A stretch of DNA of 64,000 bases from Yuukianura sp. NJ FZ-2021. Its lineage: Eukaryota. The stretch spans positions 6,696,001 to 6,760,000 of the forward strand of contig CM102286.1 in NCBI GenBank assembly GCA_046563655.1, given 5' to 3'. Shown here piece by piece: positions 1-64,000 of the stretch. The notes beneath the pieces were generated by a model that ran no database searches, had not been told where the DNA came from, and saw nothing but the letters and a program-made list of their open reading frames with translations. Positions within the stretch are counted from its first letter, which is position 1; every line of letters starts with the position of its first letter. A program made the translations under genes and the position numbers.

Positions 1-2268
1 GCAAATAACCAAATGAAAAGTAGTAAGAAAGACCATCTAGCGGAAGGAAAGAATACATTTCCTAGATTTTGCTTTCTCCATGAAACGGAGGCGAAGGGAA
101 AACTGGGATCGAATCCGACCGAAAGCTGCACACTTAAGTGCTCCATTCTAGATGGCAAGCAGAGCCGGACAATCCTATTATTATTGCCTTGCCTGACTAT
201 CATGGTTAGTTAGGTTTGGGTAAAGGTATGGTTAGTTAACTCTGTATGAACTGAAGACATTACGGCATTATATTCCTGAGGAATGCCTCTCGTATTTAAA
301 TCTCGAAAAAAAAATCTGATGCTTAAGTGGGACGCTTGCACTTTATGTGTATTTTCAGCAATATTTCTAACTCATTTTTTCTAATTATAATTTATTTTCA
401 TAAATTCTAACTGGAATTTACTCCAGTACCTAACCTTTAATCTAGCTGAGTCTTTGACATGCAGCGGCATCTGAGTCTAATCTGGCGTTGAAATTCCCAT
501 TTCATTTCGTTCATGACATACTTGTTTACTGGAAATTCTAAATACCGGCTGGCTGATATCACTTCCATTTTATGCTTATCTTATATCTATAATGTTTAAG
601 TTCCGAAGAATTTGACTAAAAAGCTGGTTTTCACATTAGATGCATTGGCACTAGGAAACCATGATACATTTTGACATCGAAAAGCCCCAAGCGATATCTA
701 AAAATCTAAGTACTTAATTTTATTAGGGACTGCAAGACAGGACTGCTTTATGGGTATGACTGTTTCGTTGTTAGATTTGATGCCGATGCCATTTCTTAAC
801 TTGATCTTGCTTGGCTTTATTTGTCCAAGCATTTATTGCCTTCGGATCAGAAGTGAACATTTTTTCCCGATTCCAAATATCTTTGAGCGAAGGAGAAAGC
901 AGAGGCGGTGTTTTACGAAGCCTCGCATTTTAGCCCAAAGGGAAATAATTTGTTCTTGATTCAAGTTGAGACAATAGCAACATCAAGAGGAATATTTTCG
1001 TTCTCTGTCCATCTTAACACTGCGAAGATATGTGCCTGCTTTTCTTTAATATAACTTAAACCTACACAGCCCTCGATCCCACGGCCTTGATCTCTTCTAC
1101 AGATTCCCCCCATTTTCATGTCCTGTGTTCCTCCACTTCCTTTACAGTTGACTTGAGAGGAGAGACTACAATATTATCTTCTAAGATGAGAAAAAAAGGA
1201 AACTGCCAACTTTCTCTTTCGCCTACCAAATGCTTTATTGCCTAATTCGACTTTCCTTCCTTTCGGAGCAAGCTATTTCCTCTTCGGGAATTTTTTCAGC
1301 CGTGCAGACAAGACATTTTCTCAATTATTACATTCCCTAAGCCCCTTGTTTCTCTTGATCAAACGGCAATTTCAAAACTTTCTCTTTCTGGATGTATTTC
1401 TGGCTTTTGGAAACTTTTGGAATAGCAAGACTCGAAGAAAAGGCTTCACGCAATAAGCTCCTAAACTTTAGACAAATCATGAGGACTGAAAATAAAAACA
1501 ACATGTTCCTTTGCCTGCCTAGAAGTAACCTACCATTCTAGAACTCATTATTGGCGATCGGCAAAAGTAGGATGGCTAATGTGAACTAATATAATGTAAA
1601 TTCAATTCCATTTCAAACTTCGTTTGAAACTTGTCAAGGGAGAAATTATAATGTTGCCTCTAAGGTGGAAACAGATTAGTACATTTGATCATTTCAATTG
1701 CAACGGAAACTGTTCATGAAAGATTCTATATTTAAAGACTTCTACATCAACGGGACCTTAGGGTATGATGTACATAGTAGGATAACGTTGTCAACAGTCT
1801 ATGGTGAACCTTTGAAATGTTTTGATTTGATGAATTTCTGATGTAGTGCAAGACTTTTAGTTCACTGTACCACACATTGCGCTTGTTTATGTCTTATGCC
1901 AATAAAATTTGATAAATAAATTTTTATTAATTTTTGGAAATATCTCTGAAACCGGAACGTTCAAATTTACTATCATCCTGTGACCGGGACTACCACGAAC
2001 ATCGTGATATATTTTAGTAACTAAAGGTTAACGAACATCCACAATTTGACAATAAAATGTAAATGAATCAGCTAAGCCACCTTGTTGTTCTGCAAAAATG
2101 ATGTCCGACGCTGATTTATTGCTCACAGGAAAAGATAAATTGAAAGCAGATACGTATGATCAAATACATACAACCGCTATCGGCGTGCCATACAAATCTA
2201 AAAGATCGCTTTTATTTCGAACTTTTCGTCACTGTTTTATCAGCGACAGGAAACGCGTTAAGTCCATT

Positions 2269-2274
2269 TATAAA
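2269..2274 (+). promoter_or_regulatory. Candidate TATA box of the repeat-protein gene
   Basis: TATAAA lies about 60 bp upstream of ATG 2330. Confidence 0.5.
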
Positions 2275-2329
2275 GTATTCTAGCAGAGACTTTTGCACGT
2301 AGTACGGTAGACACTTCGAGGATATCGAA

Positions 2330-4094
2330 ATGGCAACAATGAAACCTTTGTTCATCGTGTTGGTTTCGTATATTGGAGTTGGTACTCTACAAGCGAGTCG
2401 TTTGCACGTAAAACCGGCAGAAATATTACTTACGCATGCTAACACAACTAGTATAGCCAATATTGATGGTAAAAATAATTTTTTATTAATGTTTATAATA
2501 CATTGAACATCGTCTGTTTTACTTTTGAGCAAATTCCATTTGGAATTTCGAAATTTTAAAGTATGAAAGTTTATTAAATCTTTCAGTAAAACAAATTCAG
2601 CCTGGAACGAACGATTGGAGATCTGGTATCTTCCCTTTCAAGTTCTTTTCAACGGCAACAAATTCACCGGCAAGTGAACAAACTCAACGCAAGAAATATG
2701 CAACAACATATCCAACAACTCCACTAGCGACATATCCAACAACAACATATCCAACAACGACACGTCCAACAACAACATATCCAACAACGACACGTGGAAC
2801 AATGACATATCCAACAACGACGCGTCGAACAACGACATATCCAACAACGACACGTGGAACAACGACATATCCAACAACGACACGTGGAACAACAACATAT
2901 CCAACAACGACGCGTGGAACAACAACATATCCAACAACGACACGTGGAACAACGTCATATCCAACAACGACGCGTGGAACAACGTCATATCCAACAACGA
3001 CACGTGGAACAACGACATATCCAACAACATATCCAACAACGACACGTGGAACAACAACATATCCAACAACGACACGTGGAACAACGACATATCCAACAAC
3101 GACACGTCCAACAACAACATATCCAACAACGACATATCCAACAACGACGCGTGGAACAACGACATATCCAACAACAACATATCCAACAACGACACGTCCA
3201 ACAACAACATATCCAACAACGACACGTGGAACAACGACATATCCAACAACATATCCAACAACGACACGTGGAACAACAACATATCCAACAACGACACGTG
3301 GAACAACGACATATCCAACAACGACACGTGGAACAACGACATATCCAACAACGACACGTCCAACAACAACATATCCAACAACGACACGTGGAACAACGAC
3401 ATATCCAACAACGACGCGTGGAACAACGACATATCCAACAACGACGCGTGGAACAACGACATATCCAACAACAACATATCCAACAACGACACGTACAACA
3501 ACAACATATCCAACAACGACACGTGGAACGACATATCCAACAACATATCCAACAACGACACGTGGAACAACAACATATCCAACAACGACACGTGGAACAA
3601 CGACATATCCAACAACGACACGTGGAACAACGACATATCCAACAACGACACGTCCAACAACAACATATCCAACAACGACACGTCTAACAACAACATATCC
3701 AACAACAACATATCCAACAACCACACGTGGAACAACGACATATCCAACAACGACGCGTCCAACAACAACATATCCAACAACGACACGTGGAACAACGACA
3801 TATCCAACAACTCCACAAACGACACATCCAACAACATATTCAACAACTCCAGGACACACATATACAACAACATATCCAACAACTCCAGGACCGATATATC
3901 CAACCACTGATGAACCTACGCCTGAGCCTACGTATTCTCCAACAAGTCCTACAGAAACTACTCCAGCGGCTCCAGGTAACCCTTTCCCAGACATCAGCGT
4001 CAACTATATCCTCTTCAACAACAGCTCCATCAGCAACAGCTCCATAAACGTCAACAACAACAACACAATTTACGTCTACAATGGCGCGGGTTGA
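2330..4094 (+). CDS. Secreted Thr/Pro-rich mucin- or glue-like tandem-repeat protein, two exons (2330..2468, 2587..4094), 548 aa
   Basis: Exon 1 encodes a signal-peptide-like start (MATMKPLFIVLVSYIGVGTLQA-SRL) and ends at a phase-1 donor G|GTAAAA. The AT-rich intron ends TTTCAG at 2586. Splicing joins exon 1 in frame with the YPTTTRGTTT repeat ORF, which ends with a non-repetitive tail (..NNNNTIYVYNGAG*). AATAAA follows at 4230. Confidence 0.85.
2703..3810 (+). repeat. Coding minisatellite: 30-bp unit (TATCCAACAACGACACGTGGAACAACGACA) with interspersed 12/15-bp short units
   Basis: Tandem array visible directly in the sequence; all unit-length variants are multiples of 3. Confidence 0.95.
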
Positions 4095-4229
4095 ATAGTA
4101 AGAATAGCTATTCCACGACTTTGATTTCCTTTTTAGCTGGTTTTGGTTTGAAATTGCTCCACACTTGTCCTGATTGTGATCGAGTTCAAACTGCATAATT
4201 TTAAAAATACCCCGGATCCAATCAACTTT

Positions 4230-4235
4230 AATAAA
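4230..4235 (+). terminator. Polyadenylation signal of the repeat-protein gene
   Basis: AATAAA about 135 bp after the stop codon at 4094. Confidence 0.55.
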
Positions 4236-5059
4236 CACAACTTTATCAAACTATCAACGTAAGACATTTGAATATAATTGTTTAGTGACTTTAGTAGTTA
4301 CGCCTAAAAATGTATACCTAATATCGTTTAAATAAACGCCAATAAACACGACTGGATTTTGCCAACACATCGTTGCACGTCGAAAAATTTGTCAGCGTGT
4401 TTGTGTTATACCGTGGTGCAGTGGAAACGTGTTGATGAATCATTTCATGGCATTGGTTGTTGTGCCCGTTGTTAGCAATCCAGCAGCTGCATAACGGAAT
4501 CGCTGGTTACAATGTAGTTACCAAATGTAGTTTTTTGGGCAAACACAGCAATAGAAGTTGGAGTTTTCACATAAAGAGAAATCACTAATAAGAGAAAATT
4601 AGGAAGCTGAGTCCATACAGCAAAATATAAAGCACATGTTTTTCTAATCTCTGCTGTTCCGAATGTGTGGATCTTCCCAAGAAAGATGAACTTTCCTTTT
4701 CTAATTGCAGAGATAAATAAAATCGGGGGAGCTTATTGAAACAATTTAATGGATACTTTCACCGTTAAGCTCAAGTGGACAATAGAAAAGCTCTCTTCTT
4801 CCCTTCTGAAAAGCTCCAACCTGGTTCCCTTCAGCCTCTTAAGTAAGCTTCCGTCTAACTTCTAATTTATTTCGGATAAGCCCAAATCGCATGTAACGTA
4901 AATTCTTCTAAGAATGACACACGTTTTGCAAAGCTAGAGAAAATCATTTATACGAAATGATATGTTCCAAAGCATGGGTCACTAGCGTCAATTTTTGTAA
5001 CTGATTTTTGTAGAGTTTCTGGTTAACAAAAATATCTAGGCGTCTAGTTCATGTCCACC

Positions 5060-5081
5060 TTACGTGCCTATAGGCACGTAA
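5060..5081. repeat. 22-bp perfect palindrome followed by a (TA)n run
   Basis: TTACGTGCCTA|TAGGCACGTAA, then AGGCATATATATATATATT. Confidence 0.8.
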
Positions 5082-8000
5082 AGGCATATATATATATATT
5101 GATTGTTAACTGGAACGTATGCAACTTTCAGTATGAGTGTGAAGTTAAACGAAAAGAACGAAACGATAATTATAGAACCGTGTAGAGACAGCACCCTGGA
5201 AAAACATTTTCCAAGTTCGTAAGTAGTTGGAATATCATTGGAAATATTAATGCGACTTTCAAAGTACAAAGTGTGGTTCAGTAAAGCCATTGAAAATTTT
5301 TTGGTTCGTAAAGAAAGTTGATGACGCTCATGTGAGACATAACAAGTTATCTTAACGTGACCTCAGGGAGCGGTTCGAACACCATTTTCCAAACGAAGAC
5401 GAGAAAATAGGAGTTTTCTGATACCCTTTCTTCAGTGTTGGTTGCTGAACCTCTTCTATCTTTGGGAATTGGAATAATTGTAGAGGGCATTAGGGAAGGA
5501 CCTAGTGTACTTTGTCTCGTGGCTGAAATAGAGTAACATATGTAAAGCCGTGTACTATTCTGAAGGAATCAAGTAGACTATGCCCAACAACCAATGTTCA
5601 AAGAAAGTAATTGATTAAAATCATAATATATTTTTAACTGAAAAAGATATACAACTATTTCTAAATAGTTCCAGAGAGCGAAATGATAAATGATAAACTG
5701 TTACAACTCCATTGCCAAAATCTTACAACAATACTTCGGGTTGAAGGGGTAACATAACCATTTCGTATTCTGCATATTTTTACGGTTGAATAAAACTAAA
5801 CTGGGAATTGGGAGAAGGGATAGTAAATTTGAGCGGACTGTGATTCGGGTGCAAGGAAATGAAAACTTTCACCACCACTTATGGAAAGCAGAAACGAAAA
5901 AGAATTATGAGAAGATCTGAAACCTCTTTCCAATTCTGAAAGCCCCTTTCCGTTCTGCATAGTTTCAGATTCTTAATGGCAAACTCCGCACTCACTTTCT
6001 TGGAAAGTGGTGGAGTCTCTCTGTTGAGTAGAAAAGAGTTCCGGAAGAAGGGAAGAATCCCCAACTTTCATTCTTTATTGCGAAAAGACAGAATTATGAG
6101 GCATGACTTTGATTTCCGCCTTTCCCTTTAGTACTATTGAATTTTAAAATATCAAATAATGTATAAAATATGTAATGGCTTCTCATGGAGCCTTACATAA
6201 TAACCGGTCTGGAGTCGCTGGAATCCGCCGTCGCATCCGAAATATAAATTGATTCCTGACAAGATTTCGAATTCGTTTCTATTGATGCCCGATTTTGCGA
6301 AACCACTTTCCTTGAAGGAGCTTTAGTGAAAAACGACAGCTAAATAGTCAACTTGTACGATATTGGGGTATTTCGCTTAAGCGAAGTAAAAGTAGAAAGT
6401 GCTTTAAACTTTAAGTGCGAAAATCATCAACATACTACATAGACTAAGAGTCTTTGGCTGTTATACTTTCAAAGAAAGGTATCGCTAACAGTGTTTTTAG
6501 TAAGTTGAGAAAGCATTTATAACTGGAAGTTAAGTATTAAAAGCCACTTTATACACCGACCATGTTGGTCTATCTGTGTGCCAGCGGCAATTATTTGCGA
6601 AACGGTAAAACTTTCTCCCGATCCGGTTTAACCTCTGAACATATATTGACATTGGGATATTCACTGTTGCATATCTTCCCGGTTGGTCAGCTACGTCCGA
6701 GGCACTTGTTTCTCAGCCGTTTCAGTATTGTTATAATACTCAAGTAGTGTATTATTATTTTGGCTCGCCACGGTGCACGATGGTTTGTCCCGTGGTTCGA
6801 AGTCAAAATTAACATCTCTCGCTACTAATTTACATCCCGGGTTTCAACCATGTTGATCTTACTTAGACGGCTCATAGAGAAAACATTGTAGAGCATGTTT
6901 TTAGTCATTTTTTCAAAGCACTAATTAGTTTGAAAACAAACCCCAAGGTTAATGACAACGAGGAGCTGTGTTACATCATGACAACGAATCCAAAATGCTT
7001 GGATCAGAAGAGGTGGAATGTCATCTCCGGCACCTGTCTCCCTCTCGAAACGAAGAAAGTGTCATATCGGTTTCTTCTACTTTTGCATCGTCGTAGGAAA
7101 ATACTTTACATTAATGTTTGTTGGAAATGGGGTTCTATGTTCCATCAGCCATTCCTTTTCCAATACTGTAGTCAGTCGGTAGCAGTTGGCAGGAAAAGAG
7201 CCACGCTTGCACTTTATATTTGCTACAACATGTCCCTACTTTGGAAACTCCACCCCAAAACTTATTATCCGCTTCATATGTTTTGGCCTGAAATACTCAA
7301 ACTTTTATTCCTTTCTGTATTTTCGTCTGGCAGAACTTATGATTATTTACCAATAGTTGTTCACAGTTGGATTCCAGGCAAAAGTTTACTCATCAACCCA
7401 AAACCATGGCAGATCCCACGCACTCACTGCATCGCACTGTTAATTGGTTAACTTTCACCTTCCAGGTTTGGTCTCAACGTATAGTGAAAACATTTCTTAG
7501 TCAAAGTTTTTTTGTTTGTATTTGTTTTATCACAGGCCTGTTTTGCTGCTTACGTGCCACACAAAAAGTTCAGAGTTGAGATTAAGGAAAAATGAACTTT
7601 TTGCAAGCCATTTCGCAAGAACAAAACTATTTCGCAGAAAAATGGAGCGGGGTGGATGGAAGTGAAGTGGGTAAATAGTTTGGAGTGTTTGTGTCCTGGA
7701 GTGTTGAATGAAGTCGTAGTTGTGATGATGGATGTTGGGAGTAAATTAAGAGTGGTTGCATAATTCATGAGGAAGAATGGTTGATGGAGTGAGATTACCA
7801 TAAGATGAAGATGCTTTCCTTCCCTTTTGCTCAACAGTAAAGCAGCGGAAGCGGAAGCAGGAAAAAGAGCCCATTAGAAAGGAAAGTCTCACCTGAGAAA
7901 GCAGATTTTGTTTTCCTTTCTCCATGGGAAAGACGAAAGCTTCCCTTTAACATTAGTTTACAGTAGAAACTTTGTACTTAAGCTTCAATGGCCTCCATTT

Positions 8001-9754
8001 CTCATCTCAGGAAACATAACCTAAGACGTCATCCCAAACTCCGTATCCATGACATGTTAACACGCTGGAATTTGTACTTTTCTAAAGTCTGACACTAAGC
8101 TTGCATGTTACAACATATTTGAGTCGAGAAAAACAATGACCTCATTTTCCTCGGCAATTTTCACGCTCAATGGGGTTCTGTAAATCACTGAAAAGTGTTT
8201 AGCTGAACATTTCAAATGCAAAAATTTTGCGTTTTTGTTTAAATTCTTTCAAAGAAATACATTTCTAATATTGTTGCCAAGTTGAAAGCCATTAGGAAGG
8301 AAATAGTGATGAGGCGGGAGTGGCAATCTTAAACCTTATCTCCATTAAATGATAAACAGTAGTTAATAAAACAGGCCACGAAGTCATAACTCATTTGACG
8401 CCTCTTTCCTACTTTCCCACCCAATAAATCCTGAGATAGAGAGAAAGGATGGAACCATTAAGAACTTTCAGATGAAACTGAATAATTCAAAGACAGCAAA
8501 CAAAGGGTATTAGAGGAAGATGGAATTAAACAATGCATATGCCTCGCAGGTCAAACGCTTTTATTTATCTTGTGTCTTAGGTGGTCGTTACAACTTTCTA
8601 GAATTAACTTTTTCCCACCTTGTAATCTTCCAAAAACTCTTTAAATTAATGTTCGTGCAAACAAAAGAGGGGAGAGTAAATCAACTATTATGAATCTTAC
8701 GGGGTTAAGTCGTGAGGAATTTCCCATTTTCTGCTCAAAATCCACATTCTTAACGGTTTTTTTTACCAATACAAGTTACTACAAAATTTTTGGTGAAGCA
8801 AGCTTAGGGTCATAACCGGCTACTCCCTTCTAGCAGAGTAAAAGCAGGTCGAAATTTAATTCGAACGTAAGTTACGTAAAGTATGCAGGTCAAGTTCAGC
8901 AGAAGCAACTACCAAAATTGACAATTTGTTTGCAATTACATTCATGAATACAATTCTATTCACTACAAACCCATAGTACGCGGTAATAAAAACGGCAGTA
9001 AAGGATCCATGTACTGTTGGTACGGAGCATGAGGAATGAAGCAAAGAATGAATTAATCAGCGAACCGACAAAGTGAAGATGGTTTTTCGCAGACTAAGGT
9101 GTACTTGAGTCACCGGCGACAACGTGAGAAGTTGTAAGCCGTTGCTCGGGGTTAGACTCATCTCAATTACGTAAGTGCCCTTTCTTCGGAGATACAATTG
9201 TTTGCGATTTTGTTGGTTCTGAGTACATCGTTCTGGAAAAAAGCCTACCGTGATGGAAGCCATTAGAATTTAGAGAGGTGAAGGAATAATATTTTTCCTG
9301 TTACACAAAGGGTTGAGTGCATGTCTTCGGGTCGTAAGACGCCGCAACATATTTTTTAAGTTAAGCAGACGTAAGAAGTTCAACCAAACAAAAACTTGTT
9401 TCATTTCGAGCAGACTATTCTGCACAACGTTTTTTTTGCTGCGTAAAAGCTTGTATCAGGTGACCATGTATCTTTCATGCGGAGTTTCCCAGAATTCGTA
9501 ATAAACGCCCTTAAACTTGTTTGCGTTGACAGCAAACTCGTCTAGTATAAAAAATGGTATAAATCTAGTTTGATTGGTAACACAACACCGGTTGATGTAA
9601 GACAAAGAATTACAAACTATTGACTTTTAAGTGCATAAATTTGTCACTGTTGACAGGTACCCTTTGTTTTCTGTTACAAGATGCAAACATAACGCAAAGA
9701 AGATAAGATTCTTCAACATAGGAAAAAGTTATTATAAAACATTTATTATAATAT

Positions 9755-9759
9755 TATAG
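9755..9759 (+). repeat. Target-site duplication, left copy (TATAG); right copy at 16016..16020
   Basis: Identical 5-mer immediately outside both termini. It reads as 6-bp TTATAG if the terminal T at 16015 is assigned to the TSD. Confidence 0.85.
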
Positions 9760-10148
9760 AGTAGGGTGTACGATAGGAATTTTGCATACTTTGCCGCGGG
9801 GGCTAGTCGGGCGCAATATTGGGGAGGGGAAAACCCCTCAAAAAATACATAATGACAAAATCTCAACATCTAAAATGTCAAAAATGTCAACAACAAAAAG
9901 GCAGACATCAAAAAGGTCGACAACAAAAAAGTCAAAACACAAGTATTGGAATTTTTCATAGAAAATTCGAAAAGTTCTTTTCAAAACAACTTGTCACAAG
10001 AAAAAACGTTTTTTGAAAATATTTTAAAATAGCATTCAACCATTGTTTCGATGGCTACTTAAACAGCGAGCTCTGAATCTAGAAATCGTCAGTTCTGAAC
10101 TTAGTAGTGGAAATTACAACATTCCTACTCCATAGCCATTCTCAAAAG

Positions 10149-10853
10149 ATGGAAGATGTAAAACATGAAATTGCTCTCCGAGTAAGAGGCATTCCATGGG
10201 AAAGACGTCCAGAAAAGTGTCCTGGATTTTATATAACTCCAATTTGTTCGCAAAACTCGTCAGCGTTTAAAACTCACGAAGAGTACAAAGCGCTTCCAGT
10301 TACTCGGGTTTGCGATCACAGTCGCTTCAACTATAGTGGTGAATACGACTACATGATTGAAAAACTGTTTGGAGATGGAGTATTTAAATCAGCTGATTTG
10401 CAAGAAATTTTGGACGAAGTTTCACGGCTCCGAAAATTTAAAAAGTATTATTGCAAATACATGCAATGTTCTGGATTCATTTTACGAAAGGGGAAGAAAG
10501 CAACAGCCGACCCACATTCCCTAGTTCCTGGTTATGACTTTTCCAGAAGCAAAGAAGCTCCTTATACCTTACCATGCAACGGCTGGAACTGTGATACAAC
10601 GGCGTTTGCAAAGTACATTATCATTGCGGCTTTAGCCCGTGGATATTTGGCTCCAACGTATTCTCTTCGAAATAATCCACTCATCATCCTGGAAAAAGTG
10701 GGGTGGACGGCAATGCTGAATGTAACTCCTCATGAAGCACATAAAGAATTTATTCAAAATTCAGAAAACTGGCTTGCAAAACAATGGGAGTTTCTGTGGA
10801 GCCCTGACGTTCTCTACACTGCGCGTCAACAACGAATATCTCATTTTGCTTGA
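10149..10853 (+). CDS. Uncharacterised 234-aa protein encoded inside the left TIR
   Basis: Intact ORF; first ATG at 10149 (MEDVKHEIAL..; the ORF track starts at an upstream GTG). An Inr-like TCAGTT lies at 10089..10094. Several Cys clusters (YCKYMQC, CNGWNC). No family recognised. Confidence 0.7.
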   Translation: MEDVKHEIALRVRGIPWERRPEKCPGFYITPICSQNSSAFKTHEEYKALPVTRVCDHSRFNYSGEYDYMIEKLFGDGVFKSADLQEILDEVSRLRKFKKYYCKYMQCSGFILRKGKKATADPHSLVPGYDFSRSKEAPYTLPCNGWNCDTTAFAKYIIIAALARGYLAPTYSLRNNPLIILEKVGWTAMLNVTPHEAHKEFIQNSENWLAKQWEFLWSPDVLYTARQQRISHFA

Positions 10854-11070
10854 AGTTTATTTCGAGAATGTCGTTTTGAAGTCGATGAACTTTTAACCCT
10901 TTTTCTATAATTTGGAAAAGGCTCGCTTCTGTTGGAAAAGGTATCCCCCAATATTTTAAAAGATGGCTACAGAGTACAAAGTATTCAAGCTGAAACGCTT
11001 GAACACCTCATGGCTACAGCGTTGGATTTATCCAGCCCAGTCCTGGGGAAGCCTTTGGGCCGTGTGAGCC

Positions 11071-11118
11071 AGCCCTTGGACGCCAGCCCTTGGACGCCAG
11101 CCCTTGGACGCCAGCCCT
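11071..11118 (+). repeat. 14-bp GC-rich tandem repeat (AGCCCTTGGACGCC); 3 full units here, 4 in the right TIR (14643..14704)
   Basis: Units counted directly in both TIRs. Confidence 0.9.
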
Positions 11119-11381
11119 CAATTCGCATGAATTTTTAACGTAATATAACAACTTCACTGCATAATACAATGGCCTCTCTGCATATTACCCTGGCCCAGTT
11201 GTATAATACCACAACGTCATTACATAATGCCGAGTTTATTCTGTACAACATAGCGAGTTTGCGAGAGTAAAGTCTAGACTTTGTCAATGTCACGGGAACT
11301 TACTCCGTGAGTACACCTTGCAGAGTACTTCCTCGGGATTATTTCCCGCCGGTAACCTTCCTTCGAGAGTCAGATCATCGT

Positions 11382-11516
11382 TAATACCATGGTCACATTG
11401 TATAATACCATGGTCACATTGTATAATACCATGGTCACGTTGTATAATACCATGGTCACGTTGTATAATGCCATGGTCACGTTGTATAATACAATAACCT
11501 CACTGCATAATACAAC
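11382..11516 (+). repeat. 21-bp tandem array (TAATACCATGGTCACRTTGTA x5 plus degenerate units); mirror copy at 14182..14316
   Basis: Exact 21-bp period. A related degenerate 21-bp array lies at 11141..11245. Confidence 0.92.
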
Positions 11517-11597
11517 ATTTTTTGTCAATTTTACATCCAACCACCACCACCACCACCACACACCACCACAACTCCAACGTGCCCACCCATGCAAAAG

Positions 11598-11633
11598 TAT
11601 AAATAGCAACGTTGACTTGCTCATCTCTCAGTT
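11598..11633 (+). promoter_or_regulatory. TATA + Initiator core promoter at the inner end of the left TIR, upstream of the ATPase gene
   Basis: TATAAATA at 11598 and TCAGTT at 11628 (A+1 = 11630, 32 nt from the first T of TATA), matching arthropod TATA/Inr spacing. First downstream ATG is 11686. Confidence 0.75.
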
Positions 11634-11685
11634 TCGTTTCAGACGTTGAGCTGTGAAGACGTGAAGATTCTGTGGACTATACATC

Positions 11686-12500
11686 ATGGATACCAGTACA
11701 GCGTGCGATATTTGCTGCAGACAATTCTCACGAAGGGACGCATTGAAACGACACAAGTTAACTTGTCATAGTAGCGTCGCAGTATCGAAAATGCTTCAGG
11801 TATGCATGAATCAGCGGGAAAAATCTACTATGTTTCGACATGTACACTCTGGGAAAAAGTTTGACCCGCATTTGGTTGCACCGTTTACTATGTGCATCAG
11901 TGGAATGACTCAGAGTGGCAAAAGCACCCTTGTGAAGCAAATACTTCTACGACGAAACGAAATTATCGAGACTAATATTGACAAGCCCTTGGAACGTATC
12001 ATGTATTGTTACACTGAGTTCCAGCCTACGCTGTTTGGAGAATTGAAGACCAAGATTCCAACTATACAATTTCATCGTGGACTTCCTGAAAAATGGCATG
12101 ACGGAACCGACAAGCCGTCAGTCGTCGTCCTTGACGATTTGATGCATGAAGCAGGCAAAAACGGAGAAGTTGGAGCTGCGTTCACAAGGACTTCGCATCA
12201 CCGCAACGTATCACTCATCATTCTTGTGCAAAACTTTTTCACAGGAATATGAAAGAAATCACGTCAAACTGTCACTACATTGCTCTAATGAAGAATCCGC
12301 GAGACTCTCAATTTGTAGCTTGTCTTGGACGTCAAATGAATGGAGGAAAGAAGAATACAACCATGGAAGAAGCCTACAAGGAATGCATGTTAAAGCAATA
12401 TGGATATCTATTCATCGATTTAACTCAACGACAAAATGATTTGTTTCGCATTAGAGATAATATATTTCCTGAAAATTGTCAAATCTATGCTAATGAATGA
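11686..12500 (+). CDS. Polinton/Maverick-type (A32/FtsK-HerA-like) DNA packaging ATPase with N-terminal C2H2 zinc finger; one frameshift at about 12235..12240 (about 271 aa restored)
   Basis: Zinc finger CDICCRQFSRRDALKRHKLTCH; Walker A PFTMCISGMTQSGKST; Walker B VVVLDD; SHHRNVSLIILVQNFF, then in the -1 frame HRNMKEITSNCHYIALMKNPRD..LGRQM..YGYLFIDL..FRIRDNIFP. These are motifs characteristic of Polinton ATPases. Confidence 0.88.
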
Positions 12501-12503
12501 ATG

Positions 12504-12549
12504 AATAAACACATTACACGATAAAAGTTCTATTTTCAAGTTTTTTATT
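12504..12549. terminator. Bidirectional polyadenylation region between the convergent core genes
   Basis: AATAAA on + at 12504..12509 and on - at 12544..12549, within a 97-bp intergenic gap. Confidence 0.6.
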
Positions 12550-12597
12550 TTGAAAATTCGGAATCTAACGAATATACAGTCATAAAGGTGTATAATT

Positions 12598-13998
12598 CTA
12601 CGAAATTACGCTAGTGAGAAACTCTCCAAGTATTGGTAATGCGGCAGCGAGAAGAGCTGGCAGGAACCCACCGTGCTGTATAAGTAGTTTTTTCTTGTCT
12701 TCAATCGATCCTTTAGCTTCTGCAACACGTTTAATCTTATATCGATGCGGTCTCAAGATATTTTTGACGGTGGCCTCAATAGGAATGTTGCCCTGGATTA
12801 CGTCCTGAACACATTTGTGTAACCCAAGAATTTGACCAGGAGACGCTGTGGAGAGAAGTGTCTCGCGTATAATAGGGGAGTGTTGGTTCATCTGGTGGAG
12901 AAATTGATAATGTCGTATGGGACCTGGTGATGGTTTAGCTCCTCCAGTTTGTCTATACTCTTCTTCCCCTTCTTCATCCGTTTCGTCTTCCTCGTTTTCC
13001 TCCTCTTCTTCTACTTCTTCTTCTACTTCTTCTTCCCCTTCTTCATCCCCCTCGTCTTCCTCGTCATCATCTTCTTCTTCTTCATTTTCTACATCACTTT
13101 CCACGTGCGGGCGATTTCTAGAAAGCTTTTTGGGTTCATCTCGACCGAGCAAGCCTCTGTGGCTGATCGGAAGCAGATATTTTGGAATGCCTGTCTGAAT
13201 CATAAAGTCTACGATGACAGGAATCATTTGTCTTGTCAACTTATATCTTCCATCCGCAAGTTTTCGTATTCCCTCTTCGAACTCGCTCCTGGGTATGTAG
13301 GCATCACCCAGACTAACGCTATTGTTCGCAAAGGTTGCTCCATTTGCTACAAAAAATTGTGCTAGCTGTTTTCCAACAGCTGAAAACTGGTCCAGAGTAA
13401 ACGGTGGAGTTGTCGGTGCTGCTGTCGGCGTTTCATCTTTCGCTATTTGCGATTCTTTTTTAAATCTCTTGGAAAATGGCATCTCGAGCGCGTCATTCGG
13501 ATTTACCACAGTATTTGACCAACCGTTCGCTGGATTTTCTGACCAGGTCGTAATTCGGTCATATCTGTCTTCGGTTTTTCTGGCTGACTTTTCCGGTCCA
13601 CCATCCCATCCGGTAAAGTGACTTGTAGCCATATCATTCAACCGCCTATCGTTTACAACGTTCACATTGACGTAGCCTTCCCTTTGCTTCCGTTGATTTT
13701 CCCAGTTCTGGCGTAATTCCGTTTGCATCATATGATTCTGAAGTTCGATTGGAATGTTGTTCCCAGAATCTCGCGAATTACGCTCATGAAGCTCCATTGG
13801 TCCACGGCTCTGAGACATGTTCATTGTATGTTGCTGTAAGTATTGTACGGGTTTAGTATCAAGCAAAAAACCATCATGGATTTGCTTTTCTCCAAAATAA
13901 CTTTTGCAAGGGCTGTTTTGCTGAGACTCATATGTCTCAAGCTGATCCAGTAGACTGTTGTAGTCGTCTTGGTGAACAAGAATGTATTTTTGCGCCAT
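12598..13998 (-). CDS. 466-aa protein with a long Asp/Glu tract and a C-terminal Polinton-like small domain ending in an adenovirus pX-like GGFLPALL motif
   Basis: Intact ORF from ATG 13998 (MAQKYILVHQDD..), the first ATG after the TIR promoter. Acidic run of about 40 aa. C-terminus ..CVQDVIQGNIPI..LRPHRYKIKRVA..KKKLLIQHGGFLPALLAAALPIL. Confidence 0.8.
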   Translation of the reverse strand: MAQKYILVHQDDYNSLLDQLETYESQQNSPCKSYFGEKQIHDGFLLDTKPVQYLQQHTMNMSQSRGPMELHERNSRDSGNNIPIELQNHMMQTELRQNWENQRKQREGYVNVNVVNDRRLNDMATSHFTGWDGGPEKSARKTEDRYDRITTWSENPANGWSNTVVNPNDALEMPFSKRFKKESQIAKDETPTAAPTTPPFTLDQFSAVGKQLAQFFVANGATFANNSVSLGDAYIPRSEFEEGIRKLADGRYKLTRQMIPVIVDFMIQTGIPKYLLPISHRGLLGRDEPKKLSRNRPHVESDVENEEEEDDDEEDEGDEEGEEEVEEEVEEEEENEEDETDEEGEEEYRQTGGAKPSPGPIRHYQFLHQMNQHSPIIRETLLSTASPGQILGLHKCVQDVIQGNIPIEATVKNILRPHRYKIKRVAEAKGSIEDKKKLLIQHGGFLPALLAAALPILGEFLTSVIS

Positions 13999-14064
13999 GA
14001 CTGTTAGCCTAACCGCTCCAGATGGTAAAATCTTCACGTCTTCACAGCTCAACGTCTGAAACGA

Positions 14065-14100
14065 AACTGAGAGATGAGCAAGTCAACGTTGCTATTTATA
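14065..14100 (-). promoter_or_regulatory. TATA + Initiator core promoter at the inner end of the right TIR, upstream of the 466-aa gene
   Basis: Mirror of 11598..11633: TATTTATA at 14093..14100 and AACTGA at 14065..14070 on the + strand. Confidence 0.75.
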
Positions 14101-14921
14101 CTCTTGCATGGGTGGGCACGTTGGAGTTGTGGTGGTGTGTGGTGGTGGTGGTGGTGGTTGGATGTAAAATTGACAAAAAATGTTGTATTATGCAGTGAGG
14201 TTATTGTATTATACAACGTGACCATGGCATTATACAACGTGACCATGGTATTATACAACGTGACCATGGTATTATACAATGTGACCATGGTATTATACAA
14301 TGTGACCATGGTATTAACGATGATCTGACTCTCGAAGGAAGGTTACCGGCGGGAAATAATCCCGAGGAAGTACTCTGCAAGGTGTACTCACGGAGTAAGT
14401 TCCCGTGACATTGACAAAGTCTAGACTTTACTCTCGCAAACTCGCTATGTTGTACAGAATAAACTCGGCATTATGTAATGACGTTGTGGTATTATACAAC
14501 TGGGCCAGGGTAATATGCAGAGAGGCCATTGTATTATGCAGAGAGGCCATTGTATTATGCAGAGAGGCCATTGTATTATGTAGAGATGCCATTGTATTAT
14601 GCAGTGAAGTTGTTATATTACGTTAAAAATTCATGCGAATTGAGGGCTGGCGTCCGAGGGCTGGCGTCCAAGGGCTGGCGTCCAAGGGCTGGCGTCCAAG
14701 GGCTGGCTCACACGGCCCAAAGGCTTCCCCAGGACTGGGCTGGATAAATCCAACGCTGTAGCCATGAGGTGTTCAAGCGTTTCAGCTTGAATACTTTGTA
14801 CTCTGTAGCCATCTTTTAAAATATTGTGGGATACGTTTTTCAACAGAAACGATCCTTTCCCAAATTATAGAAAAAGGGTTAAAAGTTCATCGACTTCAAA
14901 ACGACATTCTCGAAATAAACT

Positions 14922-15626
14922 TCAAGCAAAATGAGATATTCGTTGTTGACGCGCAATGTAGAGAACGTCAGGGCTCCACAGAAACTCCCATTGTTTTGCA
15001 AGCCAGTTTTCTGAATTTTGAATAAATTCTTTATGTGCTTCATGAGGAGTTACATTCAGCATTGCCGTCCACCCCACTTTTTCCAGGATGATGAGTGGAT
15101 TATTTCGAAGAGAATACGTTGGAGCCAAATATCCACGGGCTAAAGCCGCAATGATAATGTACTTTGCAAACGCCGTTGTATCACAGTTCCAGCCGTTGCA
15201 TGGTAAGGTATAAGGAGCTTCTTTGCTTCTGGAAAAGTCATAACCAGGAACTAGGGAATGTGGGTCGGCTGTTGCTTTCTTCCCCTTTCGTAAAATGAAT
15301 CCAGAACATTGCATGTATTTGCAATAATACTTTTTAAATTTTCGGAGCCGTGAAACTTCGTCCAAAATTTCTTGCAAATCAGCTGATTTAAATACTCCAT
15401 CTCCAAACAGTTTTTCAATCATGTAGTCGTATTCACCACTATAGTTGAAGCGACTGTGATCGCAAACCCGAGTAACTGGAAGCGCTTTGTACTCTTCGTG
15501 AGTTTTAAACGCTGACGAGTTTTGCGAACAAATTGGAGTTATATAAAATCCAGGACACTTTTCTGGACGTCTTTCCCATGGAATGCCTCTTACTCGGAGA
15601 GCAATTTCATGTTTTACATCTTCCAT
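14922..15626 (-). CDS. Second copy of the uncharacterised 234-aa TIR protein
   Basis: Protein identical to 10149..10853 except for one T/I difference near the C-terminus. Confidence 0.7.
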   Translation of the reverse strand: MEDVKHEIALRVRGIPWERRPEKCPGFYITPICSQNSSAFKTHEEYKALPVTRVCDHSRFNYSGEYDYMIEKLFGDGVFKSADLQEILDEVSRLRKFKKYYCKYMQCSGFILRKGKKATADPHSLVPGYDFSRSKEAPYTLPCNGWNCDTTAFAKYIIIAALARGYLAPTYSLRNNPLIILEKVGWTAMLNVTPHEAHKEFIQNSENWLAKQWEFLWSPDVLYIARQQRISHFA

Positions 15627-18600
15627 CTTTTGAGAATGGCTATGGAGTAGGAATGTTGTAATTTCCACTACTAAGTTCAGAACTGACGATTTCTAGATTC
15701 AGAGCTCGCTGTTTAAGTAGCCATCGAAACAATGGTTGAATGCTATTTTAAAATATTTTCAAAAAACGTTTTTTCTTGTGACAAGTTGTTTTGAAAAGAA
15801 CTTTTCGAATTTTCTATGAAAAATTCCAATACTTGTGTTTTGACTTTTTTGTTGTCGACCTTTTTGATGTCTGCCTTTTTGTTGTTGACATTTTTGACAT
15901 TTTAGATGTTGAGATTTTGTCATTATGTATTTTTTGAGGGGTTTTCCCCTCCCCAATATTGCGCCCGACTAGCCCCCGCGGCAAAGTATGCAAAATTCCT
16001 ATCGTACACCCTACTTATAGTTATTACATATTTTTATTGGAAAGCTTTGCACCAAAGTTTGACGTAAAATTTTAATTACTGTTTTTGACGCAGCATTTGA
16101 CGAAAGTATTTCGAGTATGCTCATTAGTTTATGCACCCTCAGAATCCTCATTCAAAAGTTATGTCAACGCAATTACGTTTGCTGCACTCACCTCATTCGA
16201 TACCTGCTATTCACAGGACAAAATCCTGGTTAGGTGAAAGTTGAAAAAGACTTTTGCTTTCCGTTGTGATGAGAGTGCTAAGGGAAGAAAACGGAATGAA
16301 ATGTCATTACCAGGATTCTATCATGCGATTTCTCCCCAAGGATTCTGCATTCTAAGTCAACGGCCGGAATGGAATCCAAAGGAAAAGAAAATAAAAAGTC
16401 GACGGTAGTGGCAGCCCACGAAGCCCTTGAATTTCATCTTTTCATCTTCAAGGTACAAAAGAAATTAGAGAAGCGTTCAGGAGGCAAAACCTTAAAAGTC
16501 ATTGGTTTTTCTAGACCAATTTCCATTTCCTTTCGCATTTTCACATAACCCCTCATTTCAATTAACTATTTACATTGCGTCCAGCTGAGATGCTCTTGAA
16601 TCTCATTTCAGTATGTACTTAAGACAAGCGATAGGTCTAATGAAAAATGAATTCAAATGGTTGTTAATCAATTTCTGCAAAACAGACACTTCTTAATTGA
16701 ATTCCAAAATTAATGGCTATTCCCTCTCACTTTGAAGAAGGCTTTTCACAATGGGAGTTCGTATTGAGAGGAAAATGCTTTTGAGTAGAAAATATAATAT
16801 AGTTTTTCTTTTTATACAAAAATGAAGATGTCATGCCAAAAATAGATTTGGAGGAAGTTTTACCTTGACATGGGGTAAGAAAAGGAAGATCGTTTTTTCG
16901 TGTAACAACGCAATATACAGACTCGGATTCCAATAAAAAGGAAAAAGAAGATGCCAGACCATTGTACAAAGCTTTTACGGAGGAACGGGTTTTGATACGT
17001 TCCTGGTCTTAAAAGACGGATATCACATTTTATACTTTCGCTTTTTTCAAATATTGCCAACGTCCGATGTCCGAGATGATTCTTCCATATTCTTTTTTTC
17101 TTCAAAAGTTTAGCTTTGGCCATAAGGCGATTCTTTCCCTCCCATGCAATTCTTCTTCGTCATCTCCTTAAGCTGAAGGGGATCTTCGAAAAAAAAACTG
17201 GTTCTAGAGATTTGGTGAAAGCAGGCGTCGCAAGAGAGAAAGTCCTCCAAGTCGTCTCCCCTAATCTTCTTCTGTGTATATCATTAGAAATGATAGGACT
17301 CAAGATACTTATCGTCCTTCTATTAGCATTCAGATGAACTCAATCAGTCTCACTATCCTACTTCTTCGAATGAGGCCGAATAGAGACCTTAGGGGACTTT
17401 TTCTCCGAAAAGCTCCTACGGTAATAAAATCCGAAATTTTAGGATTCATTATCTCCTTCAAGCTCTTACTTTGTTCGCGATAAGCTTCCAAATGGGAATG
17501 ACTCGCTGGGATCCAAATAAGTTTTCCTGGAAATCTTGGTGTAACTCTTTAAGCTCACCAGAATCAAGTTAGACTCGATTTGACCTACGCATTTGAGCCA
17601 AACAACCTTGTTCCAACATGCAACGGTAAAATGTAGATTGGCTCCATCACTAGTACCTCATCTTTGCTCGGAAATTATGTCACTGGTATACTTCTACATG
17701 TAGAGCAGCACGCTTGTCACTTTACGAATTCAAAATCGCTGTAATTGTAATAAGACGAAAGCTTCTGTTCAGAGCTTAAGTTGGGAGCAGCGTTGTAAGA
17801 CCTTAGACAATTAAAGGGAACAAGCACTGATTGCACAAATTTGAATATAAATGAAGCCGTTTTTTGCTTGGTTTGGTATTACGACAATGCTGAGGGAGAG
17901 CACTGGAAACATACCTATCTTCTTCCTGTGTACAAATTTCCTGGGTTCCAGAGTCCGGAATTGAGGCCAAGAAACATTTTTGCACTAACCTAATTAACTT
18001 TTTCCAAAGTGGAGAAGTTAACTAAATTAGGTTTCCAGAGCGAGGTGTAGGAATGAATATTAAACTAGTGACACGTAGTAGAAGTCTTTTGGTCTTAGTT
18101 TTTAAGCATGAGGTTTCAGTATCAATTGAGTTTCATTAGTATTTTTTGTCTGGTTAAGAAAAAATTGAAGCCCTTCAGTTTCCAATTTGACTTTCTTTAA
18201 ATTCATCTAGGTCGGTGTTTACTTAACGCGCATATCTAAAGCATCCACTAAAATAGCGTTACAAAAATCCTTCTGCAGAAATAAAAAACAAGAAAAATTC
18301 TGCTAACCAAGCATTGACCTATCATGTCATTTTCATCTTGTGGTCATGTAGTAACCAACAAATTTGAGTTCCGGTTGTGGAGGTTTTCTCTTTCTGGATA
18401 TTGCAATCCCGGTTCTCGTGATACGGGTATTAGGTGCATGTGCGTTTCCGTAATGCAAATAGAAACGAAATTATTCATCCAAAAAGCGTTTTCGTTACAA
18501 GTTTTTTGCAAAAGCATATTCTTGTTCCTGAGAATGAAAGAATTTAAATGTTCCGTTTTGCGTCGCCTGCCTTTCCACGATAGCAGTGGAAAGCCATTTA

Positions 18601-21555
18601 GGTGACATTCTAATCTGCACCAACCTCGCACTTTCCTGAGTCACAAAATAGCAGAATGAATCAACTGAATTGGGGAAATTGTCGACAGAGCAAGGGAGGG
18701 ACTTTTTTGAGTCGATTCAGTGGCTTTTACGCGCTACCAATTTGGTACGTTAGTTTATTATCTCCTTTGACCAGAAAATTGAATAGTACGCCTCTGACCT
18801 CAAACAAACCCATCAAAGTAGTCGTAATTACTGCGAAAGGATTTTGGATTTCACGACAACATGTTGGTTGGGTTTCGGGTTTCACGCCGTTGTTACAAAA
18901 AAGACTCTTCTGCACGATTTTCAGAAAACTTTGCACACAAAAAGCGTTATCCCAAAAGTAGCTTCTATTCGTTTCAGTTTTTTAAAGTTGTGTTGTGAAA
19001 TTCAACCAGAATTTATGTTTTCCAGCTGCATCCCATGTGTATTTACCCAGATCACTTTCCATTTTACTAAAATTCTTAAAAGCGTCGACTTTGGTTAGAA
19101 TTTTTCTGTTAGAACTTTTCCAAGAAGACTAACCAGTATTGACAACTTTTTTTGCTACACAAATAGTTAGAACTTTCACACGATAGTTAATGTTGTCAAT
19201 TTGACGCTTTGCGGAATTAACTTCCTGAACCTTGGAATTAGGCGACGCGAGAATTTCGTCGACACATTAAAATGCAAACCTGCTCAATATTTGTTCTTTT
19301 TAGCAGCGTTTACTCTCCAGTGGATTCTTTTTAAATCTTAGTTAAGGCTAAGTTATAAACAGTAGCGGTTGAATTTGAATTATTTTTTGTCAGATTTCAT
19401 TCAGCCGATAAAGTCAAAACATTTTCCTCCACGGTTATCCCATCGATTTCAAACATCTATTTTTCAAAGCAAACATTCGGAATAGCAATGTGCGTAACTC
19501 TGCCAAAATAGTGAATTGTCTAAAAATGCTATTTCTATTTAGGCAGAATAGATTAGTGCGTTGGATTAGAGCGGAGACACGAAGAATTTTGTTCCCGATC
19601 TTCCTGTATCATATATTTTAAAACGGATGTTGTTCCTTTAACTTTCTCGGAACGAAAGCCAGAGTCGGGCTCTGCATAAACATGACTTAAATCCTACTCA
19701 AGCTTTCAAACATTTAAAATTCTAAAGTCAGCGCCCTTATTTATTTCCCCCGACTAATTGCTTCAAGTTGATCCTGACTTTTTGCTTATTGGCATCCAGC
19801 CTACTGCCTCCCGTTTTTTCTAACGTCCTGATTTATTAAGCACTAGAGTCAGGCAATGTCAACTATTTTTATTATGTCAAACCCCTCTCCTTTTGTTTAC
19901 TTCGGCTCAACGCTAAATAATGGAAAGTAAAAGTGAGAAATGGTATGGCAAATCCCACTGCTTGTTTAAAACAACTCTCTGAAGCTATTCTTAGAAACCA
20001 ATTTTAATACCAAAGTTTAAGCGAAATTTCTGCAGCATGGCGTGGCGGCGGCAAATAATTTGGAAATAGCATTGCGGCTCTTTGGTTCTTCAATTTTGTT
20101 ATTTTATTGGGTTGAGTCTAAAACAGTCTTAGAAGAAGGAAAAGTTTGAGTCCGATGAAATAACGCAGCGCTAGGTGTAGGAAAGTATTTACTTTGATTC
20201 AACCCAATTATTTGCTTCAACTCAATTTCAAGTGGAAAATTCTTCAATCAACTTTCCATGTTGCTGCTTTCTCAGAATTATTTATGAATCCTGCAATGTG
20301 GAAACTTTGTTTTCTCTTTTAGATATTATTATATTCTGAGATAAACAAAAATGAGGCAGGGCTCGCATAACTTTGAAAGTGTTGAAAAGGAATTTGATCA
20401 CAGAAACCTCGGCTGTATAATTTAGGGGAAAAGTTTCAGAGTCGTTGAAATACTTTCTTAAAGTTCACTTTCAAATTTCAAAGAAAACTCAAATAATAAT
20501 TCTTAATATCTAGGATCAAAGTTCCTTTAATTATGAAAATTGAAGCAGTGCCTCAAGGAGCAAACAATAGGCACAACGGAATATAATGTTGGGCATACAA
20601 GAGAAACTACAAAGGAAGCCTTTATGTAAATAGTAGAATATCTCGATAAAACCAAGGAGAATAACAATAGTATTTGCAAAGTCCAATTGGAATCGTGTTG
20701 GAAGGAAGTTGGTTTTAGATGTAAGATCTTAAGACGGAAGTTCCAATGGAGGAAGAGGAGCGATTAGTTTGGGGAAATGGATACTTTGGAGACAATCTGG
20801 CCATAATCATGTGGATGGTTGCCTCCTTTGTGAAGCATGAACTTTCCTCTCTGCATGGGAATGTAAATAAAGCGAGCCCATTTTTTAGAGGAATAGGTGC
20901 ATTGGGAAAAGCACATGGAACGTGCTCTGGATCCTGTCGTTGTCATCAGGACGTCGGAGCAATAGAAAGGAGAAAGTGGCGGTGAAGGGTATCTCTACGG
21001 TCTACTTTGAAAAGTAAATGGAAATTGAACATTTCTTGATTTCAATCCACCTTTCGGCTTTCAGCTTCCGTTCAACTCAACACGGGGGTTTTCCTACCTA
21101 CTTCTCGCGGTTTGCTTTCACTTTCGACTCTGCGTCACTTTCTGCGTCACTGCACAAACAGAACCACTCAACACACAAACAACAGGTACACAAGTGGAGT
21201 GTCAGTTAGAATGGGAGTCCCAAAATTGAGAAAATTAGAACTTCCACTCTCAATGTCTCAATGAACTATCAAAATGGATTCTACAAACTTGACTCATGTC
21301 AAAAGTTATTTTTATGCATCATCATACTCTAATTGACGATTGTCCCTCCGTCACAACGTGAAATCCCATGCTAATGCAAACTATATGTGCAAAAAACTCT
21401 CTCTGCTTGGAAGAGTGGAACGATCCTGGGGTGTCCCTTTAACATTACTCCTCCAAGCACAGACTTCCACAAATTCCATCTCAACTCAGAAACCAAAAGA
21501 AGGGGGGGGGGTCTGGGGGGGCTTGCCCCCCCAGCCTTTGCAATACATTTTCGAT

Positions 21556-21721
21556 TCAACTAGACGGAACCCGTGATGTTTACGCATCACGAAATTACCT
21601 TTAAGCACTAGCTCATACCTCGGATCAAACGAAAAGGTAGCGGTTTTTTGACAAAATGTTCAAAATCATCCTTCCTTCATGTCATCGTGATGTGTAAACA
21701 TCACGGGTTCCGTCTAGTTGA
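21556..21721. mobile_element. 166-bp MITE-like element with 37-bp inverted repeats ending in hairpin + CTAGT
   Basis: TCAACTAGACGGAACCCGTGATGTTTACGCATCACGA (21556..21592) pairs with 21685..21721 with one mismatch. No clear TSD. Confidence 0.55.
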
Positions 21722-24700
21722 CAAGTAAAAAGTGGCACAAAAATTGTAATCTGAAAGCTGATTCACCGTTTTGCACTTAAGTTTTCCGCTATTTATGAAT
21801 GTGATATTTGCACGAAAAGCAAAAAACAACCTCACGTTTAGGTCTAGGGTAACTCTAATTATTTTTGATAGAAAAATGGGAGGTTGTCAAAATAATTTTC
21901 CGGGATGTTAGGTTCCGCTGGAATGGTTTACCAAAAGCACTTGGTATAACTCTGGAAAATCATAGTGTATGTCACTTGACCCTCCCTGCTTTGTCACCAA
22001 TGAAAAGGAATTCGGAGTGGAATTGATTCTGGTTTCTTTTCCCATTTCTTGGCCAAGTACTCAGTCAATGGGAGGACGTGCTCTGAAAACCTTTTCCAGA
22101 TTTTCAATAACAGTCCCTCCTCAAAGGAAAGCGTCTCTGACTGCAGTAAGTAAACCTCTTTCCATTTTCAACATCCGCACTTTCTCAATGAAATCTTGAG
22201 TCGATCCTCATCCGCCTTTCTCCTGCGGAAATGAAAATGATCGGATATAATATAATGCCAATGTGCCTTTCCATAGAATTCGTTCAAGGAGATTGCACAG
22301 TCGTATATTTCGGCTTGTCAGATCCCCCCAGAATCCAATACTCATCCTGCAGTATATATTACGAATTATTTCTTCTCTCGACGTCACCAATCCCGCAATT
22401 ATTAGTTAGCACAAGAAAAAGCCAAGAGTCAGCAGCACACATTCTCAAAATCTGAAAAACATTTTGGTGGAGCCAAAGTGGAGTGCCATCGTGGAAAAAA
22501 TTAGTTTCGAGTCCAGGGTCTTAAATTGCCTTTGGAGGAGCCTATCTTTTTTTTCAACAAAAGTTCGGATCAAAGAGAATTTGAAGATTTGATTTTGTGT
22601 GGTTGCAGTACAAGCAGTTCACGTGATTCAGTAGGAGAAATAAGCTTGTTAGGGTAAGTCGCAAGATGTTTGGAATAAAAAAGTGATTTGAACCCACCAA
22701 TTCATCGCTCGTTTTCCTAGTGAATTCAAACAGTTGTCAAACTAAAGCAGGAGTTAGGGAGTCCCTTTGTGGAGAAGAGCCCTTATCAATACCATTTTCC
22801 TGACAAAGGAGTCCTCTGAGTGAAAGCAAACTGCTGGGGAAAAGGGAAATGAATCCATGCCCTGCAGGCAAATCACAGAATGATTAGCGGATTCAGACTT
22901 ATTTTGGCCTACTTTGATGCAGAAGCTGTTCTATTGAAGCCATATGGCACGTGCTAATTGTGTGTATTGTCATTGGAAATGATATGGCTGGAAGTTACAA
23001 CTTCCAACTAGAGGACTTGGCACTTGGTCTGTGCTGTTCTAGTGTGTGGCGTAGTTGAATGGAGATGGGTAACTGTTTCTACTGAAGTGGTTGACTATGA
23101 ATACTTTCCCCACATGAGCAGAGCCCTTCAACATCTGTCTGGAATATAAGAAGGACTGGGAATAATAGGACCATGAATAATCGGTCACCCCGACCTCGAC
23201 ACTGACAATAACGACTGGGGCGAGATCCTTATAATAAAAATATCATGGAGCAGTAAGGAACTGGGAGAGACACACAATGGGATTGGACGCAGTTCGAGGG
23301 CCACACCAAATAATAATAGGAGGTTTATTACAATGGACGACGCGTGTTGTGAGTCTGGGTCAGGTTTAAAAGTGTACCCACTTCTTTCTGTACCTTCAAC
23401 CATCGACTTCACTCAAAACTGGAGGATTAGTCTATTCAAGGAAAATATTGATTAAGGGCCCCCTCCATGAGGAACTCTGATCCGATTCTAGATAGTCTTC
23501 CGTCCCTGCCACATTTTTTGAACTTTGAGTCATCGTCTTTATTTATTACCAAACTCAATTTCTAGCACAACTTCCTCTCCAGGCACCCTTCGATTCCATC
23601 CATCAAGGGCGTAGAGCCTAACACGTAAATGGAACGGAGGAAACCCTAACCTATTGTTATAGTTTTAAATTTACGCACAGTATGTTTACTCACTGACCTT
23701 CAGTTTCCATATGCCTGACCTTTTACGAAACTTATGTTTTACTACGGGCCATACAATGATTACAGGAGAATCGATTTCACATTGTCTAGTAAGGTTGCTT
23801 ATTCATCCCACAAGAATGTCAGGAATATTTGTGGAGTGATTGAGAATAATTTTATAATTTAAAACTAATTTAACACTATCTGAATTTTGCTTTATTAGGG
23901 AAAGTGTCAATGTATTTGGGACCTTTACCCTCTTAGAGCCTTTCGTGTCGCTTTCCCCTGTTTTGGGTGGATGACCATAAAGCCTAAGTAAATCCTATTT
24001 CCTCTGAGTTTTTCAGGAAATGTAGCGTTAGGGCTTGTCCTTTCTCTCCCCAAAAACTAGATACAAATTTGGAGAAATTAATGTGGACACACAGTGAATA
24101 ATCGAGGGAAACGGACCTTGTCAGCATAAAATCCCCTTGACGGCCACCAAGATCAATACTCACCCTCTCGTGGTCATCCTCTTTCCTAATCCAGATTAAG
24201 CACTACGGCTTCACTGTTACCAAATTTACTTTTCACTTCATTGGCAGGCCCAAGGAACACGTCATCCGTCCATTCCCTTTTTCCACTTTCTCCATTTCCA
24301 CACCCTAACCCTAGTTATGTTCTACACATACAGCCTTAACATCATAAACTCAAAAGTCGTTGCCATATTATTATTTTCTCCAACCAGTTTTATGACTCTG
24401 ACGAGGCGCGAGCAGAGGGCACTAAACAAACCCTGTAGATTTCTCTCCATTATTAACTCCTTCAAACTGAATCATCATAGTCTCAACCTTCTCTTTTAGT
24501 CCTAAAAACTTAAGCCCAAACTTGCTACATCCTCAACTATTTAATTTCAAACTGGGATTATGGCAGCTAAACTGGGAAGAAAGGGTTGGGCTTTAGGTGA
24601 TTATTTCACAACTAAAATTAGACCTAAAGTTTATGCCCTTCTATAATAATTCTCTTGTTCTCATATGAACATAAAACACAAAAGATTTAATTGGTAAAGT

Positions 24701-27700
24701 ATAACTCAACCATTGTCTAATTTGCTCAACTTTGGCTAAAGAGGTGAGCATAAACTCAGCGTTTGGTTTAATTTTAGTTCTGACGAAGTGGGGAAAGCAA
24801 TAACTTTAAATTAATTTTTTTTAGTCTTGTTACATAAACATAAATCATAGCTAAACATCTTCTGAAATTCAATTTAATAGCGAGTGGCCAAAGTTTAGAA
24901 AATGGTGGGTGGCAAAGTAAAGAGAAACTTGGAATCACAGAACAAATGGAGAAAGTTCTCATTCGTAAAACGCTTTTTAATCACTTTCCAATACTGGTTT
25001 CCAAAACTTTGGATATTCAATTAAAAAGAGATAAATCTTTGGCCCATTCCTCCTTCTGCAGAATACAAATTTTGGGCGGTGTGCCATTCTTCTTTGAAAC
25101 AAAAGTATAACAATCTGTGGCATAGGATTTTATCACCACAAGAAACGCATAGAACAAAGTTGCAGTCAAATTAATTGTAAGCGGAAGTCCATTTTTATGG
25201 AACCCCACTCTGGAGGCAGGATTCTCATTCATCTTGTTACTTTTTCACCAAACTGTCTTCACCCGCTATTATTTACTGCCACTTTGTCTTACTCCCCCCT
25301 AAGTCCATTTCCGCAAAAAAATAGTTTTAAAGATTTAGGTTACGTAATCATAAACGAAGAGGTTTGTGTTTGTAAACCATGATTTTGGTAGTTAAAACTG
25401 GCGGCAGAGATGGTACAGTTCCGACTACAGTATCTTTTGAATTTCGGTGTCTCTCTGTTCTTCTTCTAGCGGATAATGGCTCTCTACTGCTAATGTCTTT
25501 CTCCTTAAGGAAACCTAAAAGTAAAAGCATTTCCAAGTTTCAGGATGCAGAACAGCAGAAATGGCGGGAGTTGTAGATAGAGAGCAGAGATAAAATTGTT
25601 TTCTTTGCTACAATTCTTCCACGCACTTCTGTTTGCAAAAACGAGAGCAGAAAAAAAAACGGGAGAATGAAAAAAGCAATAGTAATAAAAATATGTTTGT
25701 TTGTTCCTTGAGCAATTTTGTTTGGAAAGGGAAAGGGTGTTGGGCGTCTAAAGGAAAAGAACACTTTACATTTTCTTCTTTGTTCGCTTTCTTTCTTCCA
25801 ATTCAACGTCCTTTCCCTCCCTCCTTTCTCCACAAATTGCAACTAGAACTACCAACTTTTTCTATAGAATCTAATCTTCTTTGCGTTTTTTAGAAAAGAA
25901 CAGAAACATAAAGTAAGGATACGACCATGTCATCAGTTCTCCTCCAAGGATATGGAGAAGCATCCAGAATTATTTCCATCTACTAGTAACCATAGACTTT
26001 TGCATGAAAAGTCTCCAAGGACAACTTTTCTCTTGAGTTTGCTTTTCCGACTTCCGTATAGGAAAAAAAGTTTAAAGAAAAGTTAACTAATGTGCTTCCG
26101 TCTTCCTGGTTCGCTTCCATGTTTGTGTGTATTGGGATTTAAGAGACCAGATTAAAAGTTTGAGTTTGGAAAGATTTCATATTTCTTCAACATCACTTCC
26201 TCCAGTTTTCATAACTTTCTTTTCCTAGGCTTCAACTTTTGGGCTCGACTGTGTTAAGTGCTAATTTGAACTTTAGGTTGGTGCTGCCTAATTGCATATT
26301 TCTAACTTTCTACTGAAAAGACTTCCAAGTCCGTTGAGCTTCGTCGAGTTAAAAATCGGCAGCGGCAGTTGAAAATTTGAAATGACGAAGACTCCAAAGT
26401 TTGGTTTTTGGTGAACATAACTAGTGAAAGTCGGTGAAGGCTGTTTGATTAGCTTCTGAACGAATAGATTTTGGTGGTAGACTGAAGGTTAGAGGTTATA
26501 GGGCCTAAGAGTAAATTTCCACAGGTTCAAAGTTCTTTCTTTTAAGCAATGATTGCCTTGTCTTGTTAATTAAATTAGTTAGAGTTGAGGTGAGGAACTG
26601 TTTCTTCAGGAAAAGTCAACTTTTGTCTTAACTAATAAGTTAAGAGTGGAGGTTCCAAAGGTTGTGGGACTTTGGAGTTTGAAGGGAGACGGCGGTTAAG
26701 TATGAAGAGGTTTGGCAGGGTCCTTTGCCATTTGTGAAAGTAAATCGTGCAGTGTAGTAGGCAGCGCAAGCGTCTGTCCCCTAGAAGCACTGGATCTCTC
26801 TCGTGAGTTCAGATGGAAAGCAGGGGAAGCAGTCTATGATTTTGGCTTTAGTGAATGCTACCTTACAGCAAGGCCTCTTCCTTCCCAGAAGCCCAATCTC
26901 CCAGTGCATGGGGAAAGTGAGGCAGAAGCTCGCGTTAAGCTCAGTTCGTAACCTAAGCCCGTTGGGGTTGGACGTGACTCTTTGTTCAATCCATGAAAGA
27001 TTAATACTCTTCCCCTCTACTTCGAACCTCTCATTTATTACAACGGAGCAGCGTCGGATTAAGGATAATAGCTTCCAATTCAAACAGAACGTCTTTGAAT
27101 GCACTTTGGAAATTTTCAAAAATTACCTCGCAGTGATCTGGAGCTTGGAGCATTAGTAACAACAAAACGCTCTGCGTGAAAATCTTTTCCACTGCTTTTG
27201 AACAGTGAGTATCGGACATCTTCTTATGCTAATGGACACTTGAAGGAAGCAATTACTCATAACAATGAGTGCAAGACGAGCTACAAGGCCAGTTTTGAAA
27301 AAGTGACACACACAAAAAATGAAGATTTGATTCAACTTCGTCTTCTTCTTGGCCTAGCAAACAGTGAAGCCAGAGGTTCGTGTGAAGTTGGTTTGCCTAA
27401 CAGGACGCCTTGATCTTTGACTCATAAAAAACACAATTGAAATTCTGCACAGTTGGGAAGTGCGTTTTGTGCAAGAAGGTTCCAAATGGATTTGGTGTAA
27501 AAAGATTGCGAAAAGTGAGAAATGCCTATGTAAATGTTAGGGAGAGTGAGGACAACAGAGCATTGTAGAATTGGCAAAAGGTCATGCCATTCTGCCAAGC
27601 CTAACCTTTTCAAGACAAGAGACTCTATCCATCATTCCCATGTAAAAATTCATAAGGTTTCCATATTTTACACCCCCAAGTGATCTCAAAAGTGTTTTAA

Positions 27701-28561
27701 CCCCACAAAACTCCAACCCCATTTTTACATTTCCTTCCGTTTTTTTGAAACTAAATTACAAAAACAGAAAAAGTGTTTGAAAAAACTGTCCCATGTGGCA
27801 CTCTGCGTTAGTTTTTTTGAACAGGGGAAATGGAAGTGATGGGTCGTCAAATTAGTGAAGACAGTTTACAGAGTCCCATAAAATCAAACCCAATCTCATC
27901 TTGAGCTCCAACCCATTCCGTATTTCCAGTAGTCAGAAATTGGATTTGGGTAATCGGGTAAATGTTCGTATGCATCTTCAACCCAAAGCATCTTCTCTCC
28001 CGCCCTTCATGCCCATCATCACCTTCAACATATTCTCAAGTGACGGGAAATTAGATGAACTTTACCAATCCCAGCTTGGAGCAAATTGGAACCATTGAAA
28101 GTGTACTGCTGCTGACTCAGACTATGTCTAATACTATCTAACAAATTCTGTTGGATTCTTCGAATGTTCAAATGTCAATTTGGAACGGAAAAGAGGAGAA
28201 TATACAAGTTTGGAAGTTGCAAAGAACTGTTCATCTTTTGACGCCTCACGCCTAAATATTAGTAAGCAAAAAAGAACTCAGAAGAGGCTTTTACTGAGCT
28301 GTCAGAAGTTTCCTTGGACCAACACGAAAGATCACACTTTATTCAAAAACAAAAAACCATCGCGTGCTACCCTAACTACGAACTTCCTTGCTCTCATCGT
28401 TCTTGTGCTAGTTTCTCCTTGAACTCTAAAGTTTGGCCCTAAGAAGAACCAAAAATTGCAAAGGCGGCACAAATTCCGTGCGAAACTGAACAAGAAAATA
28501 TTTTCACAGGCCTGGAGAAGGTGAAAGCTCAATAATTTTCTTTCAAGTAGAAAATTCAGAA

Positions 28562-28673
28562 ATGGCCGGAGGAGAGCGGAAAGTTGAAGATTGGATATCC
28601 AGGAGATCCTTTGTTTTCATTTGGATCCACCTAGCTACTCTTCTAGTATTGATCAGTTCCGCTACTGCTCAAG
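28562..28673 (+). CDS. Sidestep-family Ig protein, probable first coding exon (signal peptide)
   Basis: MAGGERKVEDWISRRSFVFIWIHLATLLVLISSATAQ, then a phase-1 donor AG|GTAACT compatible with the exon at 43777. Linkage across 15 kb is inferred. Confidence 0.65.
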
Positions 28674-30375
28674 GTAACTTTCAAAGTTCTTTGTCATTTT
28701 GCATTCTGACGTTTTTAGAACTTTTGCGTAGGTTTATCAGAGTCAACACGAGTAATGTATAAAATTTCTAATTTTAGTAGTTGCAATGCAATGCTAAAAC
28801 ACTCAAACTATTCTGGACTTGAAGAACTGTTTTTCTAACCTTTCCAAACATAATCAATGAACTCCGAACCTAAACAAAATACCACGAGGAAACTCACCAG
28901 TTCTCAATCGATACGTGTTATTAGTGTTGAAACAAGCAGCAAGCGTAGTAAAGCTCATCGCTTAACGTTTAGAATTGTGTGAATTGCTGTTTACGTACCT
29001 GCAAGTTCCGGTTTTTAACCCACGTAAATATACTACAACTTTGGTGAAAGGTTTGGGTTGTTTCTTAGACTTAATTACAAGGTGAGGTCGAGATGTTGAG
29101 AATGGGAATTAAGGCGGGAGAGGTATGAAGTGAAAGCCTAAGAGGTTGATCAATAGAAGTTATTATTCCAGAGGGGGAACGTGTAGCACCACTTTTGCAT
29201 TTACAAAAGAGAAAGCACACTTTCTCTCCATCACCAGGAAAAATAAACCCAAAACGAAGACAGAAGAAACTGACCTGACTAACTTCCGCGAAATATTTGA
29301 ACTGAGTCAGATCATACCTGATTCACTAAAAACCCGGGAGTTTTATGGAGTAATGATGATATTCAATATTCCACTGCCAACTTCCAGGAATAAGTTTCCG
29401 CCATTTTGTACGGTACCTGAACACTGTTGACATTTTGACAGCCTCCGATTAACCCTTCATCCCTGTGCTATATTTTGTTGCAAAACAGAGGCTCTTCCCA
29501 CCGTGAAATGTAATTAATCATGGACGGGTGCTAAACATAAACCATTTATCTGCGGTAAATTATTAAGATTCTGACGTTACCTTGAAAATTGTACATTAAT
29601 AATGCAGCATAATGTAAAATATCAGAATGTAATTAGAAGATTATGATTTTAATGAAAAGAACCACCCAACCGTTCATTTTGAATTGAAGTTGCTGCGGTT
29701 AGGTCATGTTCACGACCTGTAAAATCCAACATAATCCTACACATGTTTGGCTGTTCACAGTTTGCGAAATCCCTGTTTCCAGTTTTGCTTTTTGCAGCAT
29801 AATCCAATAGGGTTGTTTGGTTAATTAGTAGGATTAGCATTAGTAGAACAAGTCGGTTTAGGTTTTGAGCCAGGTCTACTTCCCACGCATTTGTAGTGCA
29901 AAGTAACAGCAGCTTGGATGACTACCGCATAAAATAAAATAACTGAGGGAAAGCATAAAATGAAATTCGAAAGTTAAAAGTCGACTTTGAATGCACTGCA
30001 GAATGGAGTAAGTGCGACTGGGACAACTCAGGGACTTTTGAAAGATGAAACTTTCATACTTTCTCCTTTAGCCAATGCTTTATATCGTCACACACAAACG
30101 ACAAACATGCATAGAAACACATAAACCAACACAGCGCGCTTTCACACGCCCTACCTTGTGGTTAAGCATTTGTTATGCTTAGGTGGTTAGTGGAGGTAAA
30201 ATGTTGAAAGTTTGCACAGAATACATTCTCGGCTCAAACACATTATTAAAAGTATTATACAGCTATTATGGTAATCCTTTAACTAATGCCTGCATTAGGC
30301 TTAAAAACTATTCTCTGCATGTAGTCTGGTCTATAATTTTTCAACTACCTCGCGTAACTTTTTGTGTTACGGTGG

Positions 30376-31205
30376 TAGGGGTCGAAATTCGTCGTGGTTT
30401 TGCCCAGATCCGAATCCCGAATCTATCCGAATCTGATCTCCGCAAAATCCGAATCCGGATTCGGATCTCATTTTTTTAAGAAATTCGCCCTTACATAATA
30501 GAAATTAAAAAGTAACACTTTTGTTTATGATTGAACACTAACTACCCGTTTATGTTGAGTTTGTTCTCTAAAGTAAAAAATATTGAAACTAAGTAGTAAA
30601 GACTACTACTCTCGGTAAATGAGAGAACCTGAAAATACGAACGAAGAAAGCAGACATTGTCTAAAGTGTCATCGCTTATTCATGACCGCATTTTGTTACA
30701 AAAATATCCGGCAGACGAAAATGATCTCTCCGCTTCAAATGTTGTTGGTGGAACATCAGTAATGGTACTGACAATGTCTTCGGACAGAGATAATCCAAAT
30801 TGACTTAGTTTGGAATCCGCAGTTGAGAGTACCGCTTCCGCTGTCATGGAGTTTTGAAGTGGGATCAGTCCATGGTTCCAGACTCGCCGCTCCGTGGAAA
30901 ACAAGTTAAATGTTCATGCACTTTACTTTGCTGACTTCCCTGATTTGAGTTAAGGTTGATTATTTAACTCAAAAGTAAGATTGAACGGAATGGGAAAGAC
31001 ATGGAACAGAATTAATTAAGTTGAGTTTTCTAAAAACATTTCCGAAAAGAGGCTCCTTAAAATTTAAATTCGCGACTACATCTATTTAAGTCTCAAATTC
31101 GTTTGGATCCGAATCCGCATGTTGTTAGATCCGAATCCCGAATTATTCGGATTCGTCAAAAATTCGGATTTGGATCCGAAGTCAAAATCCGAATTTCGAC
31201 CCCTA
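30376..31205 (-). mobile_element. Non-autonomous, internally deleted hAT DNA transposon (830 bp)
   Basis: 16-bp TIRs TAGGGGTCGAAATTCG / CGAATTTCGACCCCTA; perfect 8-bp TSD TACGGTGG (30368..30375, 31206..31213); subterminal ATCCGAAT/ATTCGGAT repeats; transposase C-terminal remnant. Confidence 0.93.
30632..30766 (-). pseudogene. hAT transposase C-terminal dimerisation-domain remnant
   Basis: Translates TITDVPPTTFEAERSFSSAGYFCNKMRS*ISDDTLDNVCFLRSYF, matching the hAT P-x-[TS]-x-x-x-E-R-x-F-S..R-S-R-L motif, with an in-frame stop. Confidence 0.85.
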
Positions 31206-34200
31206 TACGGTGGACAAACATTTAAATACTTGTGCTATTTCTAATTTCAGTGAAGGAAAGTTTTTACAGAGACCATTTTTTTCTGTAAAATATTTTTAGT
31301 TAATGTTATTATTATGCAATACTACTAACAGCGTCTTAACCCAGAAGTCTCTGCTCAGGGAATTGTTTTGCACGTTCCCGTCCTACAGTATGAAATTCAG
31401 AGATTAAAGTCGGGGTGGGGCGGGGCGGGGCAGTAAGCTCATAATGATTCAACGGGGGATGTAGAGCATTAACAATATCCCGAAGAAGAGCAGCATCCCC
31501 TTTGATCCAGCGAAGGAGGAACTTAGGAAAATGTTGGATTTCCCAAGGGATCTCTCAGGCGTAAAGATCACTTGCATATCCTTACTATGCGCATCTCTTT
31601 AAAGGCGAGCAATATGGCTTCGTTAGCACTTTTGCTTATGTCGCCATTTCCAAACTGTATGCACATGATACGTGGAGGAACGGCGATGTTTGCCAACGTG
31701 TTAATGATCTCTAAGTGCAGAACAATATGAATGTTCATTCGTTTTAAACTAAATAGCGTGCATATTTTTTTATTCACCTAGATCAATACTTTTACCAGAG
31801 TTAAGTTGGAGAAAGTTCCCAAATTTTACCAAAATGTGTTGTAATTCGAAAAAGTTAATCACAAACTTTACGAAATGAAGGTCAACACGGATTTTTTCTA
31901 AGTAAGCGTCTTCTGTTACAAAAGGTTTTATCAACTATGAAGGATCTTTTTATTAGTGACAGCTTAATTTGTGCTACTGGTTTTAGATTTACTTTTATTA
32001 GTAAAGTGTAAACCATAGAATTTGAAATGGACGTGTTTTTATTTATATTTCATTACATCATGTAACCTATTCGCAAGCTTCTCCTGTTCATTCGTAGTAG
32101 TGTGAGCAGTTTGAAGGAAAATACGGACGTTGAAAGAAACGACGACAGACAGTTGGCAGGCAAGTGAAAGTATCGAATGAAAAACCGATACAAAATACCC
32201 TAGGGATCTCTCCGCAACGACTATGCATGACCTGCTCTGTAAAATATGCCAAATCGAAAACGGAGAAAAAGTCATCTCGAGAGACACTGAATTTGGCATG
32301 GAGAGAAAGGAACTTAAAACTATCCAGTCCACATAACAATTGTATTGGGTTTGTTGGTTAGGTTTTGAGAGTCCGTTACACGCAAATGCCCAAATACAAT
32401 AATATTATAGAAGAATAGGAAGCCACGTAATCACCCAATAGAGGGGGGAAAATCGGGAACATGTGTTGCAAATTCTCACCAATGCTTTCACTATTTGAAC
32501 AACACAGAGTGACGACTTTTGTATGCGGCTATAGTGTTAGGGTGGTTGGGGAAGGAGTGTTAAAAGACCGAGTTGTCCCAACAACGTGTGTATTCTTCTC
32601 GGAATGGATTTAATCAACAGAATGAAAACTCAGTTGAAGCACTTAAATCCACTGGAAGGCTCCCTTCCAGGGGGCATAGTACAGTTTTTGACTGTTACTA
32701 GGCACGCACTGACATTAAAAAAATGAAAATTACTAGTTGGAGTTTAACACAATTAAAACTGGGAAATTTCCGCCATTATCACCTCAATTACTTTTGATTT
32801 TTGTTTTTTACGCTTTTTCTCTGCGTTGTGGTTCGCTTAGTTTTTCTTTATTGAAAAGTAAATTTACGAGGAAAGTATATCTCGGAATGGTAAGCAGTAG
32901 TCTACGACATGTGAGTCATATTCTCATTTGTGCTAATGAGAATATGCAATTAGGAATCCATCATCCCACTCTTGCGTTAGAGATCTCTCCTTCCTTTCAC
33001 CATTTGAATAATTTGATGGCTCTAGAGGAATTAGCACAATTCCGTAAAACTAGGGCCCCGTTTCCACTATTTTTAGGTCGTTCATAACTGACTTTAGCAT
33101 CCAAAATGACTAGGACCATCAATCAGACTTCATTAGGCTTTGGGTTCACGTGCGTTTGAACAGCAGCTTGGTAGCTTATGGTGGTGGAACTGTTTAAGGT
33201 AAAACAGGCGTGGATGGAGTCAAGGCAAGGCATAAATCATACAAGAAATTCCAGTTGTAAAGAGTAGGGAGTGTCCCACTGGCGTTCCCACCGAAGCTTA
33301 TACTTTCCTGGCGCCACATCATTTCCAAAAATAAGTATAATAGTCAAAATAGGAGTATCCATTTAGTAGACTACGTCAAACAATACTCAATCATGGATCA
33401 ATGGAAACAATTTTAGACTTGGAGAGTGAAAGCGAATGTGTGTGGGAGTAATGTTTATATTTATGCGGGTTGTCAGTTCCACTCGACTGCTAAATATTTC
33501 AACAGGAACGGAATAACAATAATGTAGTCGCCTATAAATTGTTTAATTGGCGCATATTGTCCAATTTGTGCCGTACTTGTTTACTCTGCACGTTGTAACC
33601 AACCAACTTCTGGAGGTGAATTTTTTTCAATTGATTTTTTTTACTAACAATAAAAGAACTGGAAACGACCGAATGGTGGAGCTTGATGACTTTCTGCATC
33701 CTTTTGTGTTTATGGGTATAATCTGCTTAGTGTAGCCTTTAGCTCCATCCAGTGTTTGAGGTCAGTGACACGATGGTGGGATTTGACTGGAAAGTGACTG
33801 GAATGGAGAAAGCAGCATGTGAAGTTGGAAAGTTGTGGTGCTGGACTATTCATTATGCTGTATTGGTTACGTTGTCGAGGATTATGGAATTAGGAGGGTT
33901 GATATATAGCATCCTCCGAGTCAACGCTTTTCCGCTTCCCTTTGAGTAGAAAATTCTGCAGACAATATATAATGGTCGTTGACAGGGATATCTTCCCAAA
34001 CACAATTTCCAAGTAGGTTGGAACGAAATAATCTTTCCAAAAGTTTTTTAAAACTTTGGTCTCCAGGCGACTGTAGAGGATGACTGCCTTTAGAAGTCTC
34101 AATTTCGGCCTCGTTCAAAGGCAGTGATCCAGAGGGAGGCGTATAATTCCCAAGAGTTATCTAATTACAGGAGGATCGGCATATTTATTCCCAAGTCAAA

Positions 34201-35636
34201 AGGTGTAACACAATGGAGTTTCAGTTCGGATTAGATGAGATGCGTGTCTTGACCAACAGATTCTCCATCAAACCAATTCGGAGCCTGGGAAGTGCCCACC
34301 TCCCCAATTCCTGGAGTTTTCCAGCCTTCCAGGCTCTACAAGATTTACGGTCTGAGTTGCCGGTCTCTTGAGACCACCAGGTAGCTGTTGTCGGTTTCGG
34401 CGGTGAATTATGACTGCATTACACTCTCACCACAAAACAAGAACAAGGGAAAAGTGTTTGGGAAGAAAAGAGTATCATTCATGCTAAGTTTTCTGGAAGT
34501 TGTACACATTTCTCATAGGAAGAAAGCACTTGGGTCTCTCGGAATTGGACTCCTACCTCTGCCCGTAATAGGAATAATATTGCTTTGTCAAATAGGCCCA
34601 AACAAGCCTCATGAGATTATTCTATCATACAAAAAATTTCGGTTAAAGTGGCAGGAAGCACTTGGGATGATTCCGTACCCTGAGCGTGTTGTCTCTCCCC
34701 ATAACTTGGCAATTTATAAGCCACTTTTCCCCACACCACGACCAAACTTCGTCCATTCCCAAGATCAAATCATCAGCGAAATGGAAGAAAGGTGGTTCCA
34801 GAGCACCCACGGAAGACCAGAACAGTGTGAAACACGCTTTAGCACCTGCCTCGAACACACTCCACATCAAACAGCTTTATTCGTGGCGCCTCCAGCAACG
34901 CCAAATCCATTTTCGCACTTTCCTTGTATTATTTCACCTCGGCAGTTCTCGCAATCTCCAAGTTTTTCCACATATCTCAAAGTATTTCACACAAATGAGA
35001 CATTGGAAAGTACAAAGTACTTTTAAATTATTACCACGTTGGGAATTTGGAAACGCGGGGTCGGTCTCACGAGACTATGAGATAACACTAGGTTGCGAAT
35101 TTGTGCAAAAATTAAACTTATGTAAAATACGCCCTTTTCGGGTAGAAAAGTTGTAGTTGCTCACTGTTCTATTCTACTGTTGTAATTTGACAAGTGGAAG
35201 ATTTGTTGGGAAATGTTAGACTTGCTTTAATTAAATTCCAGTTCTCTGTTGTAGTAGTAAAGTATTTTAACACTTTGGATGGAGCTTGTGACCGTGCTAA
35301 ATCGTGTCTTTTCTACTCATTCACATTCAAGTCTCTTGTCAAACAGGTAAAACATGGTTTGTCTAGTGTAATAATGTTTGTTTTGAGCAAACAAAAAAAT
35401 TGTTTCCCTCAACCTTCATAAGAACAAATTTTTTTAGAGGCATGTTATAGTGTATCAAAAATTTTCCATGAACATGGCCAAAATTTTACTGCAACATCAG
35501 AAATCTTTTTTAAAATTAAAATTGCATGTGTACGCAGTTCATGCCATAACAGGTTAAAGATATTAAAGATATACTGGCTCTAACATAAATTGGGTTCCAA
35601 GGTTGTATTCACCTATCAAATTTAATTTGCTTTCTT

Positions 35637-36235
35637 CAAAGGGTATGGGCCAAAACCCTATCAAAACGGTACCCGGTGCGATTCGAATGAAATTTTAACC
35701 AGTTGTTCATGTCGTTATTAGTATCATATTTGCAAATTTTCAGCCCCCCAGAAACGATAGGTCAAGGGTTATGGGGGGTCAAAGGTCACTATGTCATCCT
35801 ATGACAACCGGTGGCATGTAGCATATCATTGGAACGGGCTTGACCTCCTGATTCAAAAAATGTATATATGTCAATATTTATGACGTAAGACAACGAAATT
35901 ATGGCGCCAAACGTCCAAATACGTGAGATTTGGAATCGTGTGGGACTAGCCATTTCGACGTTTTGCGCCATAACTTCGTTGTCTTACGTCATAAATATTG
36001 ACATATATACATTTTTTGAATCAGGAGGTCAAGCCCGTTCCAATGATATGCTACATGCCACCGGTTGTCATAGGATGACATAGTGACCTTTGACCCCCCA
36101 TAACCCTTGACCTATCGTTTCTGGGGGGCTGAAAATTTGCAAATATGATACTAATAACGACATGAACAACTGGTTAAAATTTCATTCGAATCGCACCGGG
36201 TACCGTTTTGATAGGGTTTTGGCCCATACCCTTTG
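35637..36235. repeat. 599-bp foldback (284-bp arms, 31-bp loop), probable MITE/foldback element
   Basis: 35637..35920 is the reverse complement of 35952..36235. I saw three mismatches, all next to the loop. Confidence 0.93.
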
Positions 36236-39200
36236 TCCCTTGAACAAAACATTTTCAGTTTTATTATTAGTTTATTTTGTAAATACTCGGATGAAACTTA
36301 ATGAAATATTTCAATCTAACAAACTCTTTATAAAACTTAATGAAATATTCAAATCTTAGCAAACTCTTTACATTTTTTACATTTTGACGTTTTGCTCTTT
36401 ACGAAATCATGAGTCTGGGTTACAAAATGACAATTTTCACAATTTTCCCTACTAACGAGGAAAGTCTTTTAACGCAATTAACCTTCACCGAAAAAAAAGA
36501 AGTTACTTTTGGACTACTATCTCACCAAAAAAATTATTTTTACTCCAGAGGGGGTACACCGACGTATTGATTGTTAATCTCTGCATACATCTTCTCAATT
36601 TTGAAAACAAGTTAACTACTGTGTTAGGTAGTGGAATTTTAGGAATTCAAGAACACGACAAATGGAAAGGTGGGTTTAAAAAACTTTGGATTTGAACCGA
36701 AGTTTGAACGCCTGAGAAACACTGTGTAGCCGTCAAACGCTAAGTAGTTTTTGAACTTTTCCTGTTTTAGTACTAACCTAAAGATTTTAAGCCATTATCG
36801 CCGCCCTATTTTGACATGACACCAAATGCCATAACGATTCTAAGACCCATTGAGTGGAAACCTACATTAACGTAAGGAAAAGTCTAAAGATCACCTGGAT
36901 TTAAACTTCAATCGCTCTGGACCACTTAGTCCGTAATCCGCAGAGCTCAACTGCTTGACTTTCTAGTCGAGATGGAAACTGTCTGAAGAGGAACAAAGGT
37001 GTTGTTATGTTAGAACCTTTACCAACAAGGTTCAGATGTCATTGTGAAAATCAATTTGTCATGGGGTAGTTCTCACTTTTGAAGGAGTGGCCGTAACCCA
37101 TTTCCATCTTATTCTTAGCATGGGTTAATCGTAAAATCCGTAAGGGAGTCCAGGATTCCTCCTGACTATGGACATCTTAATTTATACTAATTCTCAGCGG
37201 GGATTACTAGACATGAATCTCATTTTTGTTATTGTTCAAAATACGACGCTTCTTTTTCAGGGTCACGTTGGTGTTAATGTTGTCTAAGTTCCAATCTTTT
37301 ACTTCACTTTAACTCAACCTTGATCTTTTCAAAGCTGCTACATTTTCTAAACGTTTGATTTGTAACGTGAAATGCTAGAGCCACGAAAACTAAGATTTTT
37401 GAGAAAAACTTTTTTGTAACTTGAAGCAACGACACTGCGACATAATGCAGTTACAGATGCTGTTAGCTGTTTTATGGCTACTTTAGGCGACCAATGACCA
37501 CAGAGACGATGCAATCCAATAATTTTCTAGAATATGAATATGGGCAAAACAACTCTTTAGAACTTTGGTTCCTTGGGCATAGAATCGAGATATGGATCGG
37601 AATCGGATCTGGGAGGGATGCTTAGAATTTCCGTTGAATGGGACAGAGATGCCTCCTATTGTGAAGACTGAAGTCATTGTTACGAGGTTAACAATAATGT
37701 CACATCTTTTCCGTCAGCTTGCGGGGGACTGGAAGGAAAAGGAAACAATACACAATGCCCAAGTGCAGTATACATCGCATCGCAATATGCTTTTTGGAAT
37801 AACTGGCACATTGTCGCTTCAAAATTTTATGTTCATGATCATCCATTCTGCCTAAAGAAAACATTTGGAGAGACGAGGGATGGAGAAATCAGGGAAAGAG
37901 GGAGGATTCACGCATATACGTAATGGCGTTGTTGTTTGAACCCGAACGTTTCGTTTTTTGACCCCCGAGCTATTTCCCGCCAAACTAAAAGTCGTTGGAC
38001 TTTAATCCCAACAAAAGTCAAATCCAGCAAGAACTAAAAGTCAAATATGTAATGTAAACAACTGTCCATTAGCGACAGTTCTCAATTTTCAAAATATGTG
38101 CAAAAGGTTTTGAACCAATTATACTCTACTGCAAAATTTATGGAAATATGCTAAGCTTTATTTTTTTTAAAAGCATTTATTTGCCGGAAATTTATGAGGT
38201 TAAACAAAGTACACAAAGTTATATGCCTATTATGAAATCATATTCCACGCAAACGTGAAATACTGTGGCGGTTTGAAGGTCATAGGTCAAGTCGAGTTGT
38301 TTTTTGAAATGCTGTTCATGCAATTTGAGGGGAAAAGGAGAAAACATGGCAACGAGAATACAAACTTTCAAGAGAAAGGTCGTCGATGATAAACTTTAGA
38401 CCTATGACTTCGCTTTTACGACCACGTAATGAGAATTGTGAGTGACCCGTCGAAATTTAATACATGTTGGCCATGATGCACAGAATTTTTTTCCTTACAG
38501 GTAGAACATATTAATTCTGCCTTTGTTGAAATGCAAATCGTACATTACGTAGTGTTAAATTTAAGATTTTCAGAAACAGAGGCCAAAAATATAATTACTC
38601 ACTTTTTAAAAGTACCTTCTCTATACAATTTCTGTGTATAAGCCTGTTGGCTAATTCCCGTATTCAATCACCAGAATGCGAATATTATGTCAACATTTTT
38701 AGTTATGAGTGAAAGTGAACCATATAGTTATCTTACAATCTCTTTGAATGTTTTACATTCATTTACCCCGCTCCTGCTGTTCTTCTGTTTAACTTAACAC
38801 CATTCTGCTTAAACGACTTTCCATACTTCAGTAATGAGTTTAAAGTTTAAGGAGGACAAATTTTTTGTTGTTGAACTAAAACAATCAAGTTAAGTTGAAA
38901 AAATTTCCCATAAGTGGAGAATGTATTGAACACTGCCATAAATTCTACTAAAACGCACATGTTAGTACAATACACTTTAAATTGCCCGCGTTGGAAAAAT
39001 TGATCCTGATTTTTGGAAAGAGGTCGAGAGAAAGTAGTGTTTGGCTGAAGTGAGCCCATTTGAGCCCTTTTATGAAGTAAAGGTGGTGTGATAAACCTGT
39101 GTAAGTAGGATTTTGGTGGAGCTATAAAAGTAAAAGTTGAACTCACTTTCAGCTACTTATTAAAGTAATCTCCTTTGTTTCTCTCGTGCCAGTTATGGAG

Positions 39201-42200
39201 AGTGAGAATAGTGTTTGGCCTAATGTTTAAACTTAGCCCATCAAAATTCCCGGATCCAGAACGGTTGCATGGCCTCAGAGAAGGCACAGTTTTCATTAAA
39301 GGAAATAAAATATTCATTTATACCAAGGTTAAGTTTCAACCATTTTAACACTTGAAAACCGTCTTCCAGTGCCCATTACTTTTGAAATATACGACGCTCG
39401 ATTAAAGCATTCCTCGCTCAATATTGTTACAATAAGAGCACATCCGAGTTTAGAAAAGTGCAACACACTTTTTCATTAAAGTTCAACCATTTCTAGCAGC
39501 AGGATAGTACAATTATTAAATACTCCATATTTAGTTGGTATTGTTCATAATGTCCTTCTGACCAGAGGGAGAAAGTTCTAACAAATACTTAGGCAATAAA
39601 CGTTGGAGCAATTTCAATGTAAGCAGTAGGATTATTTGAAAGGGAAAGTTGATTATAGTGTAATAAGCTGGTAACAGCGAAGTATCGAAAGCGTAAGTGT
39701 CAGTTAAGTAGGAATTACGTATTGACTTTACACACAGTTACCACGTCGTGGCCCTCAAAATATTGACCAGTGTAGACCAATTTGAGTGAAATAACTACAT
39801 AATAACTCCTTTTGCTAAGTCAAACAGCATTAGTTTTCCTACTGTCAAATATTTCTTGAGCCGCAAATGTAGCTGATTGACTTATTAGAACCCGCAATTA
39901 AACTTTTCAAACTGGTGATGAATTGTCATAAATAACAAATGCTCGCTACAACGAAAACGATTAAACCGAAACGTTGAATCTTGTGCTGATAGTTACGTCG
40001 AATTTAGGAAGCCGTAGACGTCCAGACAGACATACAGTTTCGATGGAATAAAGTAACTTTTCCGCCTTAATACATGGTAATGCGAGGTTATCGCTTGCAA
40101 TAGCTCGACATTAATCGTGCCCTTAACTTTCTTCGAGTGCATATCTTTATGGATTCAATTTGCTTATGCTTTCCCCTCTCCCCTCCACAAAGACCTTTGA
40201 GTTGCAGCCCATATGTGCAAAGTGCAACGACTTTCCCCATCTTTCTCTGTTGTAACCCCCTAGACTCCCACTCAACTTTATTGTTTTAATGGCAACTCCG
40301 TCATCTATGAAATAGTATGATTATTTTCAGAGTAATGAACATTCAACGATGACGGCGAAATGCGTAACTTATACTATAACTTTACCCTTCCTTATTTCCA
40401 TGCACATTACCAGGCCGTTTTTATTACTCTCAATAAAACAAAGTATTCAATAAACAATAAAACCATTCTTGATCCTAATTCGACTGAATATAAACGAGGG
40501 CATCAATGGTTTGGTTATTCGGTTATTACCGAAGTTATTCAGTTGATTAAGTTTTTAATTTAACTTAACCCCAGCTATCTCAAAACTAAAAAAAAACTGC
40601 AGTGGCGCAGAGGCGGAGTACCAGAAAAGAGATTGCATACAGAAGTATTTAATTTTAAGTAGAGATTCTATAAATCATTGCCCTTAGACAATTGTGAAAG
40701 TTGAACTGAATACTGATGCGACGATATGATATAAATTCCTAGTCTTTTTGGAACTGTATTTGGAAGTTAAAATGCAACCAGCGTTGGCAATCTTTTTCCG
40801 CCTTGACAAAAGGATTTTATTAAAAAGTTGAGATGCCAGTCAAGCACATCTAAAACAAAAACTAAACTGAAATTGTTTCGTGAGTGTAAAGTGGGGTTGT
40901 TTAGAAGAAAATTCCAGTTCTCGTACAATGTTTGTCAGAGCGGCTCCCTTATTTGCCGTAGTCTGAATCCTTCTGTGAGTTAGTAATAATCAGGAACAAG
41001 GGAACTTTAAGAACAAGGATTATAAGGTCTGTGAGTTCAAACTTCGGTCCTTTGCACTAAGCGACTTTCTTCCGAGTCAGTTTCCAGCGTTTTAGTATCT
41101 AGACCTCGTGTGGCACTTTCCCTTAGCCTACTTTCCAGCACAAGTTATGAGAATCGATAAGCTTTAAAAATTCTTTTCAGTTTGCCTACTTTCCGAATGT
41201 GCTCGTAAAAGTGTAGTGTCGCCTGGCGAAGAAAGGAACCTGTCAGTGCCTCCTTGGAGAGATTTGCAATGAGAGAGAGCCTGGAAGTAAACGGAGGTTC
41301 CTTTGTCCGGCCCTTCCAGTGTCATTCATGGAATATTTAATAACAGTTTCAGCGTTGCGATTTGTGAGAGTTTGTTCAGCTGCTTGTGAGTAGGAGAAAG
41401 TCCTGGAGAGGACTATCCAATTAGAAGAGGCGCACAAGGTGCAGGCATAGTCACCTCCATTATGATACGCAGAGTTCAGAGTTCCATGGTTCCAGCGTCA
41501 AATCATAAGGACCAAGGTGGAGGTTAATTAAAAACTTATTTCGAAACTCCTCTACACTTTGAACTCAAAAATATGCTTTATGGGAGGAACAGCCAAAGTT
41601 CTTATTCAAGATGAAAGAAAGATGAGACTAGGAATTAATGACTCACGAAGCAAATTATGACTCTCCTGCTAACAACCAAAAATTCTGAGACGCCCTCCCT
41701 GCCTTGCTTAATACATAACATGCTTTCTTTCGCACCTCTTTTGTCAAGTTCACAGAAAATGTTGCTTAACAGACAAAGGAGCTTCATGATTGAATAGTTG
41801 GATGCGACCGTTAGTTTTTCATGACAACTGGACTGTCTTGAGCAGTGTTTTGTAAGCTCATCTTCAGGAATTTTTCAAGAACAAAATAATTTTGAGTCAA
41901 GACTAATGAATAGGCTTAGCTTTTGTTTTAATTAGGAGTCAGCTAAAACTTATTAATAAGCCTACACGTCCCCAAGCGTAGAATTTGTCTTGTTTCATTT
42001 TTATTTTCTCCGCCCCTTCTCCAATCATTTTGTTCAGGCAGTTATGATTACCGAGCATACTTTTCAGGCATTTTAGATGCAATCTAAATTTCAGAATAAA
42101 AAAAATAGTAGTTCTACGAACAAAACGATTCCAACAAAGTCACCAAATCACCCACCGCAACGCTTATTCCAATATTGCATAATGGTGTCGTGCATAATCG

Positions 42201-43776
42201 ATCCACCATTCCATAAAGCTACGAAATTCTATCCTGCAAATCCTAGCATTTTATTTTAAGCTGCGATTCTTACTGGTGTTTGCGTACACCTCCATTATAT
42301 TATGGCGGGAGAACCCCAGTGTATGTGACATGTTCATTCAAACGTCATTTGGAATTTGCACCACAACAGACTGACTGATCGCCTCCACTGTTCAGTGTGC
42401 CAGAAAACTGAAAGCCTCAAAATCCTATTCAGGAACTTCCTGAATTACATACCGTCCTCTCGGCCTCACTTTGTATACGTGCTTCCAAAATGGAGAAATT
42501 ACTCAAAGTCATACCATTTTTGTCATGTGTCAAGCAGGTTTTCCTCCAATTCAATTTCAAAAACTAATCAAATTATACGTTTTACAAGGTTATAGACCAC
42601 TCTGAAGTTTGAATGTTTTCAAGTTACGTTTTGAGTTGTACCATCGCTTCAAATTTTGTTCGGATTGACGTAAATTTTAAATATACGCGGAACTACATCT
42701 GTCATTCGATCTGAAAGTTGCAAATAAGCTTCGTTTGTACGTATAAGCAAGTCAAAAGATCAAAACGGTGTTGAGATTGAGTGACGGAGCTCTGCAGTAG
42801 CTTCCAGAGACAACCGTAAAGATCGCTTTGCCAATTTGAAATTCAGTTCACGTCTTGTGATGTCTACTGTCAAATGAGATTTTATTGTAGTTTAGGACTG
42901 GTAGCAAAGAAGTTAAATTAATATGCCTATTATCCACCTCACAACAATTCTAATTTCCATGCTTCATTAAAGCCTTTTTAGTTATCAACGCTGACAGAAT
43001 GCCAGGAGGCTGTTCAAACAATGAAAGTTACGATTCAGCGGAGCTCAAATCCGCGTTAACACGATTCGGCACAGCTACAGTGAGTTTGCAGCTCCAGCGA
43101 AGTGGAATTTTCTGTAAACTTTTTTTTATCTTGTTGGTCACTTTCTCAAAAATAAAACGAAACAAATCCAGGCAGCCGACTGAAAGTTTGGCGTGACTGC
43201 TGAACTTTGTTCGTTTGGCATCGAATATAATTGTTCATGCGGAGTGCATTTGGCTCATTTAATAACTGAAGGATGGAAAGACCGTTGAAGTTGAGGCGGA
43301 GATTAAGAACTAGCGGAAAATAAATTTGTTGCCACGCAGCGCCATGTTGTTTGGCTATAGTTTCATTTTGATAGCAAAGTTAAACGCGCCTTTACTAAAC
43401 AAAGTTTTGGTTTAAAACCTAAGTTTTAAACAATCTTGGTTCATGGGTACTTTGAGAGGGCAGCTATGGAAAACTTCAGTTCCAAAATACAGGAAAAACT
43501 TATGTAAGTAGCTTATTTCTGAAAAGTGTTGGAGAAGCATACTCTGCGTTGCTATTCATTTCGCTAAAGTTTGTTTAAAAGTTTGTGTAGGCATTAAATT
43601 CGAAACCAATCATGCTACTATATGTATTGCTCTGAAAATATTTACATGTTAGCAGGAATTGGGTATTAAAGGCGCACTCAAAACGATTTAATGCTTTTCC
43701 TTGACATAAAATTCTAAACACTATAATAATACAAGTATTGGAAACTTTTAATTTTTTAATTTTTTATTTTCCGCAG

Positions 43777-43909
43777 GTCCGATTATGGATGTCTATGCAG
43801 TTGCACATAAAAAAGCTCTTCTTCCGTGCGATATTAGTCCACCCATCATGTCCGATTCAACAATTTTGGTACTTTGGTACAAAGACTTGGGAGATATGCC
43901 TATCTACAG
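43777..43909 (+). CDS. Sidestep-family Ig protein exon (first half of Ig-V domain 1)
   Basis: Acceptor TTTTCCGCAG, donor AG|GTAAGA; encodes GPIMDVYAVAHKKALLPCDISPPIMSDSTILVLWYKDLGDMPIYS. Confidence 0.92.
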
Positions 43910-46900
43910 GTAAGAAATTTAAACTACGTATGCCATAAGTATTGTCATAGTTAATCTTTGTTTAACAAAAAGTTTTGCAAGAAGGAAAGTAAGAAATTAA
44001 GATTTTGTATTTTAATTCAAAACAATTCAAGGGCCGGAATATTTTCTTTAACATATGCCAAGTTTGTGCGTAACGCTTCAATAAATAATGCAAAACAAAC
44101 AGGAACAAAAATATTGCAGCAACTAGCATTTGATAAGAAATGGCAAACTTCCAAATTTGCAAGTTTACTTTTCTCTCCTAATTAGAACTTACAAATGCTT
44201 CACTTTGTTGATTTTTTTTGTTATCTTAAGAAGTTGAAATACTTACAACACAAGAATATTTAAACAAAAGTAAGGTTTATTCCTAACGTAACTTAATTCC
44301 ATTTGCTGCACAATTCTGTCCTTGTGAAAACTCTAAAAAACTAAAGCGTGGCTGTTGGCATTTTTGAAGAAAGAAGCGGGAGAAAGTTAGACACTGACAC
44401 TTTGAAGATGTAAGGTGTGCAAAGGTGAAAAGTTTTAGTGTGGCATGGAAGCCGAATGGGAGATTCCCTGTCATCAAGCCCATTATCATATCCAGGCCAT
44501 CCTTACTTTGCCCCAAGTGCTTTCACTTCTAATCCAAGTCCAAAGAACCACCGACTACTTTCTCCCGCCTACCATTTAAACTTTGTCATGAAAAGACCTC
44601 AAGCGATCCTTCCAGTCCACGATATTTTACTTACTCTTCAAAAGTTAAAAGTTGAGAAACTTTTCCTTGGCCTGGAAAGAGAAACCAAACAAGTAGGCTC
44701 GCTTCTGCTAGAACTTTTCTCCCTACTAGGTCCTTATTTGAAGACGTCTCAAGTGAAATGGCTCTTAGCTGTTGGAGGTAGTTTGGAACTCTTTGTCTAA
44801 GCAGCCTTTCAATTCATCTTCAGCCCCGTTTTAAACACACTCAGAAACTGTCAAGTTGTTGTGAGAGAAATCCAGTAGAAATGTTTCTCCGGGGGAGGAC
44901 GAGTCAGCAGTAGTTTTTAGACTAAGAATTCTACAGTATCAGCAAACGCAATGGATAAGTGACGTGTCTTGCCTGTATCAGTTGACCTAGGTTGAACGAA
45001 ACGCGAGTCTGTAACTAGGCAAAATGTTCTTGTTCAAGAGCTTCTTGTCTTGGCATCATCTTTCTCTGAGGAACAGAGGGACATGGAAACGTAACTGCAT
45101 TCCAGAAACTGGCTCAGAGCAATGTGTACCTTTTAGGATTCATCTTGAAAGTCATTCAATTTAGGCTTCTGAAGAAATGCATGGAACGGCTATAATCTGA
45201 ATGCTCCTTACGAGCTGAGCTGGCTCAAAGTGAAGTAGTTTCTCCGTATTCGCTTTTCTTAACTCCTAATGTCATCTTGGAGCAATTTTTCACATGAATT
45301 AACCCAAAGTTCCTTGAACTACTTTTTAAAGAGCCTTGTCTCCACTTTCTCCGCCAAGCCTTTCGCTTCCTACTTTCACTTTACCCGAAAATGCAAGTTT
45401 TAGTAATTAATCCAAAGGCAACAAGTTTACTTTCCGCTCAACTTTTTCTTAATTATTTCAAGAGCTAACTTTATTACTGGCGTTCGTGTCGTTCGCGACC
45501 CATTAGAGAACTAAAAACATACTTCGTTCTACTTTCCTCTTATAATTTACTTTGTTTATTTTCATAACTTGAAAAATAATCACAGCATCAAGGTTATCCT
45601 ACGTTTCGTTTTACAAAGTTCCGTGAACTTTATCTCAACTTTAAGAACTATTTTGCTAAAATTGAGCGAAGAGGAATTGGATGTAACTTCAATAATTTCG
45701 ATGCTTCTTCCCCCCATGTATTTCGCAAAAGAAAAGGCCTGCGGAGATCGGGCGTGAATTTTTCCACCTTTCCTCTACGGTGCATCAGGATTGTGTGCAA
45801 AGTGAAAGAGGAGATGGGGGAAAATACAAGAAAGAAATTACATTTCCTTTGAGTTGGGGATCCCGCCTGTTAGTTCTGTTCCTGCTTTTTCTTTTTCCTT
45901 TCCTCCCCCGTAGCCTCCGAGTAAGTATACAGCACCGACGTCCTAATGATGGCTACCTAGAATTGGACAATGGCGGCGGCATGAGTGGCGTCTTTGTGCT
46001 TGGATAACTGCTCCACAACAATTTCCTAGGATGCTGCTGGAGGACATGAGATTGGACCACGGGAAGAAAGGAAGCGGAAGGAACCGGTTAACCTGGTTAG
46101 AGGACTTTCTCCTTGTTTGGTCTTCATCACAAAAAGTATCTTGGCCAAACCAACTATCCTTGGCAATTGACCATTCCGAAAGAAGAAAGTGCCTCTTCTT
46201 AGACCATCTTACGCTCAACAACTTTGGCCTTGAAGTCTTTTTTATTCTACCAGTTGACATTATTTCAAGAGAATGCGAGAAGATGAGGGCAGGAGATAAA
46301 AGAGACAGATATCACAAACAAGTCCCTTAAAGGATCATTCCCGCTTTCTCCTTCAAACTTTCTCTTTCTACAAGTGGACTTAAGAAGCACTAGTCTTGTG
46401 ACAATAAACACAAAATTACAACAGCTTTTCCCCTTCTTCAAAGAAATTTCGGGTTGGTCATTCTGCCCTTCACAGAGATTTGCTCTAGAAAATTTTTAAG
46501 GTTATTTGCTTGTTATCAAGATTTTTTTGAATCACCAGCATATATGACTTTTGCTTCTTGGAAACAATTTTCTGTGACCTTTTTTGGAAACAATTTTCTG
46601 TGACCTTAGGGTTTTCGCTGCATTTAATTTTGAAAACTTATTTTTTCTGGCACAATGCATGAACAAATATTTGAGTTGAGAAGGGAATTCCAAATAGTTT
46701 AGAGGCATAAAGGAAGAAGGAAATGTGTGCAATTGAAACAACGAGTTGAAGGTGATTGCTTTCTGGATGTAATGTTCCTAGGAAGTCCCTTTGGAACAGT
46801 CTGGAGCGACGGCACTTTAGTCAAAGTGGAGCAATCACTTTGTTCTCCATCGACGACGAAATCTATTAGTCTTATGGGCCCTGTCGACTCCTGTGCCCTA

Positions 46901-49900
46901 GTGCATTCGGTACCTCTAATAGGTCAATTTGGGCTAAGGGGCAACTAATGACATTTTCTATGACTTACCCACACGTTGACTTCCAAAGTTATTAATTACA
47001 CGCCTTTCTGTTCACACTTCTGTGTGTTTTCCATCTATTAGAGCCTGTACATCTACTGTATTCACAATGTTTGTCATTTGTCGAATATGTCCACCTTTGC
47101 TCTTTGCTGTATAAAAACTTTGGAGAGATTTCGTGCCAGGCTTAGGAATCATTTGAGCATTTCCAAGGGATTGGCGTGTTTGCACAGGAATGCAGGCGTG
47201 GATCCTGCATTTGGTGTTATTAGCGGTAGGATGGTCATTACGACGGTCTATTTGCTCTGGATTTCTGCCCAGTGAGAGTTAGCAGCTCTTAGGTCATCCA
47301 GCAGCAGACGGAATGCGTGAAGAGAAACCCAAAGTTTGAAACTTTGAAAGGGAAACTTTCGTAGGGAAAGTTGCAGAGGAAAGGATTACTTGTCTGCCGT
47401 GAAGGAAAAAAAGCTTTTCCTCCTGCAAACAGACGCTCTAATGAACAGATTAGTCTTGCATTGCACAGCTCTAGTCTTCTGTAGTTCCTTTTTCTTGTAT
47501 CCGAAACAGTGAAGTTACGTCGCATTGCCTCTTCGGCGGCAGACGCGAAGAAAGTTTGAGTCACGACCTCTGCCGAGTTTCCGAGAAGCACCTAAAACCA
47601 GCTTCGTTTTATTTGGAAAAAGTTTTGCAAGTTGGTTTTTGAGATTTTGTTTCATGATGTTCTTCTTTTACTGTACTTTCTGAATCGAGGATTTTAAATC
47701 CCTTGGTCTTAAATCCTGCGCACTTTACTTAAAAATCCCCTTCGCTACGTTTCCCACCAAAACATTAATTTGGTTTGAATTGGGATTTGAGCAAATCGTA
47801 GCTCTACTGAGCTTTCGTCTTGCTCATATTTTGTGCTGAGTGGGATGTTTCGCTTAATGTATGCATGAATTCCATTAGCCACTGGAAGCTGGCGGGGAGT
47901 TGTGGATCCAAGATAACAGCTTTCACCAACTGATTGGACTAGGAAGAGCAGGAAGTGAGGATAGTCATAATGTTGAGTTATGGGAAGAGACCTGTCAAAA
48001 TCTAGTCATATGTCGAAACGAGAAGATTCAAGATGATGAGACAGGAAAAAGATGGTGGAATGTGCCGCAGGAGTATAGTGAAGGATGCGATTTCATCACT
48101 GTTCTAGACAACAAACTACCACAACGCGGTGTTTGGTTAAAGGATTCTAGTTGTGGTTACGCATTCGTTATAGGTAACCGCAAAGTACAACCTCATTCCT
48201 ACACTTTTCCGTAGTTCGCAAACTAACACAGGAGTCAATGTAGATTTCAATCAAAGCGGTTGAATTCATTCTACATCAAATTTACTTTGTACAACAACAA
48301 AAAAAATACTATTGTTCATTTCTTGGAAGAGGTCAAGTACGTCTCCCCACCTTTGTAAACGCCAAGTATACACCACACCTTGGTCAGGACTTTGAGGATT
48401 TGTGGTTGACTGTGACGCATAATTATATTCACATCTACCTCACGTATCACGAAAACCGTGTAATCGATGTCCAGTTTGTTATTGTTTGAGTTGATATATG
48501 ACACATGGAACACAAGTTTGCAAGCGAATGAGTAAGTGCTTCATGCTTCATAAACGACACATTATTGGGTGGACAATATTTCAGTGTTTTATGACCAAGC
48601 TATGCCAAAGGGTTTGACCTCTGAAGTAAAACCCAAAGCTTAATGATAATGGAAAGTCATTCGTTTTCCGGTAAAAGCATTTACTGCAATTAAATAACTT
48701 TACAGGCCTATTTGTGGCAGACTGACACAACTTGATTGATATTTGTTCAGCGTCATTCCTGAAAATAAGTTGTGATATAAGTTTACATGTGATAGGCATA
48801 CCTCAAAAATCCCCTTTACTATTTTTTCTTTTAGTTAGAAATAGCAACTTGAATGAATTGGAAAAATAAAGTAACGTAAAAATGTGTTTGACATTTTAGT
48901 GCTTACTTTTTTTTTTTTTACATCGAAGTACCAACCAAAAGGTCTCACAAAATTTTCGTTGTTTTTAAGTAACGAGAATTACAATGACAATAGTAATTAA
49001 GTGCATGACAGTTGGGGCTTGCCTAATTCGATATGGGAAACATTTTTTAACCGATTTCTAGTAATTTCGACTTTTTGAATGTATACATGTTCAGATGTAG
49101 CCACTTTTTATAGGTAAAAAAATTCATGCAAGAAAAAGAATTAATTATTCACAACAAAACTTCTTCATCATGACCTTTGGAAAAGGAATACATTGGCAGA
49201 ACATTTGAGTCGACATTCATAGTTGGATGACAAAATGTCAAATGTGAATGACGAATTACCATACACTTTACTATGACACTGGAGAAAGCAGGAGAGAAAT
49301 GCTGTTAAAAGCAAACAACGTTAGTGGTTTGAGAAAAGCACACTTGGCATACACGTTGATGTCAAACATACTTTAAGGAGGAAGTCATGTGTTTTTCTGT
49401 TTGCTTGGGTCGTAATGCGTGTATTGAAAAGCGGATGAAAGGCAGTTTTCTTAAACGTCATGGACAGGAAGCAGAGTAATTTGCGTTTCCACTTGAAAAC
49501 GGTGAAAGCTGCCTAATTCCCCTCTTCTCCACCTTTCTCCTTTAGTACGGATATTGATCGTAGCGGCGGCGTGAGAAGCGATTAGGGTTCTAATAACTGG
49601 TTTCTGTGGTCGTCTGCACCGAAGCGATTCAAAGCCTCATCCGAAGAGATGCTTGGAATTGTTAATGCTCTTATTAGCACCAGAAAACCCTCCTTCTCGC
49701 AGATTGAATCTAGTCCTAGGAAATGGACAAGTGAAACCGTGGCATGAACTTAAACAACTGATTAAACCGGACCTGTTCCGGCAAAAGCTCCTTCCGAAAA
49801 TTATGACTTGACTTTTCGCGGGAGAAGAGCTGGGATGAGCTCTCCAATGGAAGCGGCAGTTTGGAGATCTAATTTATCCTTAATGAGTTTGGTTTAAAAG

Positions 49901-50306
49901 CTCTTTGAAAGCTTCGAGGAGTGCGGTCTCTGGGCCTTCAGCCAAATTCCTGTTGTCTCATATAATTCAATTTGGAATTAGTATTTTCCGATTCTCATGC
50001 TACAATATTAGGATGAAACGAAAGTCTCTTGTGAGCTGACTTTTGGAAAGAGTTGATCCCGCGGCTTGATTAAAATAATTGTTTTGGGGCAGACATATTG
50101 TCAATTAGCTTTTGTGCAGAATTAAATTTCGCGCTTGACAAAGTTACAAGGAAATGGAGGCGGGAGAAGTGGTTGACTCTGCCGGACATGTCGAGAGTCG
50201 AGTCATGTCACTTGGGAATTCTCCAGTTTTTTAATATAAATGTTAAACTCAAGAGGTCGAGCACAAATCTTTTCCTGGAAACCTGATTTTTTTTTTCTGT
50301 TTGCAG

Positions 50307-50506
50307 CTATGACGCTCGGACTCAACCTGGAAGTCATACGAAGAACGAAGTCCTACTGGCCAAAAGAGCTTACTTCCGGACAGTGACTGAACCGGCGTCG
50401 CTGTCGATCGATAGTGTCAGCGAAAGTGACGCTGGACTGTATCGCTGCAGAGTGGATTTCCTCAAATCACCGACGAGGAACAGTAAAGTCAATTTAAGCG
50501 TCATAG
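50307..50506 (+). CDS. Sidestep-family Ig protein exon (second half of Ig-V domain 1)
   Basis: Acceptor TTTGCAG, donor G|GTGAGC; encodes YDARTQPGSH..RAYFRTVTEPASLSIDSVSESDAGLYRCRVDFLKSPTRNSKVNLSVI. YRCRVDFxxSPTRN is typical of sidestep-family proteins. Confidence 0.95.
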
Positions 50507-53500
50507 GTGAGCCACCAAAATTTCATTATTAGTGGACAAGTAACACACTCCCAGATTCCTTTTAAGTCAGGGCACAACTGACCTCTGACTAATGTACTTT
50601 CCCAAGTAGCTTCCCTTCAGTCCCATTTATTTCGCTGCTCTCCTGGACAGCCTCACATAATTCAATGTCCCTCTCCAATACAACGACATCTCCGCAATGT
50701 GACAGTTCTGGGATTACGCTGTCCTTGTCCCTCCGACTTCAGTTCTCGTATTAGCCATCCCATGTCCAGTGTCTCGGTGTCTCCCTTGTCACACCATTAC
50801 ATGGCATGACCATTCTATTCCAACTCTATTATCCTTGCGCCCATTCAACCAGCAAGCCCAACGCTGTCAAATTGCTTGACCGGATCATTACAGTTGACAT
50901 GCTACGCACTTCCAATATTTATGTGCCAATAATCCTTGCAAATGAAAATCAAAACTCAAAATCTGCCTAACTTTTACCCTTGCTCAAAGGTTCACAAATA
51001 AAAGCTAGGGGTAGGACCCGCTTCATCATTTTGACTTTCATTTAATCTTGCTTTCGCGTTTATCCGTGATCCCAGTTTGAATTTCCAACTCAATTGCAAT
51101 TAGTAAATTCCAAGGGTAAAGTATGGGACAGGCGAAGTAGTTGTAAACATCACAAGTTCCGACGTTAACGCCTGAAATGGTTTTAAATTAAATATAGCAG
51201 TCAATCCCTCGTGCGCCTAATATAAATATTACCATCATTTCTTTTTACATTGTTGAGAAGCCAAGGATGACCTGGCGAAAGCGTGTTCGCTTTGAGAGGG
51301 TTCATTCTCCTGCTCATAACCTAGAAAAAATTTTTTACTTTGCTAAAAATATCGATTATGCGTGTTTCTATTTTTTCGGTATGCCTCATTCTTTAATTAA
51401 GAAAGCATATTAAACTTTATAAGCAATTGTGTTTAGAAAAACTTCCTGGAGACAACGTTAGATCTCGCAATCCTAAGTGTACATTGGGTTTAACACGATG
51501 ATTTGTCCATAACTGCATCACAAACTTTATTGTACATTTTGTAAGCATAAAACTTTTTAGTTCTATCAAAAACGTCGAGGCAAAACAATTAAAGGAACAG
51601 ACTAAACATTTGCATTGATGAAATTGAGTTTGTCTTTATAAGGGCAGCCAATTACCACAAGAATTGCGTGATTGTCAGAAATTACGATGTACGACACTTT
51701 GCCCTATAAGTGTTTAGGTGTATTTACACATCGCCTAATTCAATTGATGTCTTACACCATATGGTAACTTCTTTTTGAGTTTGTCTTAAGCCTTGAAATT
51801 TTGGAAACGCAAATTTAATTGTCAGTCATAGATAAAGTGTATAACAAAATACGCGTCCTCTTAAGCATCCTTTTCTCAGAGGAAGAATGATAATCTTGTC
51901 AGATGAACCTCCGCCTGTAGTAATTTCAACAAAGACTAGACGCTTATCGAAGTAGAATTTGGAATGTCCTTTTACGTAGTAAGTGGAGATGTGTAGGGTA
52001 GATACGTTTATCCTGTTTTCCAATCCAATTGTTCCTGGGCGTCGAGAATTACAGTGGGTTTTCTTTTTGTTTGATTGGATTAGTTTTAAATAAACTAAAA
52101 ACATATTTCATATCCAGTCCATTGAGGTTATTATGATTTGGGTGGATTCGTTCCTTATGTTCATTCTTTATGTTTGATGGGAAAGTCGTTGAGTAGAGGA
52201 AAGTGGTTGCTTTTCTTTTTAATATAGGAAAGTGCATTAGGGAAAGTGCGGTGGGAGTCCCTTGCCTTTCATCGAGTAATCAGCCTATTCCATTGAACTC
52301 AATATCCTGATTGCTTCCAGCCTCTTCACCTTGACTTCCTTCTGTTCTATTCTATGCTTTCCATGTAACTATTTCATACTGATTATTACCCATGTCCTCA
52401 ACGGCACTACAAAGTAAGAACCTTCGAATGTATATTATGTAGTGCTCCAGAGGCAATTGGAAAACCGCTTTCACCTTTGCAACAGAGATGTACAAGGGTT
52501 GAGAGTCCTGCTTTGTTGGGAGGGAAAAGCAATATGCTAATTGATGTTTACCTCTGTCGGTTCTTTTCTACCGCAAAGCATTGCTCCCAGTTACTTCTGA
52601 AACGTCTTGGTTGTTCCCATTTTCTACAACCCACCACCGCTAGAAGACCAAAACAAACCGCAAGGAACAGATTTAACTACACAATTCGACCAGCATAAAC
52701 ACTTCTTAGTTACTGTATACCAGCACATAAATTAACCTATAGAGTAGTAAATATTCCTTTAACAAGGAAAATATACTGTCCGTGGTTGTATTCATTTGTT
52801 TCGGAATATCGAATATCGAATGCCTTACTTATCGCTGCTGTAGCTGCCTTCTTTGTTCTTTCTTTGAAACGCTGTTTAATGCCTTAACGGAAAATACTAT
52901 GTAATAATGTAATATTACACTGACAATGAGTATTGAAATTCAATACTTACGTAAATAATTCTCACAATTCTCTTCAAAAGTTCAACCTAAGCTACACACT
53001 ATGAATTGCATTTCTTAACTAAAGTTAATATAGTTATCACGGTGTTTTTAAAAGTGCTTGCTCGTTTACTATATGCTTAACCAGACTATTCCAAAGCACT
53101 CGAGAAGGTGATTTTTGATTGGACGAGAGCATGGAGTAGTAACTATTGACTTGTTTCCACTTTTATTTTTTGCTTTGTTCTATTTTCGCAAAAAAGGCGT
53201 GCGGAACGGGAGACTGGCGGAAAATTCTGAGGTGACTTGATCCCACTGGGGATTGAGATTTGATTCTGTGGGTTAATAGTTAACAAGATAAAAAGAAAGA
53301 GAAAGTGGAGGAAAGAGGAAGTAACTTCTCTAGTCCCATGGCATCTCCATTCTTTACTTTCTTCTAACAAAGAAAGTAGTTAATGTATTGAACTCTCTAC
53401 CAACCCACGGAGACCAGGCAAAGAAAACTCCGCAAAATCAATGAGAAAATGAATTTTAGCTTCCAGTCACGTTTCTTTCTTTCCGCCCTCTTCCTTTTGG

Positions 53501-56500
53501 ACAGGGACAGACACCTTACCTGGCCAATCGATTGTCACACTCGGTTAAAATAACTAAAAGCACAACATAGACATCTCACTTCACACTGTCAACGACTCAA
53601 GTTCTATCTGAACCCACTTTTACTTGAATTAAACTGTCAAAGTTTGTAACCTCTGCAACAAAACTTAAATTAAAAATCTCCAAGCAATGTTTTGGATAGG
53701 ACTGTTATTTTACTCTTGATGTAAAAGTTCAATTCGTTCAGTTTTTAGGTCATGACTTTTCTTGTTAATTTTTTATCCCTTGCACGCTTGAGTCCTTTGC
53801 TAGAATTCTTCATTTGGGGATCTACGTTTCAGTTGAAGTTGAGAAGCTGGTTGGAAGAGACAGAAGGATATTGATACCCTCTTTAGCGAATGAAATTTAT
53901 CGAAGTGGGATAGTCCGGAACGTGATGGTCTCTTTTCCCACTTTCTCTCTCCCACTTCTGCCACCACCAAGGAAAAGTTCGTTAGTGCTTCCCGTAAATG
54001 ATAGAGAAAGTACTATTGAGGTTACACTAAACTGCTCAGTGAGACACTCCCCAGCATAGTGAAACGCTCTTTACTTTCTCCCTTGTCGAATGGAAACCTC
54101 ATTGCAATCTGCGTACGAAATGAACGGCTGTTAGGTGGTGGGTTGTAGAACTGTTGGTTGACTTTTAGTGCTGACACTGCAACTGAGAAGTTGAAATGGA
54201 GGGGGAAAGCGTGTAAAAGGCATCAATTAAGCCATAGTTCATTATTCCCTTCTTCCTAAGAGGGAGCAAACGACGCCCTTTATTTCTTCCATTTCCATTC
54301 TCAGATTCTAATTCAATGAGAGGCGGAAGATTAAGAGGAGGGAAAATATTTAAAGAATGGAGAAGGCACAAAACGCCAGAGAAATTCAATCTAATGACGC
54401 GTGCAAATTATTCGCTTTCTCTCTGCTTTCTCCAAACTGTTTGTAATCAAAGGAGAAGTTAAACAGATTAGTCCTAAGCCCTCATTCATTCTCACACAGA
54501 GAGAATCAATAGGAGAGGCAGTTGGGCGTTTAATTCCGTCTGTCTTATTTCATTTATCAAGTTACGCAGGACCATTTAAGTAGTATTTAGTTTCTAACAT
54601 GTCTTTCCAAGGATCTAATGCAATGATGTTTGACAACAGCAAATGGGATAAAGTCTTTAACTGTTTTCAACTTTAGGCTATGCTTATGCGTTTGAACCTT
54701 GATGAGATTCAGACAAACTTTTGGGCGGGTGGAGTCCCTGAGCGCTGCTACTATGGCGAGACAGCTCTCTTTTGTAAAGTTGATGATGATGATTATAATT
54801 AGTTCATATCCAAAGTTTCATTTCAACTCAAAATTTCCTCCCTGTCAGACTCAAGGGAAGGAAAGAAAACAAAGTTTTTGGTAAGATAGCCTTGCTTAAA
54901 AGAAGGATATTTTTTCGTCTTCTGGGAGAAAGTGGGGAAAGTAGAACAAGAGAATTAGAGAATCTCTCATCTCTCGCAGCCTTTGTTCATTGCCATACTG
55001 AAACTGGCAGAATTCTTTTATTCATCTCATCATAAATCATGAGAGGCTGAAGAGATCCACTTTCCAAAAGGGAGAACTAACATTTCTAATTCCACAAGGG
55101 AGTAGACGGCCATAGACCTTCTTTCCTTCTTTTGTTCTCCTGTCATAATGGAACAGAGAACAAAGTTCATATTAATTTCTTTTCGTGTAATTCCAGTGTC
55201 AGACTTTCATTTCCAAGTAGGAAACGACGCAGTTCTTCTCAAAACCGATACCCTTAACTGTCACCCTCCTGTCACGCTCTCCCTGACATTTGTGGCACCT
55301 CTACGGTCATCTACCCAGATTTCCTAGACAAGCCTTTGAAATTTTAGAATTGTCATTCCTGACAAAGATCTTTGTCAAAACTTGGATTTGAGGCACGTGG
55401 AAAGGCGGGGACGGGAGAAGCGCAAGAACTAGAGCGTAAATTGGGTCACATCTTATGAGAAGCCGAAACTCGTTTCGAGATGAAGATTGGAGATAGGACC
55501 TAAGCGATTTCCACTTATCTTTTAAAAGCAACGCCGATACAATTTCAGAGAGGCGAACTTGAGCTTCCGAACAAAATGAGGTAATGGAGTTAAAGTTCTT
55601 TCTTTGCGGAATCCAGGTTTCCTTGGATACGGAACACGAGCTCTACGTCACTTTGATTTTTGTCTGAGTAGTTTCGGTCTCAGGTTGGTAAAGGTTGGTT
55701 TGAATTATCAAAGGACAGAGTGGAAAAAGAAGAGGCCTTGAACGAAGTCTTGAAATTCAAGGAGTCTGTTTGCCCAGTTTGTGTAGGAAGAGAAAGCAGC
55801 ATGCCTGTTTGGCTGAAGGAGGGCAGGCAGAAAGTCCGTTTGGACGAAACGTAGAAAGTGGTCTTGACTTGACGAATGATTTTAGAATTCCCGGTGGGCC
55901 TTTCCCTTCGTTTTAAAGAAAGAGGGTCAATCCAACAATAAAATGAACAAAGGGAAGGCGGAGGGAAAGTGAAGAAAACGAATTCTCATCCACTTCTTTA
56001 CTGTACTATTTTCTCCCGCATATGCCAATGTTCTTTCTATTATTCCATCCACGTTGTTCTACGGGTGGATTGTAGGTTCCCTTTGCCTTTCTCCGTTGAA
56101 TGTAAGAAAAAAAAGGCACACTGCAGTGCACATAAAAGCAAGGAAGGCGAGCAAAAGGCTTTAAGATTGAGACACATTCGGCCAATCTTATCGTTGTTCC
56201 TATTTGAGGCGGGATTCAGAAGAATGAAGAACCAAAATGCACAATCTTTTATTTGGATTAGAAGACAAGAAGGAACCATGTACTGAATGTTTGCTTTTGC
56301 TTTGGTTTTTCAAAACAATCGTGGCGGTCCTCAGATGCGTCAAGAGATTACTTCTTTTCCTTCTTCCAGTTTCATCTTTACATAAACAGTTTCCAGCATC
56401 TTGAAAAGAAAAGATCTTCTACACTAGTATTCTTCTCCGGAGCCAAATCCTTGGAGCGTATTTCCCAAATAAATGAAAAGTAAAACCCATAGCCTAAATT

Positions 56501-58821
56501 TGACTATACTATTTAAAACTTCGGCTTAAAATCAATAGCGAAACCCTAAAAATCAGTCTCATTTTCTACGTACGCCAAAAAAGTAAGTGTTTGCTCAGTG
56601 ACGCATTCTGTTGTGAAAATCGGTTAAAACTCTACTTTGAAAATAATTTGGAAACCAAAGTCCCAGTGCTCTCTCCGCTTGTCAGGAATTTTGGCGACTC
56701 GCCGAACCCGAAGTGAAAGTTGTGGGCTGTTCACTTTTGGTTTGAGTTTCTGAAATTAACTAGCGGTTTCCATTCTAGTTCGGATCGACTTTTGTGCTGT
56801 TTTTGAGATAAGTCCAAAAGCTAACATGGACCTGATTTCCATTTCCTGGCCTCTTCCCCATGTCATTGTGGTGGAAAGTCATGTGCGATAATTAAATGAG
56901 AAAGATCAATATTCTGCTCATGAATAATCCAACAGAGTAGCAAATGCTTTGTTCTTTGCCCCTGGGCCCCACTGGGCTCCACCAACCAAACCCACAGTCG
57001 TCCCAATTAAAGTACTCCCAAAGAGGGGGCAATGGGGGGAACATGCCTCAAAAGAGCCTCTAATGCCGTGTTTGGAAAACCCACTTTTTGAACAAAACGA
57101 ATCTCGCATATTTTAAACGCCAAAGCGACTCAACACTCCTGCCGAATCCAAGTATTGTTTCAAAAGCTCATTTCCCATTCTGTATAAGTAGTGCATAGGC
57201 ACAAATAAGTTGTACAACTCCGCTTGTCTTCGTGTTGGGCCCCAGAATTGGGTTAGTAGTTGACTAGTGGAGTGTCTTGTTTGTACTAGTTACACACTTG
57301 GCACTTGAATTTTTGATTAGGAGGGGGAGAACCTTGTCCAAAAAACGTAGAAAACTGTTTTCCTTGGAGACTTTCAGCCCGGCTTTCTCCTTCCTCGAAT
57401 GTAAATCGTGCTTTAAGCAACCGAGACAAAGTGACGAGCAGGAGACCATTGTTCGAGCGACAGAAAGTGTTTGAAAAAGAGAATTATTTGTGAAATGTGG
57501 AAATATATGGAGGAGGAGGTGGGATTTTGAGAACGCTAAAGCGATCCTGGTGGTAATTGGAAGTGATATTTTGATGGATAATGTGTATCCAGGGGAAGCA
57601 GTAGCATCTAACAATTTATCCATTGTCTCCTGGGATTCAGTCCAACCTCTGTCTTTTCTCCTATTCAGTACCCATACGTCTTCCTTCTATTATTCAAATC
57701 GACGCCTCGCATATTGAAATAAATGACTCGGGTCCTAGTCCCCGCCAAAGTTTTGTCTCTTCGCTAGAAACTTTAGTCGTTTTGCACAATTGTTCTTCAT
57801 ACTTTTGGATAAGTTGACCAACTCAGTTGAAGATATGCAGGGATACTTTCATGAATTGCGACTAAAGCATTCAAACACAAACGCTTTTCAAATTCATTTG
57901 AAAATCACACTTTTAGAATCGGGCAATGACTTTAGTGGTCAATGGAATTGTTTGGTGTTTAGCACGAGAGAATCAAAAAATTAATAATATAAAAGAGAAA
58001 GTAGGGGAAATGAGGCTTTGGAGCGCGCCTTGCTGCCTCTCCCTAAGCAAAGCCGAGCCTATGAGTCCTAAAATGTATAAATTTTTAATAGTTACGTATA
58101 AATTATGAGATGAGGTGGAGGAACATTGTTTCTTATGGTATGCCCCAACATAATGGAGGGCATTTGTGAATGTAGGAAAGGCATTTTAAAATATGGGAGT
58201 TTAATTACAAAATACTTGAGTAAGAACCAGGAGACCTCTCCCAGCTGGAACTCAGTTTAATTTCCTAATGAAAGTTTTTGGACTAATCAAACGAGCTTTG
58301 CGGTTACATTAATTTCATCTGTGGTGCGTTCCAGAGCTTAAGTACACGGAGAGTACCCGCCTCGAAGAACCTTAAGCCTCGCCCACTTCACTTCATCCTT
58401 CACAAGAAACTTTCAGCCATTAGCAGCATTCCTCATGAAGCGCAAACTAAATCTGCTTGCTCTTTACGCCGCTGCTGCTAAGACTAAGCCTCAATGAAGC
58501 CGCATTACCCGCCACTTCGTACCATAAACCCAAACTTCCCGACTTTTCCAGAAGGGGAGACTGTTTTACTGCGATTAATTGCAACTTCCTATTGCACATT
58601 TGTGGTATCGCCTATGCTGATTACACTTTCACGAACAGCATTTTTCCCAAAATCCAAAAAAATTAATTCACTTACCAACTTAGTCACTGTTCCTTTGCTC
58701 CAAATTGCTCCTAATTAGAAAAGTTTGTTAGGAAACATACATCAAACACAGAAACACCACTAACATACTATCTACAAAACAGCTTCTAACTAATAATTAA
58801 CAATTTTCTTTCCAATTGCAG

Positions 58822-58932
58822 TTCCACCAATGAAACCAACGATTTTTGACGGTACTGGTAGAGATATCGGCGGAATCGCGGGTCCGTACACCGAAGATTC
58901 CACAATGTCCTTGACTTGCGTTGCATCCGGTG
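58822..58932 (+). CDS. Sidestep-family Ig protein exon (first half of Ig domain 2)
   Basis: Acceptor TTGCAG, donor G|GTAAGT; encodes VPPMKPTIFDGTGRDIGGIAGPYTEDSTMSLTCVASG; phases match both neighbours. Confidence 0.92.
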
Positions 58933-60637
58933 GTAAGTTCATCCTGCTTGCTTTTTAAATCCAATTTTAGAAAAACAAAAAAATTGAATTGCTTCTACAT
59001 GCAACAGTTGTTGTTTGTTGGACCAACTTTGTAACAATCAAATATTTAGAACAAAACTTTTTGAAAATGGACTTTCTTCTCAGCTTTCACTGAATAAGTA
59101 AAACTGTCCAAACTGGGCTAGAGTGCTCATGTATCAAATATGATCTTAAAAAGTTTCAGTCGATCAATATCGCATCACGGATTTGAGAAATTGTGTGACC
59201 TGCTTAAAATTTCTCATTTCAGTTTTACAATAAAATTCCATTTGATGCATTTGAGAAATCAATTTGTCTATTGCTCATGAATAAATGAATCAGAAACCAT
59301 TTCTCAGTCTTATCGACAGCGTGTGAACCTCGGGAGAGGCAATTTCGTTTCTTCTGAGAAAGTGGGACGCTGGAAAGTAGACGTTTATGGGGAAAGCGGT
59401 GTGAAGACTTTGTATTATTTTTCGGAAGGCTTGGGGATCCCGCCCATTGGACTCACTGCTACACAGAAGGCGACATTAGCATATCGCGGGATTGGATGAG
59501 ATGTGGGTGACTAGGTGGGCGGATGAGTAGCCCCAAGTCTTCCATTCCTTCATCTCGCTACGACATTCCGCTACTTCTAGCCTTTTCTGGCCTACACTAC
59601 TCCACGGAAGCACTAACTTTCCCAGTAGTCTGAACTATTACAATAAAAAGTAGACAGGAGAATAGGAATTGTACGTTCGACGCTGAATAAAATCGTTGAA
59701 TATTTCCTTACATTTCAATTCTCCTTCTCTCCGCACACAATTTGACTTTAAAATCAAAACGCTAAAGTGCCTGAGAGGAAAAGATCTGTATGGCTTCATC
59801 TCCAATTGCAGCGGATAAGGTCCCGTATGAGCGGTTTAGTTAAAAGGTTCCATCTGAATTAAAAGGATAGAAGAGACAGGGACAGAGAACATGCTAAAAA
59901 TGTAAACTAAACTTTTATGTGAAAAGTAGACCCGCTTTTACTTTCACCACCTTCGGTTAGGAGAGAGGAGTGAGGAGCATAATAAAAATGTCACCTAAAA
60001 GGATGTAAGTCTCTCATCTAAAAAGCACTTTCTCCTAATATAGATGATGACGCTAGTAAAGTTGAAACTTCTATTTCATTACAATTTAGAGCTGTCGACA
60101 GGGGGAAAGTCTTTTTATTCGTTTCTACACAGGAGGACTTTCTCCTGCCGATCCTTATGTAGATTAAACTTTGACCAATTTATTCTAACTCAAGAAAAGT
60201 TTCTGTTCTACACTTTAATTCTTTGATGGAAGGGAAGTACTATGAAGTTGTGTGTGGACTCCAGGGGAAAAGAACGCTTTTCTAATAGTCAAGTTATAAA
60301 TTTTGAAGGCAACACCGGTTTGGCTCTCGGCTTATTCATGCAATTTTAAAATGCATTTCATGAAAAACCTCTGCCACACGACCACAAACTGGCTTTCCCT
60401 TCTAATGCAAAGGGAAAGGAAATGCTTGGAGTTTACTTTGGTAAATGCATACACAAAATGGAATTTTCAAAACAAACATCTTGTTGTAAAGTTAACAAGG
60501 TTGCCAGTCTCGAAAGTTGTTTAAGAGTACTACAAACATGGCAATATTTTGCTAATAAACTTCTTTTTGCAATCAATAGTGAATTCTAACGAAGTGTGAA
60601 ATACATTTCATATTTTCTAACTTTTGCTTGTTTCCAG

Positions 60638-60844
60638 GTCGTCCACCTCCAAAAGTGACGTGGTGGCGTGGTGGAGGTCTTCTGGATGATTCCTACAAGG
60701 TGATAAATTTTGAAGGAGCAGTTCAGAACAAACTGGAAGTTTTGGGTCTGACACGAACTGACCTCCATGCTGTTTTCACATGTCAAGCGAGTAACAACAA
60801 CATGAGCGATCCCGTCATCACTTCTGTTCAAGTGGAAATGTATT
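60638..60844 (+). CDS. Sidestep-family Ig protein exon (second half of Ig domain 2); gene continues beyond the window
   Basis: Acceptor TTTCCAG, donor T|GTAAGT; encodes GRPPPKVTWWRGGGLLDDSY..NKLEVLGLTRTDLHAVFTCQASNNNMSDPVITSVQVEMY. Confidence 0.93.
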
Positions 60845-63800
60845 GTAAGTCCCTTTCTAACTAAAAAAACTCTAGCCTTATATTACTTGTACAACAAAAA
60901 TGCAAATAGTGAAAGTCCTACGGAAATTCATGGAGTAGTAGAGAAATGGAAGAGAAAGTCTGGGTTGGAACTTTGTGTGGTGTACAAAGTTCTTAATGTG
61001 TTTGTTTTCTCAGACAGAAAACTGGGAAGTGGATCACTTCCCAAGGGAATTCGCTGGCGCTAATTCTATTCATATTTCATTCAATTTCCAATTTCACAAG
61101 GACCAACAGTAACCGAGTGCCTAGCCTGCTCCTTGTCTTTTAATAACTTGAAACTTTGGAGAGGCATGGCGGGAGAGTTTGAAATAGTTTGAAAGTAAAT
61201 GGAGGCGGGATAGAATTATCATGGTGTCAACGGGTGCTGCTGTTTGAGAGAGAAAGGAGAGAAATGCAAGCAATCTCAGCGACTTTCTCCTGTGTAGTTT
61301 TTCCAAATGTGGATTTGGATGGGAGTTGTATAGTGGTTTCGGAATAGTTTTAAAATTGTTTATGGCTCCAACCAAGAGAGAGGGTTTATGTGAAACGTGA
61401 TGGAGTTTGGAAGTAAAATATTTCCTTGATAGAAGCATAAATGGATGTTATAAATGTCAGTGGAAAGACCTACTGTCCAATTTCTCATATCGCACATTGT
61501 CTCACCCTACATCAATTCCCCACTGGAAGACAATCTGTCATATACGCCCACATTTGTCAAACGCTTTTGTTTCTATTTCCATCAAAGGCAACGCCATTTC
61601 CATGTCCATAAAGTGTTTCTCCGACTTTAGTTACACAGGCATATGTATGAAATATGTCAAGCATATTTAATTCTAACGACAAAAAGTAGGGTGAAAGTAA
61701 AATGCAAAGAAGCTTATGCATTTCGTGCCTCTGGTGCTGAGGTTGTACGTTACATGTAATTCTGGTAAAAGGAAATTAGGGTTTCATTAAAAATCCTAAT
61801 CCGCCTTGAAAGGGAGGAAAAAAGCTGAAAGAGAAAGTCTTCTTCATATTTCCGTCTCCGCAACGCTGCAAACGGGCGAGTATACGAGAGACTCAATGTT
61901 GGCGGAGGTGAATAAATGGAAGGATTAAGTAGAGACGTAGGCAGAGCAGAGGTCATGGAGGTTCATGAGCCAAGGGGAAAGAAATGAAGATGATGAAAGC
62001 GGAAACCCGCCTTGTTTGAAAAGGAAGCAGAAATCGATACGTGCATCCTATCATAACTGATCCAAGCATGTTCCTGGACAGTCACATCAAAATACACGAC
62101 CAGTATTTTGTTAGTCTTTCAAAAAATGAACTTTTCAAAAAAAAATCTTAGGCAAAAATTCATTCACGATTGCACAAGCCGGATATCAATGACAAAGAAG
62201 TTTTTAAATGACTAATCCTGCGCCTGGGAGCCTGCTTTTCAATTGTCAAAAATTTTAAACGTCTAAACCTTTCTTTTTGGGATTATGGATTAGCGTTGTT
62301 TTTATGCCGGCTAGGATAATTTAAGCAAAATTAATTCTGTGTTAAAGCAGCAATTAAGTTGGTTCGGAAAGAGGCGCATTAATTTAAATGTCGACGATGA
62401 TGCAAGGTTAGGTTACGGCCATTTGCCTTGTATTTCTTTGTTCACAGGAAGTCGAAGCCTCGTGCATGAGAAAATTGGACATTAAAATCTAGCAGCAGGG
62501 AGCCCCCTATTTCTTGGGAATCCTTATATCTAGTCACAGCCAAAACATCTCAATTTTGAATTCTCTGCGTTGAAACTGCTGAAGAGGTCTGCAAATTAAA
62601 TCCGCCAAGCCCACAACACCTTTAGTTCGTTTGAAGAAAATGGGGAGCGGCAGGAAACGCACACTTCCAAAGCAAACTAAGAACAAACACAAATTCCTTC
62701 CGAATTTTCACGCCTAGCACATGGAATCTCCCGCTTTCACGCCTGGATCCATAAGTATTTCAAATAGTTTCTTTGAACGATGAGTTTCATTTAACCAAGA
62801 CTCAAACCAACGTTTAACCTCTGGCATTTCACCTGTTATTCTTGTTAGTGAATTGTGAATTTTCAAGTACTTTAAAATTCTTGATTGTTAAGCTTAACAA
62901 TGACTTGCATTTTACTTTTCCAAGGTTAGGGAGTGGAATTAATTGCAATAATTGACAGTGACAAGGACAAATCCATTGAAGAATGTGTTAGGGCAGAGGT
63001 CCATTTGGATTGGCTTTTGTCCTTGTTGGTTTTGGAGAAAGCACATAAAATGCGATTGCCTAAAACCAGCCTGTAAATTGCTTTCCAGAAGCACGTAAAA
63101 ACTGAAAGAAAACAAAGAGCAGGTTTCCATTCTGCTTTGACGCTTTTCTCTCTCGTCATGCCAAACAATAGTTACCATAATTTTATGAAAGCAAAATACC
63201 CTTCCAACGCACGTTGTCCCTCCCAGCCTCGTTACAGTTCCCTCTAAAGTCTTTGCACGCCGAGGTCATCAAAATCAGTAATTTAAGAAAAATACTTACG
63301 CAGTGATGCTGTCATCGCGCTAAAGTGGACGCTTCTCACAAAGTCCTGGACAAAAAGTTTTGAAATGTTGAAAATTCACATTTGCAATCGAAATTCCATT
63401 CTGAAATTCAAAAACTCGCGTCTGTCTGTTTTAGGCGTTTTAGCTCTGAGTTAATTAGTATTTTGAGAATTCGCATTCAAAATGTGAAGCTTTCCGTTGT
63501 ATTATTACACTGTTTGCTCGTCGGTAAAAATTCTGGTGAGCTAATATTTTTTTTGGTTCTTTGTAAAAAAAAAAATTGTAACAAGATTTACAAAGTGCTA
63601 CAAACGTTCGTAAAATCGTGCTGCTTCCTGTTATTACCGTCGTGAAATAGAAGATGATTAGGTAAAGTTTTGTTACATGCGAAGAAAAAAGCTGAATCCT
63701 TCCAAAAACTCGGTTGAATTCAGAAAGAGGTCACTGGAGAAAAAAACTTCCATCGCGGAACAAAGCCCGTTGTTTAATGTAACGATGAAATAAGGTCGAA

Positions 63801-64000
63801 ACACAATGCAGATTACTTCAGGATAACAAAGAAGTAGAAGTAGAAGCCGGATAAGTTTTGGTTAAATTTGTAATAACATACTACGTATAAGCAACCACAG
63901 TGAAAACACAAAAGTCTAAAAGTTTCTGCGCTCCCATAATGGCAACAAAAGTTTATGTTCTTCTACTTTTATTGGGTTTCTTCAACCGGTACAAAATTGG

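Follow-up and report, generated by a model that had tools for sequence, protein, structure and literature searches.

The 6,256-bp element at positions 9760–16015 of the 64,000-nt window (the whole stretch of DNA analysed, from Yuukianura sp. NJ FZ-2021, GCA_046563655.1 CM102286.1:6696001-6760000) probably belongs, as a non-autonomous element of an animal genome, to the Polinton/Maverick (adintovirus-like) class, and recently moved as a 6.3-kb unit. The assignment to Polintons agrees with its ends, its target-site duplication (TSD), its A32-type ATPase, and the pX-like tail of its accessory protein. The AG...CT termini and long terminal inverted repeats (TIRs) are those of the Polinton/Maverick class, for which 5'-AG...CT-3' termini were reportedly given as the rule by Kapitonov and Jurka in 2006. 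An inverted-repeat search returned two matching pairs, 9760–11119/14656–16015 (1360 nt, 99%) and 11141–11669/14029–14557 (529 nt, 99%). In a global alignment of the arms, which together make up 3,897 of the 6,256 nt (62%), there were eight mismatches, six of them within 10916–10948, and the right arm was longer by one 14-nt unit and three 21-nt units. The repeat search, the arm alignment, and the flanking TATAG confirm the description in the initial annotation of a complete element with AG...CT termini, a TSD, and TIRs covering about 62% of its length. The TSD is certain for 5 bp (TATAG) and reaches 6 bp (TTATAG) only when the T at 16015 is taken as target-derived; this counts against our assignment, given that a 6-bp TSD, along with long TIRs, is described as typical of Polintons (PMC3014272). 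TIRs of about 2 kb that bear genes are described for butterfly Polintons in a preprint (10.1101/2025.02.07.637071). Neither an Rfam family nor a tRNA was found in positions 9000–17000. The features are collected in Table 1.

Table 1. Positions of the element's features, counted from the first letter of the window
Feature	Position	Strand	Remarks
Left TSD copy (TATAG)	9755–9759		Single copy at the empty site in read contigs (joint 9750→16015)
Left TIR	9760–11669	+	1,910 nt; begins AGTAGGGTGTACG
Subterminal 15-nt tandem repeats	9879–9933		3.7 units; mirror at 15842–15896
Arm ORF, 234 aa, double CxGF...P[YF]T..C.H..C module	10149–10853	+	Second copy at 14922–15626 (−)
14-nt tandem repeats	11068–11118		3.6 units on the left; 4.6 units on the right (14643–14707)
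21-nt phased tandem repeats, two blocks	11137–11245, 11382–11513		Mirrors at 14206–14316, 14503–14620
TATA box TATAAATA in the arm	11598–11605	+	About 88 nt 5' of the ATPase ATG; sequence motif
C2H2 zinc finger and A32/FtsK-HerA-type packaging ATPase	11686–12500	+	Frame change inside homopolymer run 12235–12239
Common 3' region	12504–12549		AATAAA on the + strand at 12504 and on the − strand at 12544–12549
Acidic ORF, 466 aa, three parts	12598–13998	−	X region, acidic linker, pX-like C-terminal module
Right TIR	14029–16015	−	1,987 nt; terminates in CGTACACCCTACT
Mirror TATA box, for the 466-aa ORF	14093–14100	−	Sequence motif
Right TSD copy (TATAG)	16016–16020		Sequence and read contigs

The core between the arms (11670–14028) is 2,359 nt long, and two convergent genes fill 2,216 nt (94%) of it. 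The identity of the arms stops 16 nt before the ATG of the ATPase gene and 30 nt before that of the 466-aa ORF, and the 97-nt gap between the two stop codons carries AATAAA on each strand. These values bear out the earlier statements that the core is about 94% coding, that its genes begin within about 30 bp of the TIR boundary, and that they have a common terminator region. Judging from the TATA motifs, both core genes are predicted to use one and the same promoter and leader, of which each arm has a copy.

In the ATPase gene, both the Walker A (GMTQSGKS) and Walker B (VVVLDD) motifs are present. The Pox_A32 family (Pfam cut-off, 22.8 bits) was recognized above the cut-off in P0001 (24.5 bits), L002 (28.7 bits), and L003 (30.9 bits), so that the FtsK/HerA (A32-like) packaging ATPase that characterizes the Polinton class is present in close relatives, whereas the window's truncated piece scored 19.4 bits because the frame change cuts it. 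The ATPase gene of the initial annotation stands as an A32-type zinc-finger ATPase, but not as one open frame. In public read contigs from four runs, which represent two studies and two organisms, the length of the homopolymer run at the break differs in all four, and other copies have the ATPase in one unbroken frame; the relatives P0001 and P0002 also read straight through at this position. The break counts against our explanation, and the window copy at least therefore need not express the ATPase. Between the window genes and L001–L003, synonymous sites were saturated, with a dN of 0.15–0.31 for the ATPase, and L002 and L003 gave a dN/dS of 0.35. When PDB sequences were searched with a profile of the ATPase, nothing was returned under an E-value of 0.1.

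The second core gene encodes the 466-aa acidic protein. Its N-terminal part, the X region, shares homology with the C-terminal halves of P0001 and P0002, in which the ATPase and X are fused and colinear in one polypeptide, whereas they are separate convergent genes in the element. The X region has a folded core at approximately residues 200–285 (nt 13144–13399), with a model pLDDT of 52 and mostly low confidence elsewhere, and is followed by the acidic linker (approximately nt 12959–13102). The C-terminal 122 aa (nt 12601–12966) form a putative pX-like module ending KKKLLIQHGGFLPALL..., which matches the small free-standing proteins P0003 (E-value 5.7e−11) and P0004 (E-value 3.6e−10). Adeno_PX was detected below the threshold in both P0003 (E-value 0.038) and P0004 (E-value 0.0082), and the window tail itself had no match. 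The Atlas neighbours of the tail (score 0.93) are proteins of 114–130 aa from Eukaryota and Preplasmiviricota; among named Atlas clusters, Adeno_PX at 20% comes closest (score 0.80). Accessory genes bearing a C-terminal pX-like domain are described for adintoviruses (PMC8502044), and the tail motif had no match in one supplement of that paper. No Pfam match to a PLA2 or gasdermin-C-like N-terminal domain was found in the 466-aa ORF, and the whole ORF used as a protein query gave 0 matches among 8,000 candidates, the search being swamped by the acidic run. A capsid-like fold was considered for the X domain and rejected: the best Z-score in the fold search was 4.1, and a few adenovirus capsid chains scored 3.1–3.5, within the noise.

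No polymerase, integrase (rve), protease, or capsid gene was found in the element or elsewhere in the window, in a scan of 64 of its 88 ORFs of at least 85 aa. The remaining 24 comprise 17 ORFs within the element, whose four main ORFs were scanned separately, and 7 ORFs that lie in a satellite array as overlapping frames. The sole match among the 64 was an Ig-domain exon. The element and scanned ORFs thus lack the rve integrase, the double and single jelly-roll capsid proteins, and the adenain-type protease by which an autonomous Polinton/Maverick is recognized, as the initial annotation had proposed in stating that only the ATPase of the autonomous gene set is present. Among viral contigs, no match was found for P0001, the ATPase alignment, the 20-nt terminus, or the pX-like alignment; among metagenome contigs, 108 candidate stretches yielded only three short loci, none of which had inverted ends within the contig.

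What the element retains in cis are its AG...CT termini, subterminal repeats, and long arms; its retained genes are predicted to encode a zinc-finger packaging ATPase, an X-type accessory protein whose tail is pX-like, and, in each arm, a small Cys/His protein. Because only the ATPase, a virion-type accessory gene, and the arm gene have been kept, the proteins for copying, cutting, and coating would have to come from a complete relative. Integration would be carried out in trans by the retroviral-type integrase of such a relative, recognizing the same ends, and copying by its protein-primed polymerase. The element may have originated when a complete element lost its interior or one side and the lost end was then rebuilt from the other, through template switching or panhandle repair, by analogy with linear protein-primed replicons. 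Such regeneration would account for the second gene being driven by what was originally the upstream region of the ATPase alone. It is likely that the X protein and the ATPase function jointly, since relatives encode both as one polypeptide; because the two are fused and colinear there and convergent here, the history involves more than one simple deletion.

The element resembles Polintons/Mavericks and animal adintoviruses in its AG...CT ends, long gene-capable arms, short TSD, A32-type ATPase, and the putative pX-like C-terminus of its accessory protein. It differs from them in lacking genes for pPolB, an integrase, an adenain-type protease, and capsid proteins, in its length (6.3 kb, compared with approximately 15–25 kb), in the N-terminal C2H2 finger of its ATPase, and in a TSD that is certain for 5 bp only. 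Phage satellites (PICI and similar) are likewise small and integrated, with no capsid genes and a packaging-specificity function of their own; they differ in being bacterial, in using terminase-based packaging, and in that their helper dependence is proven, where that of the element is proposed. Transpovirons are linear DNAs of approximately 7 kb with long inverted ends that travel with a larger virus system, but they are tied to giant viruses of amoebae and carry other genes; we know of no A32-type ATPase or pX-like protein in them. Defective adenovirus genomes are also short molecules built from one end of protein-primed linear genomes, and incomplete adenovirus particles are described as containing left-end DNA (PMC5033970). 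However, these are non-integrated by-products of infection, whereas the element is integrated with a TSD and recurrent in the genome.

Non-autonomous Polintons have been named in Repbase, for example Polinton-1N1_DR and Polinton-N1A_NV (PMC9341505, PMC11296320), and Pieris Polintons that lack polB and have TIRs are described as still mobile (2026 preprint, 10.1101/2025.02.07.637071). Going by these accounts, all are, like the element, dependent Polinton derivatives still able to insert, and the dependence as such is therefore not new in kind. The non-autonomous Polintons so described still possess most virion genes (a capsid gene is present in Polinton-N1A_NV, and polB is all that the Pieris elements lack), whereas the present element, set apart from them by their descriptions, retains only the ATPase and one accessory gene. 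The literature search returned no multi-copy mini-Polinton with such a gene content and no description of a Polinton satellite.

Polintons/Mavericks are thought to be viral, and their particles and life cycle in animals are poorly known. An element that has shed all but a packaging ATPase, one accessory gene, and its ends, yet spreads, marks these functions as possibly cis-acting or having to fit the genome that is packaged, and offers a small and tractable substrate for studying the recognition, copying, and packaging of Polinton-class elements. It could also be a true satellite of a Polinton or adintovirus, its unit replicated from the ends by a helper polymerase and packaged in helper capsids; we consider this unlikely, although the retained genes are exactly of the packaging and virion-accessory types. 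The element would be packaged because its own zinc-finger ATPase recognizes the 21-bp phased repeats of both arms, and it would supply a pX-type core or membrane-active protein matured by the helper's protease. In the element, phased 21-nt repeats are located between the terminus and the ATPase gene, and 21-nt repeats of a different sequence also occur upstream of the ATPase in L002 and L003; the adenovirus packaging repeats, close to the left end, are described as having a 21-bp spacing and being bound by the packaging ATPase IVa2 (PMC5033970); nevertheless, the link between repeats and zinc finger is drawn by analogy. The ATPase frame is kept in other copies, but in young copies a frame stays open even when selection is absent. 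The ratio of element to flank depth, which is not a copy number, varied across three runs of one sample (approximately 2, 10, and 3–8×), as it could if free copies were present. Against this, the data are contigs of DNA runs, in which neither free nor encapsidated DNA was seen, and no helper is known. It is doubtful that the element is the first animal satellite of a Polinton-class virus in the full sense, a 6.3-kb linear mini-genome copied by the protein-primed polymerase of a helper and integrated by the helper's integrase, steering its own encapsidation through the ATPase and the 21-bp repeats, and supplying a pX-type core or membrane-active protein. If it is encapsidated, the satellite–helper lifestyle known from phages, giant viruses, and adenovirus/AAV would extend to animal viruses of the Polinton class; should it be only a dependent transposon, it would represent an unusually compact case of a little-described category.

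The evidence that the 6.3-kb element moved as a unit comes from the read contigs. The initial annotation had suggested looking for an empty site with a single TATAG, and such a site, with the joint 9750→16015, was found in the reads of both organisms, in X2 (two contigs, depth 134.5) and X4 (one contig, depth 6.1). A second element-free allele (9711→16039) occurs in all four runs, and in X1 the flanks have no listed cover other than a 14,559-nt contig with this joint. In genomes in which the element's own site is empty, its internal junctions are found at 2–16 times the flank depth, although the contigs break at repeats and the summed depths are not copy numbers. The 3'–3' gene junction is bridged in X1 (11744–12845), X2 (11989–12762), and X4 (11669–12825), with three to seven differences; the depths of these contigs are 206, 2148, and 113.5, respectively, compared with flank depths of 92, approximately 170–230, and approximately 7. 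The right arm/core boundary is crossed by an X4 contig (12836–14235).

Together, the empty site and the internal junctions above flank depth indicate the polymorphic insertion of a repeated unit, rather than a misassembly or a local deletion; its multi-copy nature is read from contig depth and junction contigs. A one-off defective genome, in which a full Polinton inserted here, lost its interior, and never moved as 6.3 kb, would accord with the broken ATPase of the window copy and with the fact that a second complete copy was not directly seen. It is nevertheless very improbable, because both the 3'–3' junction and the arm/core boundary are still found in the empty-site runs, deeply covered and at least 99% identical, which places the arrangement at other sites in two organisms. 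The initial view that the element is not random deletion debris holds at this locus, given the empty site, the repeated internal arrangement, and the unbroken ATPase elsewhere. Counting against our reading of a dependent, mobile unit are the uneven depth ratios, the loose contig ends, and the read contigs (broken at repeats), which contained no helper and no second complete 6.3-kb copy with a different TSD.

The two copies of the arm ORF are one residue apart. The initial annotation had called this gene an ORFan; it is not a strict orphan, as nine distant relatives were found (best E-value 1e−7). The ORF has no Pfam family and no PDB fold match at an E-value ≤0.001 (model pLDDT 64), and a kinship with archaeal Nre, suggested by Atlas neighbours (score 0.88), was judged to be due to chance. 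That the protein falls in a small conserved family, has a pair of Cys/His modules, and lacks a known fold could point to a self-sufficient element of a novel kind, with a new recombinase or a protein that binds the ends encoded in the arms. We give this very little credence: the protein is 234 aa long with no recognized catalytic motif, one conserved Cys or His ligand is missing from each module in the window protein, and a 5–6-bp TSD with AG...CT ends suits an integrase of the retroviral type, and the element has none.

Assemblies are known to err by producing long, near-identical inverted repeats, but a false inverted duplication can be practically dismissed, because the arm edges are where independent contigs, drawn from four runs and two studies, terminate or branch (14058 in X1 and X2, 30 nt inside the arm, the pattern expected at a repeat edge; 11669 in X4), one contig crosses 14029, and the TSD flanks the ends, which the empty site matches exactly. 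Loose contig ends at 9793/15982, 10943, and 14833 reveal further contexts for each of three parts, namely the outer arm, inner arm, and outermost 33 nt, and part of the depth may therefore stem from larger or differently built relatives. At 14833, the outer arm is joined to other interiors, which gives a hint, and only a hint, of a partner sharing the same termini.

The mini-Polinton is a compact unit with Polinton-type ends, inserted with a 5–6-bp duplication. A repeat search of the window identified two collinear inverted pairs within it, and a global alignment of the arms resolved these into a single continuous terminal inverted repeat. The arms account for 62% of the 6,256-bp element and differ at eight positions, six of which are clustered in 10916–10948; the right arm is longer by one 14-nt unit and three 21-nt units. 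The left terminus begins with AGTAGGGTGTACG, the right terminus ends with CGTACACCCTACT, and TATAG immediately flanks the element on either side. Arm identity ends 16 nt upstream of the ATG of the ATPase gene and 30 nt upstream of that of the 466-aa ORF. These two genes occupy 2,216 of the 2,359 core bases (94%), with a stop-to-stop gap of 97 nt and one AATAAA per strand. These figures bear out the initial annotation, which had proposed repeats making up about 62% of the element, a core about 94% coding, gene starts within about 30 bp of the repeat boundary, and a common terminator region. The repeat search found no further pieces of the element elsewhere in the 64-kb window.

Positions of the features in the window
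Feature	Position	Strand	Size	Basis or remark
Element	9760–16015		6,256 bp	
Left arm	9760–11669		1,910 nt	global alignment
Right arm	14029–16015		1,987 nt	global alignment
Inverted pair, outer	9760–11119/14656–16015		1360 nt	repeat search, 99%
Inverted pair, inner	11141–11669/14029–14557		529 nt	repeat search, 99%
Core	11670–14028		2,359 nt	
ATPase ORF	11686–12252	+		
Homopolymer run	12235–12239			
ATPase remainder	12249–12500			
Subterminal variant	9833–9909 and 15866–15942			75 nt swapped for 27 others
Tandem array	2728–3811		1.1 kb	
Foldback	35637–36235			
Immunoglobulin-domain exon	60583–60861	+		Ig_3

From the outside inward, each arm consists of a 33-nt terminus, 15-nt repeats, the arm ORF, 14-nt repeats, two blocks of 21-nt phased repeats, an (ACC)n run, the TATAAATA box, and a shared leader of ~70 nt. 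Because the same signals lie in each arm, both core genes are predicted to use one duplicated promoter. Furthermore, 21-nt tandem repeats and simple repeats, different in sequence from those of the element, lie upstream of the ATPase gene in two related environmental loci (L002 and L003), indicating that the inner arm is the ATPase gene's own upstream sequence, duplicated on the opposite side.

The window stretch was present in five public sequencing runs from two studies, and the assembled contigs of four were compared over positions 8000–18000: X1–X3, from one sample (organism A), and X4, from organism B. The check for an empty site put forward in the initial annotation was positive. Contigs of X2 (two contigs, depth 134.5) and X4 (one contig, depth 6.1) join position 9750 to position 16015 through two intervening letters, retaining one TATAG followed by the right flank, as expected from the target site duplication claimed there. 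A second, more diverged element-free allele (joint 9711→16039) was found in all four runs; in X1 it includes a 14.6-kb contig, the only listed flank cover in that run. Meanwhile, the element interior was found in the same runs at high identity and at depths above the flanks. The 3′–3′ gene junction was bridged, with 3–7 differences, by contigs of X1 (11744–12845; depth 206 versus 92 for the flanks), X2 (11989–12762; 2148 versus ~170–230), and X4 (11669–12825; 113.5 versus ~7). An X4 contig (12836–14235) crosses the boundary between the right arm and the core. The X1 and X2 contigs end at 14058, 30 nt inside the arm, as is usual at the edge of a repeat. Because the site is empty in these data, the junction contigs must belong to further, identically arranged copies in the two organisms. 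Both a misassembly of the inverted structure and a deletion after insertion at this locus are therefore ruled out. These results indicate that the inverted structure is real, that the insertion is polymorphic, and that the element recurs in two organisms; the earlier view that it is not random deletion debris stands for this locus. Since summed contig depth is not copy number, and the interior/flank ratio varies across X1–X3, which share a sample, we state only that the arrangement is present in more than one copy.

The element family is heterogeneous. Read contigs have loose ends at 9793/15982, 10943, and 14833, and a common subterminal variant (depth 1620 in X2 and 464 in X1) indicates at least two coexisting end sub-families. 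Together, the loose ends and the variant indicate that three parts also occur in other contexts: the terminal 33 nt, the outer arm (up to ~10942), and the inner arm (from ~10943). The cluster of arm–arm mismatches coincides with the outer/inner break at ~10942/10943. Such a pattern would be expected if related elements, perhaps with the complete partner among them, coexist. At position 13064, most read contigs show a 3-nt difference in the (TCT)n-coded acidic linker of the 466-aa ORF, the length of which differs between copies with the reading frame preserved.

The ATPase ORF encodes a C2H2-type finger followed by Walker A and B motifs, and its frame shifts within a homopolymer run. There was no break at the corresponding place in P0001 (64% identity) or P0002 (73%), two environmental-contig proteins, and the run length differed from the window copy in contigs of all four runs; the latter indicates that the break belongs to the window copy or to an assembly error, not to the family. 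Pox_A32 was matched above the Pfam cut-off (22.8 bits) by P0001 (24.5), L002 (28.7), and L003 (30.9), whereas the truncated window piece scored 19.4.

The 466-aa ORF comprises an N-terminal X region, the acidic linker, and a C-terminal part of 122 residues. Residues 1 to ~295 share homology with the C-terminal half of each of P0001 and P0002; in these relatives, the ATPase and X region form a single open frame, on two independent contigs. Within the X region, only residues ~200–285 were confidently folded in the predicted model, and a fold search with that model matched no solved structure. In L002, a 353-aa ORF (2586–3647, minus strand; no family match, best Pfam E 0.15) converges on the fused ATPase–X gene, as in the element, but the partner gene differs. 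The C-terminal part matches two free-standing proteins, 111 and 134 aa long (E 5.7e-11 and 3.6e-10), which share the terminal KKKLLIQHGGFLPALL tail and have sub-threshold matches to Adeno_PX; Atlas neighbours of this module are proteins of 114–130 aa from eukaryotes and Preplasmiviricota. In adintoviruses, the accessory virion genes (PLA2X, GasderminX) usually carry a pX-like domain at their end (Starrett et al. 2021, PMC8502044), and the adenovirus protease cuts pre-Mu/pX at (M/L)XGG|X sites (PMC7998265). A GG right before the hydrophobic tail of the 466-aa ORF hints that the protein may be cleaved there by a protease, but the P4 residue deviates from this consensus.

The two copies of the 234-aa arm ORF are one residue apart. 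This ORF was initially annotated as an ORFan, but an HMMER search of all 1.84 billion representatives yielded nine relatives at E ≤ 0.001 (best 1e-7, none at 1e-10 or lower). The relatives share two CxGF...P[YF]T..C.H..C modules and an LWSP motif; in each module of the window protein, one conserved Cys or His is missing. The Pfam scan yielded no family and the structure search no fold match.

On the basis of its termini, its ATPase, and the pX-like module, it is probably a member of the Polinton/Maverick–adintovirus class. The element contains only packaging and accessory genes, without the pPolB, integrase, and capsid genes that define an autonomous Polinton/Maverick. The dependent element envisaged initially is upheld in its missing genes and as a repeated unit, but dependent Polintons as such are already catalogued (Polinton-1N1_DR and Polinton-N1A_NV; PMC9341505 and PMC11296320), and a preprint on butterflies describes polB-less Polintons that still insert (10.1101/2025.02.07.637071). 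Neither a unit pared down to an ATPase and one accessory gene nor a Polinton satellite was described in the literature searched, which spanned few subscription papers and sources other than Repbase.

The element is most likely integrated by the integrase of a complete relative with common ends, and probably also copied by the protein-primed polymerase of the same relative. It would have arisen from a replicating genome that had lost its interior or one of its sides, the missing end being rebuilt from the other. This would account for arms that extend precisely as far as the leaders of two distinct genes. Because the ATPase and X region are fused and colinear in relatives versus convergent here, at least one further rearrangement would have been required. 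It is also conceivable, though rather unlikely, that the element is a satellite with a zinc-finger ATPase of its own, which recognizes the phased repeats and so steers the mini-genome into helper capsids. The model would be adenovirus IVa2, which binds 21-bp-spaced A repeats close to the genome end (PMC5033970). The choice of retained genes favors this possibility; however, no sign of free or packaged DNA was seen, and open frames persist in young copies even without selection. Encapsidation, if shown, would make the element far more significant.

The window has 88 stop-to-stop ORFs with at least 85 aa, and the Pfam scan covered 64 of them, the other 24 being 17 within the element and 7 overlapping satellite-array frames. 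Neither these 64 ORFs nor, in a separate scan, the four main ORFs of the element included a polymerase, integrase, protease, or capsid gene. The single match among the 64 was an exon-sized ORF with an immunoglobulin domain (E 2.8e-6, just under the cut-off), which points to an animal host gene. A near-perfect, MITE- or hairpin-like foldback has 284-nt arms (99% complementary) and a 31-nt spacer; neither an ORF nor a clear target duplication was seen in the flanks examined. The tandem array consists of ~73 copies of the 15-nt unit CGACATATCCAACAA with higher-order periods of 60 and 90; several of its frames are open, and its strand asymmetry is strong (GC skew −0.46 and AT skew +0.56 at 3001–4000).

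Follow-up and report, generated by a model that had tools for sequence, protein, structure and literature searches.

Mavericks/Polintons are usually described as elements of 13-25 kb with short non-coding ends, and their target duplications were reportedly given as 5-6 bp by Pritham et al. in 2007. For vertebrate Mavericks, the excerpted text of one survey gives an end motif of (AGT)2 and a 6-bp target duplication as the norm, with intact elements of 12.7-24.6 kb (PMC8097293). The C-terminal domains of the adintovirus proteins PLA2X and GasderminX are of the pX-like kind, according to an excerpt of PMC8502044, and an excerpt of a preprint on insects describes both gene-bearing repeats of about 2 kb in butterfly polintons and polinton-related variants without polB (10.1101/2025.02.07.637071). 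Another layout built on inverted repeats is that of the ambisense densoviruses. The genome of Junonia coenia densovirus, as outlined in part of PMC5978394, is about 6 kb long and has identical ITRs, at which the promoters p9 and p93 are located; its two blocks of genes are encoded by opposite strands and have poly(A) signals in common in mid-genome.

Here we analysed an insertion of 6,256 bp (9760-16015) in a stretch of 64,000 nucleotides from Yuukianura sp. NJ FZ-2021, the whole of which is called the window below. Judged from its sequence, the insertion is a non-autonomous derivative of the Maverick/adintovirus type, because its ATPase belongs to a lineage that adjoins PolB, rve integrase and an adenain-like protease in metagenome contigs. 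It resembles Mavericks/Polintons (adintoviruses) in its long terminal inverted repeats (TIRs), with AGTAGG at the termini where vertebrate elements have (AGT)2, and animal Mavericks in a packaging ATPase of the A32 type, the relatives of which have the genes just named as neighbours; it also has a putative C-terminal pX-like domain of the kind described for PLA2X and GasderminX, and shares gene-bearing repeats of about 2 kb with butterfly polintons. Unlike Mavericks, it lacks PolB, integrase, protease and capsid genes, encodes two small conserved proteins as a single 466-aa gene in which their order is reversed, and carries a putative core promoter inside the repeat on both sides; at 6.3 kb it is also smaller than the intact vertebrate elements.

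With ambisense densoviruses the element shares a size of about 6 kb, inverted repeats with promoters (putative ones in the element), convergent genes and poly(A) signals in the middle. However, it has no parvoviral NS1 or VP, its ATPase is of the A32/FtsK type, its repeats measure 1.9 kb (0.55 kb in the densovirus) and carry an ORF, and its integration has left a target duplication of the kind that rve integrases typically produce. Like an internally deleted DNA transposon, it has kept the parental ends and lost the genes for replication and integration, but in contrast to deleted non-autonomous transposons it has kept two apparently intact virion genes, and its repeats are greatly enlarged.

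Results

The element ends AGTAGGG...CCCTACT and is flanked on both sides by TATAG or TTATAG (Table 1). The target duplication is 5 bp with the termini taken as fully symmetric and 6 bp otherwise, so that two features of Maverick membership, TIRs ending in the AG(T) motif and a target duplication of 5-6 bp, were found. The empty insertion site would read ...AATATTATAGTTATT.... The two arms (9760-11669 and 14029-16015) are 99% complementary, with 7 mismatches in each of two blocks and a difference in tandem-repeat copy number; they make up 62% of the element length and enclose a unique centre of 2.36 kb with two different genes. Of the 14 window matches to the motif YATAATRCMATGG, 13 lie inside the TIRs, against 0.54 expected. 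Compared as DNA with 40 related metagenome loci, the TIRs gave a microsatellite match only. The long ORFs of the element are the ATPase, the 466-aa gene and the 234-aa ORFs, with no others, and a Pfam scan of 17 other long frames in the window found no family.

Table 1 Features of the element, in window coordinates.
Feature	Position	Strand	Remark
Left target-site duplication	9754..9759		TTATAG; TATAG (9755-9759) if 5 bp; same letters after right terminus
Left terminal inverted repeat	9760..11669	+	1,910 bp, begins AGTAGGGTG
Subterminal 15-bp repeats, 3.7 copies	9879..9933		mirror copy 15842-15896
234-aa orphan ORF, left TIR	10149..10853	+	TCAGTT 58 nt upstream
14-bp tandem repeat, 3.6 copies	11068..11118		right-arm counterpart 14643-14707, 4.6 copies
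21-bp tandem repeat, 5.3 copies, with motif YATAATRCMATGG	11382..11492		mirror copy 14206-14316
(ACC)n microsatellite	11540..11569		adjoins TATA box on its upstream side; mirror copy 14129-14158
TATA box TATAAATA, left arm	11598..11605	+	
Initiator-like TCAGTT, left arm	11628..11633	+	predicted +1 = A at 11630
DPE-like AGACG, left arm	11657..11661	+	+28 to +32
C2H2 zinc finger and A32/FtsK-type packaging ATPase, first piece	11686..12252	+	188 aa, Walker A and B
ATPase, second piece	12249..12500	+	other frame
AATAAA, ATPase transcript	12504..12509	+	4 nt past stop
AATAAA, 466-aa gene	12544..12549	-	49 nt past stop
466-aa gene	12598..13998	-	residues 1-300, 245-aa-family part; 362-466, pX-like domain
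pX-like domain of 466-aa protein	12601-12915	-	residues 362-466
Acidic tract of 466-aa protein	12949-13113	-	residues 296-350
Right terminal inverted repeat	14029..16015	-	1,987 bp
DPE-like AGACG, right arm	14037..14041	-	
Initiator-like TCAGTT, right arm	14065..14070	-	predicted +1 = A at 14068
TATA box, right arm	14093..14100	-	exact mirror of TATAAATA
Second 21-bp array	14503-14604		one unit only in left arm
234-aa ORF, right TIR	14922..15626	-	one residue differs from left copy
Right target-site duplication	16016..16020		TATAG; TTATAG from 16015 if last T counted in

The ATPase carries a Walker A motif GMTQSGKST and a Walker B motif VVVLDD. Its frame is broken in the window copy near 12235-12252, where relatives read through; at this site a homopolymer is one base different in length from the window in the contigs of two independent public run sets, X1 and X3, and in them the frame is unbroken. 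In Pfam the window pieces matched Pox_A32 and AAA families; as a packaging ATPase they scored 19.4 bits, under the 22.8-bit cut-off, which the full-length ATPase ORF of the related locus L003 cleared with 28.7 bits; a match to RNA_helicase (E 0.0043) was likewise under the family cut-off. We found 42 homologues, most of them with Pox_A32 (PF04665), and 40 metagenome loci with ATPase relatives, and an IMG/VR scan with the ATPase alignment returned 599 pattern matches and no relative. Among the neighbours in the metagenome loci were PolB with the motif YxDTDS, adjoining the ATPase in L004, L006, L007 and L019, an rve integrase near it in L022 (E 1.4e-14), a weak Peptidase_C5 match, that is, an adenain-like protease, in L025, and also IAP. 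In the closest relatives, L002 and L003, the ATPase is fused on the same strand to a 245-aa-family domain, and the gene orders of L001 and L019 differ from that of the element.

By sequence alignment, the 466-aa gene is a 245-aa-family protein joined to a putative adenovirus pX-like tail (core or membrane). Residues 1-300 align with a conserved 245-aa family of Maverick proteins, the gene for which, in L001, L022 and L025, comes after a 110-aa gene and adjoins the integrase gene. A full HMMER scan with the 466-aa protein gave 468 matches at E<=1e-3, mostly 110-aa proteins aligning with residues 362-466, and a word-based search gave none. Pfam Adeno_PX was matched by 6 of the 60 aligned members of the pX-like family (best E 8.1e-6) and not by the 466-aa protein itself; the family profile found nothing significant in the PDB, where a chain named PX stood at E 0.84. 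The hallmark of adenovirus protein X (mu)-like domains is a hydrophobic C-terminal GGF/ILPxLL segment that matches Adeno_PX. For residues 1-300, the predicted fold had a mean pLDDT of 61 and was confident only at about 200-285; it had no match in BFVD at E<=0.001, and in a wide PDB search Z did not exceed 4.5, while cyclin/TFIIB-like chains and adenovirus chains were all level at about 4. Residues 1-295 found no usable match in the protein atlas.

The 234-aa ORF of the repeats had no Pfam family and no homologue, and tblastn against the 40 loci found nothing with a threshold as loose as E 5. Downstream of it, the canonical AATAAA was not found, nor any clear poly(A) signal. Its single-sequence AF2 model had a mean pLDDT of 36.7 and was unusable. 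The protein atlas offered just weak leads, to archaeal Nre (0.88 with low recognition), and this assignment was rejected.

All ORFs of at least 90 aa from 15 related loci, PolB pieces included, served as tblastn queries against the window, and their matches were confined to 11704-13401. Neither the element nor the rest of the 64 kb contained a PolB, and the rve integrase of the relatives had no match in the window. The relatives' ORFs revealed no protease or jelly-roll capsid either, which for the capsid is an indirect result, as capsid genes were not positively identified among these ORFs. A Pfam scan of all four ORFs found no parvoviral family, neither NS1 (HUH endonuclease plus SF3 helicase) nor VP. 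The nearest relatives of the element's genes sit in PolB- and integrase-bearing elements.

The original prediction had placed a TATAAATA..TCAGTT cassette at the inner end of each TIR, pointing inward, with the first downstream ATGs at 11686 (catcATGG) and 13998 (agtcATGG) and a gap of 97 bp between the gene ends with AATAAA on both strands. All of this was found in place: the right cassette is an exact mirror copy of the left one and identical to it from -32 to +40, the ATPase ends at 12500, and the stop of the 466-aa gene begins at 12600 (-). The first T of the TATA box lies 32 nt upstream of the initiator A, which is the canonical spacing, and the TIR edge (11669) falls exactly at +40 of the predicted transcript. 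The consensus of the DPE is RGWYV. The leaders of both genes contain no upstream ATG, and the start contexts are strong. Since the mirror symmetry of the cassette follows from the inverted repeat, the cassette counts as one independent occurrence. The pattern TATAAAN{22,28}TCAGTY had two matches in the 64 kb, both of them the cassettes, with 0.25 expected and at least two matches in 3 of 100 shuffles; by our own arithmetic, about 2e-4 cassettes are expected by chance within 100 nt upstream of a particular ORF. The TIR-embedded sequence is thus a plausible promoter of both genes, as far as its motifs and spacing tell.

The same layout had been taken to suggest a selected architecture, which the relatives did not bear out, as the cassette is not conserved. 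In the regions upstream of the ATPase in 16 relatives, TATA[AT]A occurred in 7 and TCAGT in 3, and the two stood together at canonical spacing in L029 only, one leader of the 16. The ATPase leader of L019 has a look-alike microsatellite followed by TATAAG, 30 nt and TTAGTT. The ATPase gene of the relatives comes after PolB, not after a repeat, and in the nine longer related contigs inverted repeats were found neither at the ends nor around genes, the only pairs being two short local hairpins in L030.

The core was covered at about 99% identity by the X1 and X3 contigs, and the element is shared, at this same level, by DNA under two organism labels. No difference was listed for TATA box, initiator or DPE in these contigs, which represent both arms in X1 but just the right arm in X3; variants in the cassette region fell at -22, -15, -12 and +7. 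All long ORFs are intact in the X1 and X3 contigs. Between these and the window, the 466-aa gene showed about 6 synonymous and 8 non-synonymous differences and the ATPase, in the main contigs, 3 of each kind, and purifying selection on both genes is at most weak. One variant X1 contig alters a cysteine of the zinc finger, and another observation in X1 was a contig that departs from the repeat at +16 into unrelated sequence, a mere lead towards a helper element with the same termini; a 16-nt piece of this loose end is absent from the window. Matches in the metagenome runs X6 and X7 were confined to the acidic low-complexity tract and to short pieces and carry no information on habitat.

Discussion

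Considering these results jointly, we regard it as probable, with some reserve, that the locus is a young non-autonomous Maverick derivative with a Pol II promoter at its TIR ends, which got there by repeat growth or interior deletion and without separate selection for an ambisense design. A parent Maverick/Polinton would have lost its PolB, integrase, protease and capsid genes and retained the 1.9-kb TIRs together with two virion-module genes, the ATPase and the 245-aa-family/pX-like fusion. The inner 72 bp of each TIR would form a Pol II core promoter with TATA at -32, the initiator TCAGTT and the DPE-like AGACG at +28. Transcription would begin within the TIRs, at 11630 on the + strand and at 14068 on the - strand. 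After 40 nt each transcript would cross the TIR edge and enter a different gene, and both would terminate between the genes, at the two AATAAA signals of the 97-bp gap, so that their 3' ends would meet or overlap a little. Promoter activity, co-expression and 3' ends are what we infer from the arrangement of these signals. Most likely, the promoter came to be shared when inward growth of the repeat, or an interior deletion, reached a pre-existing gene promoter; the look-alike leader noted above precedes the ATPase of a close relative, L019. The process that keeps the TIRs identical would also keep both promoter copies identical, and separate selection for the ambisense design is not needed.

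The frameshift in the window ATPase, the absence of all replication and integration genes, with no further Maverick gene in the whole 64 kb, the near-neutral ratio of synonymous to non-synonymous differences and the changed zinc-finger cysteine of the X1 variant would also be expected of a dead rearrangement product, that is, a scrambled Maverick fragment whose former promoter was duplicated by chance and which is now silent and decaying. We consider this unlikely, given that the arms are 99% identical, that no break interrupts the 466-aa ORF or either 234-aa ORF, that the frameshift is absent from the contigs of two run sets, and that the clean termini and target duplication suggest that the structure was integrated in just this form.

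Selection might instead have shaped the ambisense design in a distinct lineage of small, satellite-like and helper-dependent mini-adintoviruses that co-express a packaging ATPase and a core protein of their own, with the arrays as enhancer or packaging signals, which we find rather improbable. Such a design would account for a TIR edge that takes in the whole core promoter, DPE included, and lies right behind it at +40, for the membership of both genes in the virion module, for the intact long ORFs in public contigs and the near identity of the element under two organism labels, and for the restriction of the 13-copy motif array to the repeats. Adenovirus packaging repeats offer a precedent, and by this analogy the extra zinc finger of the ATPase could read the array. 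However, a second element with this layout, diverged from the first, did not turn up, L002 and L003 carry the ATPase/245-aa-family fusion on one strand and L001 and L019 have other orders, and the sequence differences show no clear constraint.

That the inverted duplication is an assembly artefact, such as a fold-back chimera of long reads, is barely credible: the homopolymer-length mismatch with the short-read contigs does suggest an error-prone long-read assembly, but the arms enclose a unique centre and differ by substitutions as well as repeat copy number, an X3 contig crosses the right repeat/core junction by 96 nt, the X1 and X3 contigs end at the left junction or no more than 9 nt from it, as expected of a true repeat, and the read depth of the repeat is about twice that of the core.

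The arrangement had further been likened to ambisense densoviruses rather than to typical Polintons. The resemblance in layout holds; the kinship does not, as neither gene was parvoviral in the Pfam scan, and the relatives of the genes place the element with the Polintons/Mavericks, of which it is a smaller and gene-poor example compared with typical ones. The densovirus likeness is therefore an analogy of layout and not a sign of descent.

The young Maverick derivative favoured here would be of an already known kind, with a tidy layout of putatively promoter-bearing TIRs. Nearly two-thirds of this compact derivative is terminal repeat, and the repeat would supply a predicted complete core promoter to two virion genes. 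A plan like that of ambisense densoviruses may then be reachable by protein-primed linear elements through repeat growth alone. It is quite doubtful that the element is a satellite-like ambisense mini-adintovirus of 6.3 kb, which would hijack the capsids of a helper Maverick by means of its own ATPase, a pX-type protein and the array YATAATRCMATGG read by the zinc finger; if this were true, it would be the animal counterpart of virophage/transpoviron-style hyperparasitism, convergent with the densovirus plan. If silent, the element would be an ordinary deletion derivative; transcription and mobilisation, on the other hand, would make it a candidate parasite of full-length Mavericks and a natural test case for packaging.

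A bounded insertion with long inverted repeats

The element at 9760-16015 has outer ends reading AGTAGGGTG...CACCCTACT and is bordered at both ends by TATAG, or TTATAG if the last T is assigned to the duplication. Arms, termini and flanking motif together therefore delimit an insertion of 6,256 bp that has terminal inverted repeats and a target duplication of 5 or 6 bp. The arms differ by 14 substitutions and in the copy number of 14-bp and 21-bp tandem arrays, and each carries an intact 234-aa open reading frame (ORF), the copies differing at one residue. Homologue and family searches with this ORF found neither, and structure modelling gave no usable model.

A fold-back assembly error could also yield an inverted duplication, but this is unlikely, as the element's centre is unique and its arms are non-identical. 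Among contigs from X1 and X3, two public sets of DNA runs that carry two organism labels, one from X3 crosses the right junction by 96 nt, and contigs break at, or no more than 9 nt from, the left junction, as expected of a true repeat; X1 depth is about twofold higher in the repeat (366-445) than in the core (171-206). The X1 sample contains two or more versions of the element, because its two variant contigs, at depths of 64 and 165, are set apart at 11661-11773 by three non-synonymous changes, one altering a zinc-finger cysteine.

Outside the element, long ORFs are few, G+C is 35-42% and no domain is recognisable; this part of the window looks like eukaryotic chromosomal DNA. An inverted repeat at 35637-36235 (two 284-nt arms, 99% complementary, 31-nt spacer) resembles a fold-back or MITE-like hairpin. 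Positions 2590-4100 hold a long tandem array (15/30-nt units), in which 69 copies of a 300-nt reference are registered; it is strongly skewed in GC and AT and open in several frames on either strand, with ORFs of 411-436 aa.

Repeat arms and predicted transcription signals of the element (window positions)
Feature	Position	Strand	Remark
Left arm, terminal inverted repeat	9760-11669	+	1,910 bp
Right arm, terminal inverted repeat	14029-16015	-	1,987 bp
TATA box, left arm	11598-11605	+	TATAAATA, direct reading
Initiator-like TCAGTT, left arm	11628-11633	+	A at 11630
Mirror cassette, right arm	14065-14100	-	reverse complement of the left arm's 36 nt
AATAAA	12504-12509	+	4 nt past stop of + strand frame
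AATAAA	12549-12544	-	49 nt past stop of - strand frame

Gene content of a reduced Maverick

The product of the plus-strand gene combines a C2H2 zinc finger with a packaging ATPase of A32/FtsK type behind it; for the first piece of the gene there are 42 homologues, with E values down to 6e-8, the majority with PF04665. The gene's frame changes near 12235-12252, where relatives are uninterrupted (QNFFHKN(M/L)R...CHY). This break is private to the window's assembly or copy, because in contigs of both run sets, which cover the core at ~99% identity, the homopolymer there is one base off the window's length. ATPase relatives are encoded in 40 metagenome loci. Protein-primed PolB (LYTDTDS) lies immediately upstream of the ATPase in L004, L006, L007 and L019; L022 carries PolB, ATPase, an inhibitor of apoptosis (IAP), an rve integrase and other genes, and L025 has a weak adenain match. 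Because these loci carry PolB, rve integrase and the adenain match, the ATPase gene can be placed in the animal-type Mavericks/Polintons (adintoviruses), and the original prediction was right to relate the element to Polintons. The IAP gene (BIR plus RING) occupies 8628-9476 of L022, a Maverick-like contig with PolB, integrase and ATPase.

The 466-aa protein had no matches in a word-based search and 468 in a full HMMER scan (E<=1e-3), mostly 110-aa proteins aligned to residues 362-466. The C-terminus of this 110-aa family reads ...QxGGFLPxLL plus a hydrophobic tail, and 6 of the 60 members in the alignment have a match to Pfam Adeno_PX, in agreement with the pX-like C-termini of adintovirus accessory proteins described in the accessible part of PMC8502044. 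Residues 1-300 align with a 245-aa family. In L001, L022 and L025 the 110-aa gene precedes the 245-aa gene, both divergent from the integrase; the 466-aa gene fuses the two types of part in reverse order, joined by an acidic linker. Its central domain (residues 200-285) has a confident fold prediction (pLDDT ~90), and structure searches with the model gave no clear match. The pX-like family members P0054, P0069, P0073, P0081 and P0110 have the architecture of the 466-aa protein: a finger of DNA-binding type (FLYWCH, BED or C2H2) at the N-terminus, then a long stretch of acidic residues, and at the end a pX-like tail; in P0049 the pX-like domain occurs twice, in tandem. In the closest metagenome relatives, L002 (144-1727) and L003 (790-2316), the 245-aa-family central domain follows the zinc-finger ATPase in a single frame of 527 and 508 aa, respectively, whereas in the window it lies in the opposite-strand 466-aa gene.

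Genes for PolB, integrase, protease or capsid were found neither in the element nor in the rest of the 64-kb window. According to the accessible part of PMC8097293, intact Mavericks of vertebrates are 12.7-24.6 kb long, and they have repeats of 46-1,447 bp and duplications of 6 bp. Given the missing genes and its size beside these, the element is a strongly reduced, non-autonomous Maverick derivative with oversized repeats. Both gene-bearing ~2-kb repeats and polB loss have precedents, since the available text of 10.1101/2025.02.07.637071 reports such repeats in butterfly polintons as well as polinton-related insertions without polB.

A predicted core promoter at each inner repeat end

All sequence features of the proposed layout are present on direct reading: the cassette in both arms, the first ATGs after it at 11686 (catcATGG) and 13998 (agtcATGG) with no earlier ATG in either leader, ATPase and 466-aa reading frames ending 97 bp apart, and AATAAA on both strands. 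Counted from its first T, the TATA box stands 32 nt before the initiator A (11630), the canonical TATA-to-initiator distance. The mirror symmetry of the cassettes is no independent evidence, because both sit in the long inverted repeat. TATAAAN{22,28}TCAGTY matches only the two cassette sites in 64 kb (0.25 expected), and two matches were reached in 3 of 100 shuffles; the improbable part is the placement and orientation directly upstream of an ORF (~2e-4 expected per 100-nt leader by our own arithmetic).

The arms are identical from -32 to +40, with a sole nearby difference at -35, and both carry AGACG at +28 to +32, which fits the downstream promoter element consensus. The repeat ends at +40, just beyond the complete predicted core promoter; past this point the leaders differ, with 16 and 30 nt left before the ATGs. 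No difference is listed in TATA box, initiator or AGACG in contigs of X1 (both arms) or X3 (right arm only, because its contigs begin at 11669), and the variants listed around the cassette, at -22 (both arms), -15, -12 and +7, are too few to prove constraint. Motifs, spacing and arm identity thus make the predicted promoter plausible and well formed, and each side is a credible candidate for a polymerase II transcription unit. The original interpretation is in this respect partly supported; the co-regulated expression of the two genes that it also proposes is a hypothesis.

The cassette is preceded by an (ACC)n tract and by arrays with the motif YATAATRCMATGG, 13 of whose 14 window matches fall inside the repeats (0.54 expected), at 11160-11476 (five, left arm) and 14222-14601 (eight, right arm). 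These copies may form an array of binding sites that would act as enhancer or packaging signal; it adjoins the packaging ATPase with its extra C2H2 finger.

Origin of the layout

Junonia coenia densovirus, as described in the accessible part of PMC5978394, has a 6,032-nt genome with identical 547-nt terminal repeats, p9 and p93 promoters at the repeats, opposite-strand gene blocks and shared poly(A) signals. The suggested densovirus likeness holds for this gene plan, but no gene is shared with the element, and the resemblance is convergence of layout, not kinship.

For a selected architecture, the evidence is against or neutral. Among 16 leaders of ATPase relatives, TATA[AT]A occurs in seven and TCAGT in three, both at canonical spacing only in L029. 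Nine longer related contigs have no terminal or gene-flanking inverted repeats, only two short local hairpins in L030, and none of the 40 loci shows DNA similarity to the element outside the ATPase coding region. Between window and public contigs, synonymous and non-synonymous differences number ~6 and 8 in the 466-aa gene and ~3 and 3 in the ATPase.

The close relative L019 has a look-alike leader, (TCC)6-TATAAG-30 nt-TTAGTT, between PolB and ATPase and outside any repeat, which suggests that the cassette began as the promoter of the ATPase itself. The L019 ATPase has repeats on both sides, (TCC)6 before it (880-960) and (GGA)4 together with tandem repeats after it (1760-1926), reminiscent of the microsatellite and tandem arrays within the element's terminal repeats. 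In the simplest account, the repeat would have grown, or the interior been lost, up to a pre-existing promoter, and both copies would afterwards have been kept identical by whatever keeps the rest of the repeat identical. In one X1 contig the repeat gives way at +16 to unrelated sequence, which hints, as a lead only, that the same predicted promoter may meet a third context elsewhere in the X1 genome.
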